A stretch of DNA of 63,676 nt, counting the filler, from Raillietiella orientalis (lineage: Eukaryota): NCBI GenBank assembly GCA_036172245.1. It is 2 parts of 2 records of this genome, joined end to end, with 100 filler letters (N's around TTAATTAATTAA, not from the genome) between each part and the next. Parts side by side here need not be neighbours in the genome. Positions count along the whole stretch, not along the records: positions 32,031 to 63,676 come from JAYWIR010000201.1; 1 more part is not named here. The stretch is one strand, 5' to 3'. The notes under the pieces are model-generated. The model made no database searches, was not told the origin of the DNA, and was given only the letters and a program-made list of their open reading frames with translations. A program made the translations under genes and the position numbers. Within the stretch, counting starts at the first letter, position 1. Each line of letters starts with the position of its first letter. Shown in pieces: positions 1 to 63,676 of this stretch.

Positions 1-3000
1 CCATGACACGAATTTGCCGCTCGCTGCAAATGGACGCTTCGGGGAGAGGCGCAAAAGTGCAAAGGTGTCATCTGCTTATTTCGAATTGATTACAAACCCT
101 GAAACGTCCAAATTCGGTCCACATAATGAATCACAGAGAAGGAAAACATTCCCTTTCTAATTACGACACTGGTAACCATGAAAACGAAACAGAGTTAAAG
201 TGCCCCACCCTAAGGAAAGGACGCACTTTTCTCAATGTTCTTCTGAACCCAGTCAAATGTACGTGTGTGCAGCTTTCCATGACACGAATTTGCCGGTCGC
301 TGCAAATGGACGCTTCGGAGAGAGGCGCAAAAGTGCAAAGGTGTCATCTGCTGATTTCGAATTGATTACAAACCCTGAAACGTCCAAATTCGGTCCACAT
401 AATGATTCAAAGAGAAGGAAAACATTCCATTTCTAATTCCCACACTGGTAAACATGAAAACGAAACAGAGTCCAAAGTGACCCACCCTAAGGAAAGGACG
501 CACTCCTCTCAATGTTCTTCTGAACCCAGTCAAATGTACGTATGTGCAGCTATCCATGACACGAATTTGCCGCTCGCTGCAAATGGACGCTTCGGGGAGA
601 GGCGCAAAAGTGCAAAGGTGTCATCTGCTTATTTCGAATTGATTACAAACCCTGAAACGTCCAAATTCGGTCCACATAATGATTCAAAGAGAAGGAAAAC
701 ATTCCCTTTCTAATTACGACACTGGTAACCATGAAAACGAAACAGAGTTAAAGTGCCCCACCCTATGGAAAGGACGCACTTTTCTCAATGTTCTTCTGAA
801 CCCAGTCAAATGTACGTGTGTGCAGCTTTCCATGACACGAATTTGCCGGTCGCTGCAAATGGACGCTTCGGGGAGAGGCGCAAAAGTGCAAAGGTGTCAT
901 CTGCTTATTTCGAATTGATTACAAACCCTGAAACGTCCAAATTCGGTCCACATAATGATTCAAAGAGAAGGAAAACATTCCCTTTCTAATTACGACACTG
1001 GTAACCATGAAAACGAAACAGAGTCCAAAGTGCCCCACCCTAAGGAAAGGACGCACTCCTCTCAATGTTCTTCTGAACCCAGTCAAATGTACGTATGTGC
1101 AGCTATCCATGACACGAATTTGCCGCTCGCTGCAAATGGACGCTTCGGGGAGAGGCGCAAAAGTGCAAAGGTGTCATCTGCTTATTTCGAATTGATTACA
1201 AACTCTGAAACGTCCAAATTCGGTCCACATAATGATTCAAAGAGAAGGAAAACATTCCCTTTCTAATTACGACACTGGTAACCATGAAAACGAAACAGAG
1301 TTAAAGTGCCCCACCCTATGGAAAGGACGCACTTTTCTCAATGTTCTTCTGAACCCAGTCAAATGTACGTATGTGCAGCTATCCATGACACGAATTTGCC
1401 GCTCGCTGCAAATGGACGCTTCGGGGAGAGGCGCAAAAGTGCAAAGGTGTCATCTGCTTATTTCGAATTGATTACAAACCCTGAAACGTCCAAATTCGGT
1501 CCACATAATGATTCAAAGAGAAGGAAAACATTCCCTTTCTAATTACGACACTGGTAACCATGAAAACGAAACAGAGTTAAAGTGCCCCATCCTATGGAAA
1601 GGACGCACTTTTCTCAATGTTCTTCTGAACCCAGTCAAATGTACGTGTGTGCAGCTTTCCATGACACGAATTTGCCGCTCGCTGCAAATGGACGTTTCGG
1701 AGAGAGGCGCAAAAGTGCAAAGGTGTCATCTGCTTATTTCGAATTGATTACAAACCTTTAAACGTCCAAATTCGGTCCACATAATGAATCACAGAGAAGG
1801 AAAACATTCCCTTTCTAATTACGACACTGGTAACCATGAAAACGAAACAGAGTTAAAGTGCCCCACCCTATGGAAAGGACGCACTTTTCTCAATGTTCTT
1901 CTGAACCCAGTCAAATGTACGTGTGTGCAGCTTTCCATGACACGAATTTGCCGGTCGCTGCAAATGGACGCTTCGGAGAGAGGCGCAAAAGTGCAAAGGT
2001 GTCATCTGCTGATTTCGAATTGATTACAAACCCTGAAAAGTCCAAATTCGGTCCACATAATGATCCAAAGAGAAGGAAAACATTCCATTTCTAATTCCCA
2101 CACTGGTAAACAAGAAAACGAAACAGAGTCCAAAGTGACCCACTCTAAGGAAAGGACGCACTCCTCTCAATATTCTTCTGAACCCAGTCAAATGTACGTA
2201 TGTGCAGCTATCCATGACAGGAATTTGCCGTTCGCTGCAAATGGACGCTTCGGGGAGAGGCGCAAAAGTGCAAAGGAGTCATCTGCTTATTTCGAATTGA
2301 TTACATACCCTGAAACGTCCAAATTCGGTCCACATAATGATTCAAAGAGAAGGAAAACATTCCCTTTTTAATTACGACACTGGTTACCATGAAAACGAAA
2401 CAGAGTTAAAGTGCCCCATCCTATGGAAAGGACGCACTTTTCTCAGTGTTCTTCTGAACCCAGTCAAATGTACGTGTGTGCAGCTTTCCATGACACGAAT
2501 TTGCCGGTCGCTGCAAATGGACGCTTCGGAGAGAGGCGCAAAAGTGCAAAGGTGTCATCTGCTGATTTCGAATTGATTACAAACCCTGAAACGTCCAAAT
2601 TCGGTCCACATAATGATTCAAAGAGAAGGAAAACATTCCATTTCTAATTCCCACACTGGTAAACATGAAAACGAAACAGAGTCCAAAGTGCCCCACCCTA
2701 AGGAAAGGACGCACTCCTCTCAATGTTCTTCTGAACCCAGTCAAATGTACGTATGTGCAGCTATCCATGACACGAATTTGCCGCTCGCTGCAAATGGACG
2801 CTTCGGGGAGAGGCGCAAAAGTGCAAAGGTGTCATCTGCTTATTTCGAATTGATTACAAACCCTTAAACGTCCAAATTCGGTCCACATATTGATTCAAAG
2901 AGAAGTAAAACATACCCTTTCTAATTACGACACTGGTAACCATGAAAACGAAACAGAGTCCAAAGTGCCCCACCCTAAGGAAAGGACGCACTCTTCTCAA

Positions 3001-6000
3001 TGTTCTTCTGAACCCAGTCAAATGTACGTATGTGCAGCTATCCATGACACGAATTTGCCGGTCGCTGCAAATGGACGCTTCGGGGAGAGGCGCAAAAGTG
3101 CAAAGGTGTCATCTGCTGATTTCGAATTGATTACAAACCATGAAACGTCCAAATTCGGTCTACATAATGATTCAAAGAGAAGGAAAACATTACCTTTCTA
3201 ATTACGACACAGGTAACTATGAAAACGAAACAGAGTCCAAAGTGCTTCACCCTAAGGAAAGGACGCACTGCTCTCAATGTTCTACTGAACCCAGTCAAAT
3301 GTACGTGTGTGCAGCTTTCCATGACACGAATTTGCCGGTCGCTGCAAATGGACGCTTCGCAGAGAGGCGCAAAAGTGCAAAGGTGTCATCTGCTGATTTC
3401 GAATTGATTACAAACTCTGAAACTTCCAAATTCGGTCCACATAATGATTCAAAGAGAAGGAAAACATTCCATTTCTAATTCCGACACTGGTAACCATGAA
3501 AACGAAACAGAGTCCAAAGTGCCCCACCCTAAGGAAAGGACGCACTGCTCTCAATGTTCTACTGAACCCAGTCAAATGTACGTATGTGCAGCTATCCATG
3601 ACACGAATTTGCCGCTCGCTGCAATTGGACGCTTCGGGGAGAGGCGCAAAAGTGCAAAGGTGTCATCTGCTGATTTCGAATTGATTACAAACCCTGAAAC
3701 GTCCAAATTCGGTCCACATAGTGAATCAAAGAGAAGGAAAACATTAACTGTCTAATTCCGACACTGGTAACCATGAAAACGAAACAGAGTCCAAAGTGCC
3801 CCACCCTAAGGAAAGGACGCACTCCTCTCAATGTTCTTCTGAACCCAGTCATATGTACGTATGTGCAGCTATCCTTGACACGAATTTGCCGCTCGCTGCA
3901 AATGGACGTTTCGGGGAGAGGCGCAAAAGTGCAAAGTTGTCATCTGCTAATTTCGAATTGATTACAAACCCTTAAACGTCCAAATTCGGTCCACATATTG
4001 ATTCAAAGAGAAGTAAAACATACCCTTTCTAATTACGACACTGGTAACCATGGAAACGAAACAGAGTCCAAAGTGCCCCACCCTAAGGAAAGGACGCACT
4101 CCTCTCAATGTTCTTCTGAACCCAGTCATATGTACGTATGTGCAGCTATCCTTGACACGAATTTGCCGCTCGCTGCAAATGGACGTTTCGGGGAGAGGCG
4201 CAAAAGTGCAAAGTTGTCATCTGCTTATTTCGAATTGATTACAAACCCTTATTCGTCCAAATTCGGACCACATATTGATTCAAAGAGAAGTAAAACATAC
4301 CCTTTCTAATTACGACACTGGTAACCATGAAAACGAAACAGAGTTAAAGTGCCCCAACCTATGGAAAGGACGCACTTTTCTCAATGTTCTTCTGAACCCA
4401 GTCAAATGTACGTGTGTGCAGCTTTCCATGACACGAATTTGCCGCTCGCTGCAAATGGACGCTTCGGGGAGAGGCGCAAAAGTGCAAAGGTGTCATCTGC
4501 TTATTTCGAATTGATTACAAACCATGAAACGTCCAAATTCGGTCCACATAATGATTCAAAGAGAAGGAAAACATTCCCTTTCTAATTACGACACTGGTAA
4601 CCATGAAAACGAAACAGAGTTAAAGTGCCCCAACCTATGGAAAGGACGCACTTTTCTCAATGTTCTTCTGAACCCAGTCAAATGTACGTGTGTGCAGCTT
4701 TCCATGACACGAATTTGCCGGTCGCTGCAAATGGACGCTTCGGGGAGAGGCGCAAAAGTGCAAAGGTGTCATCTGCTTATTTCGAATTGATTACAAACCC
4801 TGAAACGTCCAAATTCGGTCCACATAATGATTCAAAGAGAAGGAAAACATTCCCTTTCTAATTACGACACTGGTAACCATGAAAACGAAACAGAGTTAAA
4901 GTGCCCCACCCTATGGAAAGGACGCACTTCTCAATGTTCTTCTGAACCCAGTCAAATGTACGTATGTGCAGCTTTCCATGACACGAATTTGCCGGTCGCT
5001 GCAAATGGACGCTTCGGGGAGAGGCGCAAAAGTGCAAAGGTGTCATCTGCTTATTTCGAATTGATTACAAACCATGAAACGTCCAAATTCGGTCCACATA
5101 ATGATTCAAAGAGAAGGAAAACATTTCCTTTCTAATTACGACACAGGTAACCATGAAAACGAAACAGAGTTAAAGTGCCCCATCCTATGGAAAGGATGCA
5201 CTTTTCTCAATGTTCTTCTGAGCCCAGTCAAATGTACGTGTGTGCAGCTTTCGATGACACGAATTTGCCGGTCGCTGCAAATGGACACTTCGGAGAGAGG
5301 CGCAAAAGTGCAAAGGTGTCATCTGCTGATTTCGAATTGATTACAAACCCTGAAACTTCCAAATTCGGTCCACATAATGATTCAAAGAGAAGGAAAACAT
5401 TCCATTTCTAATTACGACACTGGTAACCATGAAAAGGAAACAGAGTCCAAAGTACCCCACCCTAAGGAAAGGACGCACCCCTATCAATGTTCTTCTGAAC
5501 CCAGTCAAATGTACGTATGTGCAGCTATCCATGACACGAATTTGCCGCTCGCTGCAAATGAACGCTTCGGGGAGAGGCGCAAAACTGCAAAGGTGTCATC
5601 TGCTGATTTCGAATTGATTACAAACCCTGAAACGTCTAAATTCGGTCCACATAATGATTCAAAGAGAAGGAAAACATTCCATTTCTAATTCCGACACTGG
5701 CAACCATGAAAACGAAACAGAGTCCAAAGTGCCCCACCCTAAGGAAAGGACGCACTCCTCTCAATGTACTTCTGAACCCAGTCAAATGTACGTGTGTGCA
5801 GCTTTCCATGACACGAATTTGCCGGTCGCTGCAAATGGACGCTTCGGAGAGAGGCGCAAAAGTGCAAAGGTGTCATCTGCTGATTTCGAATTGATTACAA
5901 ACCCTGAAACGTCCAAATTCGGTCCACATAGTGAATCAAAGAGAAGGAAAACATTAACTGTCTAATTCCGACACTGGTAACCATGAAAACGAAACAGAGT

Positions 6001-9000
6001 TAAAGTGCCCCATCCTATGAAAAGGACGCACTTTTCTCAATGTTCTTCAGAACCCAGTCAAATGTACGTGTGTGCAGCTTTCCATGACACGAATTTGCCG
6101 GTCGCTGCAAATGGACGCTTCGGAGAGAGGCGCGAAAGTGCAAAGGTGTCATCATCTGATTTCGAATTGATTACAAACCCTGAAACGTCTAAATTCGGTC
6201 CACATAATGATTCAAAGAGAAGGAAAACATTCCATTTCTAATTCCCACACTGGCAACCATGAAAAGGAAACAGAGTCCAAAGTGCCCCACCCTAAGGAAA
6301 GGACGCACTCCTCTCAATGTTCTTCTGAACCCAGTCATATGTACGTATGTGCAGCTATCCTTTACACGAATTTGCCGCTCGCTGCAAATGAACGCTTCGG
6401 GGAGAGGCGCAAAACTGCAAAGGTGTCATCTGCTGATTTCGAATTGATTACAAACCCTGAAACGTCTAAATTCGGTCCACATAATGATTCAAAGAGAAGG
6501 AAAACATTCCATTTCTAATTCCGACACAGGTAACCATGAAAACGAAACAGAGTTAAAGTGCCCCATCCTATGAAAAGGACGCACTTTTCTCAATGTTCTT
6601 CAGAACCCAGTCAAATGTACGTGTGTGCAGCTATCCTTGACACGAATTTGCCGCTCGCTGCAAATGGACGTTTCGGGGAGAGGCGCAAAAGTGCAAAGGT
6701 GTCATCTGCTTATTTCGAATTGATCACAAACCCTTAAACGTCCAAATTCGGTCCACATATTGATTCAAAGATAAGTAAAACATACCCTTTCTAATTACGA
6801 CACTGGTAACCATGAAAACGAAACAGTGTTAAAGTGCCCCACCCTAAGGAAAGGACGCACTTTTCTCAATGTTCTTCTGAACCCAGTCAAATGAACGTGT
6901 GTGCAGCTTTCCATGACACGAATTTGCCGGTCGCTGCAAATGGACGCTTCGGAGAGAGGCGCAAAAGTGCAAAGGTGTCATCTGCTGATTTCGAATTGAT
7001 TACAAACCCTGAAACGTCCAAATTCGGTCCACATAATGATTCAAAGAGAAGGAAAACATTCAATTTCTAATTCCCACACTGGTAAACATGAAAACGAAAC
7101 AGAGTCCAAAGTGACCCACTCTAAGGAAAGGACGCACTTTTCTCAATGTTCTTCAGAACCCAGTCAAATGTACGTGTGTGCAGCTTTTCATGACACGAAT
7201 TTGCCGGTCGCTGCAAATGGACGCTTCGGAGAGAGGCGCGAAAGTGCAAAGGTGACATCTGCTGATTTCGAATTGATTACAAACCCTGAAACGTCCAAAT
7301 TCGGTCCACATAATGAATCCCAGAGAAAAAAAACATTCCATTTCTAATTCCCACACTGGTAACCATCAAAACGAAACAGAGTCCAAAGTGACCCACTCTA
7401 AGGAAAGGACGCACTTTTCTCAATGTTCTTCTGAACCCAGTCATATGTACGTATGTGCAGCTATCCTTGACACGAATTTGCCGCTCGCTGCAAATGGACG
7501 TTTCGGGGAGAGGCGCAAAAGTGCAAAGGTGTCATCTGCTTATTTCGAATTGATTACAAACCCTTAAACGTCCAAATTCCGTCCACATATTGATTCAAAG
7601 AGAAGTAAAACATACCCTTTCAAATTACGACACTGGTAACCATGAAAACGAAACAGTGTTAAAGTGCCCCAACCTATGGAAAGGACGCGGTTTTCTCAAT
7701 GTTCTTCTGAACCCAGTCAAATGTACGTGTGTGCAGCTTTCCATGACACGAATTTGCCGGTCGCTGCAAATGGACGCTTCGGGGAGAGGCGCAAAAGTGC
7801 AAAGGTGTCATCTGCTGATTTCGAATTGATTACAAACCATGAAACGTCCAAATTCGGTCTACATAATGATTCAAAGAGAAGGAAAACATTACCTTTCTAA
7901 TTACGACACAGGTAACTATGAAAACGAAACAGAGTTAAAGCGCCCCACCCTATGGAAAGGACGCACTTTTCTCAATGTTCTTCTGAACCCAGTCAAATGT
8001 ACGTATGTGCAGCTATCCATGACACGAATTTGCCGCTCGCTGCAAATAGACGCTTCGGGGAGAGGCGCAAAAGTGCAAAGGTGTCATCTGCTTATTTCGA
8101 ATTGATTACAAACCTTTAAACGTCCAAATTCGGTCGACATAATGATTCAAAGAGAAGGAAAACATTCCCTTTCTAATTACGACACTGGTAACCATGAAAA
8201 CGAAACAGAGTTAAAGTGCCCCATCCTATGGAAAGGACGCACTTTTCTCAATGTTCTTCTGAACTCAGTCAAATGTACGTGTGTGCAGCTTTCCATGACA
8301 CGAATTTGCCGGTCGCTGCAAATGGACGCTTCGGGGAGAGGAGCAAAAGTGCAAAGGTGTCATCTGCTCATTTCGAATTGATTACAAACCCTGAAACGTC
8401 CAAATTCGGTCCACATAATGATTCAAAGAGAAGGAAAACATTACCTTTCTAATTACGACACAGCTAACTATGAAAACGAAACAGAGTCCAAAGTGCTTCA
8501 CCCTAAGGAAAGGACGCAGTCCTCTCAATGTTCTTCTGAACCCAGTCAAATGTACGTATGTGCAGCTATCCATGACACGAATTTGCCGCTCGCTGCAAAT
8601 GGACGCTTCGGGGAGAGGCGCAAAAGTGCCAAGGTGTCATCTGCTTATTTCGAATTGATTACAAACTCTGAAACGTCCAAATTCGGTCCACATAATGATT
8701 CAAAGATAAGGAAAACATTCCCTTTTTAATTACGACACTGGTAACCATGAAAACGAAACAGAGTTAAAGTGCCCCACCCTATGGAAAGGACGCACTTTTC
8801 TCAATGTTCTTCTGAACCCAGTCAAATGTACGTATGTGCAGCTATCCATGACACGAATTTGCCGCTCGCTACAAATGGACGCTTCGGGGAGAGGCGCAAA
8901 AGTGCAAAGGTGTCATCTGCTTATTTCGAATTGATTACAAACCCTGAAACGTCCAAATTCGGTCCACATAATGATTCAAAGAGAAGGAAAACATTCCCTT

Positions 9001-12000
9001 TCTAAATACGACACTGGTAACCATGAAAACGAAACAGAGTTAAAGTGCCCCATCCTATGGAAAGGACGCACTTTTCTCAATGTTCTTCTGAACCCAGTCA
9101 AATGAACGTGTGTGCAGCTTTCCATGACACGAATTTGCCGCTCGCTGCAAATGGACGTTTCGGAGAGAGGCGCAAAAGTGCAAAGGTGTCATCTGCTTAT
9201 TTCGAATTGGTTACAAACCTTTAAACGTCCGAATTCGGTCCACATAATGAATCACAGAGAAGCAAAACTTTCCCTTTCTAATTACGACACTAGTAACCAT
9301 GAAAACGACACAGAGTTAAAGTGCCCCACCCTATGGAAAGGACGCACTTTTCTCAATGTTCTTCTGAACCCAGTCAAATGAACGTGTGTGCAGCTTTCCA
9401 TGACACGAATTTGCCGGTCGCTGCAAATGGACGCTTCGGAGAGAGGCGCAAAAGTGCAAAGGTGTCATCTGCTGATTTCGAATTGATTACAAACCCTGAA
9501 AAGTCCAAATTCGGTCCACATAAAGATCCAAAGAGAAGGAAAACATTCCATTTCTAATTCCCACACTGGTAAACAAGAAAACGAAACAGAGTCCAAAGTG
9601 ACCCACTCTAAGGAAAGGACGCACTCCTCTCAATATTCTTCTGAACCCAGTCAAATGTACGTATGTGCAGCTATCCGTGACACGAATTTGCCGCTCGCTG
9701 CAAATGGACGCTTCGGGGAGAGGCGCAAAAGTGCAAAGGAGTCATCTGCTTATTTCGAATTGATTACAAACCCTGAAACGTCCAAATTCGGTCCACATAA
9801 TGATTCAAAGAGAAGGAAAACATTCCCTTTCTAATTACGAAACTGGTAACCATGAAAACGAAACAGAGTTAAAGTGCCCCATCCTATGGAAAGGACGCAC
9901 TTTTCTCAATGTTCTTCTGAACCCAGTCAAATGTACGTGTGTGCAGCTTTCCATGACACGAATTTGCCGGTCGCTGCAAATGGACGCTTCGGAGAGAGGC
10001 GCAAAAGTGCAAAGGTGTCATCTGCTGATTTCGAATTGATTACAAACCCTGAAACGTCCAAATTCGGTCCACATAATGATTCAAAGAGAAGGAAAACATT
10101 CCATTTCTAATTCCCACACTGGTAAACATGAAAACGAAACAGAGTCCAAAGTGCCCCACCCTAAGGAAAGGACGCACTCCTCTCAATGTTCTTCTGAACC
10201 CAGTCATATGTACGTATGTGCAGCTATCCTTGACACGAATTTGCCGCTCGCTGCAAATGGACGTTTCGGGGAGAGGTGCAAAAGTGCAAAGGTGTCATCT
10301 GCTTATTTCGAATTGATTACAAACCCTTGAACGTCCAAATTCGGTCCACATATTGATTCAAAGAGAAGTAAAACATACCCTTTCTAATTACGACACTGGT
10401 AACCATGAAAACGAAACAGTGTTAAAGTGCCCCAACCTATGGAAAGGACGCACTTTTCTCAATGTTCTTCTGAACCCAGTGAAATGTACGTGTGTGCAGC
10501 TTTCCATGACACGAATTTGCCGGTCGCTGCAAATGGACGCTTCGGGGAGAGGCGCAAAAGTGCAAAGGTGTCATCTGCTGATTTCGAATTGATTACAAAC
10601 CATGAAACGTCCAAATTCGGTCTACATAATGATTCAAAGAGAAGGAAAACATTACCTTTCTAATTACGACAGAGGTAACTATGAAAACGAAACAGAGACC
10701 AAAGTGCTTCACCCTAAGGAAAGGACGCACTGCTCTCAATGTTCTACTGAACCCAGTCAAATGTACGTGTGTGCAGCTTTCCATGACACGAATTTGCCGG
10801 TCGCTGCAAATGGACGCTTCGGAGAGAGGCGCAAAAGTGCAAAGGTGTCATCTGCTGATTTCGAATTGATTACAAACTCTGAAACTTCCAAATTCGGTCC
10901 ACATAATGATTCAAAGAGAAGGAAAACATTCCATTTCTAATTCCGACACTGGTAACCATGAAAACGAAACAGAGTCCATAGTGCCCCACCCTAAGGAAAG
11001 GACGCACTGCTCTCAATGTTCTACTGAACCCAGTCAAATGTACGTATGTGCAGCTATCCATGACACAAATTTGCCGCTCGCTGCAAATGGACGCTTCGGG
11101 GAGAGGCGCAAAAGTGCAAAGGTGTCATCTGCTGATTTCGAATTGATTACAAACCCTGAAACGTCCAAATTCGGTCCACATAGTGAATCAAACAGAAGGA
11201 AAACATTAACTGTCTAATTCCGACACTGGTAACCATGAAAACGAAACAGAGTCCAAAGTGCCCCACCCTGAGGAAAGGACGCACTCCTCTCAATGTTCTT
11301 CTGAACCCAGTCATATGTACGTATGTGCAGCTATCCTTGACACGAATTTGCCGCTCGCTGCAAATGGACGTTTCGGGGAGAGGCGCAAAAGTGCAAAGTT
11401 GTCATCTGCTTATTTCGAATTGATTACAAACCCTTAAACGTCCAAATTCGGTCCACATATTGATTCAAAGAGAAGTAAAACATACCCTTTCTAATTACGA
11501 CACTGGTAACCATGGAAACGAAACAGAGTCCAAAGTGCCCCACCCTAAGGAAAGGACGCACTCCTCTCAATGTTCTTCTGAACCCAGTCATATGTACGTA
11601 TGTGCAGCTATCCTTGACACGAATTTGCCGCTCGCTGCAAATGGACGTTTCGGGGAGAGGCGCAAAAGTGCAAAGTTGTCATCTGCTTATTTCGAATTGA
11701 TTACAAACCCTTATTCGTCCAAATTCGGACCACATATTGATTCAAAGAGAAGTAAAACATACCCTTTCTAATTACGACACTGGTAACCATGAAAACGAAA
11801 CAGTGTTAAAGTGCCCCAACCTATGGAAAGGACGCACTTTTCTCAATGTTCTTCTGAACCCAGTGAAATGTACGTGTGTGCAGCTTTCCATGACACGAAT
11901 TTGCCGGTCGCTGCAAATGGACGCTTCGGGGAGAGGCGCAAAAGTGCAAAGGTGTCATCTGCTTATTTCGAATTGATTACAAACCATGAAACGTCCAAAT

Positions 12001-15000
12001 TCGGTCCACATAATGATTCAAAGAGAAGGAAAACATTTCCTTTCTAATTACGACACAGGTAACCATGAAAACGAAACAGAGTTAAAGTGCCCCATCCTAT
12101 GGAAAGGATGCACTTTTCTCAATGTTCTTCTGAGCCCAGTCAAATGTACGTGTGTGCAGCTTTCGATGACACGAATTTGCCGGTCGCTGCAAATGGACAC
12201 TTCGGAGAGAGGCGCAAAAGTCCAAAGGTGTCATCTGCTGATTTCGAATTGATTACAAACCCTGAAACTTCCAAATTCGGTCCACATAATGATTCAAAGA
12301 GAAGGAAAACATTCCATTTCTAATTACGACACTGGTAACCATGAAAAGGAAACAGAGTCCAAAGTACCCCACCCTAAGGAAAGGACGCACCCCTATCAAT
12401 GTTCTTCTGAACCCAGTCAAATGTACGTATGTGCAGCTATCCATGACACGAATTTGCCGCTCGCTGCAAATGAACGCTTCGGGGAGAGGCGCAAAACTGC
12501 AAAGGTGTCATCTGCTGATTTCGAATTGATTGCAAACCCTGAAACGTCTAAATTCGGTGCACATAATGATTCAAAGAGAAGGAAAACATTCCATTTCTAA
12601 TTCCGACACTGGCAACCATGAAAACGAAGCAGAGTCCAAAGTGCCCCACCCTAAGGAAAGGACGCACTCCTCTCAATGTACTTCTGAACCCAGTCAAATG
12701 TACGTGTGTGCAGCTTTCCATGACACGAATTTGCCGGTCGCTGCAAATGGACGCTTCGGAGAGAGGCGCAAAAGTGCAAAGGTGTCATCTGCTGATTTCG
12801 AATTGATTACAAACCCTGAAACGTCCAAATTCGGTCCACATAGTGAATCAAAGAGAAGGAAAACATTAACTGTCTAATTCCGACACTGGTAACCATGAAA
12901 ACGAAACAGAGTTAAAGTGCCCCATCCTATGAAAAGGACGCACTTTTCTCAATGTTCTTCAGAACCCAGTCAAATGTACGTGTGTGCAGCTTTCCATGAC
13001 ACGAATTTGCCGGTCGCTGCAAATGGACGCTTCGGAGAGAGGCGCGAAAGTGCAAAGGTGTCATCATCTGATTTCGAATTGATTACAAACCCTGAAACGT
13101 CTAAATTCGGTCCACATAATGATTCAAAGAGAAGGAAAACATTCCATTTCTAATTCCCACACTGGCAACCATGAAAAGGAAACAGAGTCCGAAGTGCCCC
13201 ACCCTAAGGAAAGGACGCACTCCTCTCAATGTTCTTCTGAACCCAGTCATATGTACGTATGTGCAGCTATCCTTTACACGAATTTGCCGCTCGCTGCAAA
13301 TGGACGTTTCGGGGAGAGGCGCAAAAGTGCAAAGTTGTCATCTGCTTATTTCGAATTGATTACAAACCCTTATTCGTCCAAATTCGGACCACATATTGAT
13401 TCAAAGACAAGTAAAACATACCCTTTCTAATTACGACACTGGTAACCATGAAAACGAAACAGAGTTAAAGTGCCCCAACCTATGGAAAGGACGCACTTTT
13501 CTCAATGTTCTTCTGAACCCAGTCAAATGTACGTGTGTGCAGCTTTCCATGACACGAATTTGCCGGTCGCTGCAAATGGACGCTTCGGGGAGAGGCGCAA
13601 AAGTGCAAAGGTGTCATCTGCTTATTTCGAATTGATTACAAACCCTGAAACGTCCAAATTCGGTCCACATAGTGAATCAAAGAGAAGGAAAACATTAACT
13701 GTCTAATTCCGACACTGGTAACCATGAAAACGAAACAGAGTTAAAGTGCCCCATCCTATGGAAAGGACGCACTTTTCTCAATGTTCTTCTGAACCCAGTC
13801 AAATGTACGTGTGTGCAGCTTTCCATGACACGAATTTGCCGGTCGCTGCAAATGGACGCTTCGGAGAGAGGCGCAAAAGTGCAAAGGTGTCATCTGCTGA
13901 TTTCGAATTGATTACAAACCCTGAAACGTCTAAATTCGGTCCACATAATGATTCAAAGAGAAGGAAAACATTCCATTTCTAATTCCCACACTGGTAACCA
14001 TGAAAACGAAACAGAGTCCAAAGTGCCCCACCCTAAGGAAAGGACGCACTCCTCTCAATGTTCTTCTGAACCCAGTCATATGTACGTATGTGCAGCTATC
14101 CTTTACACGAATTTGCCGCTCGCTGCAAATGAACGCTTCGGGGAGAGGCGCAAAACTGCAAAGGTGTCATCTGCTGATTTCGAATTGATTACAAACCCTG
14201 AAACGTCTAAATTCGGTCCACATAATGATTCAAAGAGAAGGAAAACATTCCATTTCTAATTCCTACACTGGTAACCATGAAAACGAAACAGAGTTAAAGT
14301 GCCCCACCCTATGGAAAGGACGCACTTTTCTCAATGTTCTTCTGAACCCAGTCAAATGTACGTATGTGCAGCTATCCATGACACGAATTTGCCGCTCGCT
14401 GCAAATGGACGCTTCGGGGAGAGGCGCAAAAGTGCAAAGGTGTCATCTGCTTATTTCGAATTGATCACAAACCCTTAAACGTCCAAATTCGGTCCACATA
14501 TTGATTCAAAGATAAGTAAAACATACCCTTTCTAATTACGACACTGGTAACCATGAAAACGAAACAGTGTTAAAGTGCCCCATCCTATGAAAAGGACGCA
14601 CTTTTCTCAATGTTCTTCAGAACCCAGTCAAATGTACGTGTGTGCAGCTATCCTTGACACGAATTTGCCGCTCGCTGCAAATGGACGTTTCGGGGAGAGG
14701 CGCAAAAGTGCAAAGTTGTCATCTGCTTATTTCGAATTGATTACAAACCCTTAAACGTCCAAATTCGGTCCACATATTGATTCAAAGAGAAGTAAAACAT
14801 ACCCTTTCTAATTACGACACTGGTAGCCATGGAAACGAAACAGAGTCCAAAGTGCCCCACCCTAAGGAAAGGACGCACTCCTCTCAATGTTCTTCTGAAC
14901 CCAGTCATATGTACGTATGTGCAGCTATCCTTGACACGAATTTGCCGCTCGCTGCAAATGGACGTTTCGGGGAGAGGCGCAAAAGTGCAAAGTTGTCATC

Positions 15001-18000
15001 TGCTTATTTCGAATTGATTACAAACCCTTATTCGTCCAAATTCGGACCACATATTGATTCAAAGAGAAGTAAAACATACCCTTTCTAATTACGACACTGG
15101 TAACCATGAAAACGAAACAGAGTTAAAGTGCCCCAACCTATGGAAAGGACGCACTTTTCTCAATGTTCTTCTGAACCCAGTCAAATGTACGTGTGTGCAG
15201 CTTTCCATGACACGAATTTGCCGGTCGCTGCAAATGGACGCTTCGGGGAGAGGCGCAAAAGTGCAAAGGTGTCATCTGCTTATTTCGAATTGATTACAAA
15301 CCATGAAACGTCCAAATTCGGTCCACATAATGATTCAAAGAGAAGGAAAACATTTCCTTTCTAATTACGACACAGGTAACCATGAAAACGAAACAGAGTT
15401 AAAGTGCCCCATCCTATGGAAAGGATGCACTTTTCTCAATGTTCTTCTGAGCCCAGTCAAATGTACGTGTGTGCAGCTTTCGATGACACGAATTTGCCGG
15501 TCGCTGCAAATGGACACTTCGGAGAGAGGCGCAAAAGTGCAAAGGTGTCATCTGCTGATTTCGAATTGATTACAAACCCTGAAACTTCCAAATTCGGTCC
15601 ACATAATGATTCAAAGAGAAGGAAAACATTCCATTTCTAATTACGACACTGGTAACCATGAAAAGGAAACAGAGTCCAAAGTACCCCACCCTAAGGAAAG
15701 GACGCACCCCTATCAATGTTCTTCTGAACCCAGTCAAATGTACGTATGTGCAGCTATCCATGACACGAATTTGCCGCTCGCTGCAAATGAACGCTTCGGG
15801 GAGAGGCGCAAAACTGCAAAGGTGTCATCTGCTGATTTCGAATTGATTACAAACCCTGAAACGTCTAAATTCGGTCCACATAATGATTCAAAGAGAAGGA
15901 AAACATTCCATTTCTAATTCCGACACTGGCAACCATGAAAACGAAACAGAGTGCAAAGTGCCCCACCCTAAGGAAAGGACGCACTCCTCTCAATGTACTT
16001 CTGAACCCAGTCAAATGTACGTGTGTGCAGCTTTCCATGACACGAATTTGCCGGTCGCTGCAAATGGACGCTTCGGAGAGAGGCGCAAAAGTGCAAAGGT
16101 GTCATCTGCTGATTTCGAATTGATTACAAACCCTGAAACGTCCAAATTCGGTCCACATAGTGAATCAAAGAGAAGGAAAACATTAACTGTCTAATTCCGA
16201 CACTGGTAAACATGAAAACGAAACAGAGTCCAAAGTGACCCACTCTAAGGAAAGGACGCACTCCTCTCAATATTCTTCTGAACCCAGTCAAATGTACGTA
16301 TGTGCAGCTATCCATGACACGAATTTGCCGCTCGCTGCAAATGGACGCTTCGGGGAGAGGCGCAAAAGTGCAAAGGTGTCATCTGCTTATTTCGAATTGA
16401 TTACAAACCCTGAAACGTCCAAATTCGGTCCACATAATGATTCAAAGAGAAGGAAAACATTCCCTTTCTAATTACGACACTGGTCACCATGAAAACGAAA
16501 CAGAGTTAAAGTGCCCCATCCTATGGAAAGGACGCACTTTTCTCAATGTTCTTCAGAACCCAGTCAAATGTACGTGTGTGCAGCTTTCCATGACACGAAT
16601 TTGCCGGTCGCTGCAAATGGACGCTTCGGAGAGAGGCGCGAAAGTGCAAAGGTGTCATCTGCTGATTTCGAATTGATTACAAACCCTGAAACGTCCAAAT
16701 TCGGTCCACATAATGAATCACAGAGAAAAAAAACATTCCATTTCTAATTCCCACACTGGTAACCATGAAAACGAAACAGAGTCCAAAGTGCCCCACCCTA
16801 AGGAAAGGACGCACTCCTCTCAATGTTCTTCTGAACCCAGTCAAATGTACGTATGTGCAGCTATCCATGACACGAATTTGCCGCTTGCTGCGAATGGACG
16901 CTTCGGGGAGAGGCGCAAAAGTGCCAAGGTGTCATCCGCTTATTTCGGATTGATTACAAACCCTGAAACGTCCAAATTCGGTCCACATAATGATTCAAAG
17001 AGAAGGAAAACATTCCCTTTCTAATTACGACACTGGTAACCATGAAAACGACACAGAGTTAAAGTGCCCCACCCTATGGAAAGGACGCACTTTTCTCAAT
17101 GTTCTTCTGAACCCAGTCAAATGTACGTGTGTGCAGCTTTCCATGACACGAATTTGCCGGTCGCTGCAAATGGACGCTTCGGAGAGAGGCGCAAAAGTGC
17201 AAAGGTGTCATCTGCTGATTTCGAATTGATTACAAACCCTGAAACTTCCAAATTCGGTCCACATAATGATTCAAAGAGAAGGAAAACATTCCATTTCTAA
17301 TTCCGACACTGGTAACCATGAAAACGAAACAGAGTCCAAAGTGCCCCACCCTAAGGAAAGGACGCACTCCTCTCAATGTTCTTCTGAACCCAGTCAAATG
17401 TACGTATGTGCAGCTATCCATGACACGAATTTGCCGCTCGCTGCAAATGGACGCTTCGGGGAGAGGCGCAAAAGTGCAAAGGTGTCATCTGCTGATTTCG
17501 AATTGATTACAAACCCTCAAACGTCCAAATTCGGTCCACATAATGATTCAAAGAGAAGGAAAACATTCCATTTCTAATTACGACACTGGTAACCATGAGA
17601 ACGAAACAGAGTTAAAGTGCCCCACCCTATGGAAAGGACGCACTTTTCTCAATGTTCTTCTGAACCCAGTCAAATGTACGTGTGTGCAGCTTTCCATGAC
17701 ACGAATTTGCCGCTCGCTGCAAATGGACGCTTCGGAGAGAGGCGCAAAAGTGCAAAGGTGTCATCTGCTGATTTCAAATTGATTACAAACCTTCAAACGT
17801 CCATATTCGGTCCACATAATGAATCACAGAGAAGGAAAACATTCCATTTCTGATTCCGACACTGGTAACCATGGAAACGAAACAGAGTCCAAAGTACCCC
17901 ACCCTAAGGAAAGACGCACTCCTCTCAATGATCTTCTGAACCCAGTCAAATGTACGTATGTGCAGCACTATCCATGACACGAACTCGCTGCAAATGGACG

Positions 18001-21000
18001 CTTCGGAGAGAGGCGCAAAAGTGCAAAGGTGTCATCTGCTGATTTCGAATTGATTACAAACCTTCAAACGTCCATATTCGGTCCACATAATGAATCACAG
18101 AGTAGGAAAACATTCCATTTCTAATTCCCACACTGGTAACCATAAAAACGAAACAGAGTTAAAGTGCCCCACCCTATGGAAAGGACGCACTTTTCTCAAT
18201 GTTTTTCTGAACCCAGTCAAATGTACGTGTGTGCAGCTTTCCATGACACGAATTTGCCGGTCGCTGCAAACGGACGCTTCGGAGAGAGGCGCAAAAGTGC
18301 AAAGGTGTCATCTGCTGATTTCGAATTGATTACAAACCCTGAAACGTCCAAATTCGGTCCACATAATGATTCAAAGAGAAGGAAAACATTCCCTTTCTAA
18401 TTACGACACTGGTAACCATGAAAACGAAACAGAGTTAAAGTGCCCCACCCTATGGAAAGGACGCACTTTTCTCAATGTTCTTCTGAACCCAGTCAAATGT
18501 ACGTGTGTGCAGCTTTCCATGACACGAATTTGCCGCTCGCTGCAAATGGACGCTTCGGAGAGAGGCGCAAAAGTGCAAAGGTGTCATCTGCTGATTTCGA
18601 ATTGAGTACAAACCCCGAAACGTCCAAATTCGGTCCACATAATGAATCACAGAGAAGGAAAACATTCCATTTCTAATTCCGACACTGGTAACCATGAAAA
18701 CGAAACAGAGTTAAAGTGCCCCACCCTATGGAAAGGACGCACTTTTCTCAATGTTTTTCTGAACTCAGTCAAATGTACGTGTGTGCAGCTTTCCATGACA
18801 CGAATTTGCCGCTAGCTGCAAACGGACGCTTGGAGAGAGGCGCAAAAGTGCAAAGGTGTCATCTGCTGATTTCGAATTGATTACAAACCCTGAAACGTCA
18901 AAATTCGGTCCACATAATGAATCAAAGAGAAGGAAAACATTCCATTTCTAATTCCCACACTGGTAACCATGAAAACGAAACAGAGTTAAAGTGCCCCACC
19001 CTATGGAAAGGACGCACTTTTCTCAATGTTCTTCTGAACCCAGTCAAATGTACGTGTGTGCAGCTTTCCATGACACGAATTTGCCGCTCGCTGCAAATGG
19101 ACGCTTCGGAGAGAGGCGCAAAAGTGCAAAGGTGTCATCTGCTGATTTCGAATTGATTACAAACCCTGAAACGTCCAAATTCGGTCCACATATTGAATCA
19201 CATTGAAAAAAAACATTCCATTTCTTATTCCCACACTGGTAACCATGAAAACGAAACAGAGTCCAAAGTGCCGCACCCTAAGGAAAGGACGCATTCCTCT
19301 CAATGTTCTTCTGAACCCAGTCAAATGTACGTATGTGCAGCTATCCATGACACGAATTTGCCGCAGGCTGCAAATAGACGCTTCAAGGAGAGGCGCAAAA
19401 GTGCAAAGGTGTCATCTGCTGATTTCGAATTGATAACAAACCCTGAAACGTCCAAATTCGGTCCACATAATGAATCACAGAGAAGGAAAACATTCTATTT
19501 CTAATTCCCACACTGGTAACCATGAAAACGAAACAGAGTCCAAAGTGCCCCACCCTAAGGAAAGGACGCACTCCTCTCAATGTTCTTCTGAACCCAGTCA
19601 AATATACGTATGTGCAGCTATCCATGACACGAATTTGCCGCTCGCTGCAAATGGACGCTTCGGAGAGAGGCGCAAAAGTGCAAAGGTGTCATCTGCTGAT
19701 TTCGAATTGATTACAAACCCTGAAACGTCTAAATTCGGTCCACATAATGATTCAAAGAGAAGGAAAACATTCCCTTTCTAATTCCGACACTGGTAACCAT
19801 GAAAACGAAACAGTGTCCAAAGTGCCCCACCCTATGGAAAGGACGCACTCCTCTCAATGTTCTTCTGAACCCAGTCAAATGTACGTGTGTGCAGCTTTCC
19901 ATGACACGAATTTGCCGGTCGCTGCAAATGGACGCTTCGGGTAGAGGCGCAAAAGTGCAAAGGTGTCATCTGCTTATTTCGAATTGATTACAAACCATCA
20001 AACGTCCAAATTCGGTACACATATTGATTCAAACAGAAGTAAAACATTCCCTTTCTAATTACGACACTGGTAACCATGAAAACGAAACAGAGTTAAAGTG
20101 CCCCACCCTATGGAAAGGACGCACTTTTCTCAATGTTCTTCTGAACCCAGTCAAATGTACGTGTGTGCAGCTTTCCATGACACGAATTTGCCGCTCGCTG
20201 CAAATGGACGCTTCGGAGAGAGGCGCAAAAGTGCAAAGGTGTCATCTGCTGATTTCGAATTGATTACAAACCCTGAAACGTCCAAATTCGGTCCACATAA
20301 TGATTCAAAGAGAAGGAAAACATTCCCTTTCTAATTACGACACTGGTAACCATGAAAACGAAACAGAGTTAAAGTGCCCCACCCTATGGAAAGGACGCAC
20401 TTTTCTCAATGTTCTTCTGAACCCAGTCAAATGTACGTATGTGCAGCTATCCATGACACGAATTTGCCGCTCGCTGCAAATGGACGCTTCGGGGAGAGGC
20501 GCAAAAGTGCAAAGGTGTCATCTGCTGATTTCGAATTGATTACAAACCCTGAAACGTACAAATTCGGTCCACATAATGAATCGCAGAAGGAAAACATTCC
20601 ATTTCTAATTCCGACACTGGTAACCATGAAAACGAAACAGAGAAAGTGCCCCACCCTATGGAAAGGACGCACTTTTCTCAATGTTCTTCTGAACCCAGTC
20701 AAATGTACGTGTGTGCAGCTTTCCATGACACGAATTTGCCGGTCGCTGCAAACGGACGCTTCGGAGAGAGGCGCAAAAGTGCAAAGGTGTCATCTGCTGA
20801 TTTCGAATTGATTACAAACCCTGAAACGTCCAAATTCGGTCCACATAATGATTCGAAGAGAAGGAAAACATTCCCTTTCTAATTACGACACTGGTAACCA
20901 TGAAAACGAAACAGAGTTAAAGTGCCCCACCCTATGGAAAGGACGCACTTTTCTCAATGTTCTTCTGAACCCAGTCAAATGTACGTGTGTGCAGCTTTCC

Positions 21001-24000
21001 ATGACACGAATTTGCCGCTCGCTGCAAATGGACGCTTCGGAGAGAGGCGCAAAAGTGCAAAGGTGTCATCTGCTGATTTCGAATTGATTACAAACCCTGA
21101 AACGTCCAAATTCGGTCCACATAATGAATCACATTGAAAAAAAACATTCCATTTCTTATTCCCACACTGGTAACCATGAAAACGAAACAGAGTCCAAAGT
21201 GCCGCACCCTAAGGAAAGGACGCATTCCTCTCAATGTTCTTCTGAACCCAGTCAAATGTACGTATGTGCAGCTATCCATGACACGAATTTGCCGCAGGCT
21301 GCAAATAGACGCTTCAAGGAGAGGCGCAAAAGTGCAAAGGTGTCATCTGCTGATTTCGAATTGATAACAAACCCTGAAACGTCCAAATTCGGTCCACATA
21401 ATGAATCACAGAGAAGGAAAACATTCTATTTCTAATTCCCACACTGGTAACCATGAAAACGAAACAGAGTCCAAAGTGTCCCACCCTAAGGAAAGGACGC
21501 ACTCCTCTCAATGTTCTTCTGAACCCAGTCAAATATACGTATGTGCAGCTATCCATGACACGAATTTGCCGCTCGCTGCAAACGGACGCTTCGGAGAGAG
21601 GCGCAAAAGTGCAAAGGTGTCATCTGCTGATTTCGAATTGAGTACAAACCCCGAAACGTACAAATTCGGTCCACATAATGAATCACAGAGTAGGAAAACA
21701 TTCCATTTCTAATTCCCACACTGGTAACCATAAAAACGAAACAGAGTTAAAGTGCCCCACCCTATGGAAAGGACGCACTTTTCTCAATGTTTTTCTGAAC
21801 TCAGTCAAATGTACGTGTGTGCAGCTTTCCATGACACGAATTTGCCGGTAGCTGCAAACGGACGCTTCGGAGAGAGGCGCAAAAGTGCAAAGGTGTCATC
21901 TGCTGATTTCGAATTGAGTACAAACCCCGAAACGTACAAATTCGGTCCACATAATGAATCACAGAGTAGGAAAACATTCCATTTCTAATTCCCACACTGG
22001 TAACCATAAAAACGAAACAGAGTTAAAGTGCCCCACCCTATGGAAAGGACGCACTTTTCTCAATGTTTTTCTGAACTCAGTCAAATGTACGTGTGTGCAG
22101 CTTTCCATGACACGAATTTGCCGGTCGCTGCAAATGGACGCTTCGGAGAGAGGCGCAAAAGTGCAAAGGTGTCATCTGCTGATTTCGAATTGATTACAAA
22201 CCCTGAAACTTCCAAATTCGGTCCACATAATGATTCAAAGAGAAGGAAAACATTCCATTTCTAATTCCGACACTGGTAACCATGAAAACGAAACAGAGTC
22301 CAAAGTGCCCCACCCTAAGGAAAGGACGCACTGCTCTCAATGTTCTACTGAACCCAGTCAAATGTACGTATGTGCAGCTATCCATGACACGAATTTGCCG
22401 CTCGCTGCAAATGGACGCTTCGGGGAGAGGCGCAAAAGTGCAAAGGTGTCATCTGCTGATTTCGAATTGATTACAAACCCTGAAACGTCCAAATTCGGTC
22501 CACATAGTGAATCAAAGAGAAGGAAAACATTAACTGTCTAATTCCGACACTGGTAACCATGAAAACGAAACAGAGTCCAAAGTGCCCCACCCTAAGGAAA
22601 GGACGCACTCCTCTCAATGTTCTTCTGAACCCAGTCATATGTACGTATGTGCAGCTATCCTTGACACGAATTTGCCGCTCGCTGCAAATGGACGTTTCGG
22701 GGAGAGGCGCAAAAGTGCAAAGGTGTCATCTGCTTATTTCGAATTGATTACAAACCCTTAAACGTCCAAATTCGGTCCACATATTGATTCAAAGAAAAGT
22801 AAAACATACCCTTTCTAATTACGACACTGGTAACCATGGAAACGAAACAGAGTCCAAAGTACCCCACCCTAAGGAAAGGACGCACTCCTCTCAATGATCT
22901 TCTGAACCCAGTCAAATGTACGTATGTGCAGCTATCCATGACACGAATTTGCCGCTCGCTGCAAATGGACGCTTCGGGGAGAGGAGCAAAAGTGCCAAGG
23001 TGTCATCTGCTTATTTCGAATTGATTACAAACCCTGAAACGTCCAAATTCGGTCCACATATTGATTCAAAGAGAAGGAAAACATATCCTTTCTAGTTACG
23101 ACACTGGTAACCATGAAAACGAAACATAGTTAAAGTGCCCCACCCTATGGAAAGGACGCACTTTTCTCAATGTTCTTCTGAACCCAGTCAAATGAACGTG
23201 TGTGCAGCTTTCCATGACACGAATTTGTCGGTCGCTGCAAATGGACGCTTCGGAGAGAGGCGCAAAAGTGCAAAGGTGTCATCTGCTGATTTCGAATTGA
23301 TTACAAACCCTCAAACGTCCAAATTCGGTCCACATAATGATTCAAAGAGAAGGAAAACATTCCATTTCTAATTACGACACTGGTAACCATGAAAACGAAA
23401 CAGAGTTAAAGTGCCCCACCCTATGGAAAGGACGCACTTTTCTCAATGTTCTTCTGAACCCAGTCAAATGTACGTGTGTGCAGCTTTCCATGACACGAAT
23501 TTGCCGCTCGCTGCAAATGGACGCTTCGGAGAGAGGCGCAAAAGTGCAAAGGTGTCATCTGCTGATTTCGAATTGATTACAAACCTTCAAACGTCCATAT
23601 TCGGTCCACATAATGAATCACAGAGAAGGAAAACATTCCATTTCTGATTCCGACACTGGTAACCATGGAAACGAAACAGAGTCCAAAGTACCCCACCCTA
23701 AGGAAAGACGCACTCCTCTCAATGATCTTCTGAACCCAGTCAAATGTACGTATGTGCAGCTATCCATGACACGAATTTGCCGCTCGCTGCAAATGGACGC
23801 TTCGGAGAGAGGCGCAAAAGTGCAAAGGTGTCATCTGCTGATTTCGAATTGATTACAAACCTTCAAACGTCCATATTCGGTCCACATAATGAATCACAGA
23901 GTAGGAAAACATTCCATTTCTAATTCCCACACTGGTAACCATAAAAACGAAACAGAGTTAAAGTGCCCCACCCTATGGAAAGGACGCACTTTTCTCAATG

Positions 24001-27000
24001 TTTTTCTGAACCCAGTCAAATGTACGTGTGTGCAGCTTTCCATGACACGAATTTGCCGCTCGCTGCAAATGGACGCTTCGGAGAGAGGCGCAAAAGTGCA
24101 AAGGTGTCATCTGCTGATTTCGAATTGATTACAAACCTTCAAACGTCCATATTCGGTCCACATAATGAATCACAGAGTAGGAAAACATTCCATTTCTAAT
24201 TCCCACACTGGTAACCATAAAAACGAAACAGAGTTAAAGTGCCCCACCCTATGGAAAGGACGCACTTTTCTCAATGTTTTTCTGAACCCAGTCAAATGTA
24301 CGTATGTGCAGCTATCCATGACACGAATTTGCCGCTCGCTGCAAATGGACGCTTCGGAGAGAGGCGCAAAAGTGCAAAGGTGTCATCTGCTGATTTCGAA
24401 TTGATTACAAACCTTCAAACGTCCATATTCGGTCCACATAATGAATCACAGAGAAGGAAAACATTCCATTTCTGATTCCGACACTGGTAACCATGGAAAC
24501 GAAACAGAGTCCAAAGTACCCCACCCTAAGGAAAGACGCACTCCTCTCAATGATCCTCTGAACCCAGTCAAACGTACGTATGTGCAGCTATCCATGACAC
24601 GAATTTGCCGGTCGCTGCAAACGGACGCTTCGGAGAGAGGCGCAAAAGTGCAAAGGTGTCATCTGCTGATTTCGAATTGATTACAAACCTTCAAACGTCC
24701 ATATTCGGTCCACATAATGATTCGAAGAGAAGGAAAACATTCCCTTTCTAATTACGACACTGGTAACCATGAAAACGAAACAGAGTTAAAGTGCCCCACC
24801 TTATGGAAAGGACGCACTTTTCTCAATGTTCTTCTGAACCCAGTCAAATGTACGTGTGTGCAGCTTTCCATGACACGAATTTGCCGCTCGCTGCAAATGG
24901 ACGCTTCGGAGAGAGGCGCAAAAGTGCAAAGGTGTCATCTGCTGATTTCGAATTGATTACAAACCCTGAAACGTCCAAATTCGGTCCACATATTGAATCA
25001 CATTGAAAAAAAACATTCCATTTCTTATTCCCACACTGGTAACCATGAAAACGAAACAGAGTCCAAAGTGCCGCACCCTAAGGAAAGGACGCATTCCTCT
25101 CAATGTTCTTCTGAACCCAGTCAAATGTACGTATGTGCAGCTATCCATGACACGAATTTGCCGCAGGCTGCAAATAGACGCTTCAAGGAGAGGCGCAAAA
25201 GTGCAAAGGTGTCATCTGCTGATTTCGAATTGATAACAAACCCTGAAACGTCCAAATTCGGTCCACATAATGAATCACAGAGAAGGAAAACATTCTATTT
25301 CTAATTCCCACACTGGTAACCATGAAAACGAAACAGAGTCCAAAGTGTCCCACCCTAAGGAAAGGACGCACTCCTCTCAATGTTCTTCTGAACCCAGTCA
25401 AATATACGTATGTGCAGCTATCCATGACACGAATTTGCCGCTCGCTGCAAACGGACGCTTCGGAGAGAGGCGCAAAAGTGCAAAGGTGTCATCTGCTGAT
25501 TTCGAATTGAGTACAAACCCCGAAACGTACAAATTCGGTCCACATAATGAATCACAGAGTAGGAAAACATTCCATTTCTAATTCCCACACTGGTAACCAT
25601 AAAAACGAAACAGAGTTAAAGTGCCCCACCCTATGGAAAGGACGCACTTTTCTCAATGTTTTTCTGAACTCAGTCAAATGTACGTGTGTGCAGCTTTCCA
25701 TGACACGAATTTGCCGGTAGCTGCAAACGGACGCTTCGGAGAGAGGCGCAAAAGTGCAAAGGTGTCATCTGCTGATTTCGAATTGATTACAAACCCCGAA
25801 ACGTACAAATTCGGTCCACATAATGAATCACAGAGTAGGAAAACATTCCATTTCTAATTCCCACACTGGTAACCATAAAAACGAAACAGAGTCTAAAGTG
25901 CCCCACCCTATGGAAAGGACGCACTTTTCTCAATGTTTTTCTGAACCCAGTCAAATGTACGTGTGTGCAGCTTTCCATGACACGAATTTGCCGGTCGCTG
26001 CAAATGGACGCTTCGGAGAGAGGCGCAAAAGTGCAAAGGTGTCATCTGCTGATTTCGAATTGATTACAAACCCTGAAACTTCCAAATTCGGTCCACATAA
26101 TGATTCAAATAGAAGGAAAACATTCCATTTCTAATTCCGACACTGGTAACCATGAAAACGAAACAGAGTCCAAAGTGCCCCACCCTAAGGAAAGGACGCA
26201 CTGCTCTCAATGTTCTACTGAACCCAGTCAAATGTACGTATGTGCAGCTATCCATGACACGAATTTGCCGCTCGCTGCAAATGGACGCTTCGGGAAGAGG
26301 CCCAAAAGTGCAAAGGTGTCATCTGCTGATTTCGAATTGATTACAAACCCTGAAACGTCCAAATTCGGTCCACATAGTGAATCAAAGAGAAGGAAAACAT
26401 TAACTGTCTAATTCCGACACTGGTAACCATGAAAACGAAACAGAGTCCAAAGTGCCCCACCCTAAAGAAAGGACGCACTCCTCTCAATGTTCTTCTGAAC
26501 CCAGTCATATGTACGTATGTGCAGCTATCCTTGACACGAATTTGCCGCTCGCTGCAAATGGACGTTTCGGGGAGAGGCGCAAAAGTGCAAAGGTGTCATC
26601 TTCTTATTTCGAATTGATTACAAACCCTTAAACGTCCAAATTCGGTCCACATATTGATTCAAAGAAAAGTAAAACATACCCTTTCTAATTACGACACTGG
26701 TAACCATGGAAACGAAACAGAGTCCAAAGTACCCCACCCTAAGGAAAGGACGCACTCCTCTCAATGATCTTCTGAACCCAGTCAAATGTACGTATGTGCA
26801 GCTATCCATGACACGAATTTGCCGCTCGCTGCAAATGGACGCTTCGGGGAGAGGAGCAAAAGTGCCAAGGTGTCATCTGCTTATTTCGAATTGATTACAA
26901 ACCCTGAAACGTCCAAATTCGGTCCACATATTGATTCAAAGAGAAGGAAAACATATCCTTTCTAGTTACGACACTGGTAACCATGAAAACGAAACATAGT

Positions 27001-30000
27001 TAAAGTGCCCCACCCTATGGAAAGGACGCACTTTTCTCAATGTTCTTCTGAACCCAGTCAAATGTACGTGTGTGCAGCTTTCCATGACACGAATTTGCCG
27101 CTCGCTGCAAATGGACGCTTCGGAGAGAGGCGCAAAAGTGCAAAGGTGTCATCTGCTGATTTCGAATTGATTACAAACCTTCAAACGTCCATATTCGGTC
27201 CACATAATGAATCACAGAGAAGGAAAACATTCCATTTCTGATTCCGACACTGGTAACCATGGAAACGAAACAGAGGCCAAAGTACCCCACCCTAAGGAAA
27301 CACGCACTCCTCTCAATGATCTTCTGAACCCAGTCAAATGTACGTATGTGCAGCTATCCATGACACGAATTTGCCGCTCGCTGCAAATGGACGCTTCGGA
27401 GAGAGGCGCAAAAGTGCAAAGGTGTCATCTGCTGATTTCGAATTGATTACAAACCTTCAAACGTCCATATTCGGTCCACATAATGAATCACAGAGTAGGA
27501 AAACATTCCATTTCTAATTCCCACACTGGTAACCATAAAAACGAAACAGAGTTAAAGTGCCCCACCCTATGGAAAGGACGCACTTTTCTCAATGTTTTTC
27601 TGAACCCAGTCAAATGTACGTGTGTGCAGCTTTCCATGACACGAATTTGCCGCTCCCTGCAAATGGACGCTTCGGAGAGAGGCGCAAAAGTGCAAAGGTG
27701 TCATCTGCTGATTTCGAATTGATTACAAACCTTCAAACGTCCATATTCGGTCCACATAATGAATCACAGAGTAGGAAAACATTCCATTTCTAATTCCCAC
27801 ACTGGTAACCATAAAAACGAAACAGAGTTAAAGTGCCCCACCCTATGGAAAGGACGCACTTTTCTCAATGTTCTTCTGAACCCAGTCAAATGTACGTATG
27901 TGCAGCTATCCATGACACGAATTTGCCGCTCGCTGCAAATGGACGCTTCGGAGAGAGGCGCAAAAGTGCAAAGGTGTCATCTGCTGATTTCGAATTGATT
28001 ACAAACCTTCAAACGTCCATATTCGGTCCACATAATGAATCACAGAGAAGGAAAACATTCCATTTCTGATTCCGACACTGGTAACCATGGAAACGAAACA
28101 GAGTCCAAAGTACCCCACCCTAAGGAAAGACGCACTCCTCTCAATGATCTTCTGAACCCAGTCAAATGTACGTATGTGCAGCTATCCATGACACGAATTT
28201 GCCGGTCGCTGCAAACGGACGCTTCAAGGAGAGGCGCAAAAGTGCAAAGGTGTCATCTGCTGATTTCGAATTGATAACAAACCCTGAAACGTCCAAATTC
28301 GGTCCACATAATGAATCACAGAGAAGGAAAACATTCTATTTCTAATTCCCACACTGGTAACCATGAAAACGAAACAGAGTCCAAAGTGTCCCACCCTAAG
28401 GAAAGGACGCACTCCTCTCAATGTTCTTCTGAACCCAGTCAAATATACGTATGTGCAGCTATCCATGACACGAATTTGCCGCTCGCTGCAAACGGACGCT
28501 TCGGAGAGAGGCGCAAAAGTGCAAAGGTGTCATCTGCTGATTTCGAATTGAGTACAAACCCCGAAACGTACAAATTCGGTCCACATAATGAATCACAGAG
28601 TAGGAAAACATTCCATTTCTAATTCCCACACTGGTAACCATAAAAACGAAACAGAGTTAAAGTGCCCCACCCTATGGAAAGGACGCACTTTTCTCAATGT
28701 TTTTCTGAACTCAGTCAAATGTACGTGTGTGCAGCTTTCCATGACACGAATTTGCCGGTAGCTGCAAACGGACGCTTCGGAGAGAGGCGCAAAAGTGCAA
28801 AGGTGTCATCTGCTGATTTCGAATTGAGTACAAACCCCGAAACGTACAAATTCGGTCCACATAATGAATCACAGAGTAGGAAAACATTCCATTTCTAATT
28901 CCCACACTGGTAACCATAAAAACGAAACAGAGTTAAAGTGCCCCACCCTATGGAAAGGACGCACTTTTCTCAATGTTTTTCTGAACTCAGTCAAATGTAC
29001 GTGTGTGCAGCTTTCCATGACACGAATTTGCCGGTCGCTGCAAATGGACGCTTCGGAGAGAGGCGCAAAAGTGCAAAGGTGTCATCTGCTGATTTCGAAT
29101 TGATTACAAACCCTGAAACTTCCAAATTCGGTCCACATAATGATTCAAATAGAAGGAAAACATTCCATTTCTAATTCCGACACTGGTAACCATGAAAACG
29201 AAACAGAGTCCAAAGTGCCCCACCCTAAGGAAAGGACGCACTGCTCTCAATGTTCTACTGAACCCAGTCAAATGTACGTATGTGCAGCTATCCATGACAC
29301 GAATTTGCCGCTCGCTGCAAATGGACGCTTCGGGGAGAGGCGCAAAAGTGCAAAGGTGTCATCTGCTGATTTCGAATTGATTACAAACCCTGAAACGTCC
29401 AAATTCGGTCCACATAGTGAATCAAAGAGAAGGAAAACATTAACTGTCTAATTCCGACACTGGTAACCATGAAAACGAAACAGAGTCCAAAGTGCCCCAC
29501 CCTAAGGAAAGGACGCACTCCTCTCAATGTTCTTCTGAACCCAGTCATATGTACGTATGTGCAGCTATCCTTGACACGAATTTGCCGCTCGCTGCAAATG
29601 GACGTTTCGGGGAGAGGCGCAAAAGTGCAAAGGTGTCATCTTCTTATTTCGAATTGATTACAAACCCTTAAACGTCCAAATTCGGTCCACATATTGATTC
29701 AAAGAGAAGTAAAACATACCCTTTCTAATTACGACACTGGTAACCATGGAAACGAAACAGAGTCCAAAGTACCCCACCCTAAGGAAAGGACGCACTCCTC
29801 TCAATGATCTTCTGAACCCAGTCAAATGTACGTATGTGCAGCTATCCATGACACGAATTTGCCGCTCGCTGCAAATGGACGCTTCGGGGAGAGGAGCAAA
29901 AGTGCCAAGGTGTCATCTGCTTATTTCGAATTGATTACAAACCCTGAAACGTCCAAATTCGGTCCACATATTGATTCAAAGAGAAGGAAAACATATCCTT

Positions 30001-31930
30001 TCTAGTTACGACACTGGTAACCATGAAAACGAAACATAGTTAAAGTGCCCCACCCTATGGAAAGGACGCACTTTTCTCAATGTTCTTCTGAACCCAGTCA
30101 AATGAACGTGTGTGCAGCTTTCCATGACACGAATTTGCCGCTCGCTGCAAATGGACGCTTCGGAGAGAGGCGCAAAAGTGCAAAGGTGTCATCTGCTGAT
30201 TTCGAATTGATTACAAACCTTTAAAGGTCCAAATTCGGTCCACATAATGAATCACAGAGAAGGAAAACATTCGATTTCTGATTCCGACACTGGTAACCAT
30301 GAAAACGAAACAGATTCCAAAGTGCCCCACCCTAAGGAAAGGACGCACTCCTCTCAATGATCTTCTGAACCCAGTCAAATGTACGTATGTGCAGCTATCC
30401 ATGACACGAATTTGCCGCTCGCTGCAAATGGACGCTTCGGAGAGAGGCGCAAAAGTGCAAAGGTGTCATCTGCTGATTTCGAATTGATTACAAACCTTCA
30501 AACGTCAAAATTCGGTCCACATAATGATTCAAAGAGAAGGAAAACATTCCCTTTCTAATTACGACACTGGTAACCATGAAAACGAAACAGAGTTAAAGTG
30601 CCCCACCCTAAGGAAAGGACGCACTTTTCTCAATGTTTTTCTGAACCCAGTCAAATGTACGTGTGTGCAGCTTTCCATGACACGAATTTGCCGCTCCCTG
30701 CAAATGGACGCTTCGGAGAGAGGCGCAAAAGTGCAAAGGTGTCATCTGCTGATTTCGAATTGATTACAAACCCTGAAACGTACAAATTCTGTCCACATAA
30801 TGAATCACAGAGTAGGAAAACATTCCATTTCTAATTCCCACACTGGTAACCATGAAAACGAAACAGAGTCCAAAGTGCCCCACCCTAAGGAAAGGACGCA
30901 CTTCTCTCAATGTTCTTCTGAACCCAGTCAAATGTACGTATGTGCAGCTATCCATGACACGAATTTGCCGCTCGCTGCAAATGGACGCTTCGGAGAGAGG
31001 CGCAAAAGTGCAAAGGTGTCATCTGCTGATTTCGAATTGATTACCAAACCTTCAAACGTCCATATTCGGTCCACATAATGAATCACAGAGAAGGAAAACA
31101 TTCCATTTCTGATTCCGACACTGGTAACCATGGAAACGAAACAGAGTCCAAAGTACCCCACCCTAAGGAAAGACGCACTCCTCTCAATGATCTTCTGAAC
31201 CCAGTCAAATGTACGTATGTGCAGCTATCCATGACACGAATTTGCCGGTCGCTGCAAACGGACGCTTCGGAGAGAGGCGCAAAAGTGCAAAGGTGTCATC
31301 TGCTGATTTCGAATTGATTACAAACCTTCAAACGTCCATATTCGGTCCACATAATGATTCGAAGAGAAGGAAAACATTCCCTTTCTAATTACGACACTGG
31401 TAACCATGAAAACGAAACAGAGTTAAAGTGCCCCACCTATGGAAAGGACGCACTTTTCTCAATGTTCTTCTGAACCCAGTCAAATGTACGTGTGTGCAGC
31501 TTTCCATGACACGAATTTGCCGCTCGCTGCAAATGGACGCTTCGAAGAGAGGCGCAAAAGTGCAAAGGTGTCATCTGCTGATTTCGAATTGATTACAAAC
31601 CCTGAAACGTCCAAATTCGGTCCACATAATGAATCACATTGAAAAAAAACATTCCATTTCTTATTCCCACACTGGTAACCATGAAAACGAAACAGAGTCC
31701 AAAGTGCCGCACCCTAAGGAAAGGACGCATTCCTCTCAATGTTCTTCTGAACCCAGTCAAATGTACGTATGTGCAGCTATCCATGACACGAATTTGCCGC
31801 AGGCTGCAAATAGACGCTTCAAGGAGAGGCGCAAAAGTGCAAAGGTGTCATCTGCTGATTTCGAATTGATAACAAACCCTGAAACGTCCAAATTCGGTCC
31901 ACATAATGAATCACAGAGAAGGAAAACATT
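1..31930. repeat. Tandem satellite array, 276/277-bp monomer, about 115 copies, uninterrupted and in one orientation (pericentromeric/centromeric-type satellite)
   Basis: The same unit (...CCATGACACGAATTTGCCG...GGCGCAAAAGTGCAAAGGTGTCATCTGC...AAATTCGGTCCACATAATG...) recurs every 276-277 bp. Equivalent ORF starts fall at 126, 402, 679, 955, 1232, 1508 and so on. The array runs from the window edge to the N gap. The centromeric role is inference only. Confidence 0.98.
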
Positions 31931-32030
31931 NNNNNNNNNNNNNNNNNNNNNNNNNNNNNNNNNNNNNNNNNNNNTTAATTAATTAANNNNNNNNNNNNNN
32001 NNNNNNNNNNNNNNNNNNNNNNNNNNNNNN
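31931..32030. other. Artificial assembly gap/contig spacer with six-frame stop linker
   Basis: 44 N + TTAATTAATTAA (31975-31986) + 44 N make exactly 100 bp. This palindromic 12-mer is a standard stop-codon linker used when concatenating contigs. Confidence 0.97.
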
Positions 32031-32069
32031 ACCACCACCACATATCATTCCTACACCTAGGGACGGTTC

Positions 32070-34080
32070 TTGGCACAAGGAGCAACGAGGAGATCTGTCC
32101 TCTCTATCCGGCGTAAAGCTTTCGATTGCATCGACCAGAAACTCCTTCTGGAGCTCCTGGGACGCTTGGTATTTCTGTCCGTCTTCCTGGCGTACCAGCG
32201 CTCCTGCTGGCGCTTCGTTCTAATTAACATCAATTTCAGCGGCCGGCACGTGTACAGCGTGCTATTGTGTCAAGTCATTTGGCAGGGTGACAGCCTGATC
32301 CCCCTGCTCTTCAGCATACACTTTGAGTTGGTGCTGATAGCATACAGGGAGAATCTAGCAACCTTGCCGAGCTCGTGTGCCGGCACGCCTTCCGGGTCGG
32401 CCTATGCAGACGATCTTCTGCTGCTGCTTCCCGGATACACCCCGGCATCGGCGCTCGAAAATTTCTTTGAGTTGCTAAACCGTGGGATGGGCTTCGAGGT
32501 AAACAAAGCCAAGCCGTCAATCCTTTGTACGGACTCGTCGCGGGCAGGACGGACGGTCTGGATTTGCTCGGAGATCTTCACGGGCGGGTACTTCAAGTAC
32601 CTGGGCGTTCCGTTGGGGGACTTCTGCGCTGCAGAAGCCTGGTCCCACCGTCTCCAGAAGGTGGACTTGGCAATCGGCACGTTCCGGGGCGGCAAGTTTT
32701 ACTTGAAGCAACGGGCCGCGGTGTATAACGTTTTTGCCGCTTCCCTCCTCCGCCCCCTGCATTTTGTATGCCTTATACCTCCCCAAATTCGACATAGGTC
32801 AAGGGGTCTCATTAGAAAAGCCCTCTGAAGCAATCAGAGGCCCCGCTTCCGTTTTAAAGACGTGTGCGCTCCACGCAGGGACTGTGGACTTGGAATCCTG
32901 ACGCTGGAACGCATGGAGCGACAGCTCCGATTCCGCAATCTTACTCTTGTGGCAAAGTACTGGACTGCACCCTGGTGTGCACCTTCACGACCCCTGACTC
33001 ACAGGGCAACCGGCTGCCATGGATTGACCTCAATCCTAGTAGCCAACGACCGCAGCCTTAACCAATGTGGTTTTCAGCTGCGGGAATTGCTTGCCCTGTT
33101 CAGAGGCAATCCCTGGATCTCCTGTATTCCAGCGGTCTGGAATACCTGACTCCAGGAATCCGTTTTTGCATGGGCTAAAATCAACGCCTCCAGCGATGAG
33201 GACTTCTCCTGCCTCCGTAGAGGCAGGTACGCCGGTGCGCCACTGCAGGAGATCGTCAGCAACCCACGGAAGCTTCTTTTGGCTTCCTTTACCCCCTTTG
33301 TCCCAGTGCTTCCCTCCCTCAAAGAAGTACGGGACAGCCAGCCGGAGGCATCGTGGGAAGTGTCCTGCCTCATCGGAGGCAGGAAAAAATTATTGGAGGC
33401 GTGGACGTCCAGTGAACTAGCGGACGCTAGTACTTCGAGTGTCCCGCTGAATGGACTTTCACGCTGGGGCGCGCTGCTCGAAGTACCTCCGGAGGAGGTG
33501 AAGTAACCCCCGGCCTCTGGGGATATAGGCACCCTTCTCTTGCAGTGGCAGGAGACGCCGTTGCTTCTGCTCCATTGGGGACTGTTAAGCAGAGAGCGCT
33601 TGTCTCACTGGACACGAGGGAGTGTGGATGCTAATTGCTCAGACTGTGGGGGAAGAGAAACCTTTCCTCACTTGATTATTGAGTGCGTTACCCTTGGCGA
33701 TATATGGGACCGACTCTCGTCGATCTTGAACATTCCGCGGGGTGACCCGAAGAACATTTTTCGACTCCTGATGCGGGTCGCCTTGCCAGCTTCCGGGTGT
33801 GTAGCAGTGCACTGCTGCATACGCGGTATACTGGACAAGTGGACCCCGTCAAGAAGAGGACCAGCCAGTCGGAATGCCATCCACTGGGCAACCATCTCCT
33901 TGGAGAAGGCCTGCCGTAGGCGCCGTCTTGGAAAACATTTACAGGCTCTCGTCCGCATCCGTGACCGGATGCAGAGGCCTCTTCAAGACGTACAGTCATT
34001 TCTTCCTTTCCCTTCCCCTCCCAAAGAACATTGCCCCCCAGGCGTTTTTTTTTATTGTTTATTTTTGGTTTGTTGAGCAA
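32070..34080 (+). mobile_element. L1/Tx1-type LINE, 3' portion of ORF2 (RT C-terminal half, CCHC finger, start of 3' UTR); disabled
   Basis: The translation shows KAFDCIDQ, QGDSLIPLLFS, AYADDLLLL and FKYLGVPLG (32070-32828), then CSDCGGRETFPHLIIEC (about 33635-33685). It has in-frame stops and frameshifts, and a C-rich then T-rich UTR tract at 34000-34075. Confidence 0.93.
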
Positions 34081-34084
34081 GTGC

Positions 34085-35520
34085 ATGGATGTTCCGGTGA
34101 GAGCGACGTGGAAGGTGCACTTCGACTGGATATCCTAGGGGAACCCCACCTCATAGGCGCAGGTACATGAGGTAACTTGATGTGCCTTCGGACTTCTACT
34201 CCGTCGCCAAAGCGTTCTCAGACTGCCTTCGGAAGAAAGAGATAGCACTTGTCAAGTTTTCCGGTAGCATGTTTGACTTGCCGGAACGGGACAGCATATA
34301 TGACACCTTCGTTGTTTCCCTCCCATGCCCCGTGTTTTTTGTCTGTCCATCCCCCAAAAAGTCCAAGTCTGGGCGCAGAGACTTCTACTCAAAGCGTTGT
34401 GGGGCGGTGCAAGGTCTCGTATAAGACTTAAAGACTTGGTGGAGCCACGTCAGGTTCCAGGTTTGTGCACCCTCGACATAAACAGCGTCAAGCTAGACGT
34501 GCAGTTTCAAATGCTGCGGCTCTGTGCAAAGCTGTGATGTACACCATGATGCTCACCCGCTCGCCTTAAACTAAGGCTCTGCACGGGTAGCGAGGCACGG
34601 CTTTCGTTGCGGTTCCACTTTTGGCACATCAGAATAGGGTTTGGCCTCCCGTTGAGGCAGCTGTCCTCACTGCTGGAAGTACAATGTTGGATCTCCTGCC
34701 GCCCCATGTACATTGCTGCATATCGGCAGAAATTGTTTGAAACGTGAGCAGCTTCCGAAGAAACGCGGCCGGAAGATCTTCGGCGCCTGCGACTTCTCCA
34801 CAGCCATTCAATGGACAAAGTCATGGAGGACAAGAAGAAGTCGGATCGTCTGGCCGCCATACCACTGTCCGCGACGCTGTCTGCCCTCAGGACAATCAAC
34901 GACAGTTGCCTGTCGGCGAAATGGGACTTCTCCAGTACAATAGCATGAGTCAGCAAGCACCTCGGCGGCAGGACAACTAAGGAGCTGGTGGAAACTTCCA
35001 CTCCTCGGAATGGGGCGCAGGGCCTGCTTCTGTAAAGCGAACATTCAATTGTGCCCCCAAAGATACGGGGGTTCCCCCTGTTAGTTTGGATAGCTCCGTG
35101 TTCATCTTAAAGTGGAAACAAGATCTGCTGCTCGTTTTACACTCGATCTTTCACTGTAATCGGCAGCGAAGCATCGTTTCCGGGGGAGCTGCTTTGCCAA
35201 ACTGTTTGAGTGGCGGAGAGATCGAGTCTTTTCCGCACCTCTTGCTGGACCGCAGTGACCTATGTGAACTGTGGCGAGGGTCGATTTCAGCCATCCTGCC
35301 GCCGGGAGGCACTCCCATTGATGTGCTGCTACGCTTCTTCAGCAGGAATGGATTTTCGGTAGGCGCGATTGTAGCAGCCATGTGTTGCCTTCGCTGTATC
35401 GTAAAGACTCCCTACGCCCTGGAGTTCTCAGCGCAGAGAAGGGAGGCTCACCTGCTTGCAGGTAAATCCATGATGAAGCCTGCAAGCTGTCCTCATGTTC
35501 GTGCTGAGGTAAAGTAGGAC
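34085..35520 (+). mobile_element. Strongly degenerate L1/Tx1 ORF2 3' fragment (post-YADD region to CCHC finger)
   Basis: The pieces AFSDCLRKKEIALVKFSGSMFDLPERDSIYDTF, KALWGGARSRIRLKDL and NCLSGGEIESFPHLLLDRSDLCELW align by eye with the better-preserved copies at 49339-49947 and 57816-58226. Confidence 0.85.
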
Positions 35521-35714
35521 ATCACCGGCACGCACCCCTTGTTTACAGACTGGGGAACGGCGTAATCTGATGAACCCTGCTACCTCTAGGCCAATTAGAA
35601 TTTTATCTCGGGCTACGTACTAGGAGAAATCTCTTCATGATTTTCAAGTCGAAAATTGGGTGCCTGTTTCCGGACTGCTTTATTTTTTATAGTTGTTTTT
35701 TCGTTTTCATATTT

Positions 35715-36765
35715 TATGGAACATAAGCCCCGGCGTGACCGGGTAAGAAATCTACCGGGTGTGATCTAAGGAGATCACGTGGATCTCGTACAACAGTACC
35801 AGGTCGAAATATGCCAGGGAGGCGTTCCCGTCTCGTCTCTTGCTCTCGTCGCTCAGCCCGTTTACGTTCCAACAGGAGATTAGCAGACCACGGTGAGAGG
35901 CGATTCCCGGCATTATGGCTGGAAAAGTGGCGTTGCTTCACTTCCATTGTGGCAGGTGATGTGAAAGTTGATGGATTGGACGGCCTCCTTAGGCACTCTA
36001 GGCACCAGGAGGACGGCCTCTGCCCCCTCGATCTCCTCCGTTTTGCGTTTCTCATGTGGCAGGTCCCGGAAATTTCCTACGCTTATTCCGCCCTCAATTC
36101 TGGAAGCCAGATTTTCCTCTTCTACGGATGGAGCGTTCTTTCGGGGATTCGTGGAATTCCGTTTAATTTTCCGGGGGGATGCCGTGGCGATGGATGCTTG
36201 GAGTGCGAGATCTCAGAACTCTTTTCACACGCGTGCCACCACAAGGTCTTTTGAGTCACGTTGGAAGGTCGCTACAACAATGGAGCGAGCTCCTCGGTCG
36301 CTCGCTCCTGAGCAGCGACATGGAGTTCACGTTTGATGATGAACGCCGCATCGCTGCCCTCCTTGTTTACTTTGTTATCGGTGGTTTGAGCGCTGGCAGC
36401 AGCGAGTTCTTGTGTGTCGCACTCGTCGATGCCTGTAATCTCCTCAGCTACCGCGCGGCAACTTCTAGTTATTTTACATCGCGGCGCGTATTCGCTCCGT
36501 TTCGAAACGTTTGCTAGTGTTTTATATTTTTTCGAGTTTACCACAGATCAACCTGGCTTTTGGCTGTTGCCCAAATCCTGTTCGGCGTTCTCTGCCGGCG
36601 TCCCGGAGATTGACTCCGGCTTGGTGGCGGAGGTTGCCTCATTAGCTGAAGCTAGAGCTGCTAACTTTTTCCTTTTTCTTGCCGCGTGCTTTGTCGCGTT
36701 TCGAGTGGACACGACAGAGACTGAATTTTGGGGCACATCCGTCGAGTGCGTGAGATTGGTTCTAT
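35715..36765 (-). mobile_element. Degenerate L1/Tx1 fragment: ORF1 C-terminal half plus start of the APE endonuclease
   Basis: The minus strand from ATG 35913 reads MPGIASHRGLLISCWNVNGLSDESKRRDGNASLAYFDLVLLYEIH (APE N-terminus). Upstream, PQNSVSVVSTRNATKHAARKRKKLAA...ATEELAPLL aligns with ORF1 of the 47337/54155 element. Confidence 0.85.
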
Positions 36766-37520
36766 TCAGGTAAACGAGAATCTGAAGAATAGTTGCATTT
36801 TTCGTTATATTTCAGCAAATGCGTTCATAGTTTGCATAGAAAAATGCAGGAGAAGTTCACACCTGTTCATCGCATCTTTAGTTCAAGCACACGGAATTTG
36901 GAAACAACGCCATTATTCGTTGGATTGCTGTGCAGATTAGGATCACAATTCAAGTATCAGTTGCAACGTTAGCGCTTCTCATATCAGTTAACCGATTTTT
37001 GGACATGCATAGCAGCAGCCTGAAGCTGTGAATGCTTTGGCATCGCGGGCGTTAACTCGACTGGTCCGTTTCGCTCTCTTCCGTCCATTGATCGCCAATA
37101 AGCAGCTTCATGCAGTCTGTCGATTCTGGTAACCCACACATCGCGGTTTGTGCTTCCCAGCGGCGAACTAGCGAGTTAGCTCTCCATCCATGAAGCAGCA
37201 CGCTGTGCTTCTGCCGAGAGATATCCTTGTAGGGAGCCATCAATTGAGCACATCTGCATGACTTTGAGCTACAGCACTGAAGCCGTGCATAAACAGGTCA
37301 GATGATCACATGAACTTCTACCCGGACGCATCGCACTTGCAACCTGGCTTGAATGTGTGCACTGCATTTAATGGGGACGCGAAACGAAAGACACGGATCG
37401 GTGGTCTAACGTTGGATTCTCTGCGCATTGATGGGCTTCTTCAATGGTTCAGCTATCTTGGGAAATCAAATTAATAAAAAAGGTAAACGGTCTATTCCCT
37501 CACTACAAAGCAGGAAATGT

Positions 37521-37526
37521 TTTATT
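37521..37526 (-). terminator. Polyadenylation signal AATAAA of the minus-strand gene
   Basis: TTTATT on the + strand, 10 nt downstream of the TAA at 37536-37538. Confidence 0.65.
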
Positions 37527-37535
37527 TTTCTCTCA

Positions 37536-38679
37536 TTATGAACTGCTTGCAAGATAGTATTTGTCATGGAGTTTTTCGCCATCGACTCCATAAGGGGTGT
37601 AGAAACCTGGGGCGAATTCTAAATAGCATGAGGAGTTTACATGGAATTCGCATGCCACACTGAACGGGGTTGATATGTGTGCGAAATTTTCCAACCCTAT
37701 AGAATTTCTGAAAAAGAATAGTTTCGGTTAAAATGGAGAACCAGATATTTGGAAGAGAAGGCGGTCGATCTGGATGTTATCATTCCGTGAGTTCTGTAAA
37801 CGCAATGATTGACTCTCAAGAAAACTTTGGATTTGCACCTTAACATTTGAATCTCAGAAACTATGTGCAGAACGAGAGAACCGTAACGTGCATTTTTCAG
37901 CTTCCAGCCACGCTGTCATGTCTTTAACTGTTGCGAGGCTTCATTTCCTCGCAAGTTCATCATAGGTGATAGGAAAACCACAGAGAGACAGCATCGATCC
38001 TCATCCACATGCTTTCATGCCTTTCAAAATGCGAAAGTTGGCAAGAACTTAGTTGAACGTTTATCGTGTTAGCAAAACCTCATAGAGACGAGAACAGAAG
38101 TCCCTATTTGAAATGCATGTCGTATACGTGAGGAAGTAACAATGCAATGGGAGCAAAGCAACGTGTATGCTTGGATGCGGAAATATTAAGTTCTCTTACC
38201 TGTTTTCAGGTTTTATTATGCAAATAGAAGTGCAGGGACCTCCGCTGAAATAGACGGTCAATACCCTCGGGATACCGCCAGTCTGTGGAAATTGAGATGT
38301 GATTTCCTAGGGCGTATTGTCATCTTACCGTGACACTGACAGAGCAGTCTTCTAAACGTTCCGCTGGCCGTGTATTCGGTCCCCATCCCAGCGTGCAAAC
38401 ACCGGGAAATTCATCCTGCTTATTTGGAATTTCCAAAAGAAACGAACAGTTTCCAGTGTATTTCCAAAATTGGTAGTGTCTCCAGGTCGGGTGGACCCTC
38501 AAAGCGTTTGCGGCAGACATGTTGATTCCCAAGAAAAGAATTAGCGCCTGCAAGAGCAGCTGAAACTTATGATTAATCTTTTTGCGGAATTTTCCTATGT
38601 AGTGCTTGATCCATGAAAGCATCCAGGATTTGAAGAAGAAAACGAACCGAATTTCCATGCACGCACGAAGATTTTTCAT
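37536..38679 (-). CDS. Spliced host gene for an uncharacterised Cys-rich, probably secreted protein (about 180-200 aa; start codon uncertain)
   Basis: Exons are (38679, 38622 or an acceptor at 38559)..38329, 38282..38200 and 37707..37536. Intron 38328-38283 (46 nt, GTAAGA..TTCCACAG) and intron 38199-37708 (GTAAGA..TTTTTCAG) join them in phase. The product reads LLLQALILFLGINMSAANA-LRVHPTWRHYQFWKYTGNCSFLLEIP...EDCSVSVT/TGGIPRVLTVYFSGGPCTSICIIKPEN/RNSIGLENFAH...KYYLASSS, then TAA TGA and AATAAA 10 nt after the stop. Confidence 0.78.
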
Positions 38680-38713
38680 GCGCGTGAAAGCCTTCTACAG
38701 AAACGAATTGTGC

Positions 38714-39270
38714 TTCTCGATATTATAGCGTTGCGCATTGCTTGCAATCACAATTGAACAACGCAAGGACTACAGCTGATTTGTCCCGTTCCGTGTCCTT
38801 GCGCTCCCAATTGTCCTACGATGTTATCCCTAGATGCACTTTAAAGTCAGAAGTCTTCTGAAGTTTTGCTCTTCACATCTAAGGCATCCTCAGCATCGGA
38901 TTGCTCTTCTAGGAGACTCCTGCTCATGATGTCATACCTAAGGAGTCTTAAGCTTTGCACCAGCAAGCGCGTTTTTCGCATAAGCTAGAGAGTTTAACAG
39001 AAAACGTCGTTTTGTCATCTGCAAGAATCCTAGCACACTTCTATTCGTACTGATACAAGGTAGGAACAAACATCAGCTCAGCCCGCATCTTACAGTGCTG
39101 CTAACTTCGAGTAGTGGCACGCTCGTATTGCATCCGACAGCGGTTCGAGAAAGGAATAAACGTCTCAATCCTCAAAGAAAGAACGAACTGTTAAATGTCG
39201 CGAATAGCGGTTGGCAGCCCTGAAAGACGAATACTCTGACTGCTCAAGAATGCTAAGCGTGCAATGCTTC
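38714..39270 (-). repeat. Left arm of a roughly 550-bp imperfect inverted pair (partner 40515-41070)
   Basis: GCATAAGCTAGAGAGTTTAACAGAAAACGTCGTTTTGTCATCTGCAAGAATCC (about 38978-39030) is the near-exact reverse complement of GGATTCTTACAGATGACAAAAGGACGTTTTCTGTTAAACTCTCTAGCTTATGC (about 40754-40806). Similarity continues on both sides, roughly 75-85% by eye. Confidence 0.92.
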
Positions 39271-40199
39271 ACGGCTTGCATCCTAGGATGCAGACCGAGG
39301 AGCATTGTGTTGCCCTCATGCTTTCCTGAAGGAGGAGAGGAGGAGTAAAACAAGTCGACCAGTCGATACTGAGATTCTGTTCGTTGTTCCCCTAAAGAGT
39401 GGCCAGACAGGCTATTACCGTCCGCCTGACTAAAGTGTAAGGAATGCAAAAGACACTCACCATGTGCATCCTAGGAAGAATCATTTTGCCGGAGTTCTTG
39501 TGGACTGCTTAATGGTGCCTACAGCAGACTGCGATTCGGCAACAAGATGCCACGTGAGTTGCAAGGGTGAATTGCGAAGTGAGCGCTCCTTCTCGAGAAT
39601 AAATGCCGAATCCGCCATTAAACAAGTGTTTGCGGCTACACAATTAGGTCATCAAACATTAAGTTATGACGAAATCCTAAAACCTAAACGCAAGTGCTGG
39701 AAAAGAAAACCTGCATCATCTTCACAGATGCCAATCACATTTTCTAGGATTTATTTGTTCGTCGTTGTAGAGAATTCTCGCAAAGGTTTGGGTTTTCCTG
39801 CTACGTATTGTTTCATAGCTGGTCAACGTTTATCTGTGCGTGTCCTGGAAACAACAGTGCTCTCACATGTTCTATGAAAGCAGCAATTCATCAAAAGCAC
39901 CTTCAAATAGAAGGTAATCTACGAAGCAGAAGATTTTCTGCATGACTTACAGAGATGATATGTTTTGAATTTGTGCCTTTTACGCGGTGCAACACATGGA
40001 TTTTGAGGGAGCTACTTTTCGGGTTCACTCGAGCACATTTGCTTCGCTGCCATGTGGTTGCAATAAAAGATGCGAATCACCGCTTTCATTGTCCTCTCAT
40101 GCAGTATCCTTAAAAAGTTCAGAGTGCTCTTGAACGCGCACTGTTTAACAAGCAATTTAATCTACTGTGGCGACTTACGTTCAAAGAAGTGATTTGAAC

Positions 40200-41450
40200 T
40201 TCTAGAGCTTGCTGTGAAACATCTCCATTCGACAGGAGCAGATCAAGCGCTGCGCACATCGTGGAGGCGGATGGCTTCTTCGTCAGTATTTACGACGCAG
40301 GCTTGATGATTTTTCTCGACGACAACCAACCTCTCGAGTTTTCTTTCTTCCTCAAACACTTAGGCAAAATCTTATTGCAGCCCTGTCTGTGTTTAGCGGA
40401 ACATCTTCAGCCGGAGAAAATGTAGTTCTTCTGAATGATGTAAGGTGTGGAAGCAGCTCACGGTCGCATAGCGAGCGAGGAGACAAACGCTGCAACTCCA
40501 CATTCTCGGGCGACGAGCATTGCCATCTCAGGATGGTTGAGCAGTCAGGGTCTCCTACTTTCAGGGCTGCCAGCCGCGATTCACAACACCTGGCAGTTCG
40601 CTTCTTGTTAAAAATTTGAGACTCCTATTCGCTCCTCGAACTGATGTCGGATGCAACACAAGCGTGCCACTACTCGGTGGTAGCAGCACCGTAAGATGCG
40701 TGCTGAGCTGATGTTTGTTCCTACCTTGCGTCAGCACGAAAAGAAGTTTGCAAGGATTCTTACAGATGACAAAAGGACGTTTTCTGTTAAACTCTCTAGC
40801 TTATGCGGAAAATGCGCTTGCGGGAGCAAAGCTTGAGACTTCTCAGGTGAGACATCATAAGCAGGAGTCTTCTAGCAAAGCAGTCCGATGCTCAGGATGC
40901 CCTAGAGGTGGAAAGCAAAACTTTAGAAGGCTTCTGAGATTGAGGTGCGTCCCGGGATAACATCGTAGGTCAACTGGGAGAGCAAGGACACGGAAACGGA
41001 CATGTAAACTGGAATCTTCCCCTTGTTTAACTGTGACCGCAAGCAATGCGCTGCACTGTAATATGGAGAACCGCCTGAAGAAAATGGCGCACGGAATTCA
41101 GAAAGCCAGAAGCTCACCGCAAAAAGCATCGTATGCGAAGAAAATGGTACAGCGAAATGGTCGAAGGAGGAAAGTACACGGGGTGCAATGTCAACAGCAG
41201 TTATCGTCACGAACACGATGCCTAGGGAAGAAACCGGATTTTGGCAAATGAGAACACCAATGATACCACTGATGCTGTGTTTCGGAAACTTTCCCAAAAA
41301 AAAGAATGCAGCAGCCACTGGATAGGAGACTGCCAACATTTCTTCCTTGCGTGCGCGCATTCCGCAGAATTTTGGAAACACTTTGCTGCAAAGTTCGCTC
41401 ACACGCATTGGCGATAATGATCGAAAGACAGACCAACTACCTAACTCCTA
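40200..41450 (+). mobile_element. Possible very old, AT-richer LINE ORF2 remnant that contains the right inverted arm
   Basis: Decayed motifs occur in the expected order across frameshifts: VSIYDAGLMIFL (cf. SAYADDL), QLHILG (cf. KYLG), SVKLSSLC (cf. RLKDLC) and ECSSH..ET.QHFFLACAHSAEFWK (cf. CCHC finger). Each motif alone is weak. Confidence 0.45.
40515..41070 (+). repeat. Right arm of the imperfect inverted pair (partner 38714-39270)
   Basis: Collinear reverse-complement match to the left arm, from AGCATTGC (about 40516) to ATATGGAGAA (41070). Confidence 0.92.
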
Positions 41451-42075
41451 CGCTTCAGCCAAGTTTCCGCTGTTAGCCAAAAGAAATACCGAGAGTGCTT
41501 GAGCAGCCACCGTTCCACATCTCACTCGTTAACACTGAGAATTTCTGTCCTCTGTGCGAAGAGCGCAGTCATCATCATAAAGCAGTCTTAGGACTTCTTC
41601 ACGTTGTTTCTCTTGACTGTACAGAGAGGTCCTGAGCCCAATTTAAAGAATTGTGTTTTGCCCGCTGCAATGCCGGACCATGCCTCTTTTACCTGGAGTG
41701 ATAGGGATAGAAATCGAGTTCAAAGGTCGTGGTTTTGTGGGAAGATTATTCAGCACGCCTTGGTGAGCTGAGGAAGAAGTCGTATTCTGGAAAAGCGCTT
41801 GCATGAGAAGTGCTGTCTTCGATTGCCGAGAGGAACGAGATTAATCTGAGGGAATATGACCATTTGCCGCAACAATTGGTTCCTCTGATGCGAGAGAACA
41901 CCTGGATATCCCTAATGATAACCAGTTGCACTGCCTACGTCTAGGAAACATTTTCTGGGTGAATGAATATTTACTGCTGTAGCTGAGCGTAATGCGCGAA
42001 GCTCTGGAGGAACATACGTCCCCTACTGCCGTTTCAGGTGATACGTTGCGCAGTCAACGCAAGCGGCTTCAAACC

Positions 42076-42625
42076 ATGTTTACACCACTTGTTAAAGTGC
42101 TGCTCTGCCTCACCTCTAGTGGTGTAACTACCAGGAAATCGGAAACTAACCTGCGTTATGTAAGCATACAGATGCTGCATATTGAGGTAGGAAAGGCGTT
42201 TAAATTTGCATCGGCAGTGCGCTGATGGGGATGATCGCAGCTCTGTGGCATCCACTTTGCGACAAGAAGATAATAACGCGTGCCTGACGAGCAGGCATCA
42301 TTCAACTTCGTCATCATGTACTGCCGAATACCGGCAAGATGGCTGCAAGTCAATCATGTATAGGAGGAACATGTCCGTACACAAAAAAGCACTTTCTGTT
42401 AATAACGGTACTTTACAATCCGTACTTTTCAGCAGATTATATTCTTAATTTGCACTACCTTTCATTGTTCGTTCTGATTGATTTTTTCAGATCGATCCGA
42501 ATTGGTGAGTTGTTCATGAAATTCTCGATTCAGCTGTTCCTCCGAATTTCCCTGAACAGTTGAAAAGCACAAAGAAATGTTCATGTACATCAAAAAGAAT
42601 TCGATTCCTTCATCGGCTATACTGA
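42076..42625 (+). CDS. Candidate 4-exon gene or pseudogene for a small Cys-containing, possibly secreted protein (117 aa model)
   Basis: Exons are 42076-42159, 42218-42407, 42491-42504 and 42560-42625. Introns of 58, 83 and 55 nt (GTAAGC..GGCAG, GTACTT..TTTTTTCAG, GTGAGT..AACAG) join them in phase. The N-terminus MFTPLVKVLLCLTSSGVTT is hydrophobic and AATAAA lies at 42746. No recognisable homology. Confidence 0.38.
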
Positions 42626-44149
42626 TGAACAACAGAATATTTGAAAGCAATCTCATGAAAGATGGACTGCAATTTATTTCAATGAAAAGGACAAAGCTTA
42701 CTGCGGGTTACGAGCGTTTCTCTTCTAGAGATCGGCTGTTTCGCGAATAAAAGCTGGAAAACCAACTGCCTTGGAAAGCTGCTCCTACGTCACTGGAAGT
42801 TTGTGTGTGAGACTTTGAAAATTGAACGATTCAAACGCCGCCACTTTATTTTTTACGCCATTCCTTCCCTTCATGCTAAACACTTTTAAACATGTCTTCA
42901 TTCCGCTTTATAAAATGGACATATCGCAAGAAATGATTGCGATACTCATCGAACGCGAATGAAAAAGAGGAAATCTCTAAAAACAAGCTTTATGATTTTC
43001 TCGAGCAGGAATTTGTTGGTAATAAAGTACTGCTCGTCTGATTACACACGAGGTAAAAATTTGCTTCTTGTCTTATTTCACAGGAGGTAGAAACTTTGTT
43101 AATAAGTTTTCTCTCTGCGATTTTGTTTTGATTATTCGCTTCAAGTGATCGTTCGTTCGATGAGCTACGATTAGTCTTATCAGCCATGCCGTGTTGTAGG
43201 CCATTCTTTCATAGGGTGGGAGAAACATAATCCTGAAGTTGCTAACAGTGTTGGCTAACTGTGTTGTGTCATTAACTGACTTCACACGGTTGACTGTATC
43301 ACAGGGACCGCTGGGCAGTTAAGCACAGCTGATTCCAAAAGAAACGCACAAGACAAGAAATCGCCACTGCCAGAGAAGTCTTCATCAGGTGCTGCATCAA
43401 TCTCACTACAGTACAAATCAAAATCTTGCAGAAACGGAACATAATTTTCACGAATCAGATTTTGTTGACACTCACAAATGTGCACGTGGAAATACATTTT
43501 TCGAATAATCTTTCGAGAAACACATACAACTAGGTCTTTCTGCATTTTGTGGACAAATGTGCATTTTTTGCTGCACGTGCCCATCTGTGAAGGTATAAAT
43601 TATTTGCACGCAAGAAGCACAATAAACGAAATACTCTGTCGTAGGTTTTAGCACATAGAAATACAGGATTCGAATTTGAGCAGAGAAAATCATTCATGTG
43701 TTCACTGCATTGCTTGTTAATGTTTTCATAATTCGCGGATTGGAGTTTTTGATGAAAAGTGTCATCAGGATTCCAATAAAGTGCTCAGATTTGGTGGTCG
43801 GAATGAAGGTATATTGTGAAGGTTGAATTCTTATTTGATGGATTTGAAATCACAACGAGATAATCTTTAGCGGTGAAGCATTCGAGGTGACTGAAAATTT
43901 CAATTTTGGTGCTGCAAATAAATGGATCCATAGACCTGTGTGCAAAGATGCATTAGAACACCAAAGGGTAGGAACAGATGGATTTTAAGGCGATCTCCAC
44001 GGAAACATTTCTAGTTCAAATAAAGCCATCATTGCAGAAGTACTTTGGTTTATTTCCAACATGAAATCCTTTATTGGTATCGATTTTATCACCTTGGAAC
44101 TTCAAACGGCATGTGTAAAGGAAATTGAAGACATCAGAGCGTTTCGATG

Positions 44150-45100
44150 AATGCTAATCAGCACAAAAAAAGCAATCTTTCCACTGCTTTCAAGGTGTCC
44201 GCATTTAAAACATCAAGGTGTAAAACAAAATCGACGCCTCAAGAGGCCGTGACGGCTCAACTTCAGTCTTCTGCGAAGAAAGTTGCGAATGCTCCAGAAA
44301 AATGAGAAGGCGATTGGGTGGTTTCTAAGCACAGAAAACACAGCTGTGCCTAAAATGGCACGCAAACTTCATTCCTGAACACTTGCAAGACTAGGATCAG
44401 TCGTGCAGCAAAAGAAACAGCGAATCGGGTGTTTCTTCCTTAGCAAAAACCAGTCAAGTCAGCGAGTAAAAGTCTTACTTTTTGACAGTCGGAAATACGT
44501 TTTCGGTGGAAGCAGGCGTAGACAAACGCACGACGCTTGCCCGAGGATTGAACGCCGTGAAGTTCGATAATGCCGCTCAACGGCGCGTTACGCATGCCGA
44601 AGAGCCAGCCCGCAGGACTGAAGTCCACAGTCGTGATACGCCGCCGAACGGAAAGCGCTCAGCGCGGAATCCACAGGTTCGGTGCCAGGGAAGGAGTTCC
44701 CGATTGCGTGCAGCACAGTGAAGGCTGGTGGCGACTGCGCCATCCAGCCTGCCGCGCTGCTCACTACCCGCTCGCTGATTGAGACATGCACCAAGTCATT
44801 GCTTTCTCAGACATTTTGAGGGCAATCACGTCTTCTCGTAGTGTTCCCGAGGAGTGTACGAAAGTGACAGGTCTTCAGCAGGAGACAAGAGACGACAAGT
44901 AACCAAGGCTAACAATTACAATCTCCTATAGAAGATTCACAACGTCCCTGATTTGTCGAATGGCGAAACTGAACAGCTCACATGCGGAACTCTACCAAGG
45001 CGGCGTTACGTCCCACATACATGCGCCGTCGCTTTCTTCTTGAGAGGAACTTTGACAGGAGCGTTAGAAAAGCTCGCTTGTAAGCGAAAGACCGCTTGTA
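44150..45100 (+). mobile_element. Highly degenerate L1/Tx1 remnant: ORF1 C-terminus and APE N-terminus
   Basis: About 44870-45085 reads GDKRRQVTKANNYNLL*KIH...CGTLPRRRYVPHTCAVAFFLRG, matching GDKRRTVANALRAFDLVLLQEIH...GGTLHWRQGSAHTCEVAFLVRG of the 52126 copy. The left boundary is approximate. Confidence 0.65.
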
Positions 45101-45284
45101 CTCAACAGGTACGACACGATCGAACTTTTATATGTGAAGGTGATCTCGTCGCAGGGTTTGGTTCGCTGGGTCGATAAAATTGAGAACTTCGCTTGCGTTC
45201 TGAATTAGTTGCTTACTGCTGTAAATTCTGCGGTAGCACACCTCACTTCTAGGGTTTCTAACGTCGAGCTACCTTGTGAGAATA

Positions 45285-47223
45285 TCGTGGGATCCGGCAG
45301 GGAGACAGCCTGAGCCCCTTGCTCTTCAGTACCTTCAATGAGTTGGTACTGAGAGCGTACAGGGAAACTCTGGCGAACCTGCCGCACGACTGTGTTGATA
45401 CATTGGTCGTTTCAGAGTACGCAAACGAGCTTCTTCTGCTGCTCCTTATGTCCACCTCTGCTTCGACGGTCGAGGAGTTCTTCAACCTGCTGCATCAGGG
45501 AAACGGACTTAATGTCGACAGGACGAAGTCGTCCGTGATCTCAGTTGGTGCGACGTGGGCAGGGTAGCAGGACTTAGTTCGTTTAAGGATACCCACGGTG
45601 AGGTACTACAAGTACCATGATTTGCCGTTCGAGGACTACTCCCACTGCAGAAGCGTCGTCCGGCTGCCTCCAAAAAGTAGAGACGGCGATCGGCCCCTTC
45701 CGAAGCAGCAGGTTTTTCCTGCCTGAACGGGCCACGGTTTGGAATACGTTCCCGGCTCCTCTCCTTCGTTCCCTGCTTTTTGTTTGCCCCCCCACAGATA
45801 GGATCAAAAAGCGGACAAAGGACCTTCTCCGTATCGCCCTTTGGGGCAACGGGAGGGCCCGAGTCCGCTTAAAGGACTTGTGCGCTCCGCGTCGGGACGG
45901 TGGTCTCTGCCTCCTGACATTATAGCAGCTAAAGCTGCATCTCCAATTCCGGATTTTGGCACTTGTGCTGGAGTTGTGGTGCACTTGTTGGTGCGTCCCT
46001 GCACGTCTCCTTCTCCAGCAAGCCACCGGCAAGACGGGACTGACGCCGTTTCTTGCACTCCGTCGCCGCGTCAAGCGATGCGGACTCCAGCTACGGAGGG
46101 TGCCTGCGCTGGCACGGAAACATCAAGGATCGGTCACCTGTCGCCCTGGGAACGGTAGTGCCTGGTTGCAGGAAACCGTTCGCTCGTGGGGACAGTTCGG
46201 CATGCAACGATCATAACAGGAACGAAGATTCCTGTTTGTGGGTTTACAGAAGTTGCACGCTCTGCGAGATCCTGAAGGATCCAAAGAAGATAGCGTGGGC
46301 GGAAAAACCACTCTCACAGCTGCGCTGCCCTCCCTGATGGAAGATCTGGACAGCTGTGTTGCGGCGTAGTGGGAGGTTACAGTTACAATCTCCAAAAAGG
46401 AGAAGAAGATAGGAGAGTGGAAGACGGGTGAGCTGACTGACGCTGCCACTCCGAGTGCGCCTCCCCATGGACTTGTACGCTAAGGCGCGCTGCTCGACGT
46501 TCCCATTGGAAGTTTGAAGTGGCTTCCGGTACTAATGAACACCTCCACCCATCCCATGAAATGGCAGGAGTCGACTCTCCTGTTGCAGCATTGGGAACTC
46601 CCCTGCAACGCCCGCCGACAACACTGCACCTGGGGAGCGGTGGACCTCAATTGCGTCAGGTGTAGGAAAGGGGAGTCCCTCCCCTGCGTGCTTGTGGATT
46701 GTGTTGCCCTTCGGCTGCTTTGGTTACGCTTTGCCGCGGCCATAGGAATTCCCAGCGGCAACCCAGGTGACGTTCTTAAAGCCCTCTTCGTTGCCGACGC
46801 CATTCGGCCAGCGGACCCGTTACCAGCTCCGTGCTGCCGTCGCGGGTTCGTCGCCGCCAGGAGCAAGGCTACGGGAGGACCACACGACTAGGGTGCCATC
46901 CAGCCTGCTTCTCAGTTCCTGAGAAGAGCGTCGCGATGGCCCCACCGTAAACCAAGCAGGCAGCAAGAGCTTGCCGGAATCCTGCAGAGGATGCGACGGC
47001 CCCACCAGCTACAGCGATCCCTTCCCGTAACCTCCCACTCTTTCTTTTCTTTTTGTTTTGTTTTTTTGTTTTCTTTCCACCTTCCCCCAGCTGCCGTGGT
47101 CGTCCGTACTTGTCTGCGAACCGCTGACACGTCAGGATCTGTGTATCTTCTTGCTTGGCTGGAGCAATGGACCAGGCACTGCAAGTCACTCTTAAAGTAT
47201 ATTGTTTCAATAAACGCCATTGC
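45285..47223 (+). mobile_element. 5'-truncated L1/Tx1 copy (element A): RT from GIRQGD, CCHC finger, 3' UTR with AATAAA
   Basis: The nucleotide sequence is collinear with 56576-58500 (same subfamily). It contains CVRCRKGESLPCVLVDC, a T-rich UTR at 47040-47077 and AATAAA at 47209-47214, with many stops. Confidence 0.95.
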
Positions 47224-47243
47224 GAAAATGAAACGCTTTATGC
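47224..47243 (+). repeat. Probable target-site duplication of element C/D (partner 58518-58537)
   Basis: GAAAATGAAACGCTTTATGC vs GAAAATCAAATGCTTTGTGC, 17/20 identical, directly flanking the 5' and 3' ends of the element. Confidence 0.75.
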
Positions 47244-48440
47244 GCTCTAGGGCGGACGTGTTTTCTCGGTGCTCCTCGTGCCAGAAAGTCTCCCCTAGTG
47301 CTAGCATCGTGTGTTTCGATGGTCGATCAGGCAGCGATGCCTGACGCAACAGCCAGGGATGGCCACGGGTCAGCAACAACGGCGCCCCCAGAGGCGATGG
47401 AGAGCCAAGGGGCGGCGGCAACGTCGCTTCCAGAGGCGATGGAGGTGGAAGTATCCGCCCCCACAGAATCAGTCCCCGCTGCAGCGCTGGCGTGGAGCGC
47501 CGTTGTGTCGGCGCCATCGCCTGCAGCCGCGGCGGAATTGTCGGCCTATGTAGAGGAGGAGTAGAAAACATCATTGTTCTACAAGGTAGGCAATCTATAT
47601 TCTTTAGAGAGCGCGCGCGCCTACTCGTAGGGCATGTGCGCTTTCGATTTCAAAGAGCAGGAGCTCAGCGCTATGACTATCCGCAGCGGGGGTCAGTACG
47701 TGGAGGTCATGTGCAAGCAACCAGAGCTTGCCCGACGACTGCGTAAAACCCAGGTGATGATATGGACGCGCAGGCTCCTCCCTATTACGGCGGACCGCAG
47801 CATGGTGGTCCACCTGTTAGGTGTTACCGCCCGGATGCGCAATGAACAGGTTCGCGCCGCGCTGGAGGAATACGGAACGGTCCACGTGCAGTGGACGAAA
47901 GTTAGTCCTTTCGAGTACTACACGGGGCTGCAACACGGTCTCAGTGCTGCGCGCGTGACCGTTCGGGAGGGCTGCACTCTTCCCCACAAACTGGTGGTCG
48001 ATGGCGAAACCGTCGACCTCTGGTATGTGGGGAAGCCGAAATACTGCGGCTTCTGCAATACGTCGAGCCACCTCAAAAAGAGGTGTCGCAGTGTGCAGTG
48101 CCAAGTATGCGGAACCAAGGGACACACGAGGGAGGTGCGCCCTAAAGCAGCGGTGCAAGTGGTTTTCAAGAGAAACCTTAAAAAACGCGCCCGGCTTCTG
48201 CAGAAAAGGCTGGCGGCGAAAGCTGCTGCGAAGGCTGTGCCACCCGCGCCCAAGACCCAGGCCGCACCCGAGACCCCGGCGACCAACGCCGAAAAAGTTG
48301 AGAGAGCCGGCCAGGAGACTGGGTGGCAAGTGGCAGCGGCCAGAAAATCAAAGCAGGAGAGCAGGATGGAGAAAAAGCTCGCGTACCGACACAAAAAACG
48401 ACAGACAAGCGAGCAAATTAAAGAATGCCGCGTTGTCGTT
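47244..48440 (+). mobile_element. 5' part of a full-length L1/Tx1 (element C/D): 5' UTR and ORF1 N-terminal half, interrupted at about 48440
   Basis: The 5' motif GGACGTGTTTT is at 47254. ORF1 starts at ATG 47337 (MPDATARD...) and has premature stops, an RRM-like segment and the knuckles CGFCNTSSHLKKRC and CQVCGTKGHTREV. The frame resumes after 54155. Confidence 0.9.
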
Positions 48441-48644
48441 AATTACCTGGTTGTGCCGCGACGTTTATTATAATATCAACAGGGAACTGTGTTCCCAGGC
48501 TAGGGGAACAGAAAATAAGGAGTAGATTTCCTGGAACGCAGTCCAGGCACACTGAGAGTTCGGAACGGGAGGGGGTGGGACAACAAATAAATAAATTGGT
48601 TGGGAGGGCGGGGACAGGGGTATACAGTCTAACCGTTCCAATTC

Positions 48645-51600
48645 TCAGAACCGGCGGTGAATGCCGCCGATCTCCATCCTGACTTCTGCTCCAAGATTTG
48701 GCCACCCGGCAGCCATTTCCAGGTTGCAGGCTAAAGTGTCGGGGACCGATGTTGGGACTCCTCGCATCTGCAATACGTGGCGGGCCCTGGCAATGGCGCG
48801 GACGCAGCAGATGATTGCGACTTCCACTCCAAGAGAAAGCTGCCACGCGTGTGGAAACGGCGCATCCAATCCAGTGCGGTGTGTCCAGGGTGTAGGAGCG
48901 CTGAAGAAAGCCGCTGCCACAGATCCTGGAGAGCACCGCACTCAAACAGCAAATGCGGAAGCGATTCCACTGCTCCGCATTTGACACAGTTTGGGGACGC
49001 AATCCCCCCGGAAATCAGGTGCGTTTGCTGGTTGCAGTACTAACCTCAATGCACCAGCAGAAAAGCGTCCTGCTTCCACCGAATGGGAAAGAGAGTCGCC
49101 TCCAAACACGCAGAAGGGACAACAAGTTCATCGGTGGGCACCGCGAGGAGCTCACTCCACCGGAGAAGCCCCTTTGCAAGAATGCGAGGTGTGGCAGCGT
49201 CTGCCACTTCGCAAGTCCGCCAGCCCCCCGGCAGTCGGGTTTCGCCTTCGATTTCGCAAGTGATCTCCCACCTCGCTGGCAGGTCACTGTCATCTCGCAC
49301 CATCAGTGCACACAGTGCTTCGGCAAGTGACGTAGCGGCTAGGCGTGTCCACTGGTCCTTGTTTTCAGCACCTCCCCCACTGGATAGTATGGGGAAAGTT
49401 TCACGCAACGGAGTTCCAAACGGGGCACATCCTGTTGCGCTGCCCAGGACGATAAGGCTTCCTGCCTCCAGGCGTTGAAGTTCGTAGGCCGGCAGGAGAT
49501 CCACTCATGCTTTCCCAGAAGCGTGGCGAGCTGCTTCAAAGGGAAGCCGAATCCTCTCTGGGCGCGCTCCGTACGCAGATGCAACGAACGTAGTCCGTGC
49601 ATGCGGCTCTGCACTAGGAGTCCGATCCGCTCCAGCGTCAGGATGCCCAATCCTGCATCCCGCCGAGGAGCCGCCGAGTCCTTCAGGCGTATCCTGCATC
49701 TCGCCGGTCCCCACAGGGCGTTACGCAACAGGTGTTGCGCCCGGCGCTTACCCGAGTAGGGAGGGGGACAAAGCAGAAAGACGGGACGGAGAAGGGGGGC
49801 AAAGAAAATGTTCCACACGAAGGCCCGTTCTGACAGGAGAAACCTGCCGCCATGGAACGGGCCCAGAGCAGTCTCTGCCTTGTGAAGGCAGTCCGACCAC
49901 GCTTCTGCTGGACAGAAGGCGCCCAAGTGAACGCCGAGGTACTTCAAGCTTCTGCCCGTGGGGATTTCCAGGCGGATCCAGTCGGACTGCCCCTCCCACG
50001 TAGAGCCAACCGGTACAACGGTTAATTTCGTCCTGTTGACGCTCAGGCCCGCTCCCCGACGAATGAGATCGAAGAAGTCCTAGAGCCTGGACGCCGGGGT
50101 GGACATGGGCAGCAGCAGGAGAAGGTCGTCAGCATAGGCGGCCACGGCCGTTGTTCCTGGGAAGGAGCTCGGCAGGTTGGCCAGCGTCAGCCTGTAAGCC
50201 CTCAGCACCAACTCAAAGAAGATGCTGAAGAGCAGGGGGCTTAAGCTGTCTCCCTGCCTGATACCCCGCCGTATAGGAATAGCGTACACGTGGCGCCCTC
50301 TGAAAGAGATACAGCAAAACGCGTGGCGCCAGCAGGAGCTCAAGTAGGCAATGAAGTGCGTCGAGAGACCTAGGCAACCCAGAAGCTCCAAAAGGAGGTC
50401 CTGGTTTACGCTGTCGAACGCTTTGCAGAGATCGACGGCAACCGCTAAGGCTGTTCGCGTTCCCTCGTGCCTTGAACACCGCCGCTCACCTTTGACAGCG
50501 GCGATTTCGGCTGCCTGGCTCTGCTGCGCCACGCGCTGCTGCAACTCGAACCATGTTCGCGCGAAGAAGAGATTCGCGTCCATGGACCGCCCCGGGACCG
50601 CATACGTCTGCTCCGGACTTACCAAGGACTCTGCGATTCTCCCCAGGCGCGCGACCCATAGCCTGGAGAACAACTTGACTTCCGAATTTACCAGTGTGAT
50701 CGGACGCCAGTTGCTGAGGTGACGCAAATCACCGCCTTTTGTCAGGAGCCCACCTTTGCTGAGCGGAAAGAAGCGGGAACATCTCCCGTCTCACGCTTCA
50801 GCGAGGAAAGGCTTAGCACCAGGGGGACGAGCTCCTCCGCAAAGCACAGAAAGGACTCCGCGGGCACGGCATCCTCCCCAGGCGCCCTACGCCTCTTCAG
50901 GCCCGCTATGGCGTAAGATACTTCTTCCGCCGTGAAAGGCCAATCCAATCTGGCGCGTTCCTCCTCGCCGATAGCAGGGTTGCCCGTCGGAAGAAGCAGC
51001 TCGGAAAGACTGCGTTCCGTGGGCTCCTCCGCGTACAACGAGGAGTACTAGCGCTTGACTACGCGGTGTACTTCGTCTGCACCCGAGCAATCCTGGCCAG
51101 CGTCATCGAGCAGGCAAGCCGCTCCAGACTGCCAAACCTGGCGCTCGGCCCTGGAGTTGTACTCCGGCAGACGCCGGACTTTCGGTATCGGGAGAAGGTA
51201 CGCGCCTGCAGATAGGATCTGCTGTTCGCGACACCGTCCCCGAAGCCGCGGGGAAGCAGGTGCAAGGGGAACCGGCAGCAGAACTCGCGGACCGATCTTT
51301 TCAGATCGTCTCAGTCCTCGAGTTCACAGATGGCGAAGCCCCCTAGGTGTTGGCGGAGATGCTCCGCCGCCTCCGAATTGCTAAGCCAGTTGGCCGGCAA
51401 CCTCCAGACATTCATCGGAGGCCCTTTACCAGGCGAGAGAAGCTCGAACTCCAGTCTCGGATGATCCGAAATCGCGGACAGCAGGCGCCCTCTCCGACCT
51501 ACTCTTGAGAGCAGGTGTTCATCGAGGAACGAATGGTTAGGCGATCTCTCCATCCCGGGCTCACCAGCAAGCAAGTTTTGCACGCGCACGGACGCGCATA

Positions 51601-52126
51601 CCTCGCTCACGAGTTGCTTCTCCCTTGAGCGGCATCTCTGCTCTGTTAGCAGGTGGACGTTGAAGTCTCCTGCAAAGAGGTGCGCCACGTTAGGGCCGGA
51701 GTCAGCGAGCCAGCGGCTGCGCAGGCCACCCAGGAATGCAAGTCGCTGGGCGTAATGCCGGCTGCCGCTCGGCGCGTAGATGTTCGTAAAGACCAGGTCC
51801 ATCGATTCGGACCACTTGAGGACAAGTTGGCCCAGAGGAATTTCCTCGTCGAAACAAACGTTCCGCACCGCCTTCGCCACCCTGCCTCGAACGAGGAACG
51901 CGACCTCGCACGTGTGCGCGGAGCCTTGCCGCCAGTGTAGCGTCCCGCCCGCTCTCTCTTCCAGATCCGATGCCTGCCGCACGGAGATGCTATGTATCTC
52001 CTGCAGCAGCACCAGATCGAACGCGCGCAAAGCGTTGGCTACCGTCCGCCTTTTGTCACCATCACGTAGCCCGTTGACATTCCAACTGGCCAAGCTGACG
52101 CGACGAGCGGACGCGAGTCCACGCAT
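48645..52126 (-). pseudogene. ORF2 of element B: APE endonuclease, reverse transcriptase, C-terminal CCHC finger; stops and frameshifts
   Basis: APE motifs SWNVNGL, LLQEIH, NIYAPS, AGDFN and SDH. RT motifs RAPGEDA, NWRPITLVNSEVK, DLCKAFDSV, GIRQGDSLSPLLF, AYADDL and KYLGV. Finger remnant ESLPHLLFEC. Confidence 0.93.
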
Positions 52127-54069
52127 CACTGCTGCGGACATGACGGCGTGCTCCTCTCCGCGTCCGGCGAGAACTCAGCTGGTAGGAGAGCGGATTGGGA
52201 AGCGGAATCGCTCCCGTTCGCTGCCACATCGCGCCCAACTGAGTCCTGGGAGCCGAGGATCATCGCCTCGGTCTACGTGCAGGAGCCGGAAGCGCCTCCG
52301 TCAACAGGCTCATGCTTTCGCACTTCATCCCCGCGCGCTACCGGCTTACCCCGGGATGCGCGCTCCTTTTGTTTGCACTCGGACTCCACCTCGGAGTCCG
52401 AGTGCCTGGCGCGAGACTGGCGTTTTGCCAGTCTCTTTTTGTTTCGGCAGGTGGAGGCTTGCCCTGCTTGCGCGGGGGTCGTCGCAGTCGCCAACGCAGC
52501 TTCCGGAGCTTTGGCTTCCGCAGCCGCTCTCTGGCGCGAAGCGACGGAGACAGAGCACGCAGCCGTAGTGCGTACCTGGGTACGCACCTTCTTCGGCGTG
52601 CTTCTCTTTTGCCTCCCACGTACCTTAAGGATGGGGAATATTAAAGGGTCAACCTTCTTCTTCCCCTTTGTGGGCGTCCTGGAGACTCGAGTCCAGCCCG
52701 CGTCGGGGACGCCCTCCTGGGAGGCCGACGCCTCCCTCAATTGTTTGGCCGGAGATGCCGGCTCACATTTCGCGCTCGCGGCGGGAGACGGCTCCGTCTC
52801 CGTTACGCACTGCACCTGCTCCTTAGCCGATGCGGGCGAAACGGCGGTCATTGCCGTCGTCCCGCGAGGCGCTATTGCAGCCTTCGCTGTTCGTGCCTTC
52901 GGCGTGGATGACGTGATTTCCACCGCCGTAGGAGGAGACTGCCGTTCAGAGGCAGCTCCGAGGGTACCCACGCACGGTTTCCCGTGTGCTCCGCTGGACG
53001 CGCAAGCGGACGCGGACGGTTCAGCAGCCTTGATTGCGTGCGTGCCCGCACTCTTAGGCTGCTTCGAAGGGAGCGATTTGCCCCCAGGGCGACGTGGCAT
53101 CTTTCCCGTCTGCGCGGTTGTCTGGGATGGTGGCTTTCCGGAAGCGACCGCGCCCTTTTTCCCGGGACCCCCACTCAAAGATGCCCCGCTTTTCGCGCCC
53201 GATTTCTCCCGTGGCACAACGGGGGATCTTTTTGGCGCGGACGGGGTAGATTGTTGTCGGCTTTTCGCCTACCGCTTTCTTTTGAGCTGGGCGCACTCTT
53301 TGATAAAGTGGCCGAGCTGTTTACAATAGCGGCAGTTGCGTGAAGGGCACGTCCACGGACGGTGGCCCTCTGCACCGCAAATGCCGCAAGCCGGTCGCTG
53401 ACCGGCAAATTTAAGGTGGACGATCGCATCGCCCACCTGCAAGTGCGGAGGCATTTGCCTCCTATCCGCCATGGTGACACGCGTCATGGCTAGTCCGCTG
53501 TGGAGAGATGCAATCCTTTTGATCGGAGCGTCTAATCTCCACATCGCGTGAACCGTGGCGAATGCAATTAGTGCAGCGACGAGCACGCGATCGGACGTGT
53601 CCACCTGGACGGCGGATAATCGGACCACGAACGACTGGTCCATGTCCGACGGGACGACCTCCTTCCCGCGGATATTTTGCGGGGTGCGCAGAAGGCGCTG
53701 GACTAGGGATGCATATTTGCAGTGCACCTCCCAGTGTCCGAGCGCGTTAACCGGCATGACGGCCAGGAGGTCGTCCTGTCGGACCCCGACGCGCAAAAGC
53801 TCGTCCCACAAATTTTCTCCGACCCCGTCGGAGATAGGAGCACTCACCGGATAGCAGAGCGCAGGCTTGTAGCCATGGGCTGCATATGCCTGCAGCTCTG
53901 CTTCGTCGGGCGGTGCTCCGATGGCTGCCGCCGCCTTGACAACGGCGGCGAAGCTTCTCGCCGGTTGCGAGACACAAGAATCAGAGGCGGACCGGACATC
54001 TGGAGTAGAGTCTCCACTGCCAGTAGGAGCCTCCACATCCATCTTTTGCTGCAGAGGCTTCGTGTACAT
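52126..54069 (-). pseudogene. ORF1 of element B (gag-like, two CX2CX4HX4C knuckles, long basic low-complexity tail); 648 codons with two premature stops
   Basis: Knuckles CGICGAEGHRPWTC and CRYCKQLGHFIKEC. Track ORFs 53269-54102 and 52273-53217 are in one frame, which ends at TGA 52128-52126. Confidence 0.88.
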
Positions 54070-54154
54070 CCCAGTGGACGCGCTCGGGCACACCACACAC
54101 AAGAAGACGGAAAGGAATCACGCTCGTGGAGCAACAAAAAACACGTCCGTGCGG

Positions 54155-57100
54155 GCGTTATCGTCGAGCGTATTTGCGACTGCTGCGAAAAAGAACTCGC
54201 CGCTACCGACGACAACCCCTCTGTTGACTCTGTCAACAGCGAGAGGAGCGAGCCTGCGGCGGCGTCCGTCGTAGACCGCACCATTGATGACGTAGCCTTC
54301 GCGCTAGCCGCGGAGGAACTGGCACGCTCGTTGCATCCAGAACCCTCCAAGGCTGGCAAGAAGGCCGCAAGGCGTCCGGCCTCCCCTCAGGAGACCCCAC
54401 TTCCGACTTCGAGGTGGAGGCCGGAAGCGCAGCCTCCGTGTTCACGGCGCCGCACAAGAAGGCTGGACGTTAGTCCACAAAGCCAAGGAAGCTCGTCTCC
54501 CCCGTCGAAGTGGAAGAGATGTCTTCCGCAAGCGAGGGTGCCATGAGCGTGGGAAACTCTCGGGACCCGTCGCCCGAGAGACTCCTACGCGCGGACACGG
54601 AGGGGATCAAGGGGGTGGAGGCCGAACAGGTGCCTCAGGTGCCTGAGAAGGCCGAAACCCCCATGGACATCCCGCCTACCTCGCAAGAGGAGGGCTCCCC
54701 CACACCTTAATCTTCCTAGCAGTAATGCCGGGAATCTTCTTCCGCCGTCGTCTGCGCGTTCCGTTTTGAGCGTGAAAGGCATGACAGACGCCGGCAGGAG
54801 ACGAGACATGGCCGCCCTTCTGGAGTCCTACGACCTTGCGCTGCTGGAGGAGATCCACGTGATCTCTGCAGAACAAGCGCAAGAGATCGAACGGATCTCC
54901 GGAGGGCGGCTGTGGTACAGGTGTAGGAGACCGAGAAGTTGCGGTGTCGCCTATCTGCTTCGGCCAGCCGTCGAGGCGACGGCTGGGGGCGTGCGGTTCG
55001 ACGATAACGGTCGTGTCGGCCAGCTGACTCTCAGGTGGTCCGACTCGATCGATTTGCTCGTGACGAACGTGCACGTACCGAGCGGCGCGGACCTGATGAC
55101 CAGGAGGGCGAGGAAAAAGTTTTTTCTTGCCCTCCGGCGACACTGGCTGAACAAAGCAGGCGTGCGGAATGCCAATCTGGTTGCAGACGATTTCAACGTT
55201 CGCCTGAAACCAGATGGGTAGAATCCCGAGCGTGACCTGGTCAACCATGTGTGCATTGCGGTGCACACCTCTAATCTGTTGGCCAGTGCACCGGGGATGG
55301 AATGAAGCATTGACCGCGTGTTTCTTGACGAGCACCTGTGCCCTCTTGTGGGCAAGCGCGGCAATTTACCATGCGAGCTGTCCGACCATCGCCCGCTAGT
55401 CCTCGAGATCCATCCGCGCGAAAAGGGCCCCCCGTCGTCAGCGTGGCATCTCCCAGGGGACTAGCTGAAGTTCTAGGACGCGGCGGAACCTCTCCGCACG
55501 TTCATACGGAGCTTCAGGCTGCGGACACTCTAGGATTGGGACTGCTGGAAGCGGTAGGTCCAGGAGTTCTGGGACCAGTTCCCTCTACACCGCCTACCTA
55601 CGGGTTTTCGGACCAGGGTTCGTAACGAACGAGCCCACCTGCAGTCCCGTCGTTACGCCAGGACCCCCGACACGAGCAGGCTGTCGGAATACAAAGCGGC
55701 AGCCGAGAGGCAAGCCTGGCAGTCCGGATCGGCCAGCTTCCTGGACGATCAGGGCCAGGAGCACTCGGCACCCGCGAAAATCTGCGGCCTCCTGCGGAAT
55801 TACTACTCCTCCTTGTATGCCAGGATACCTCCTGAAAGGAGCGTCTCACGAATCCTGTTTCCGAATGGCGCTCCAGTGATCGGTAAAAAGCCGAGAAAGA
55901 CCCTCGACGAGCCTTTCACGATGGACGAAATCCTCTCGGCCATCGGAAAGCTCAAGAGGCGCAAGGCTTCAGGGGAGGACGACATGCCCGCGGAGTTTTA
56001 CCAAACTTTCGCGGTTGAGCTTATTCCCCTGGTACAGCAACTCAGCTTGCTGATACGCGAAACAGGAGACGTTTCCGCCTCGTTTCGTTCGGCAAAGTTG
56101 TGGCTATTTCCTAAGGAAGGAGATCTAAAAAGCATGAACAACTGGCGTCTCATCACAATAGTGAATGCGGACGCTTAGTTGCTAGCTAAGGTTTGGGCAA
56201 AGAGGTTGGGACAGGTTGCCAACATCTTTAGCAGCCCGGATCAGACATATTCTGTTCCCGGGCGAAGCATGGAGGCGAACTTGTTCCACTCTTCCACCTG
56301 GCTAGAGCTCCAACATGAAAGGAGCTTTGTACGCAGCCGGAAATCCAGTGCTTGCGCCGGCAAGGGGTTGAATGGTCGGGTGAGAGAGGGAGCCCTTGCG
56401 GTCGCTGTCGACTTGCGAAAAGCATTCGATTGCGTCGACTAGAATCTCCTTCTGAGGCTTCTCGAACGCTTGGGCTCCCCGGCCTCATTAGTGGCCCATG
56501 TGCGCTCCAGCTGGCGCGAAGCGCTCATCAATGCTATTTTCAGCGGGCAGACCGTGCACGGCGTGCCTGTGCTGCGTGGAATCCGGCAGGGAGACAGCCT
56601 GAGCCCCTTGCTCTTCAGTACCTACTTTGAGTTGGTACTGAGAGCGTACAGGGGAACTCTGTCGCACCTGCCGCACGACTGTGCCGGTACGCCGTCCGTT
56701 TCAGCGTACGCGGACGACATTCTGCTGCTGCTCCCTATGTCCATTCCGGCTTCGGCGGTCGAGGAGTTCTTCGACCTGCTGCATCGGGGAAACAGACTCA
56801 CGGTGAACACGGCGGATTCGTCCGTGATGCTACTCGTAGCGGCGTGGGCAGGGCAGTAGGACTGGGTCCGTTTGAAGATCCTCACGGCGAGGTACTCCAA
56901 GTACCTTGGTGTACCGTTGGGGGACTACTCTTCTGCGGAAGCGTGATCCTGCTGCTTCCAAAAAGTAGAGAAGGCGATCGGCCCGTTCCCACGCGGTAGG
57001 TTTTTCCTTCCTGAACGGGCCGCTGTTTGGAACACGTTCGCAACACCTCTCCTTCGTTTTCTGCTTTTTGTTTGCCCCCCCACAAAGAGGATTAAGAAGC

Positions 57101-58517
57101 GGACAAAGGACCTCCTCCGTATCGCTTTTTGGGGCAACGGGAGGGCCCCTGTCCCCCTAAAGGACATGTGCGCTTCCCGTCGGGACCGTGGTCTGGGCCT
57201 CCTAACGCTGGAGCGGCTGAAGCTTCAGCTCCAGTTCCGAATGTCGGCACGTGTTCCGGAGTTGTGGTGCACCTGTTGGTGCGTCCCTGTACGTCTCCTT
57301 CTCCAGCAAGTTTCCGGCAAAACAAGACTGACGTCGTTTCTTGCACTCCGTCGCCGCGTCAACCGATGCGGACCTCAGATACGGAGGGTGGCTGCGCTAT
57401 CACGGAAAAACCCAGGATTGGTCACGTGTCGCCTTTTGAACAGTAGTGCCTGGTTGTAGGAAACCGTTCGAACGTGGGGACAGTTCGGCATGCAACGCTC
57501 TCAACAGGAACGAAGGTTCCTGTTTGGGGGTTACAGAAGTTGCACGCTCCGCGGGATCCTGGAGGATCCAAAGAAGAGAGCGTGGGCAGGAAGAAACCCC
57601 CTCGCTGCTGCGCTGCTCTCCCTGATGGAAGATCGGACAGCAATGTTGCGGCGAAGTGGGTGGTTACAGTAAGAATCTCCGGAAAGGAGAAGAAGATAGG
57701 AGAGTGGAACACGGGCCAGTTAACAGACGCTGCGACCCCGAGTACGCCTCCCAATGGACTTCTGCGCTAGGGCGCTCAGCTCGATGTTCCCATTGAACAT
57801 CTGAAGTGGCCCCCGGTGCTCATGAACACTTCCGCCCTTTTCTTAAAATGGCAGGAGTCGGCTCTCCTGTTGCAGCACTGGGGACTCCCCTGCAATGCCC
57901 GCCGACACCACTGGACCTGGGGAGCGGTGGACCCCAATTGCGTCAGGTGTGGGGAACGGGAGTCCCTCCACCACCTACTAGGGGATTGTGTTGCCCTTCG
58001 GCCCCTTTGGTTTTGCTTTGCCGCGGCCATCGGAATCCCTTGCGGCAACCCAAGGGACGTTCTGAAAGCCCTCTTCGTTGCCGAGGCTTTTCGGCCTGCG
58101 GCCTCGTTAGCAGCCATGTGCTTCCTTCGCGCGATCGTCACCGCCTGGAGCAAGGCTACGGGAGGACAACATGACCAGGGTGCCATCCTGCTAGCCTTCC
58201 AATTTCTGAGGAGAGCGTCGCGATAGCCCCACCTGGATCCAAGCATACAGCAAGAGCTTGCCGGCATCCCGCAAAGAATGCAACGGCCTTACCAGCAGCT
58301 GTGATCCCTTCCCTTACCCTCCCAACTTTTCTTTTCTTTTTTGTTTTGTTTTTTGTTTTCCCCCCTTCCCCCTGCTGATGTGGTGGACCGTACCGGTCTG
58401 CGAACCGGTGACCCGGCAGGCTCTGTGTTTCTTCGTGAGTGGCTGTAGCAATGGTCCAGCCACTGCACGTCTTTGTAAATGTTTGTTTTATAATAAACGC
58501 CCCGGCGAAGCCCGGGT
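54155..58517 (+). mobile_element. 3' part of element C/D: ORF1 C-terminus, ORF2 (about 54725-58300), 3' UTR; disabled
   Basis: VIVERIC...AFALAAEELA (ORF1) is followed by TAATG at 54723-54727. ORF2 shows LLEEIH, DDFN, KASGEDD, NWRLITIVNADA, DLRKAFDCVD, GIRQGDSLSP, AYADDI and CVRCGERESLHHLLGDC. AATAAA is at 58492-58497. Confidence 0.94.
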
Positions 58518-58520
58518 GAA

Positions 58521-59362
58521 AATCAAATGCTTTGTGCAAATCGTCCGCGACGGCTAAGGCTCCAGCCGAGTCCGCCCTATCCTCTGCATGATCTTCTTGG
58601 TCAGAGGGGAGCGCGAGGCTCCCTTGACCTTCCTGAGCAACGCGTTTTTGCAACTGCCACCATGAGCTGGCGAGCAGCAGGTTGGCCTCCATGGTTCGTC
58701 CGGGAAAAGCGTAGGTCTGCTCGGGACTCACTACGGAAGCGGCCACCCCCCCCAAGCGCTAAGCCCACAACTTGGCATACAACTTTGCCTCCGCATTCAC
58801 TACTGTGATGAGACGCCAGTTGCCAATGTTGCGTAAGTCTCCTGATTTCGGCAGGAGACGTACTTTTGCTTACCGGAACGAGGCGGGAACTTCGCCGTGT
58901 ACGCGAATCAGCGTACTTAACCTGAGCACCAGGGGGGCCAGCTCTGGCGCGAAGTGTTTGTAAAACTCCGCGGGCAGGCCGTCCTCCCCTGGTGCCTTCC
59001 TGTTCTTCAGCCTGTTGATGGCGGAGACGACCTCCACCATCGTGAACGGTTCGGCCAACCTGAAACGATCCTCCTCCTTGAGCGCGGGGAGGCCATCCTG
59101 CAGCAGGCGCTGCGCGAAATAGCGCTCCGGTGTTAGTTGCGCGTACAAGGAGGAATAGAACTCCCGCACGATGCGGCTTACCTGAGCTGAGCTAGAGCGT
59201 TCTTTGCCCTGATTGTCCAGCAAGAAGGCCGGGCCTGACTGCCAGGCCTGCATCTCCGCCAAAGCCTTGAATTCTGCCAGGCGACGAACGTCGGGACGCC
59301 TAAAATAACGGCGAGCCTGAAGGTATGCCGCTTGTTCCTGAATCCCCCGCCGAATCCCTTGG
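58521..59362 (-). mobile_element. Internal L1/Tx1 ORF2 fragment (element F: linker and RT N-terminal subdomains), cut on both sides by other insertions
   Basis: Reads AWQSGPAFLLD, EFYSSLY, KAPGEDGLPAEFYK, NWRLITVVNAEAK, QTYAFPGRTMEAN and ALAVADDLHKAFD, then stops abruptly at the 3' end of element C/D. Confidence 0.93.
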
Positions 59363-62300
59363 CGAGTGTACGTGTTTTAACTTTGCTTTTCAGTGAGTCG
59401 AGAGAAAGAGGTTTTTCCTTGTGTTGTTTGGTGTGGAAGATCGTTGGTGTCCGAAGACAGCGATGCCTGAGGACACCACGATGAAGATAGGTGTGAGGGA
59501 GGCTTGCTCACCCCCACAGCCTACAGAATCAGGGGCGTCCGCCTTGGAATTGCCCTCGCCGCCCAAGGCGAGGAGCTGGAGCGCCATGGTGGCCGCGCCG
59601 AGCGCGGAAACGATGGCCGAGATGGCGGCCTACCGGACAGCTGGGTACAAGCCCAGCTTAGTGTTCCAGATAGACCCCTTATTTGATGGAAAAACGGCAC
59701 GCGCGTTTTCGAAAGCGCTGCAAAACGCCGGAGTTAAAGAACAAGATCTTGACGGTTTGTACGTTCTCAGCGGAGGTCAGCGAGTCGGAGTGGTGTGCAA
59801 GGAGATCACCTTGGCTGAATGTCTGATCACCAACCCGTTGAACGTCGACGGCCGCTAGATCTTGCCGGTGACGATGGACCGCTCCGAGGTGGTCGATCTC
59901 ACTGGAATCAGGAGCCGTATGACTCGCTCTGCGGTAGCACAAGAACTTCAAAAGTTCGGCGAGGTGCACGCGCTGTGGCCTAAGCCAACAATCTTCGAAG
60001 GCTTCAATAGCCATTTCGGAGGCCAGGCTGCAGCGCGGGTAACCGTGAATAAGGATTGTGGGCTTCCCCACAAGCTGGAGATCGCGCAAGAGAGCGTGGA
60101 CCTCTGGTACGTGGGGAAGACCCGGTATGGCAACTACTGCGATACCGTAGGACACCTCCGCAAGAGGTGTCCTAACATCCAAGGCCACATGTGCGGGGAG
60201 AAGGGCCACGTTCGAAGTGTGTGCCCAAAACGAACCACCCGGTTCCTCCTGCTGCGAAAAAGGCGCAGGGAAAACGCGCAGTGAAGGTCACAAGACCTAA
60301 GGCAGACGCTGGCCGGCAGAAGCTGCCAGATCCTCAACCTCCAAAAGAGAAGACGAAGGATAAACCATCTCAAGTGGCGGAAGGTGAAGAGGGCTGGTTA
60401 CTTGTAGCAGCCAGAAATGAGAAAAAAGCTCCTTTGAAGGAGGAGAAAGAGAAGTCAGCCGGTAAGGCAAAAAAACCCGGGCCGCGTTCGAAAACGTTAC
60501 GCGAGTGCACGGTCGCACTGGAACGTATCGTCGTTCCTGAAGATGCAACCAGGGGCGAAGAGCCTCCCCTCGCCGTTTCCATCGCGCTTGAAGTTCAAGA
60601 CGGCGAACCCTCTGTTCGCACAGAGGGTGAGCCGCGCGACGCGCCGGTCGACACCGAGGACGCCGCGTTTGCAACGGCGGCGGAGGAGCTCGCGGCCACG
60701 CTGGCCGAGCGTCAGAACCCCTCACGCAAGTCCGTGCGAAGGCCGGCTCCCGCGAAAAAGGCCGCCACAGGTGAGTTGGACCTGGCGGCCGGAAGCACAT
60801 CCTCGTCCTCGGAGGCACCCCCCAGGAAGTCGGGACGCAAGTCCCAGAAGCCCAGGAGGCGCCTCCCCTCCACCAGCGAGGAGGAGAAGAAGGAAGCCGT
60901 CGCCAGCATGGGAAATTCGGAGGAGGAATTCCCACGCTCGGAAGCCGTCGATGCGGCCACCCCCATGGAGGAGGGTGAACAGGGAAGTGAAGTCCCCCCT
61001 GCAGGCGCCAACCCTGAACAGCCCGCCCCCATGGAGGAGGGCGAACAGGTAGGCGCGTCTCCACCTGCGGGTGATCCGGCCGACGCACCGGCACCGATGG
61101 AGGAGGGGGACCAGGTGCCTTCAGCACCTGACCCTCCTCCTACACCTAGCGTCCCGCCCCAGCAGGTGGCGGACGCCGCACTGCCATCTTCCCAGGAGTA
61201 ACACCTGGGCTCGCCAGTCGCCGTCGGATTAGCGCCGACTGTTGGAACGTCCAGTGGCTGCGCGACGACGGTTACAGGCGAGATACGGCCGACACCCTGC
61301 GTGAGCTCGTCCTGGCCCTGCTACAGGAGATTCACGTGATCACCGCGGCAGACGCCCTGGAGATCGAGACGATCACGGGGGGTCGGTTGTATTGGTGATG
61401 CGGACTCCACAACACCTGCGGGGTCGCGTTCTTCGTGAAGCCGGCCATCGACGCTGCCGTGAAGCGCGTGCGCTTCTGTGACGACGGTCGGGTCGGTCAG
61501 CTGATTCTCAGCTGGTCCGACTCGATCGAACTGATCGTCACGAATGTGTATGCCCCGAACGGTAAACAGGGATGCAGCGACCGCACCAGGTTGCTGGAAT
61601 CCCTGAAGCGCGACTGGCTGACGAACACGAACGTGCGGAAGGCTCACCTGATAGCGGGAGATTTCAATCTCCGTCAGCTAACAGGTGAGCCAGAAACACA
61701 AGAGAATGCGATGAACGAGTTGTGCGTCGATATGCCTGCGCGCAACTTGTTCGCGGGTGAGAGGGGAATGGTCCGCAGCATGGACCACGTCTTCCTCGAC
61801 GCTGACCTGTGTTCACCGGTCGGCAAACGGGGAAGGGTTGCGTCAACGTTGTCGGACCATTCCCGGTTAATTTTTGAGATGCGGCCCCGCGACAAAGGAC
61901 CGCCATGCAGGGACTGGCGTCTACCCGGGGGACTGGACGCGACTCTCAGTTGCGAAGGAACACCTTCGCGAATTCCTGAGAGGCGTCACGCTCCAGTATC
62001 ATACGAATTGGGACCTTTTTAAGGCCCCGTTTCGGGAGTTCTGCGAGCAGTTCTTCCTGGACCACCTAATTTTCGGAATCAGCAATGGTCCTTGCAACCA
62101 TCAGGCCTATTTACAGGCTTTTGGGTACGAGAGAATTACTAATGTCCGCAACTTGGCCGAGTACGGCGCCGGAGCCGAACGCCAAGCCTGGCAATCCGGG
62201 GCGGCCAGCTTGCTGGACCACCAGGGCCTGGAATGTTCGTCCCCGGTGTCGGTACGGCATCTCAAACGGAGTTTTTATTGCTCCCTTTACGCCAGGGAGC

Positions 62301-62880
62301 CCCCGGATCGAGACGCCTCTGGGTGTTTGTTTTCGGATGGCGCCCCGGCAATAGGGGAGGTGGAGATGCAAAGCCTCGGCGAGCCTTTTACCACCGGCGA
62401 AATTCTCGTTGGTATCAGAAGGCTCAAGAGGCGTAAAGCTCCAGGGGAAAATGGCTTGCCCGCGGAGTTCCTTCAGAGCTTCGCGGCAGAGCTGGCACCC
62501 CTGCTGGTTAAGTTGATCAGGCTGATCCAAGACGAAGGCGATGTTCCCGCCTCGTTTCGGTCAGCCAGAGTGAGGCTCCTTCCGAAAGGGGGAGACCAAA
62601 GGGATTTAAAGAACTGGAGTCCGATCACTATCGTGAATACGGACGCCAACTTGATAGCAGGGCTGTTCCCGGGCGAAGTATGAACGCCAACGTCGTCGTC
62701 GCAAGCACATGGGTGCACCTGCAGAGAAGAGAGAAGGAAGGGATAGGGAAAGTCGGCAACCCCACATTGGGGCCGCCAGCCATGATGGGAAGGAAACCCC
62801 GGGCGGGGAAGGGGGCCCTAGCGCTTGCAGTCGATCTTTACAAGTCGTTCGACTGTGTAGACCAGGAACTACTCTTGTGC
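59363..62880 (+). mobile_element. L1/Tx1 element E: 5' UTR, ORF1 (59463-61201), ORF2 from 61201 (APE and RT N-terminus); 3' part missing or interrupted
   Basis: The 5' motif GTACGTGTTTT is at 59368. ORF1 (MPEDTT...) has decayed knuckles NYCDTVGHLRKRC and HMCGEKGHVRSVC. ORF2 shows CWNVQ, LLQEIH, NVYAPN, AGDFN, SDH, KAPGENGLPAEF and DLYKSFDCVDQ, after which homology ends. Confidence 0.93.
60961..61120 (+). repeat. Three imperfect 66-bp coding repeats (PMEEG[E/D]Q) in the ORF1 tail of element E
   Basis: ATGGAGGAGGG at 60965, 61031 and 61097. Confidence 0.85.
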
Positions 62881-63676
62881 GTCGTCCCCTGATACTTGCC
62901 TCGAGGATGGACAAGTGATTCCGCTCTTGCTTCACGAGGCCACTCCCGCCGCATCGGGAGGCGCTTCCCGGTTATCTGCTTGCCTCTGAGCCGCTGCGTT
63001 CCTGGAGGACTAGATGGCCGAGGTGGATACGGAAGGGGGCAGAAGTTCTTTCCCCCGGAACGGATCGGTCCGAAGCACCTGTCTATCGGAGGCTAGTGCC
63101 TTCCCCGAGTGCGCGTGTTGCTATGAGCAGCAACCACACCCGACACGAGGCATGACCTGCCTTCTTCGTAGCCACTCGGAGCGGCCATTACATTTCTTAG
63201 GAAGAAGCGGCACGTATCGTCTCCGCTGCTCAAGATCGACATGCACAACGCCCTGACGGCTTCCTTGGCGTCACCTTATGAGAGGAGTCTCTTTAGGTCG
63301 TGGCGAACTGGCGAGCACACTCGGATGGCTCAGATCTTCCAGATGGATCACGGGACTAGAGATTTATGAAATGCTCCTGGGAGTATTCCGGCTCCTGAGA
63401 GTTCCCTGCGGTTCCGTGCGGCAGGCTTTCATCCAGGTATCTCGCCACTGCGGTGTACCTGGGCGCAATCCTTCCGGGAAAAGTGGATCCTTTTTCCCCT
63501 AGGGAAGGAAAGCTCTCACCCTGTTTCTCAGCCTCTCGTTGACTTCAGGCTCCTCACCAGGTTCTCCGAGAAGGACGGCTCTAGTGGCTCCTGGTGGGAG
63601 GACGAACTTCGTCCTCAAATTGGCTAACCGCCGCTCCGGAAAGAAGCGCCTCTGCTTTGCTGCGCGTTGCCACTCT

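What the first reader, a model, noticed from the sequence alone, without database searches (positions are those of the whole stretch)
51521..51577. APE endonuclease apparently lacking the target-recognition beta-hairpin loop in three diverged copies
Seen: between GDFN and SDH the copies read NLLAGEPGMERSPNHSFLD (B), NLLASAPGME*SIDRVFLD (55273-55329) and NLFAGERGMVRSMDHVFLD (61744-61800). Only about 10 residues precede the catalytic-Asp motif, and there is no (F/Y)T(F/W) motif. Known: L1-clade endonucleases (human L1-EN, Tx1L) and TRAS1 have roughly twice as many residues here, including the betaB6-betaB5 hairpin that contacts the target minor groove and influences nicking specificity. Inference: identical length in three diverged copies means this is ancestral design rather than decay, implying an unusual targeting mode. 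Elements B and C/D also made TSD-flanked insertions.
Basis: partly seen in the sequence, partly recalled or inferred. Interest (0 to 1): 0.75.

Follow-up and report, generated by a model that had tools for sequence, protein, structure and literature searches.

The report
Site-specific LINE nuclease lacking its hairpin
A whole lineage of jumping genes (LINE retrotransposons) in this genome has lost the small protruding loop that their DNA-nicking enzyme normally pushes into the DNA groove, yet each subfamily still lands at its own precise sequence, so target choice here must be made without the part thought to make it.

Summary
Confirmed and extended. The three peptides are as described (copy B on the minus strand). 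The L1 D145-to-D205 interval is 39-43 residues in 69 of 69 endonucleases read from this genome, intact ORF2s included, against 45-82 (median 63) in 187 measurable outside relatives and 60 in L1 and R1Bm. Two AlphaFold models show a 12-residue coil without beta-ladder where L1 has a connector helix plus the betaB6-betaB5 hairpin; the D154-R155 loop is also shortened. Catalytic residues are kept and dN/dS is 0.18-0.38, so this is design, not decay. The lineage is one Tx1-like clade whose subfamilies each insert at a fixed site in sister LINEs (one deep branch abuts U1 snRNA) with roughly 14-bp duplications; subfamily C also shows GnnGnnS/TCGAR at 18 dispersed sites, on both sides of the inferred nick. 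Best reading: an active hairpin-less endonuclease reads short subfamily-specific motifs with other surfaces; RNA-primer pairing is the rival. Caveats: aligners disagree on whether the coil is a hairpin stub; CR1-group endonucleases are, from recall, about as compact and could not be fetched; nicking is untested. The scan noted the loop loss twice and the nesting many times on other DNA of this genome.

The parts
51521..51577 (-). Copy B: short segment replacing the connector helix and betaB6-betaB5 hairpin, followed by the D205-position motif (Asn in this copy)
51431..52126 (-). APE endonuclease domain of element B (WNVNG 52084, QEIH 52003, NIYAP 51784, GDFN 51670, SDH 51469)
   Evidence: fold matches L1-EN, Z 23.6, rmsd 3.0, 213 aligned
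48440..54154 (-). Element B, full-length L1/Tx1-type LINE (ORF1 with zinc knuckle, ORF2 EN-RT, now with stops and frameshifts), inserted antisense into ORF1 of element C
48430..48439 (-). 3' copy of the 10-bp TSD of B (one mismatch to the 5' copy)
54155..54164 (-). 5' copy of the 10-bp TSD of B
55273..55329 (+). Copy C: same short segment (with a stop codon)
54724..55420 (+). Endonuclease domain of element C (decayed; start approximate)
47244..58522 (+). Element C (split by B at 48430-54164), inserted antisense at the RT 'DLHKAF' codons of a host LINE
47229..47243 (+). 5' TSD-like copy of C (12 of 15 bases match the 3' copy); junction with an upstream truncated C-type copy
58523..58537 (+). 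3' TSD copy of C
45286..47228 (+). 5'-truncated C-type copy, head-to-tail before element C
58538..59347 (-). Remnant of the host LINE ORF2 (codons about 293-573), cut by C at one end and D at the other
61744..61800 (+). Copy D: same short segment
61207..61890 (+). Endonuclease domain of element D
59363..62877 (+). Element D (5' part; broken off in the RT), inserted antisense at the host's GFG linker codons; 5' TSD-like copy at 59348-59362
58492..58522 (+). Lineage-wide 3' end signature: AATAAA, a conserved CCGG...CCGGGT block and a five-base tail with no long poly(A); also at 48440-48469 on the minus strand

Best explanation
These elements belong to one Tx1-like (L1-group) LINE lineage whose common ancestor lost the betaB6-betaB5 hairpin, its Thr anchor, the connector helix before it and part of the D154-R155 loop, that is, most of the surface that grips DNA 3' of the nick in L1-EN. 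The enzyme stays an active, selected APE nuclease (shown: catalytic residues, dN/dS, intact ORFs; inferred: activity, from TSD-flanked insertions). It nicks the bottom strand at a short subfamily-specific motif (C: 5'-YTCGA/SnnCnnC-3' on the nicked strand; B: ACnAC, A: RCAG, E: ATTTCAAT at the TSD start on the element's strand), the 3' end primes reverse transcription at a fixed point of the RNA, and a second nick about 14 bases away gives the TSD (motifs shown; nick geometry inferred from the standard TPRT model). The best sites are conserved coding motifs of sister LINEs, or U1 snRNA for the deep branch H, which builds nested clusters. Sequence reading is inferred to be done by remaining surfaces of the endonuclease (candidates: the conserved basic RVGRRG(R/K) strand before SDH, the lengthened loop and helix after NxYAP) and perhaps other ORF2 domains.
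For: Short interval in 69 of 69 own copies vs 45-82 in 187 outside relatives; hairpin anchor motif 177 of 187 outside vs 3 of 69 own, those 3 at another position; D[RK] loop motif 138 of 187 vs 0 of 59; two models with strand 176-178, coil 179-190, strand from D191, pLDDT 85 and 94; the coil has net charge -3 to +1 while the pre-SDH segment has +2 to +5 in the ten main-branch sequences shown; N14, H45, Y115, D145, N147, H230 invariant in 19 of 19; dN/dS 0.18-0.38 in 36 of 36 pairs; own A, C, E, G, H one RT clade, SH-aLRT 99; at the main site or tandem behind it: B 18 of 30, E 28 of 30, C 21 of 30, A 17 of 30, in 7, 1, 10 and 4 host clusters; 18 dispersed C sites: +1..+5 T 16, C 18, G 18, A 16, R 18 of 18, and outside the TSD G at -4 in 15 of 18 (p 1.6e-6), G at -7 in 12 of 18, S at -1 in 17 of 18. 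Bases upstream of the TSD are neither in the primer nor in a read-through RNA, so they point to a protein. Papers state that target choice follows the endonuclease (PMC1919474, PMC4494074, passages).
Against: No nicking data. In L1, replacing the loop by three glycines leaves 0% retrotransposition and 10% nicking (PMC1950540, Table 1 passage), so a compensation is needed and none is shown. HMMER and two of four MAFFT modes place the gap before the coil, making it a hairpin remnant. The strongest motif positions coincide with the primer end, as RNA pairing would also give. For subfamily A the nine sites with both flanks show no clear consensus upstream of the TSD. A 5-9-base motif cannot alone explain why over half of the copies sit in one LINE site; chromatin preference or purging of dispersed copies must contribute. 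E's hosts form one cluster (median 94% identity), so co-duplication is not excluded for E.
Confidence: 0.58

Rival explanations
1. RNA-guided choice: the hairpin-less endonuclease nicks loosely, and the insertion site is selected by pairing of the nicked strand's 3' end with a few target bases carried at the RNA 3' end by read-through; each subfamily inherits its 'guide' from the site its master copy sits in.
For: Each subfamily's motif is the first 4-8 bases of its main target and lies exactly at the primer end; the junction is fixed, with the same five-base tail and no variable poly(A) in all 30 C ends and extra As only at one poorly matching A site (L176); in 3 C copies the 3' TSD copy matches the motif where the 5' copy does not, none the other way (too few to count much); it would explain many targets for enzymes 50-80% identical; co-transcription with the target is described as strengthening specificity (PMC4494074, passage).
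Against: G at -4 (15 of 18), G at -7 (12 of 18) and S at -1 (17 of 18) lie outside primer and RNA; dispersed copies match only about five bases, a weak duplex; every element has AATAAA about 25 bases before its end, which suggests cleavage near the end rather than long read-through.
Confidence: 0.24
2. Compact but ordinary enzyme: what was lost is mainly the L1/Tx1 connector, the 12-residue coil is a hairpin stub that still touches the groove, and the result resembles naturally compact endonucleases of other LINE clades; targeting is then standard Tx1-type endonuclease specificity.
Against: No Thr/aromatic anchor; neither model shows a beta-ladder in 179-190, with block pLDDT 83 and 93; the coil is neutral to acidic; branch H has only eight residues there; R1Bm, with the shortest solved hairpin, still has D-to-D 60; no CR1 sequence could be fetched to check the recalled precedent.
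Confidence: 0.13
3. The fixed sites are hitchhiking: one old nested insertion per subfamily was multiplied by segmental duplication, and the loop loss has nothing to do with targeting.
For: Some loci are duplicates (three C pairs); E sits in a single host cluster; clusters are repeat-rich.
Against: C sits at the same codon in 10 host clusters down to 43% flank identity, B in 7, A in 4; truncation points differ and dispersed copies have clean TSDs with the same motif.
Confidence: 0.03
4. The shortened domain is inactive and the elements use breaks made by another nuclease.
For: The L1 loop-deletion variant is nearly inactive (PMC1950540); T192 and R155 equivalents are missing.
Against: Catalytic residues kept and dN/dS 0.18-0.38; TSD length tightly around 14 with subfamily-specific motifs; no normal-loop LINE endonuclease turned up in the own-genome searches (only best candidates are scored).
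Confidence: 0.02

Closest known systems
Human LINE-1 ORF2p endonuclease (PDB 1VYB, 7N8S, 8SP7) and its loop variants LR1, LTx, L3G (PMC1950540, PMC8565326; passages read)
   Same: Best sequence and fold match (profile E 1.7e-16; Z 23.6 and 25.1); same catalytic set N14, E43, Y115, D145, N147, D205, H230; TSDs of about 14 bases.
   Different: 17-21 residues fewer between D145 and D205; no T192 anchor, hairpin, connector helix or R155 loop motif; no T-tract/poly(A) priming signature; resembles the engineered L3G deletion, which in L1 gives 0% retrotransposition.
Target-specific Tx1-clade LINEs: Tx1L in Tx1D, Tx1-Mar in Mariner-N4_AMi, Keno in U2 snRNA, Kibi, Koshi (PMC4494074; passages read)
   Same: Closest RT hits are zebrafish 'pol-like' and 'TX1' proteins at about 30%; the lineage falls on their side of the RT tree; ORF1 with zinc knuckles; insertion at fixed sites in other repeats and in an snRNA gene; tandem copies.
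   Different: Tx1L has an 11-residue hairpin loop (PMC1950540) and all measured Tx1-like relatives keep it; here targets are coding motifs of sister LINEs, one site per subfamily.
R1Bm and TRAS1 endonucleases (PDB 2EI9, 1WDU; PMC1919474 section 12 and passages; PMC2868851 passages)
   Same: APE fold (Z 19.5 and 19.9); sequence-specific insertion.
   Different: Both have the hairpin, called probably common to LINE endonucleases and needed for recognition; R1Bm D126-D186 is 60 residues with a Thr175-Phe176 anchor.
Plant RTE endonucleases (PMC6007223; passages read)
   Same: A natural shortening of the same loop linked to a distinct insertion signature.
   Different: Only two residues shorter; different clade.
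Zepp and ZeppL L1 elements of green algae (PMC8226300, PMC3446292; passages read)
   Same: Nested clusters built by insertion into existing LINE copies, GC-rich against the genome.
   Different: One family targeting itself; their endonuclease loop could not be checked (supplement too large); the one distant hit (P0004, unnamed) keeps the hairpin and lies elsewhere in the tree.
CR1-group endonucleases (recalled, no call)
   Same: From recall, about the same short distance between the GDFN motif and the catalytic Asp, with a very short loop.
   Different: From recall they keep a Pro-Thr anchor and insert without fixed targets; different clade. Not verified here.

Membership tests
APE-type (EEP fold) LINE endonuclease | Four-layer alpha/beta EEP fold | tested here: met
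   PF03372 in 19 of 19; models match L1-EN at Z 23.6/rmsd 3.0/213 and Z 25.1/rmsd 2.2/210
APE-type (EEP fold) LINE endonuclease | Catalytic residues N14, E43, Y115, D145, N147, D205, H230 | tested here: met
   Invariant or 18 of 19 in alignment A2; window copy B has Asn at D205
APE-type (EEP fold) LINE endonuclease | Protruding betaB6-betaB5 hairpin with Thr anchor | tested here: not met
   12-residue coil without beta-ladder in two models; anchor 3 of 69, at another position, vs 177 of 187; a stub is not excluded
APE-type (EEP fold) LINE endonuclease | Nicks duplex DNA | not testable with these tools
   Inferred from TSDs and purifying selection
L1 group of non-LTR retrotransposons | ORF1 plus ORF2 with N-terminal APE, RT and C-terminal Cys-His region; 5' truncation; TSDs | tested here: met
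L1 group of non-LTR retrotransposons | Long poly(A) tail | tested here: not met
   Five-base tails ending in AA after AATAAA and a conserved block
Tx1 clade | RT phylogeny with described Tx1 families | tested here: inconclusive
   Own clade lies among rows that include zebrafish pol-like proteins, apart from frog/lizard L1-like, plant and fungal rows (SH-aLRT 95, quick tree), but its sister group is unresolved and no named Tx1 family was in the tree
Tx1 clade | Target-sequence preference (over 20% of flanks in one repeat, the criterion of PMC4494074) | tested here: met
   B 16, E 21, C 19, A 15 of 30 at one site; H: 6 of 8 exact 3' ends abut U1 nt 23
Zepp/ZeppL | RT/EN phylogeny with Zepp | not testable with these tools
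   No Zepp sequence obtainable
Zepp/ZeppL | One nested cluster per chromosome at the centromere | tested here: inconclusive
   Copies cluster on contigs but the assembly has 491 contigs and some hold several clusters
CR1-type compact endonuclease | Pro-Thr anchor shortly before the catalytic Asp (recalled) | tested here: not met
   No Thr at that place in alignments A2/A3; the definition itself is recalled and no CR1 sequence was fetched

The most novel reading that the evidence does not exclude
The lineage has given up hairpin-based reading because target choice has moved, wholly or partly, to the RNA: a loosely cutting, hairpin-less endonuclease plus a few read-through bases at the RNA 3' end act as a short guide, so every new landing site can found a new subfamily with a new target. 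That would be an RNA-retargetable APE-type LINE and would explain some fifteen different fixed targets for closely related enzymes.
Probability: 0.2. Interest if true: 0.87.

Novelty: new variant of a known kind. Interest (0 to 1): 0.63.

Why it matters
The hairpin is described as probably common to all LINE endonucleases and as needed for activity and target reading; deleting it from L1 abolishes retrotransposition. A natural, selected lineage that lacks it and yet has diversified into many precise targets is a counter-example. It also offers a panel of closely related enzymes (50-80% identical) with different inferred target motifs, which makes the open question of how APE-type LINEs acquire and switch sequence specificity directly testable by nicking assays and domain or RNA swaps.

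Tried and rejected
Decay of the window copies as the cause: rejected (intact ORF2s, dN/dS). Codon periodicity as the cause of G at -4/-7: rejected because the matching downstream positions show no G excess (+6 3 of 18, +9 7, +12 1). Positions +1 and +2 of the B motif were part of my search pattern and are not evidence; only +4 (A 12 of 12) and +5 (C 11 of 12) count. The first anchor regex (186 of 187) was too loose and was replaced. A conserved 3' stem-loop: not supported, five ends gave different folds, z from +0.4 to -2.8. Close relatives elsewhere: the EN-region search gave 1 distant hit; the profile search gave one 106-residue fragment of this lineage that stops before the loop (P0125); a C-half profile found nothing; 24 metagenome loci were 24-32% identical, and those readable in frame had the normal segment; ESM Atlas gave only generic EEP clusters; the viral fold library gave only distant EEP proteins. 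CR1-type sequences for a control: four motif scans of viral contigs and one of the own genome gave chance matches only; two supplements held no protein sequences. Expression: no RNA holder listed. A dispersed sister subfamily of A could not be examined because no more genome sequence could be fetched. The careful RT tree did not finish; quick trees were used; one search dropped 16 of 108 rows lacking the motif used for cutting, restored several. Not in print: ten library searches found no description of a natural LINE endonuclease without the hairpin; subscription papers and Repbase were not searched.
Full report
Observation. The three peptides are in the sequence as written. Copy B is on the minus strand (51577 to 51521); C and D are on the plus strand. 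Each lies between the GDFN-type motif and SDH of an Exo_endo_phos domain at the start of a LINE ORF2, with RT downstream and a zinc-knuckle ORF1 upstream. The window copies are decayed: C has DDFN, IDR and a stop, and B has Asn at the catalytic D205 position, where 24 of 28 printed B-type copies have Asp. The window joins two contigs: 1-31930 is a 277-base satellite on one contig, copy B lies on another.

Design, not decay. Own-genome searches returned 150 and 148 scored matches (lower bounds), including open ORF2 frames of 1173-1215 residues. A Pfam search gave a further family, H, only 25-30% identical in the endonuclease. Across all fetched own loci and the window, 69 of 69 distinct endonuclease C-halves have an L1 D145-to-D205 interval of 43 (37), 41 (29) or 39 (3; family H). 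N14, H45, Y115, D145, N147 and H230 are invariant and E43, D205 and D229 are kept in 18 of 19 sequences of alignment A2. Nine subfamily representatives give dN/dS 0.18-0.38 in 36 of 36 pairs. In two quick RT trees the own families A, C, E, G and H form one clade (SH-aLRT 99; 92 and 57 rows), so one ancestral loss is the simplest reading; the sister group is unresolved.

Rare among relatives. Three searches supplied 270 outside proteins (the fragment P0125 left aside). In 187 both motifs could be located; 83 were dropped (39 without a GDxN motif, 44 without D205/SDH). Their interval is 45-82, median 63. A hairpin anchor motif occurs in 177 of 187 against 3 of 69 own copies, those 3 at a different position; most of the 10 misses show Thr-Trp or Thr-Phe after another residue. 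Even the shortest outside sequences (45-49) keep the anchor. L1-EN measures 60 and R1Bm 60 (D126-D186; PMC1919474 section 12). The best-named RT hits are zebrafish 'pol-like' and 'TX1' proteins at about 30%.

What exactly is missing. Models of copy B (19 sequences, pLDDT 85) and of an intact C copy (67 sequences, pLDDT 94) agree: helix, strand 176-178, twelve residues without beta-ladder (one helical turn in B), then the strand that starts at D191. Both match L1-EN best (Z 23.6, rmsd 3.0, 213 aligned; Z 25.1, rmsd 2.2, 210 aligned), ahead of TRAS1 (19.9) and R1Bm (19.5). In this register N178 is L1 D179, so 12 residues stand for the 25 of L1 I180-I204 (connector helix, T192 anchor and hairpin), and 4-6 residues are gone from the loop after GDFN, where the D[RK] motif of L1 D154-R155 is found in 138 of 187 relatives and 0 of 59 own copies. 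H has eight residues in the coil. HMMER and some MAFFT modes instead open one gap before the coil and align it with the hairpin tip, so a stub cannot be excluded; I had no coordinates to superpose. The coil is neutral to acidic, while the strand before SDH carries a conserved basic RVGRRG(R/K) stretch.

Why that is surprising. In L1 the hairpin (193-202) enters the minor groove and, with R155 and S202, holds the nicked strand 3' of the cut (PMC8565326, passages). Replacing it by three glycines leaves 0% retrotransposition and 10% nicking; T192V leaves 5%, R155A 12% (PMC1950540, passages with Table 1). It is called probably common to LINE endonucleases and needed for recognition in TRAS1 and R1Bm (PMC1919474, PMC2868851). 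The only natural shortening I found in print is two residues in plant RTE (PMC6007223, passages and supplement search). One precedent rests on recall only: CR1-group endonucleases seem about as compact, with a very short Thr-anchored loop. I could not fetch one. Indirectly, own domains fit PF14529 almost without insertions (111-113 residues for 112-114 positions) where seven L1/Tx1 relatives need 122-131. This limits the novelty claim to 'L1/Tx1-type, anchor-less and target-specific'.

Targeting. All main-branch elements end in AATAAA, a conserved block and a five-base tail. For four subfamilies I took the first 30 exact 3'-end matches of 135, 121, 174 and 115 pattern matches and classed the flanks by hand. 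At one site, tandem behind it, or elsewhere: B 16/2/12 (antisense in ORF1 of C-type hosts), E 21/7/2 (sense, in the GDFN codons of D-type hosts), C 19/2/9 (antisense, RT DLHKAFD codons), A 15/2/13 (antisense, endonuclease GGRL codons). Host flanks at the main site fall into 7, 1, 10 and 4 clusters at 85%; three C pairs are duplicates. Among 223 distinct ends in all loci, about fifteen end types with other fixed sites appear, but that sample is biased to LINE clusters. The window itself is a four-level nest: a host ORF2 cut by D at the GFG linker and by C at DLHKAF, and C cut by B. Family H is followed by U1 snRNA from nt 23 in 6 of 8 exact 3'-end matches and is preceded by a whole U1 in the three loci read.

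Motifs away from the main site. For C, 18 dispersed insertions with both junctions (8 of the first 30, and 10 of 20 loci picked by hand away from clusters; the other 10, and L144, had LINE-type flanks and were left out) have TSDs of 9-17 bases, median 14, starting T 16, C 18, G 18, A 16, R 18 of 18; upstream of the TSD, G at -4 in 15 of 18 (p 1.6e-6), G at -7 in 12 (7e-4) and G/C at -1 in 17 (1.9e-3). A's 13 other sites start RCAG (A at +3 13 of 13, G at +4 12 of 13); B's 12 show A at +4 and C at +5, the first two positions being fixed by my pattern. Nine A sites with both flanks show no clear upstream consensus.

Mechanism. By the standard TPRT model (PMC2881922, passages) the first nick is on the bottom strand at the TSD's left edge. 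The TSD-start motif is then the primer end, and could be read by the enzyme or by pairing with RNA. The -1, -4 and -7 bases lie 3' of the nick on that strand, the side the hairpin reads in L1, and are in neither primer nor RNA; for C a protein must therefore read them without a hairpin. I give 0.58 to endonuclease-based reading by other surfaces, 0.24 to RNA pairing as the main selector, 0.13 to a functional stub in an ordinary compact enzyme, and little to hitchhiking or inactivity. Shown: the deletion, selection, monophyly in quick trees, fixed sites, TSDs, motifs. Inferred: activity, nick position, which surface reads DNA, and any causal link between loop loss and targeting. No RNA run was listed, so expression and RNA ends are open.

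Comparison and verdict. It works like the target-specific Tx1 elements (Tx1L, Tx1-Mar, Keno; PMC4494074, passages) and builds Zepp-like nests (PMC8226300, PMC3446292, passages), but membership of either is unproven, and it fails the hairpin feature of characterised LINE endonucleases. Ten library searches found no natural hairpin-less LINE endonuclease; PMC4120745 and PMC13343379 were seen only as listings and supplement searches, and the supplement of PMC8226300, which may hold ZeppL sequences, could not be read. Earlier notes of this scan report the loop loss on two other pieces and the nesting and U1 targeting on many; e1-7631640 prompted the stub test. New variant of a known kind; interest 0.63.

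Noticed in passing
window 1-31930: Tandem satellite of about 277 bases, copies about 93% identical; it lies on a different contig (C199) from the LINE nest (C201), joined by N runs, so adjacency is not established.
   Followed up: partly
L105 2311-2473 and 7841-8003; L106; L108: Family H (intact 1177-residue ORF2, hairpin-less endonuclease) sits behind a complete U1 snRNA and its 3' end is followed by U1 from nt 23 and a further copy; three more such junctions on contig C220.
   Followed up: partly
window 58492-58522 (+), 48440-48469 (-), 35720-35749 (+): Shared 3' end: AATAAA, a conserved CCGG...CCGGGT block and a five-base tail; a common stem-loop was not supported by folding five ends.
   Followed up: partly
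window 47253 (+), 54152 (-), about 59365 (+); L035 about 1670; L055 about 1875: 5' ends of full-length elements share a short GGACGTGT-like motif followed by a pyrimidine run, possibly an internal promoter.
   Followed up: no
L035 1600-1720 and 7500-7660; L037, L039, L036: Subfamily E inserts into the catalytic GDFN codons of D-type elements and forms head-to-tail arrays; copies are 96-99% identical, the youngest seen.
   Followed up: yes
L003, L007, L008, L011, L013, L014, L024, L030, L045: An unnamed subfamily inserts antisense into B-type ORF2 at codon about 353 in all eight distinct ends seen.
   Followed up: no
G000 C1, C2, C3, C4, C7, C10 and others (one search list): A sister end type of subfamily A (AGTTTTT variant) is spread over large contigs outside the clusters, perhaps a dispersing or non-autonomous form; not read.
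   Followed up: no
window 47229-47243 versus 58523-58537: The two TSD-like copies of element C differ at 3 of 15 bases, more than expected; the 5' copy may come from an earlier donor site or from the tandem copy.
   Followed up: no
window 35720-35913: A further LINE 3' end abuts an endonuclease fragment on the opposite strand near the QEIH motif, the fixed site of another subfamily.
   Followed up: partly
window 38714-39268 and 40516-41070: A pair of inverted copies of about 555 bases, 81% identical, in the lower-GC stretch between LINE blocks.
   Followed up: no
P0125: A 106-residue public fragment clearly of this lineage (E 4.6e-42), the only close outside relative; it ends before the loop.
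   Followed up: partly
L176 (C12), L182 (C21): Two A insertions with odd junctions: extra As where the site matches poorly, and a three-base overlap between tail and target, hints of tail-target pairing.
   Followed up: no
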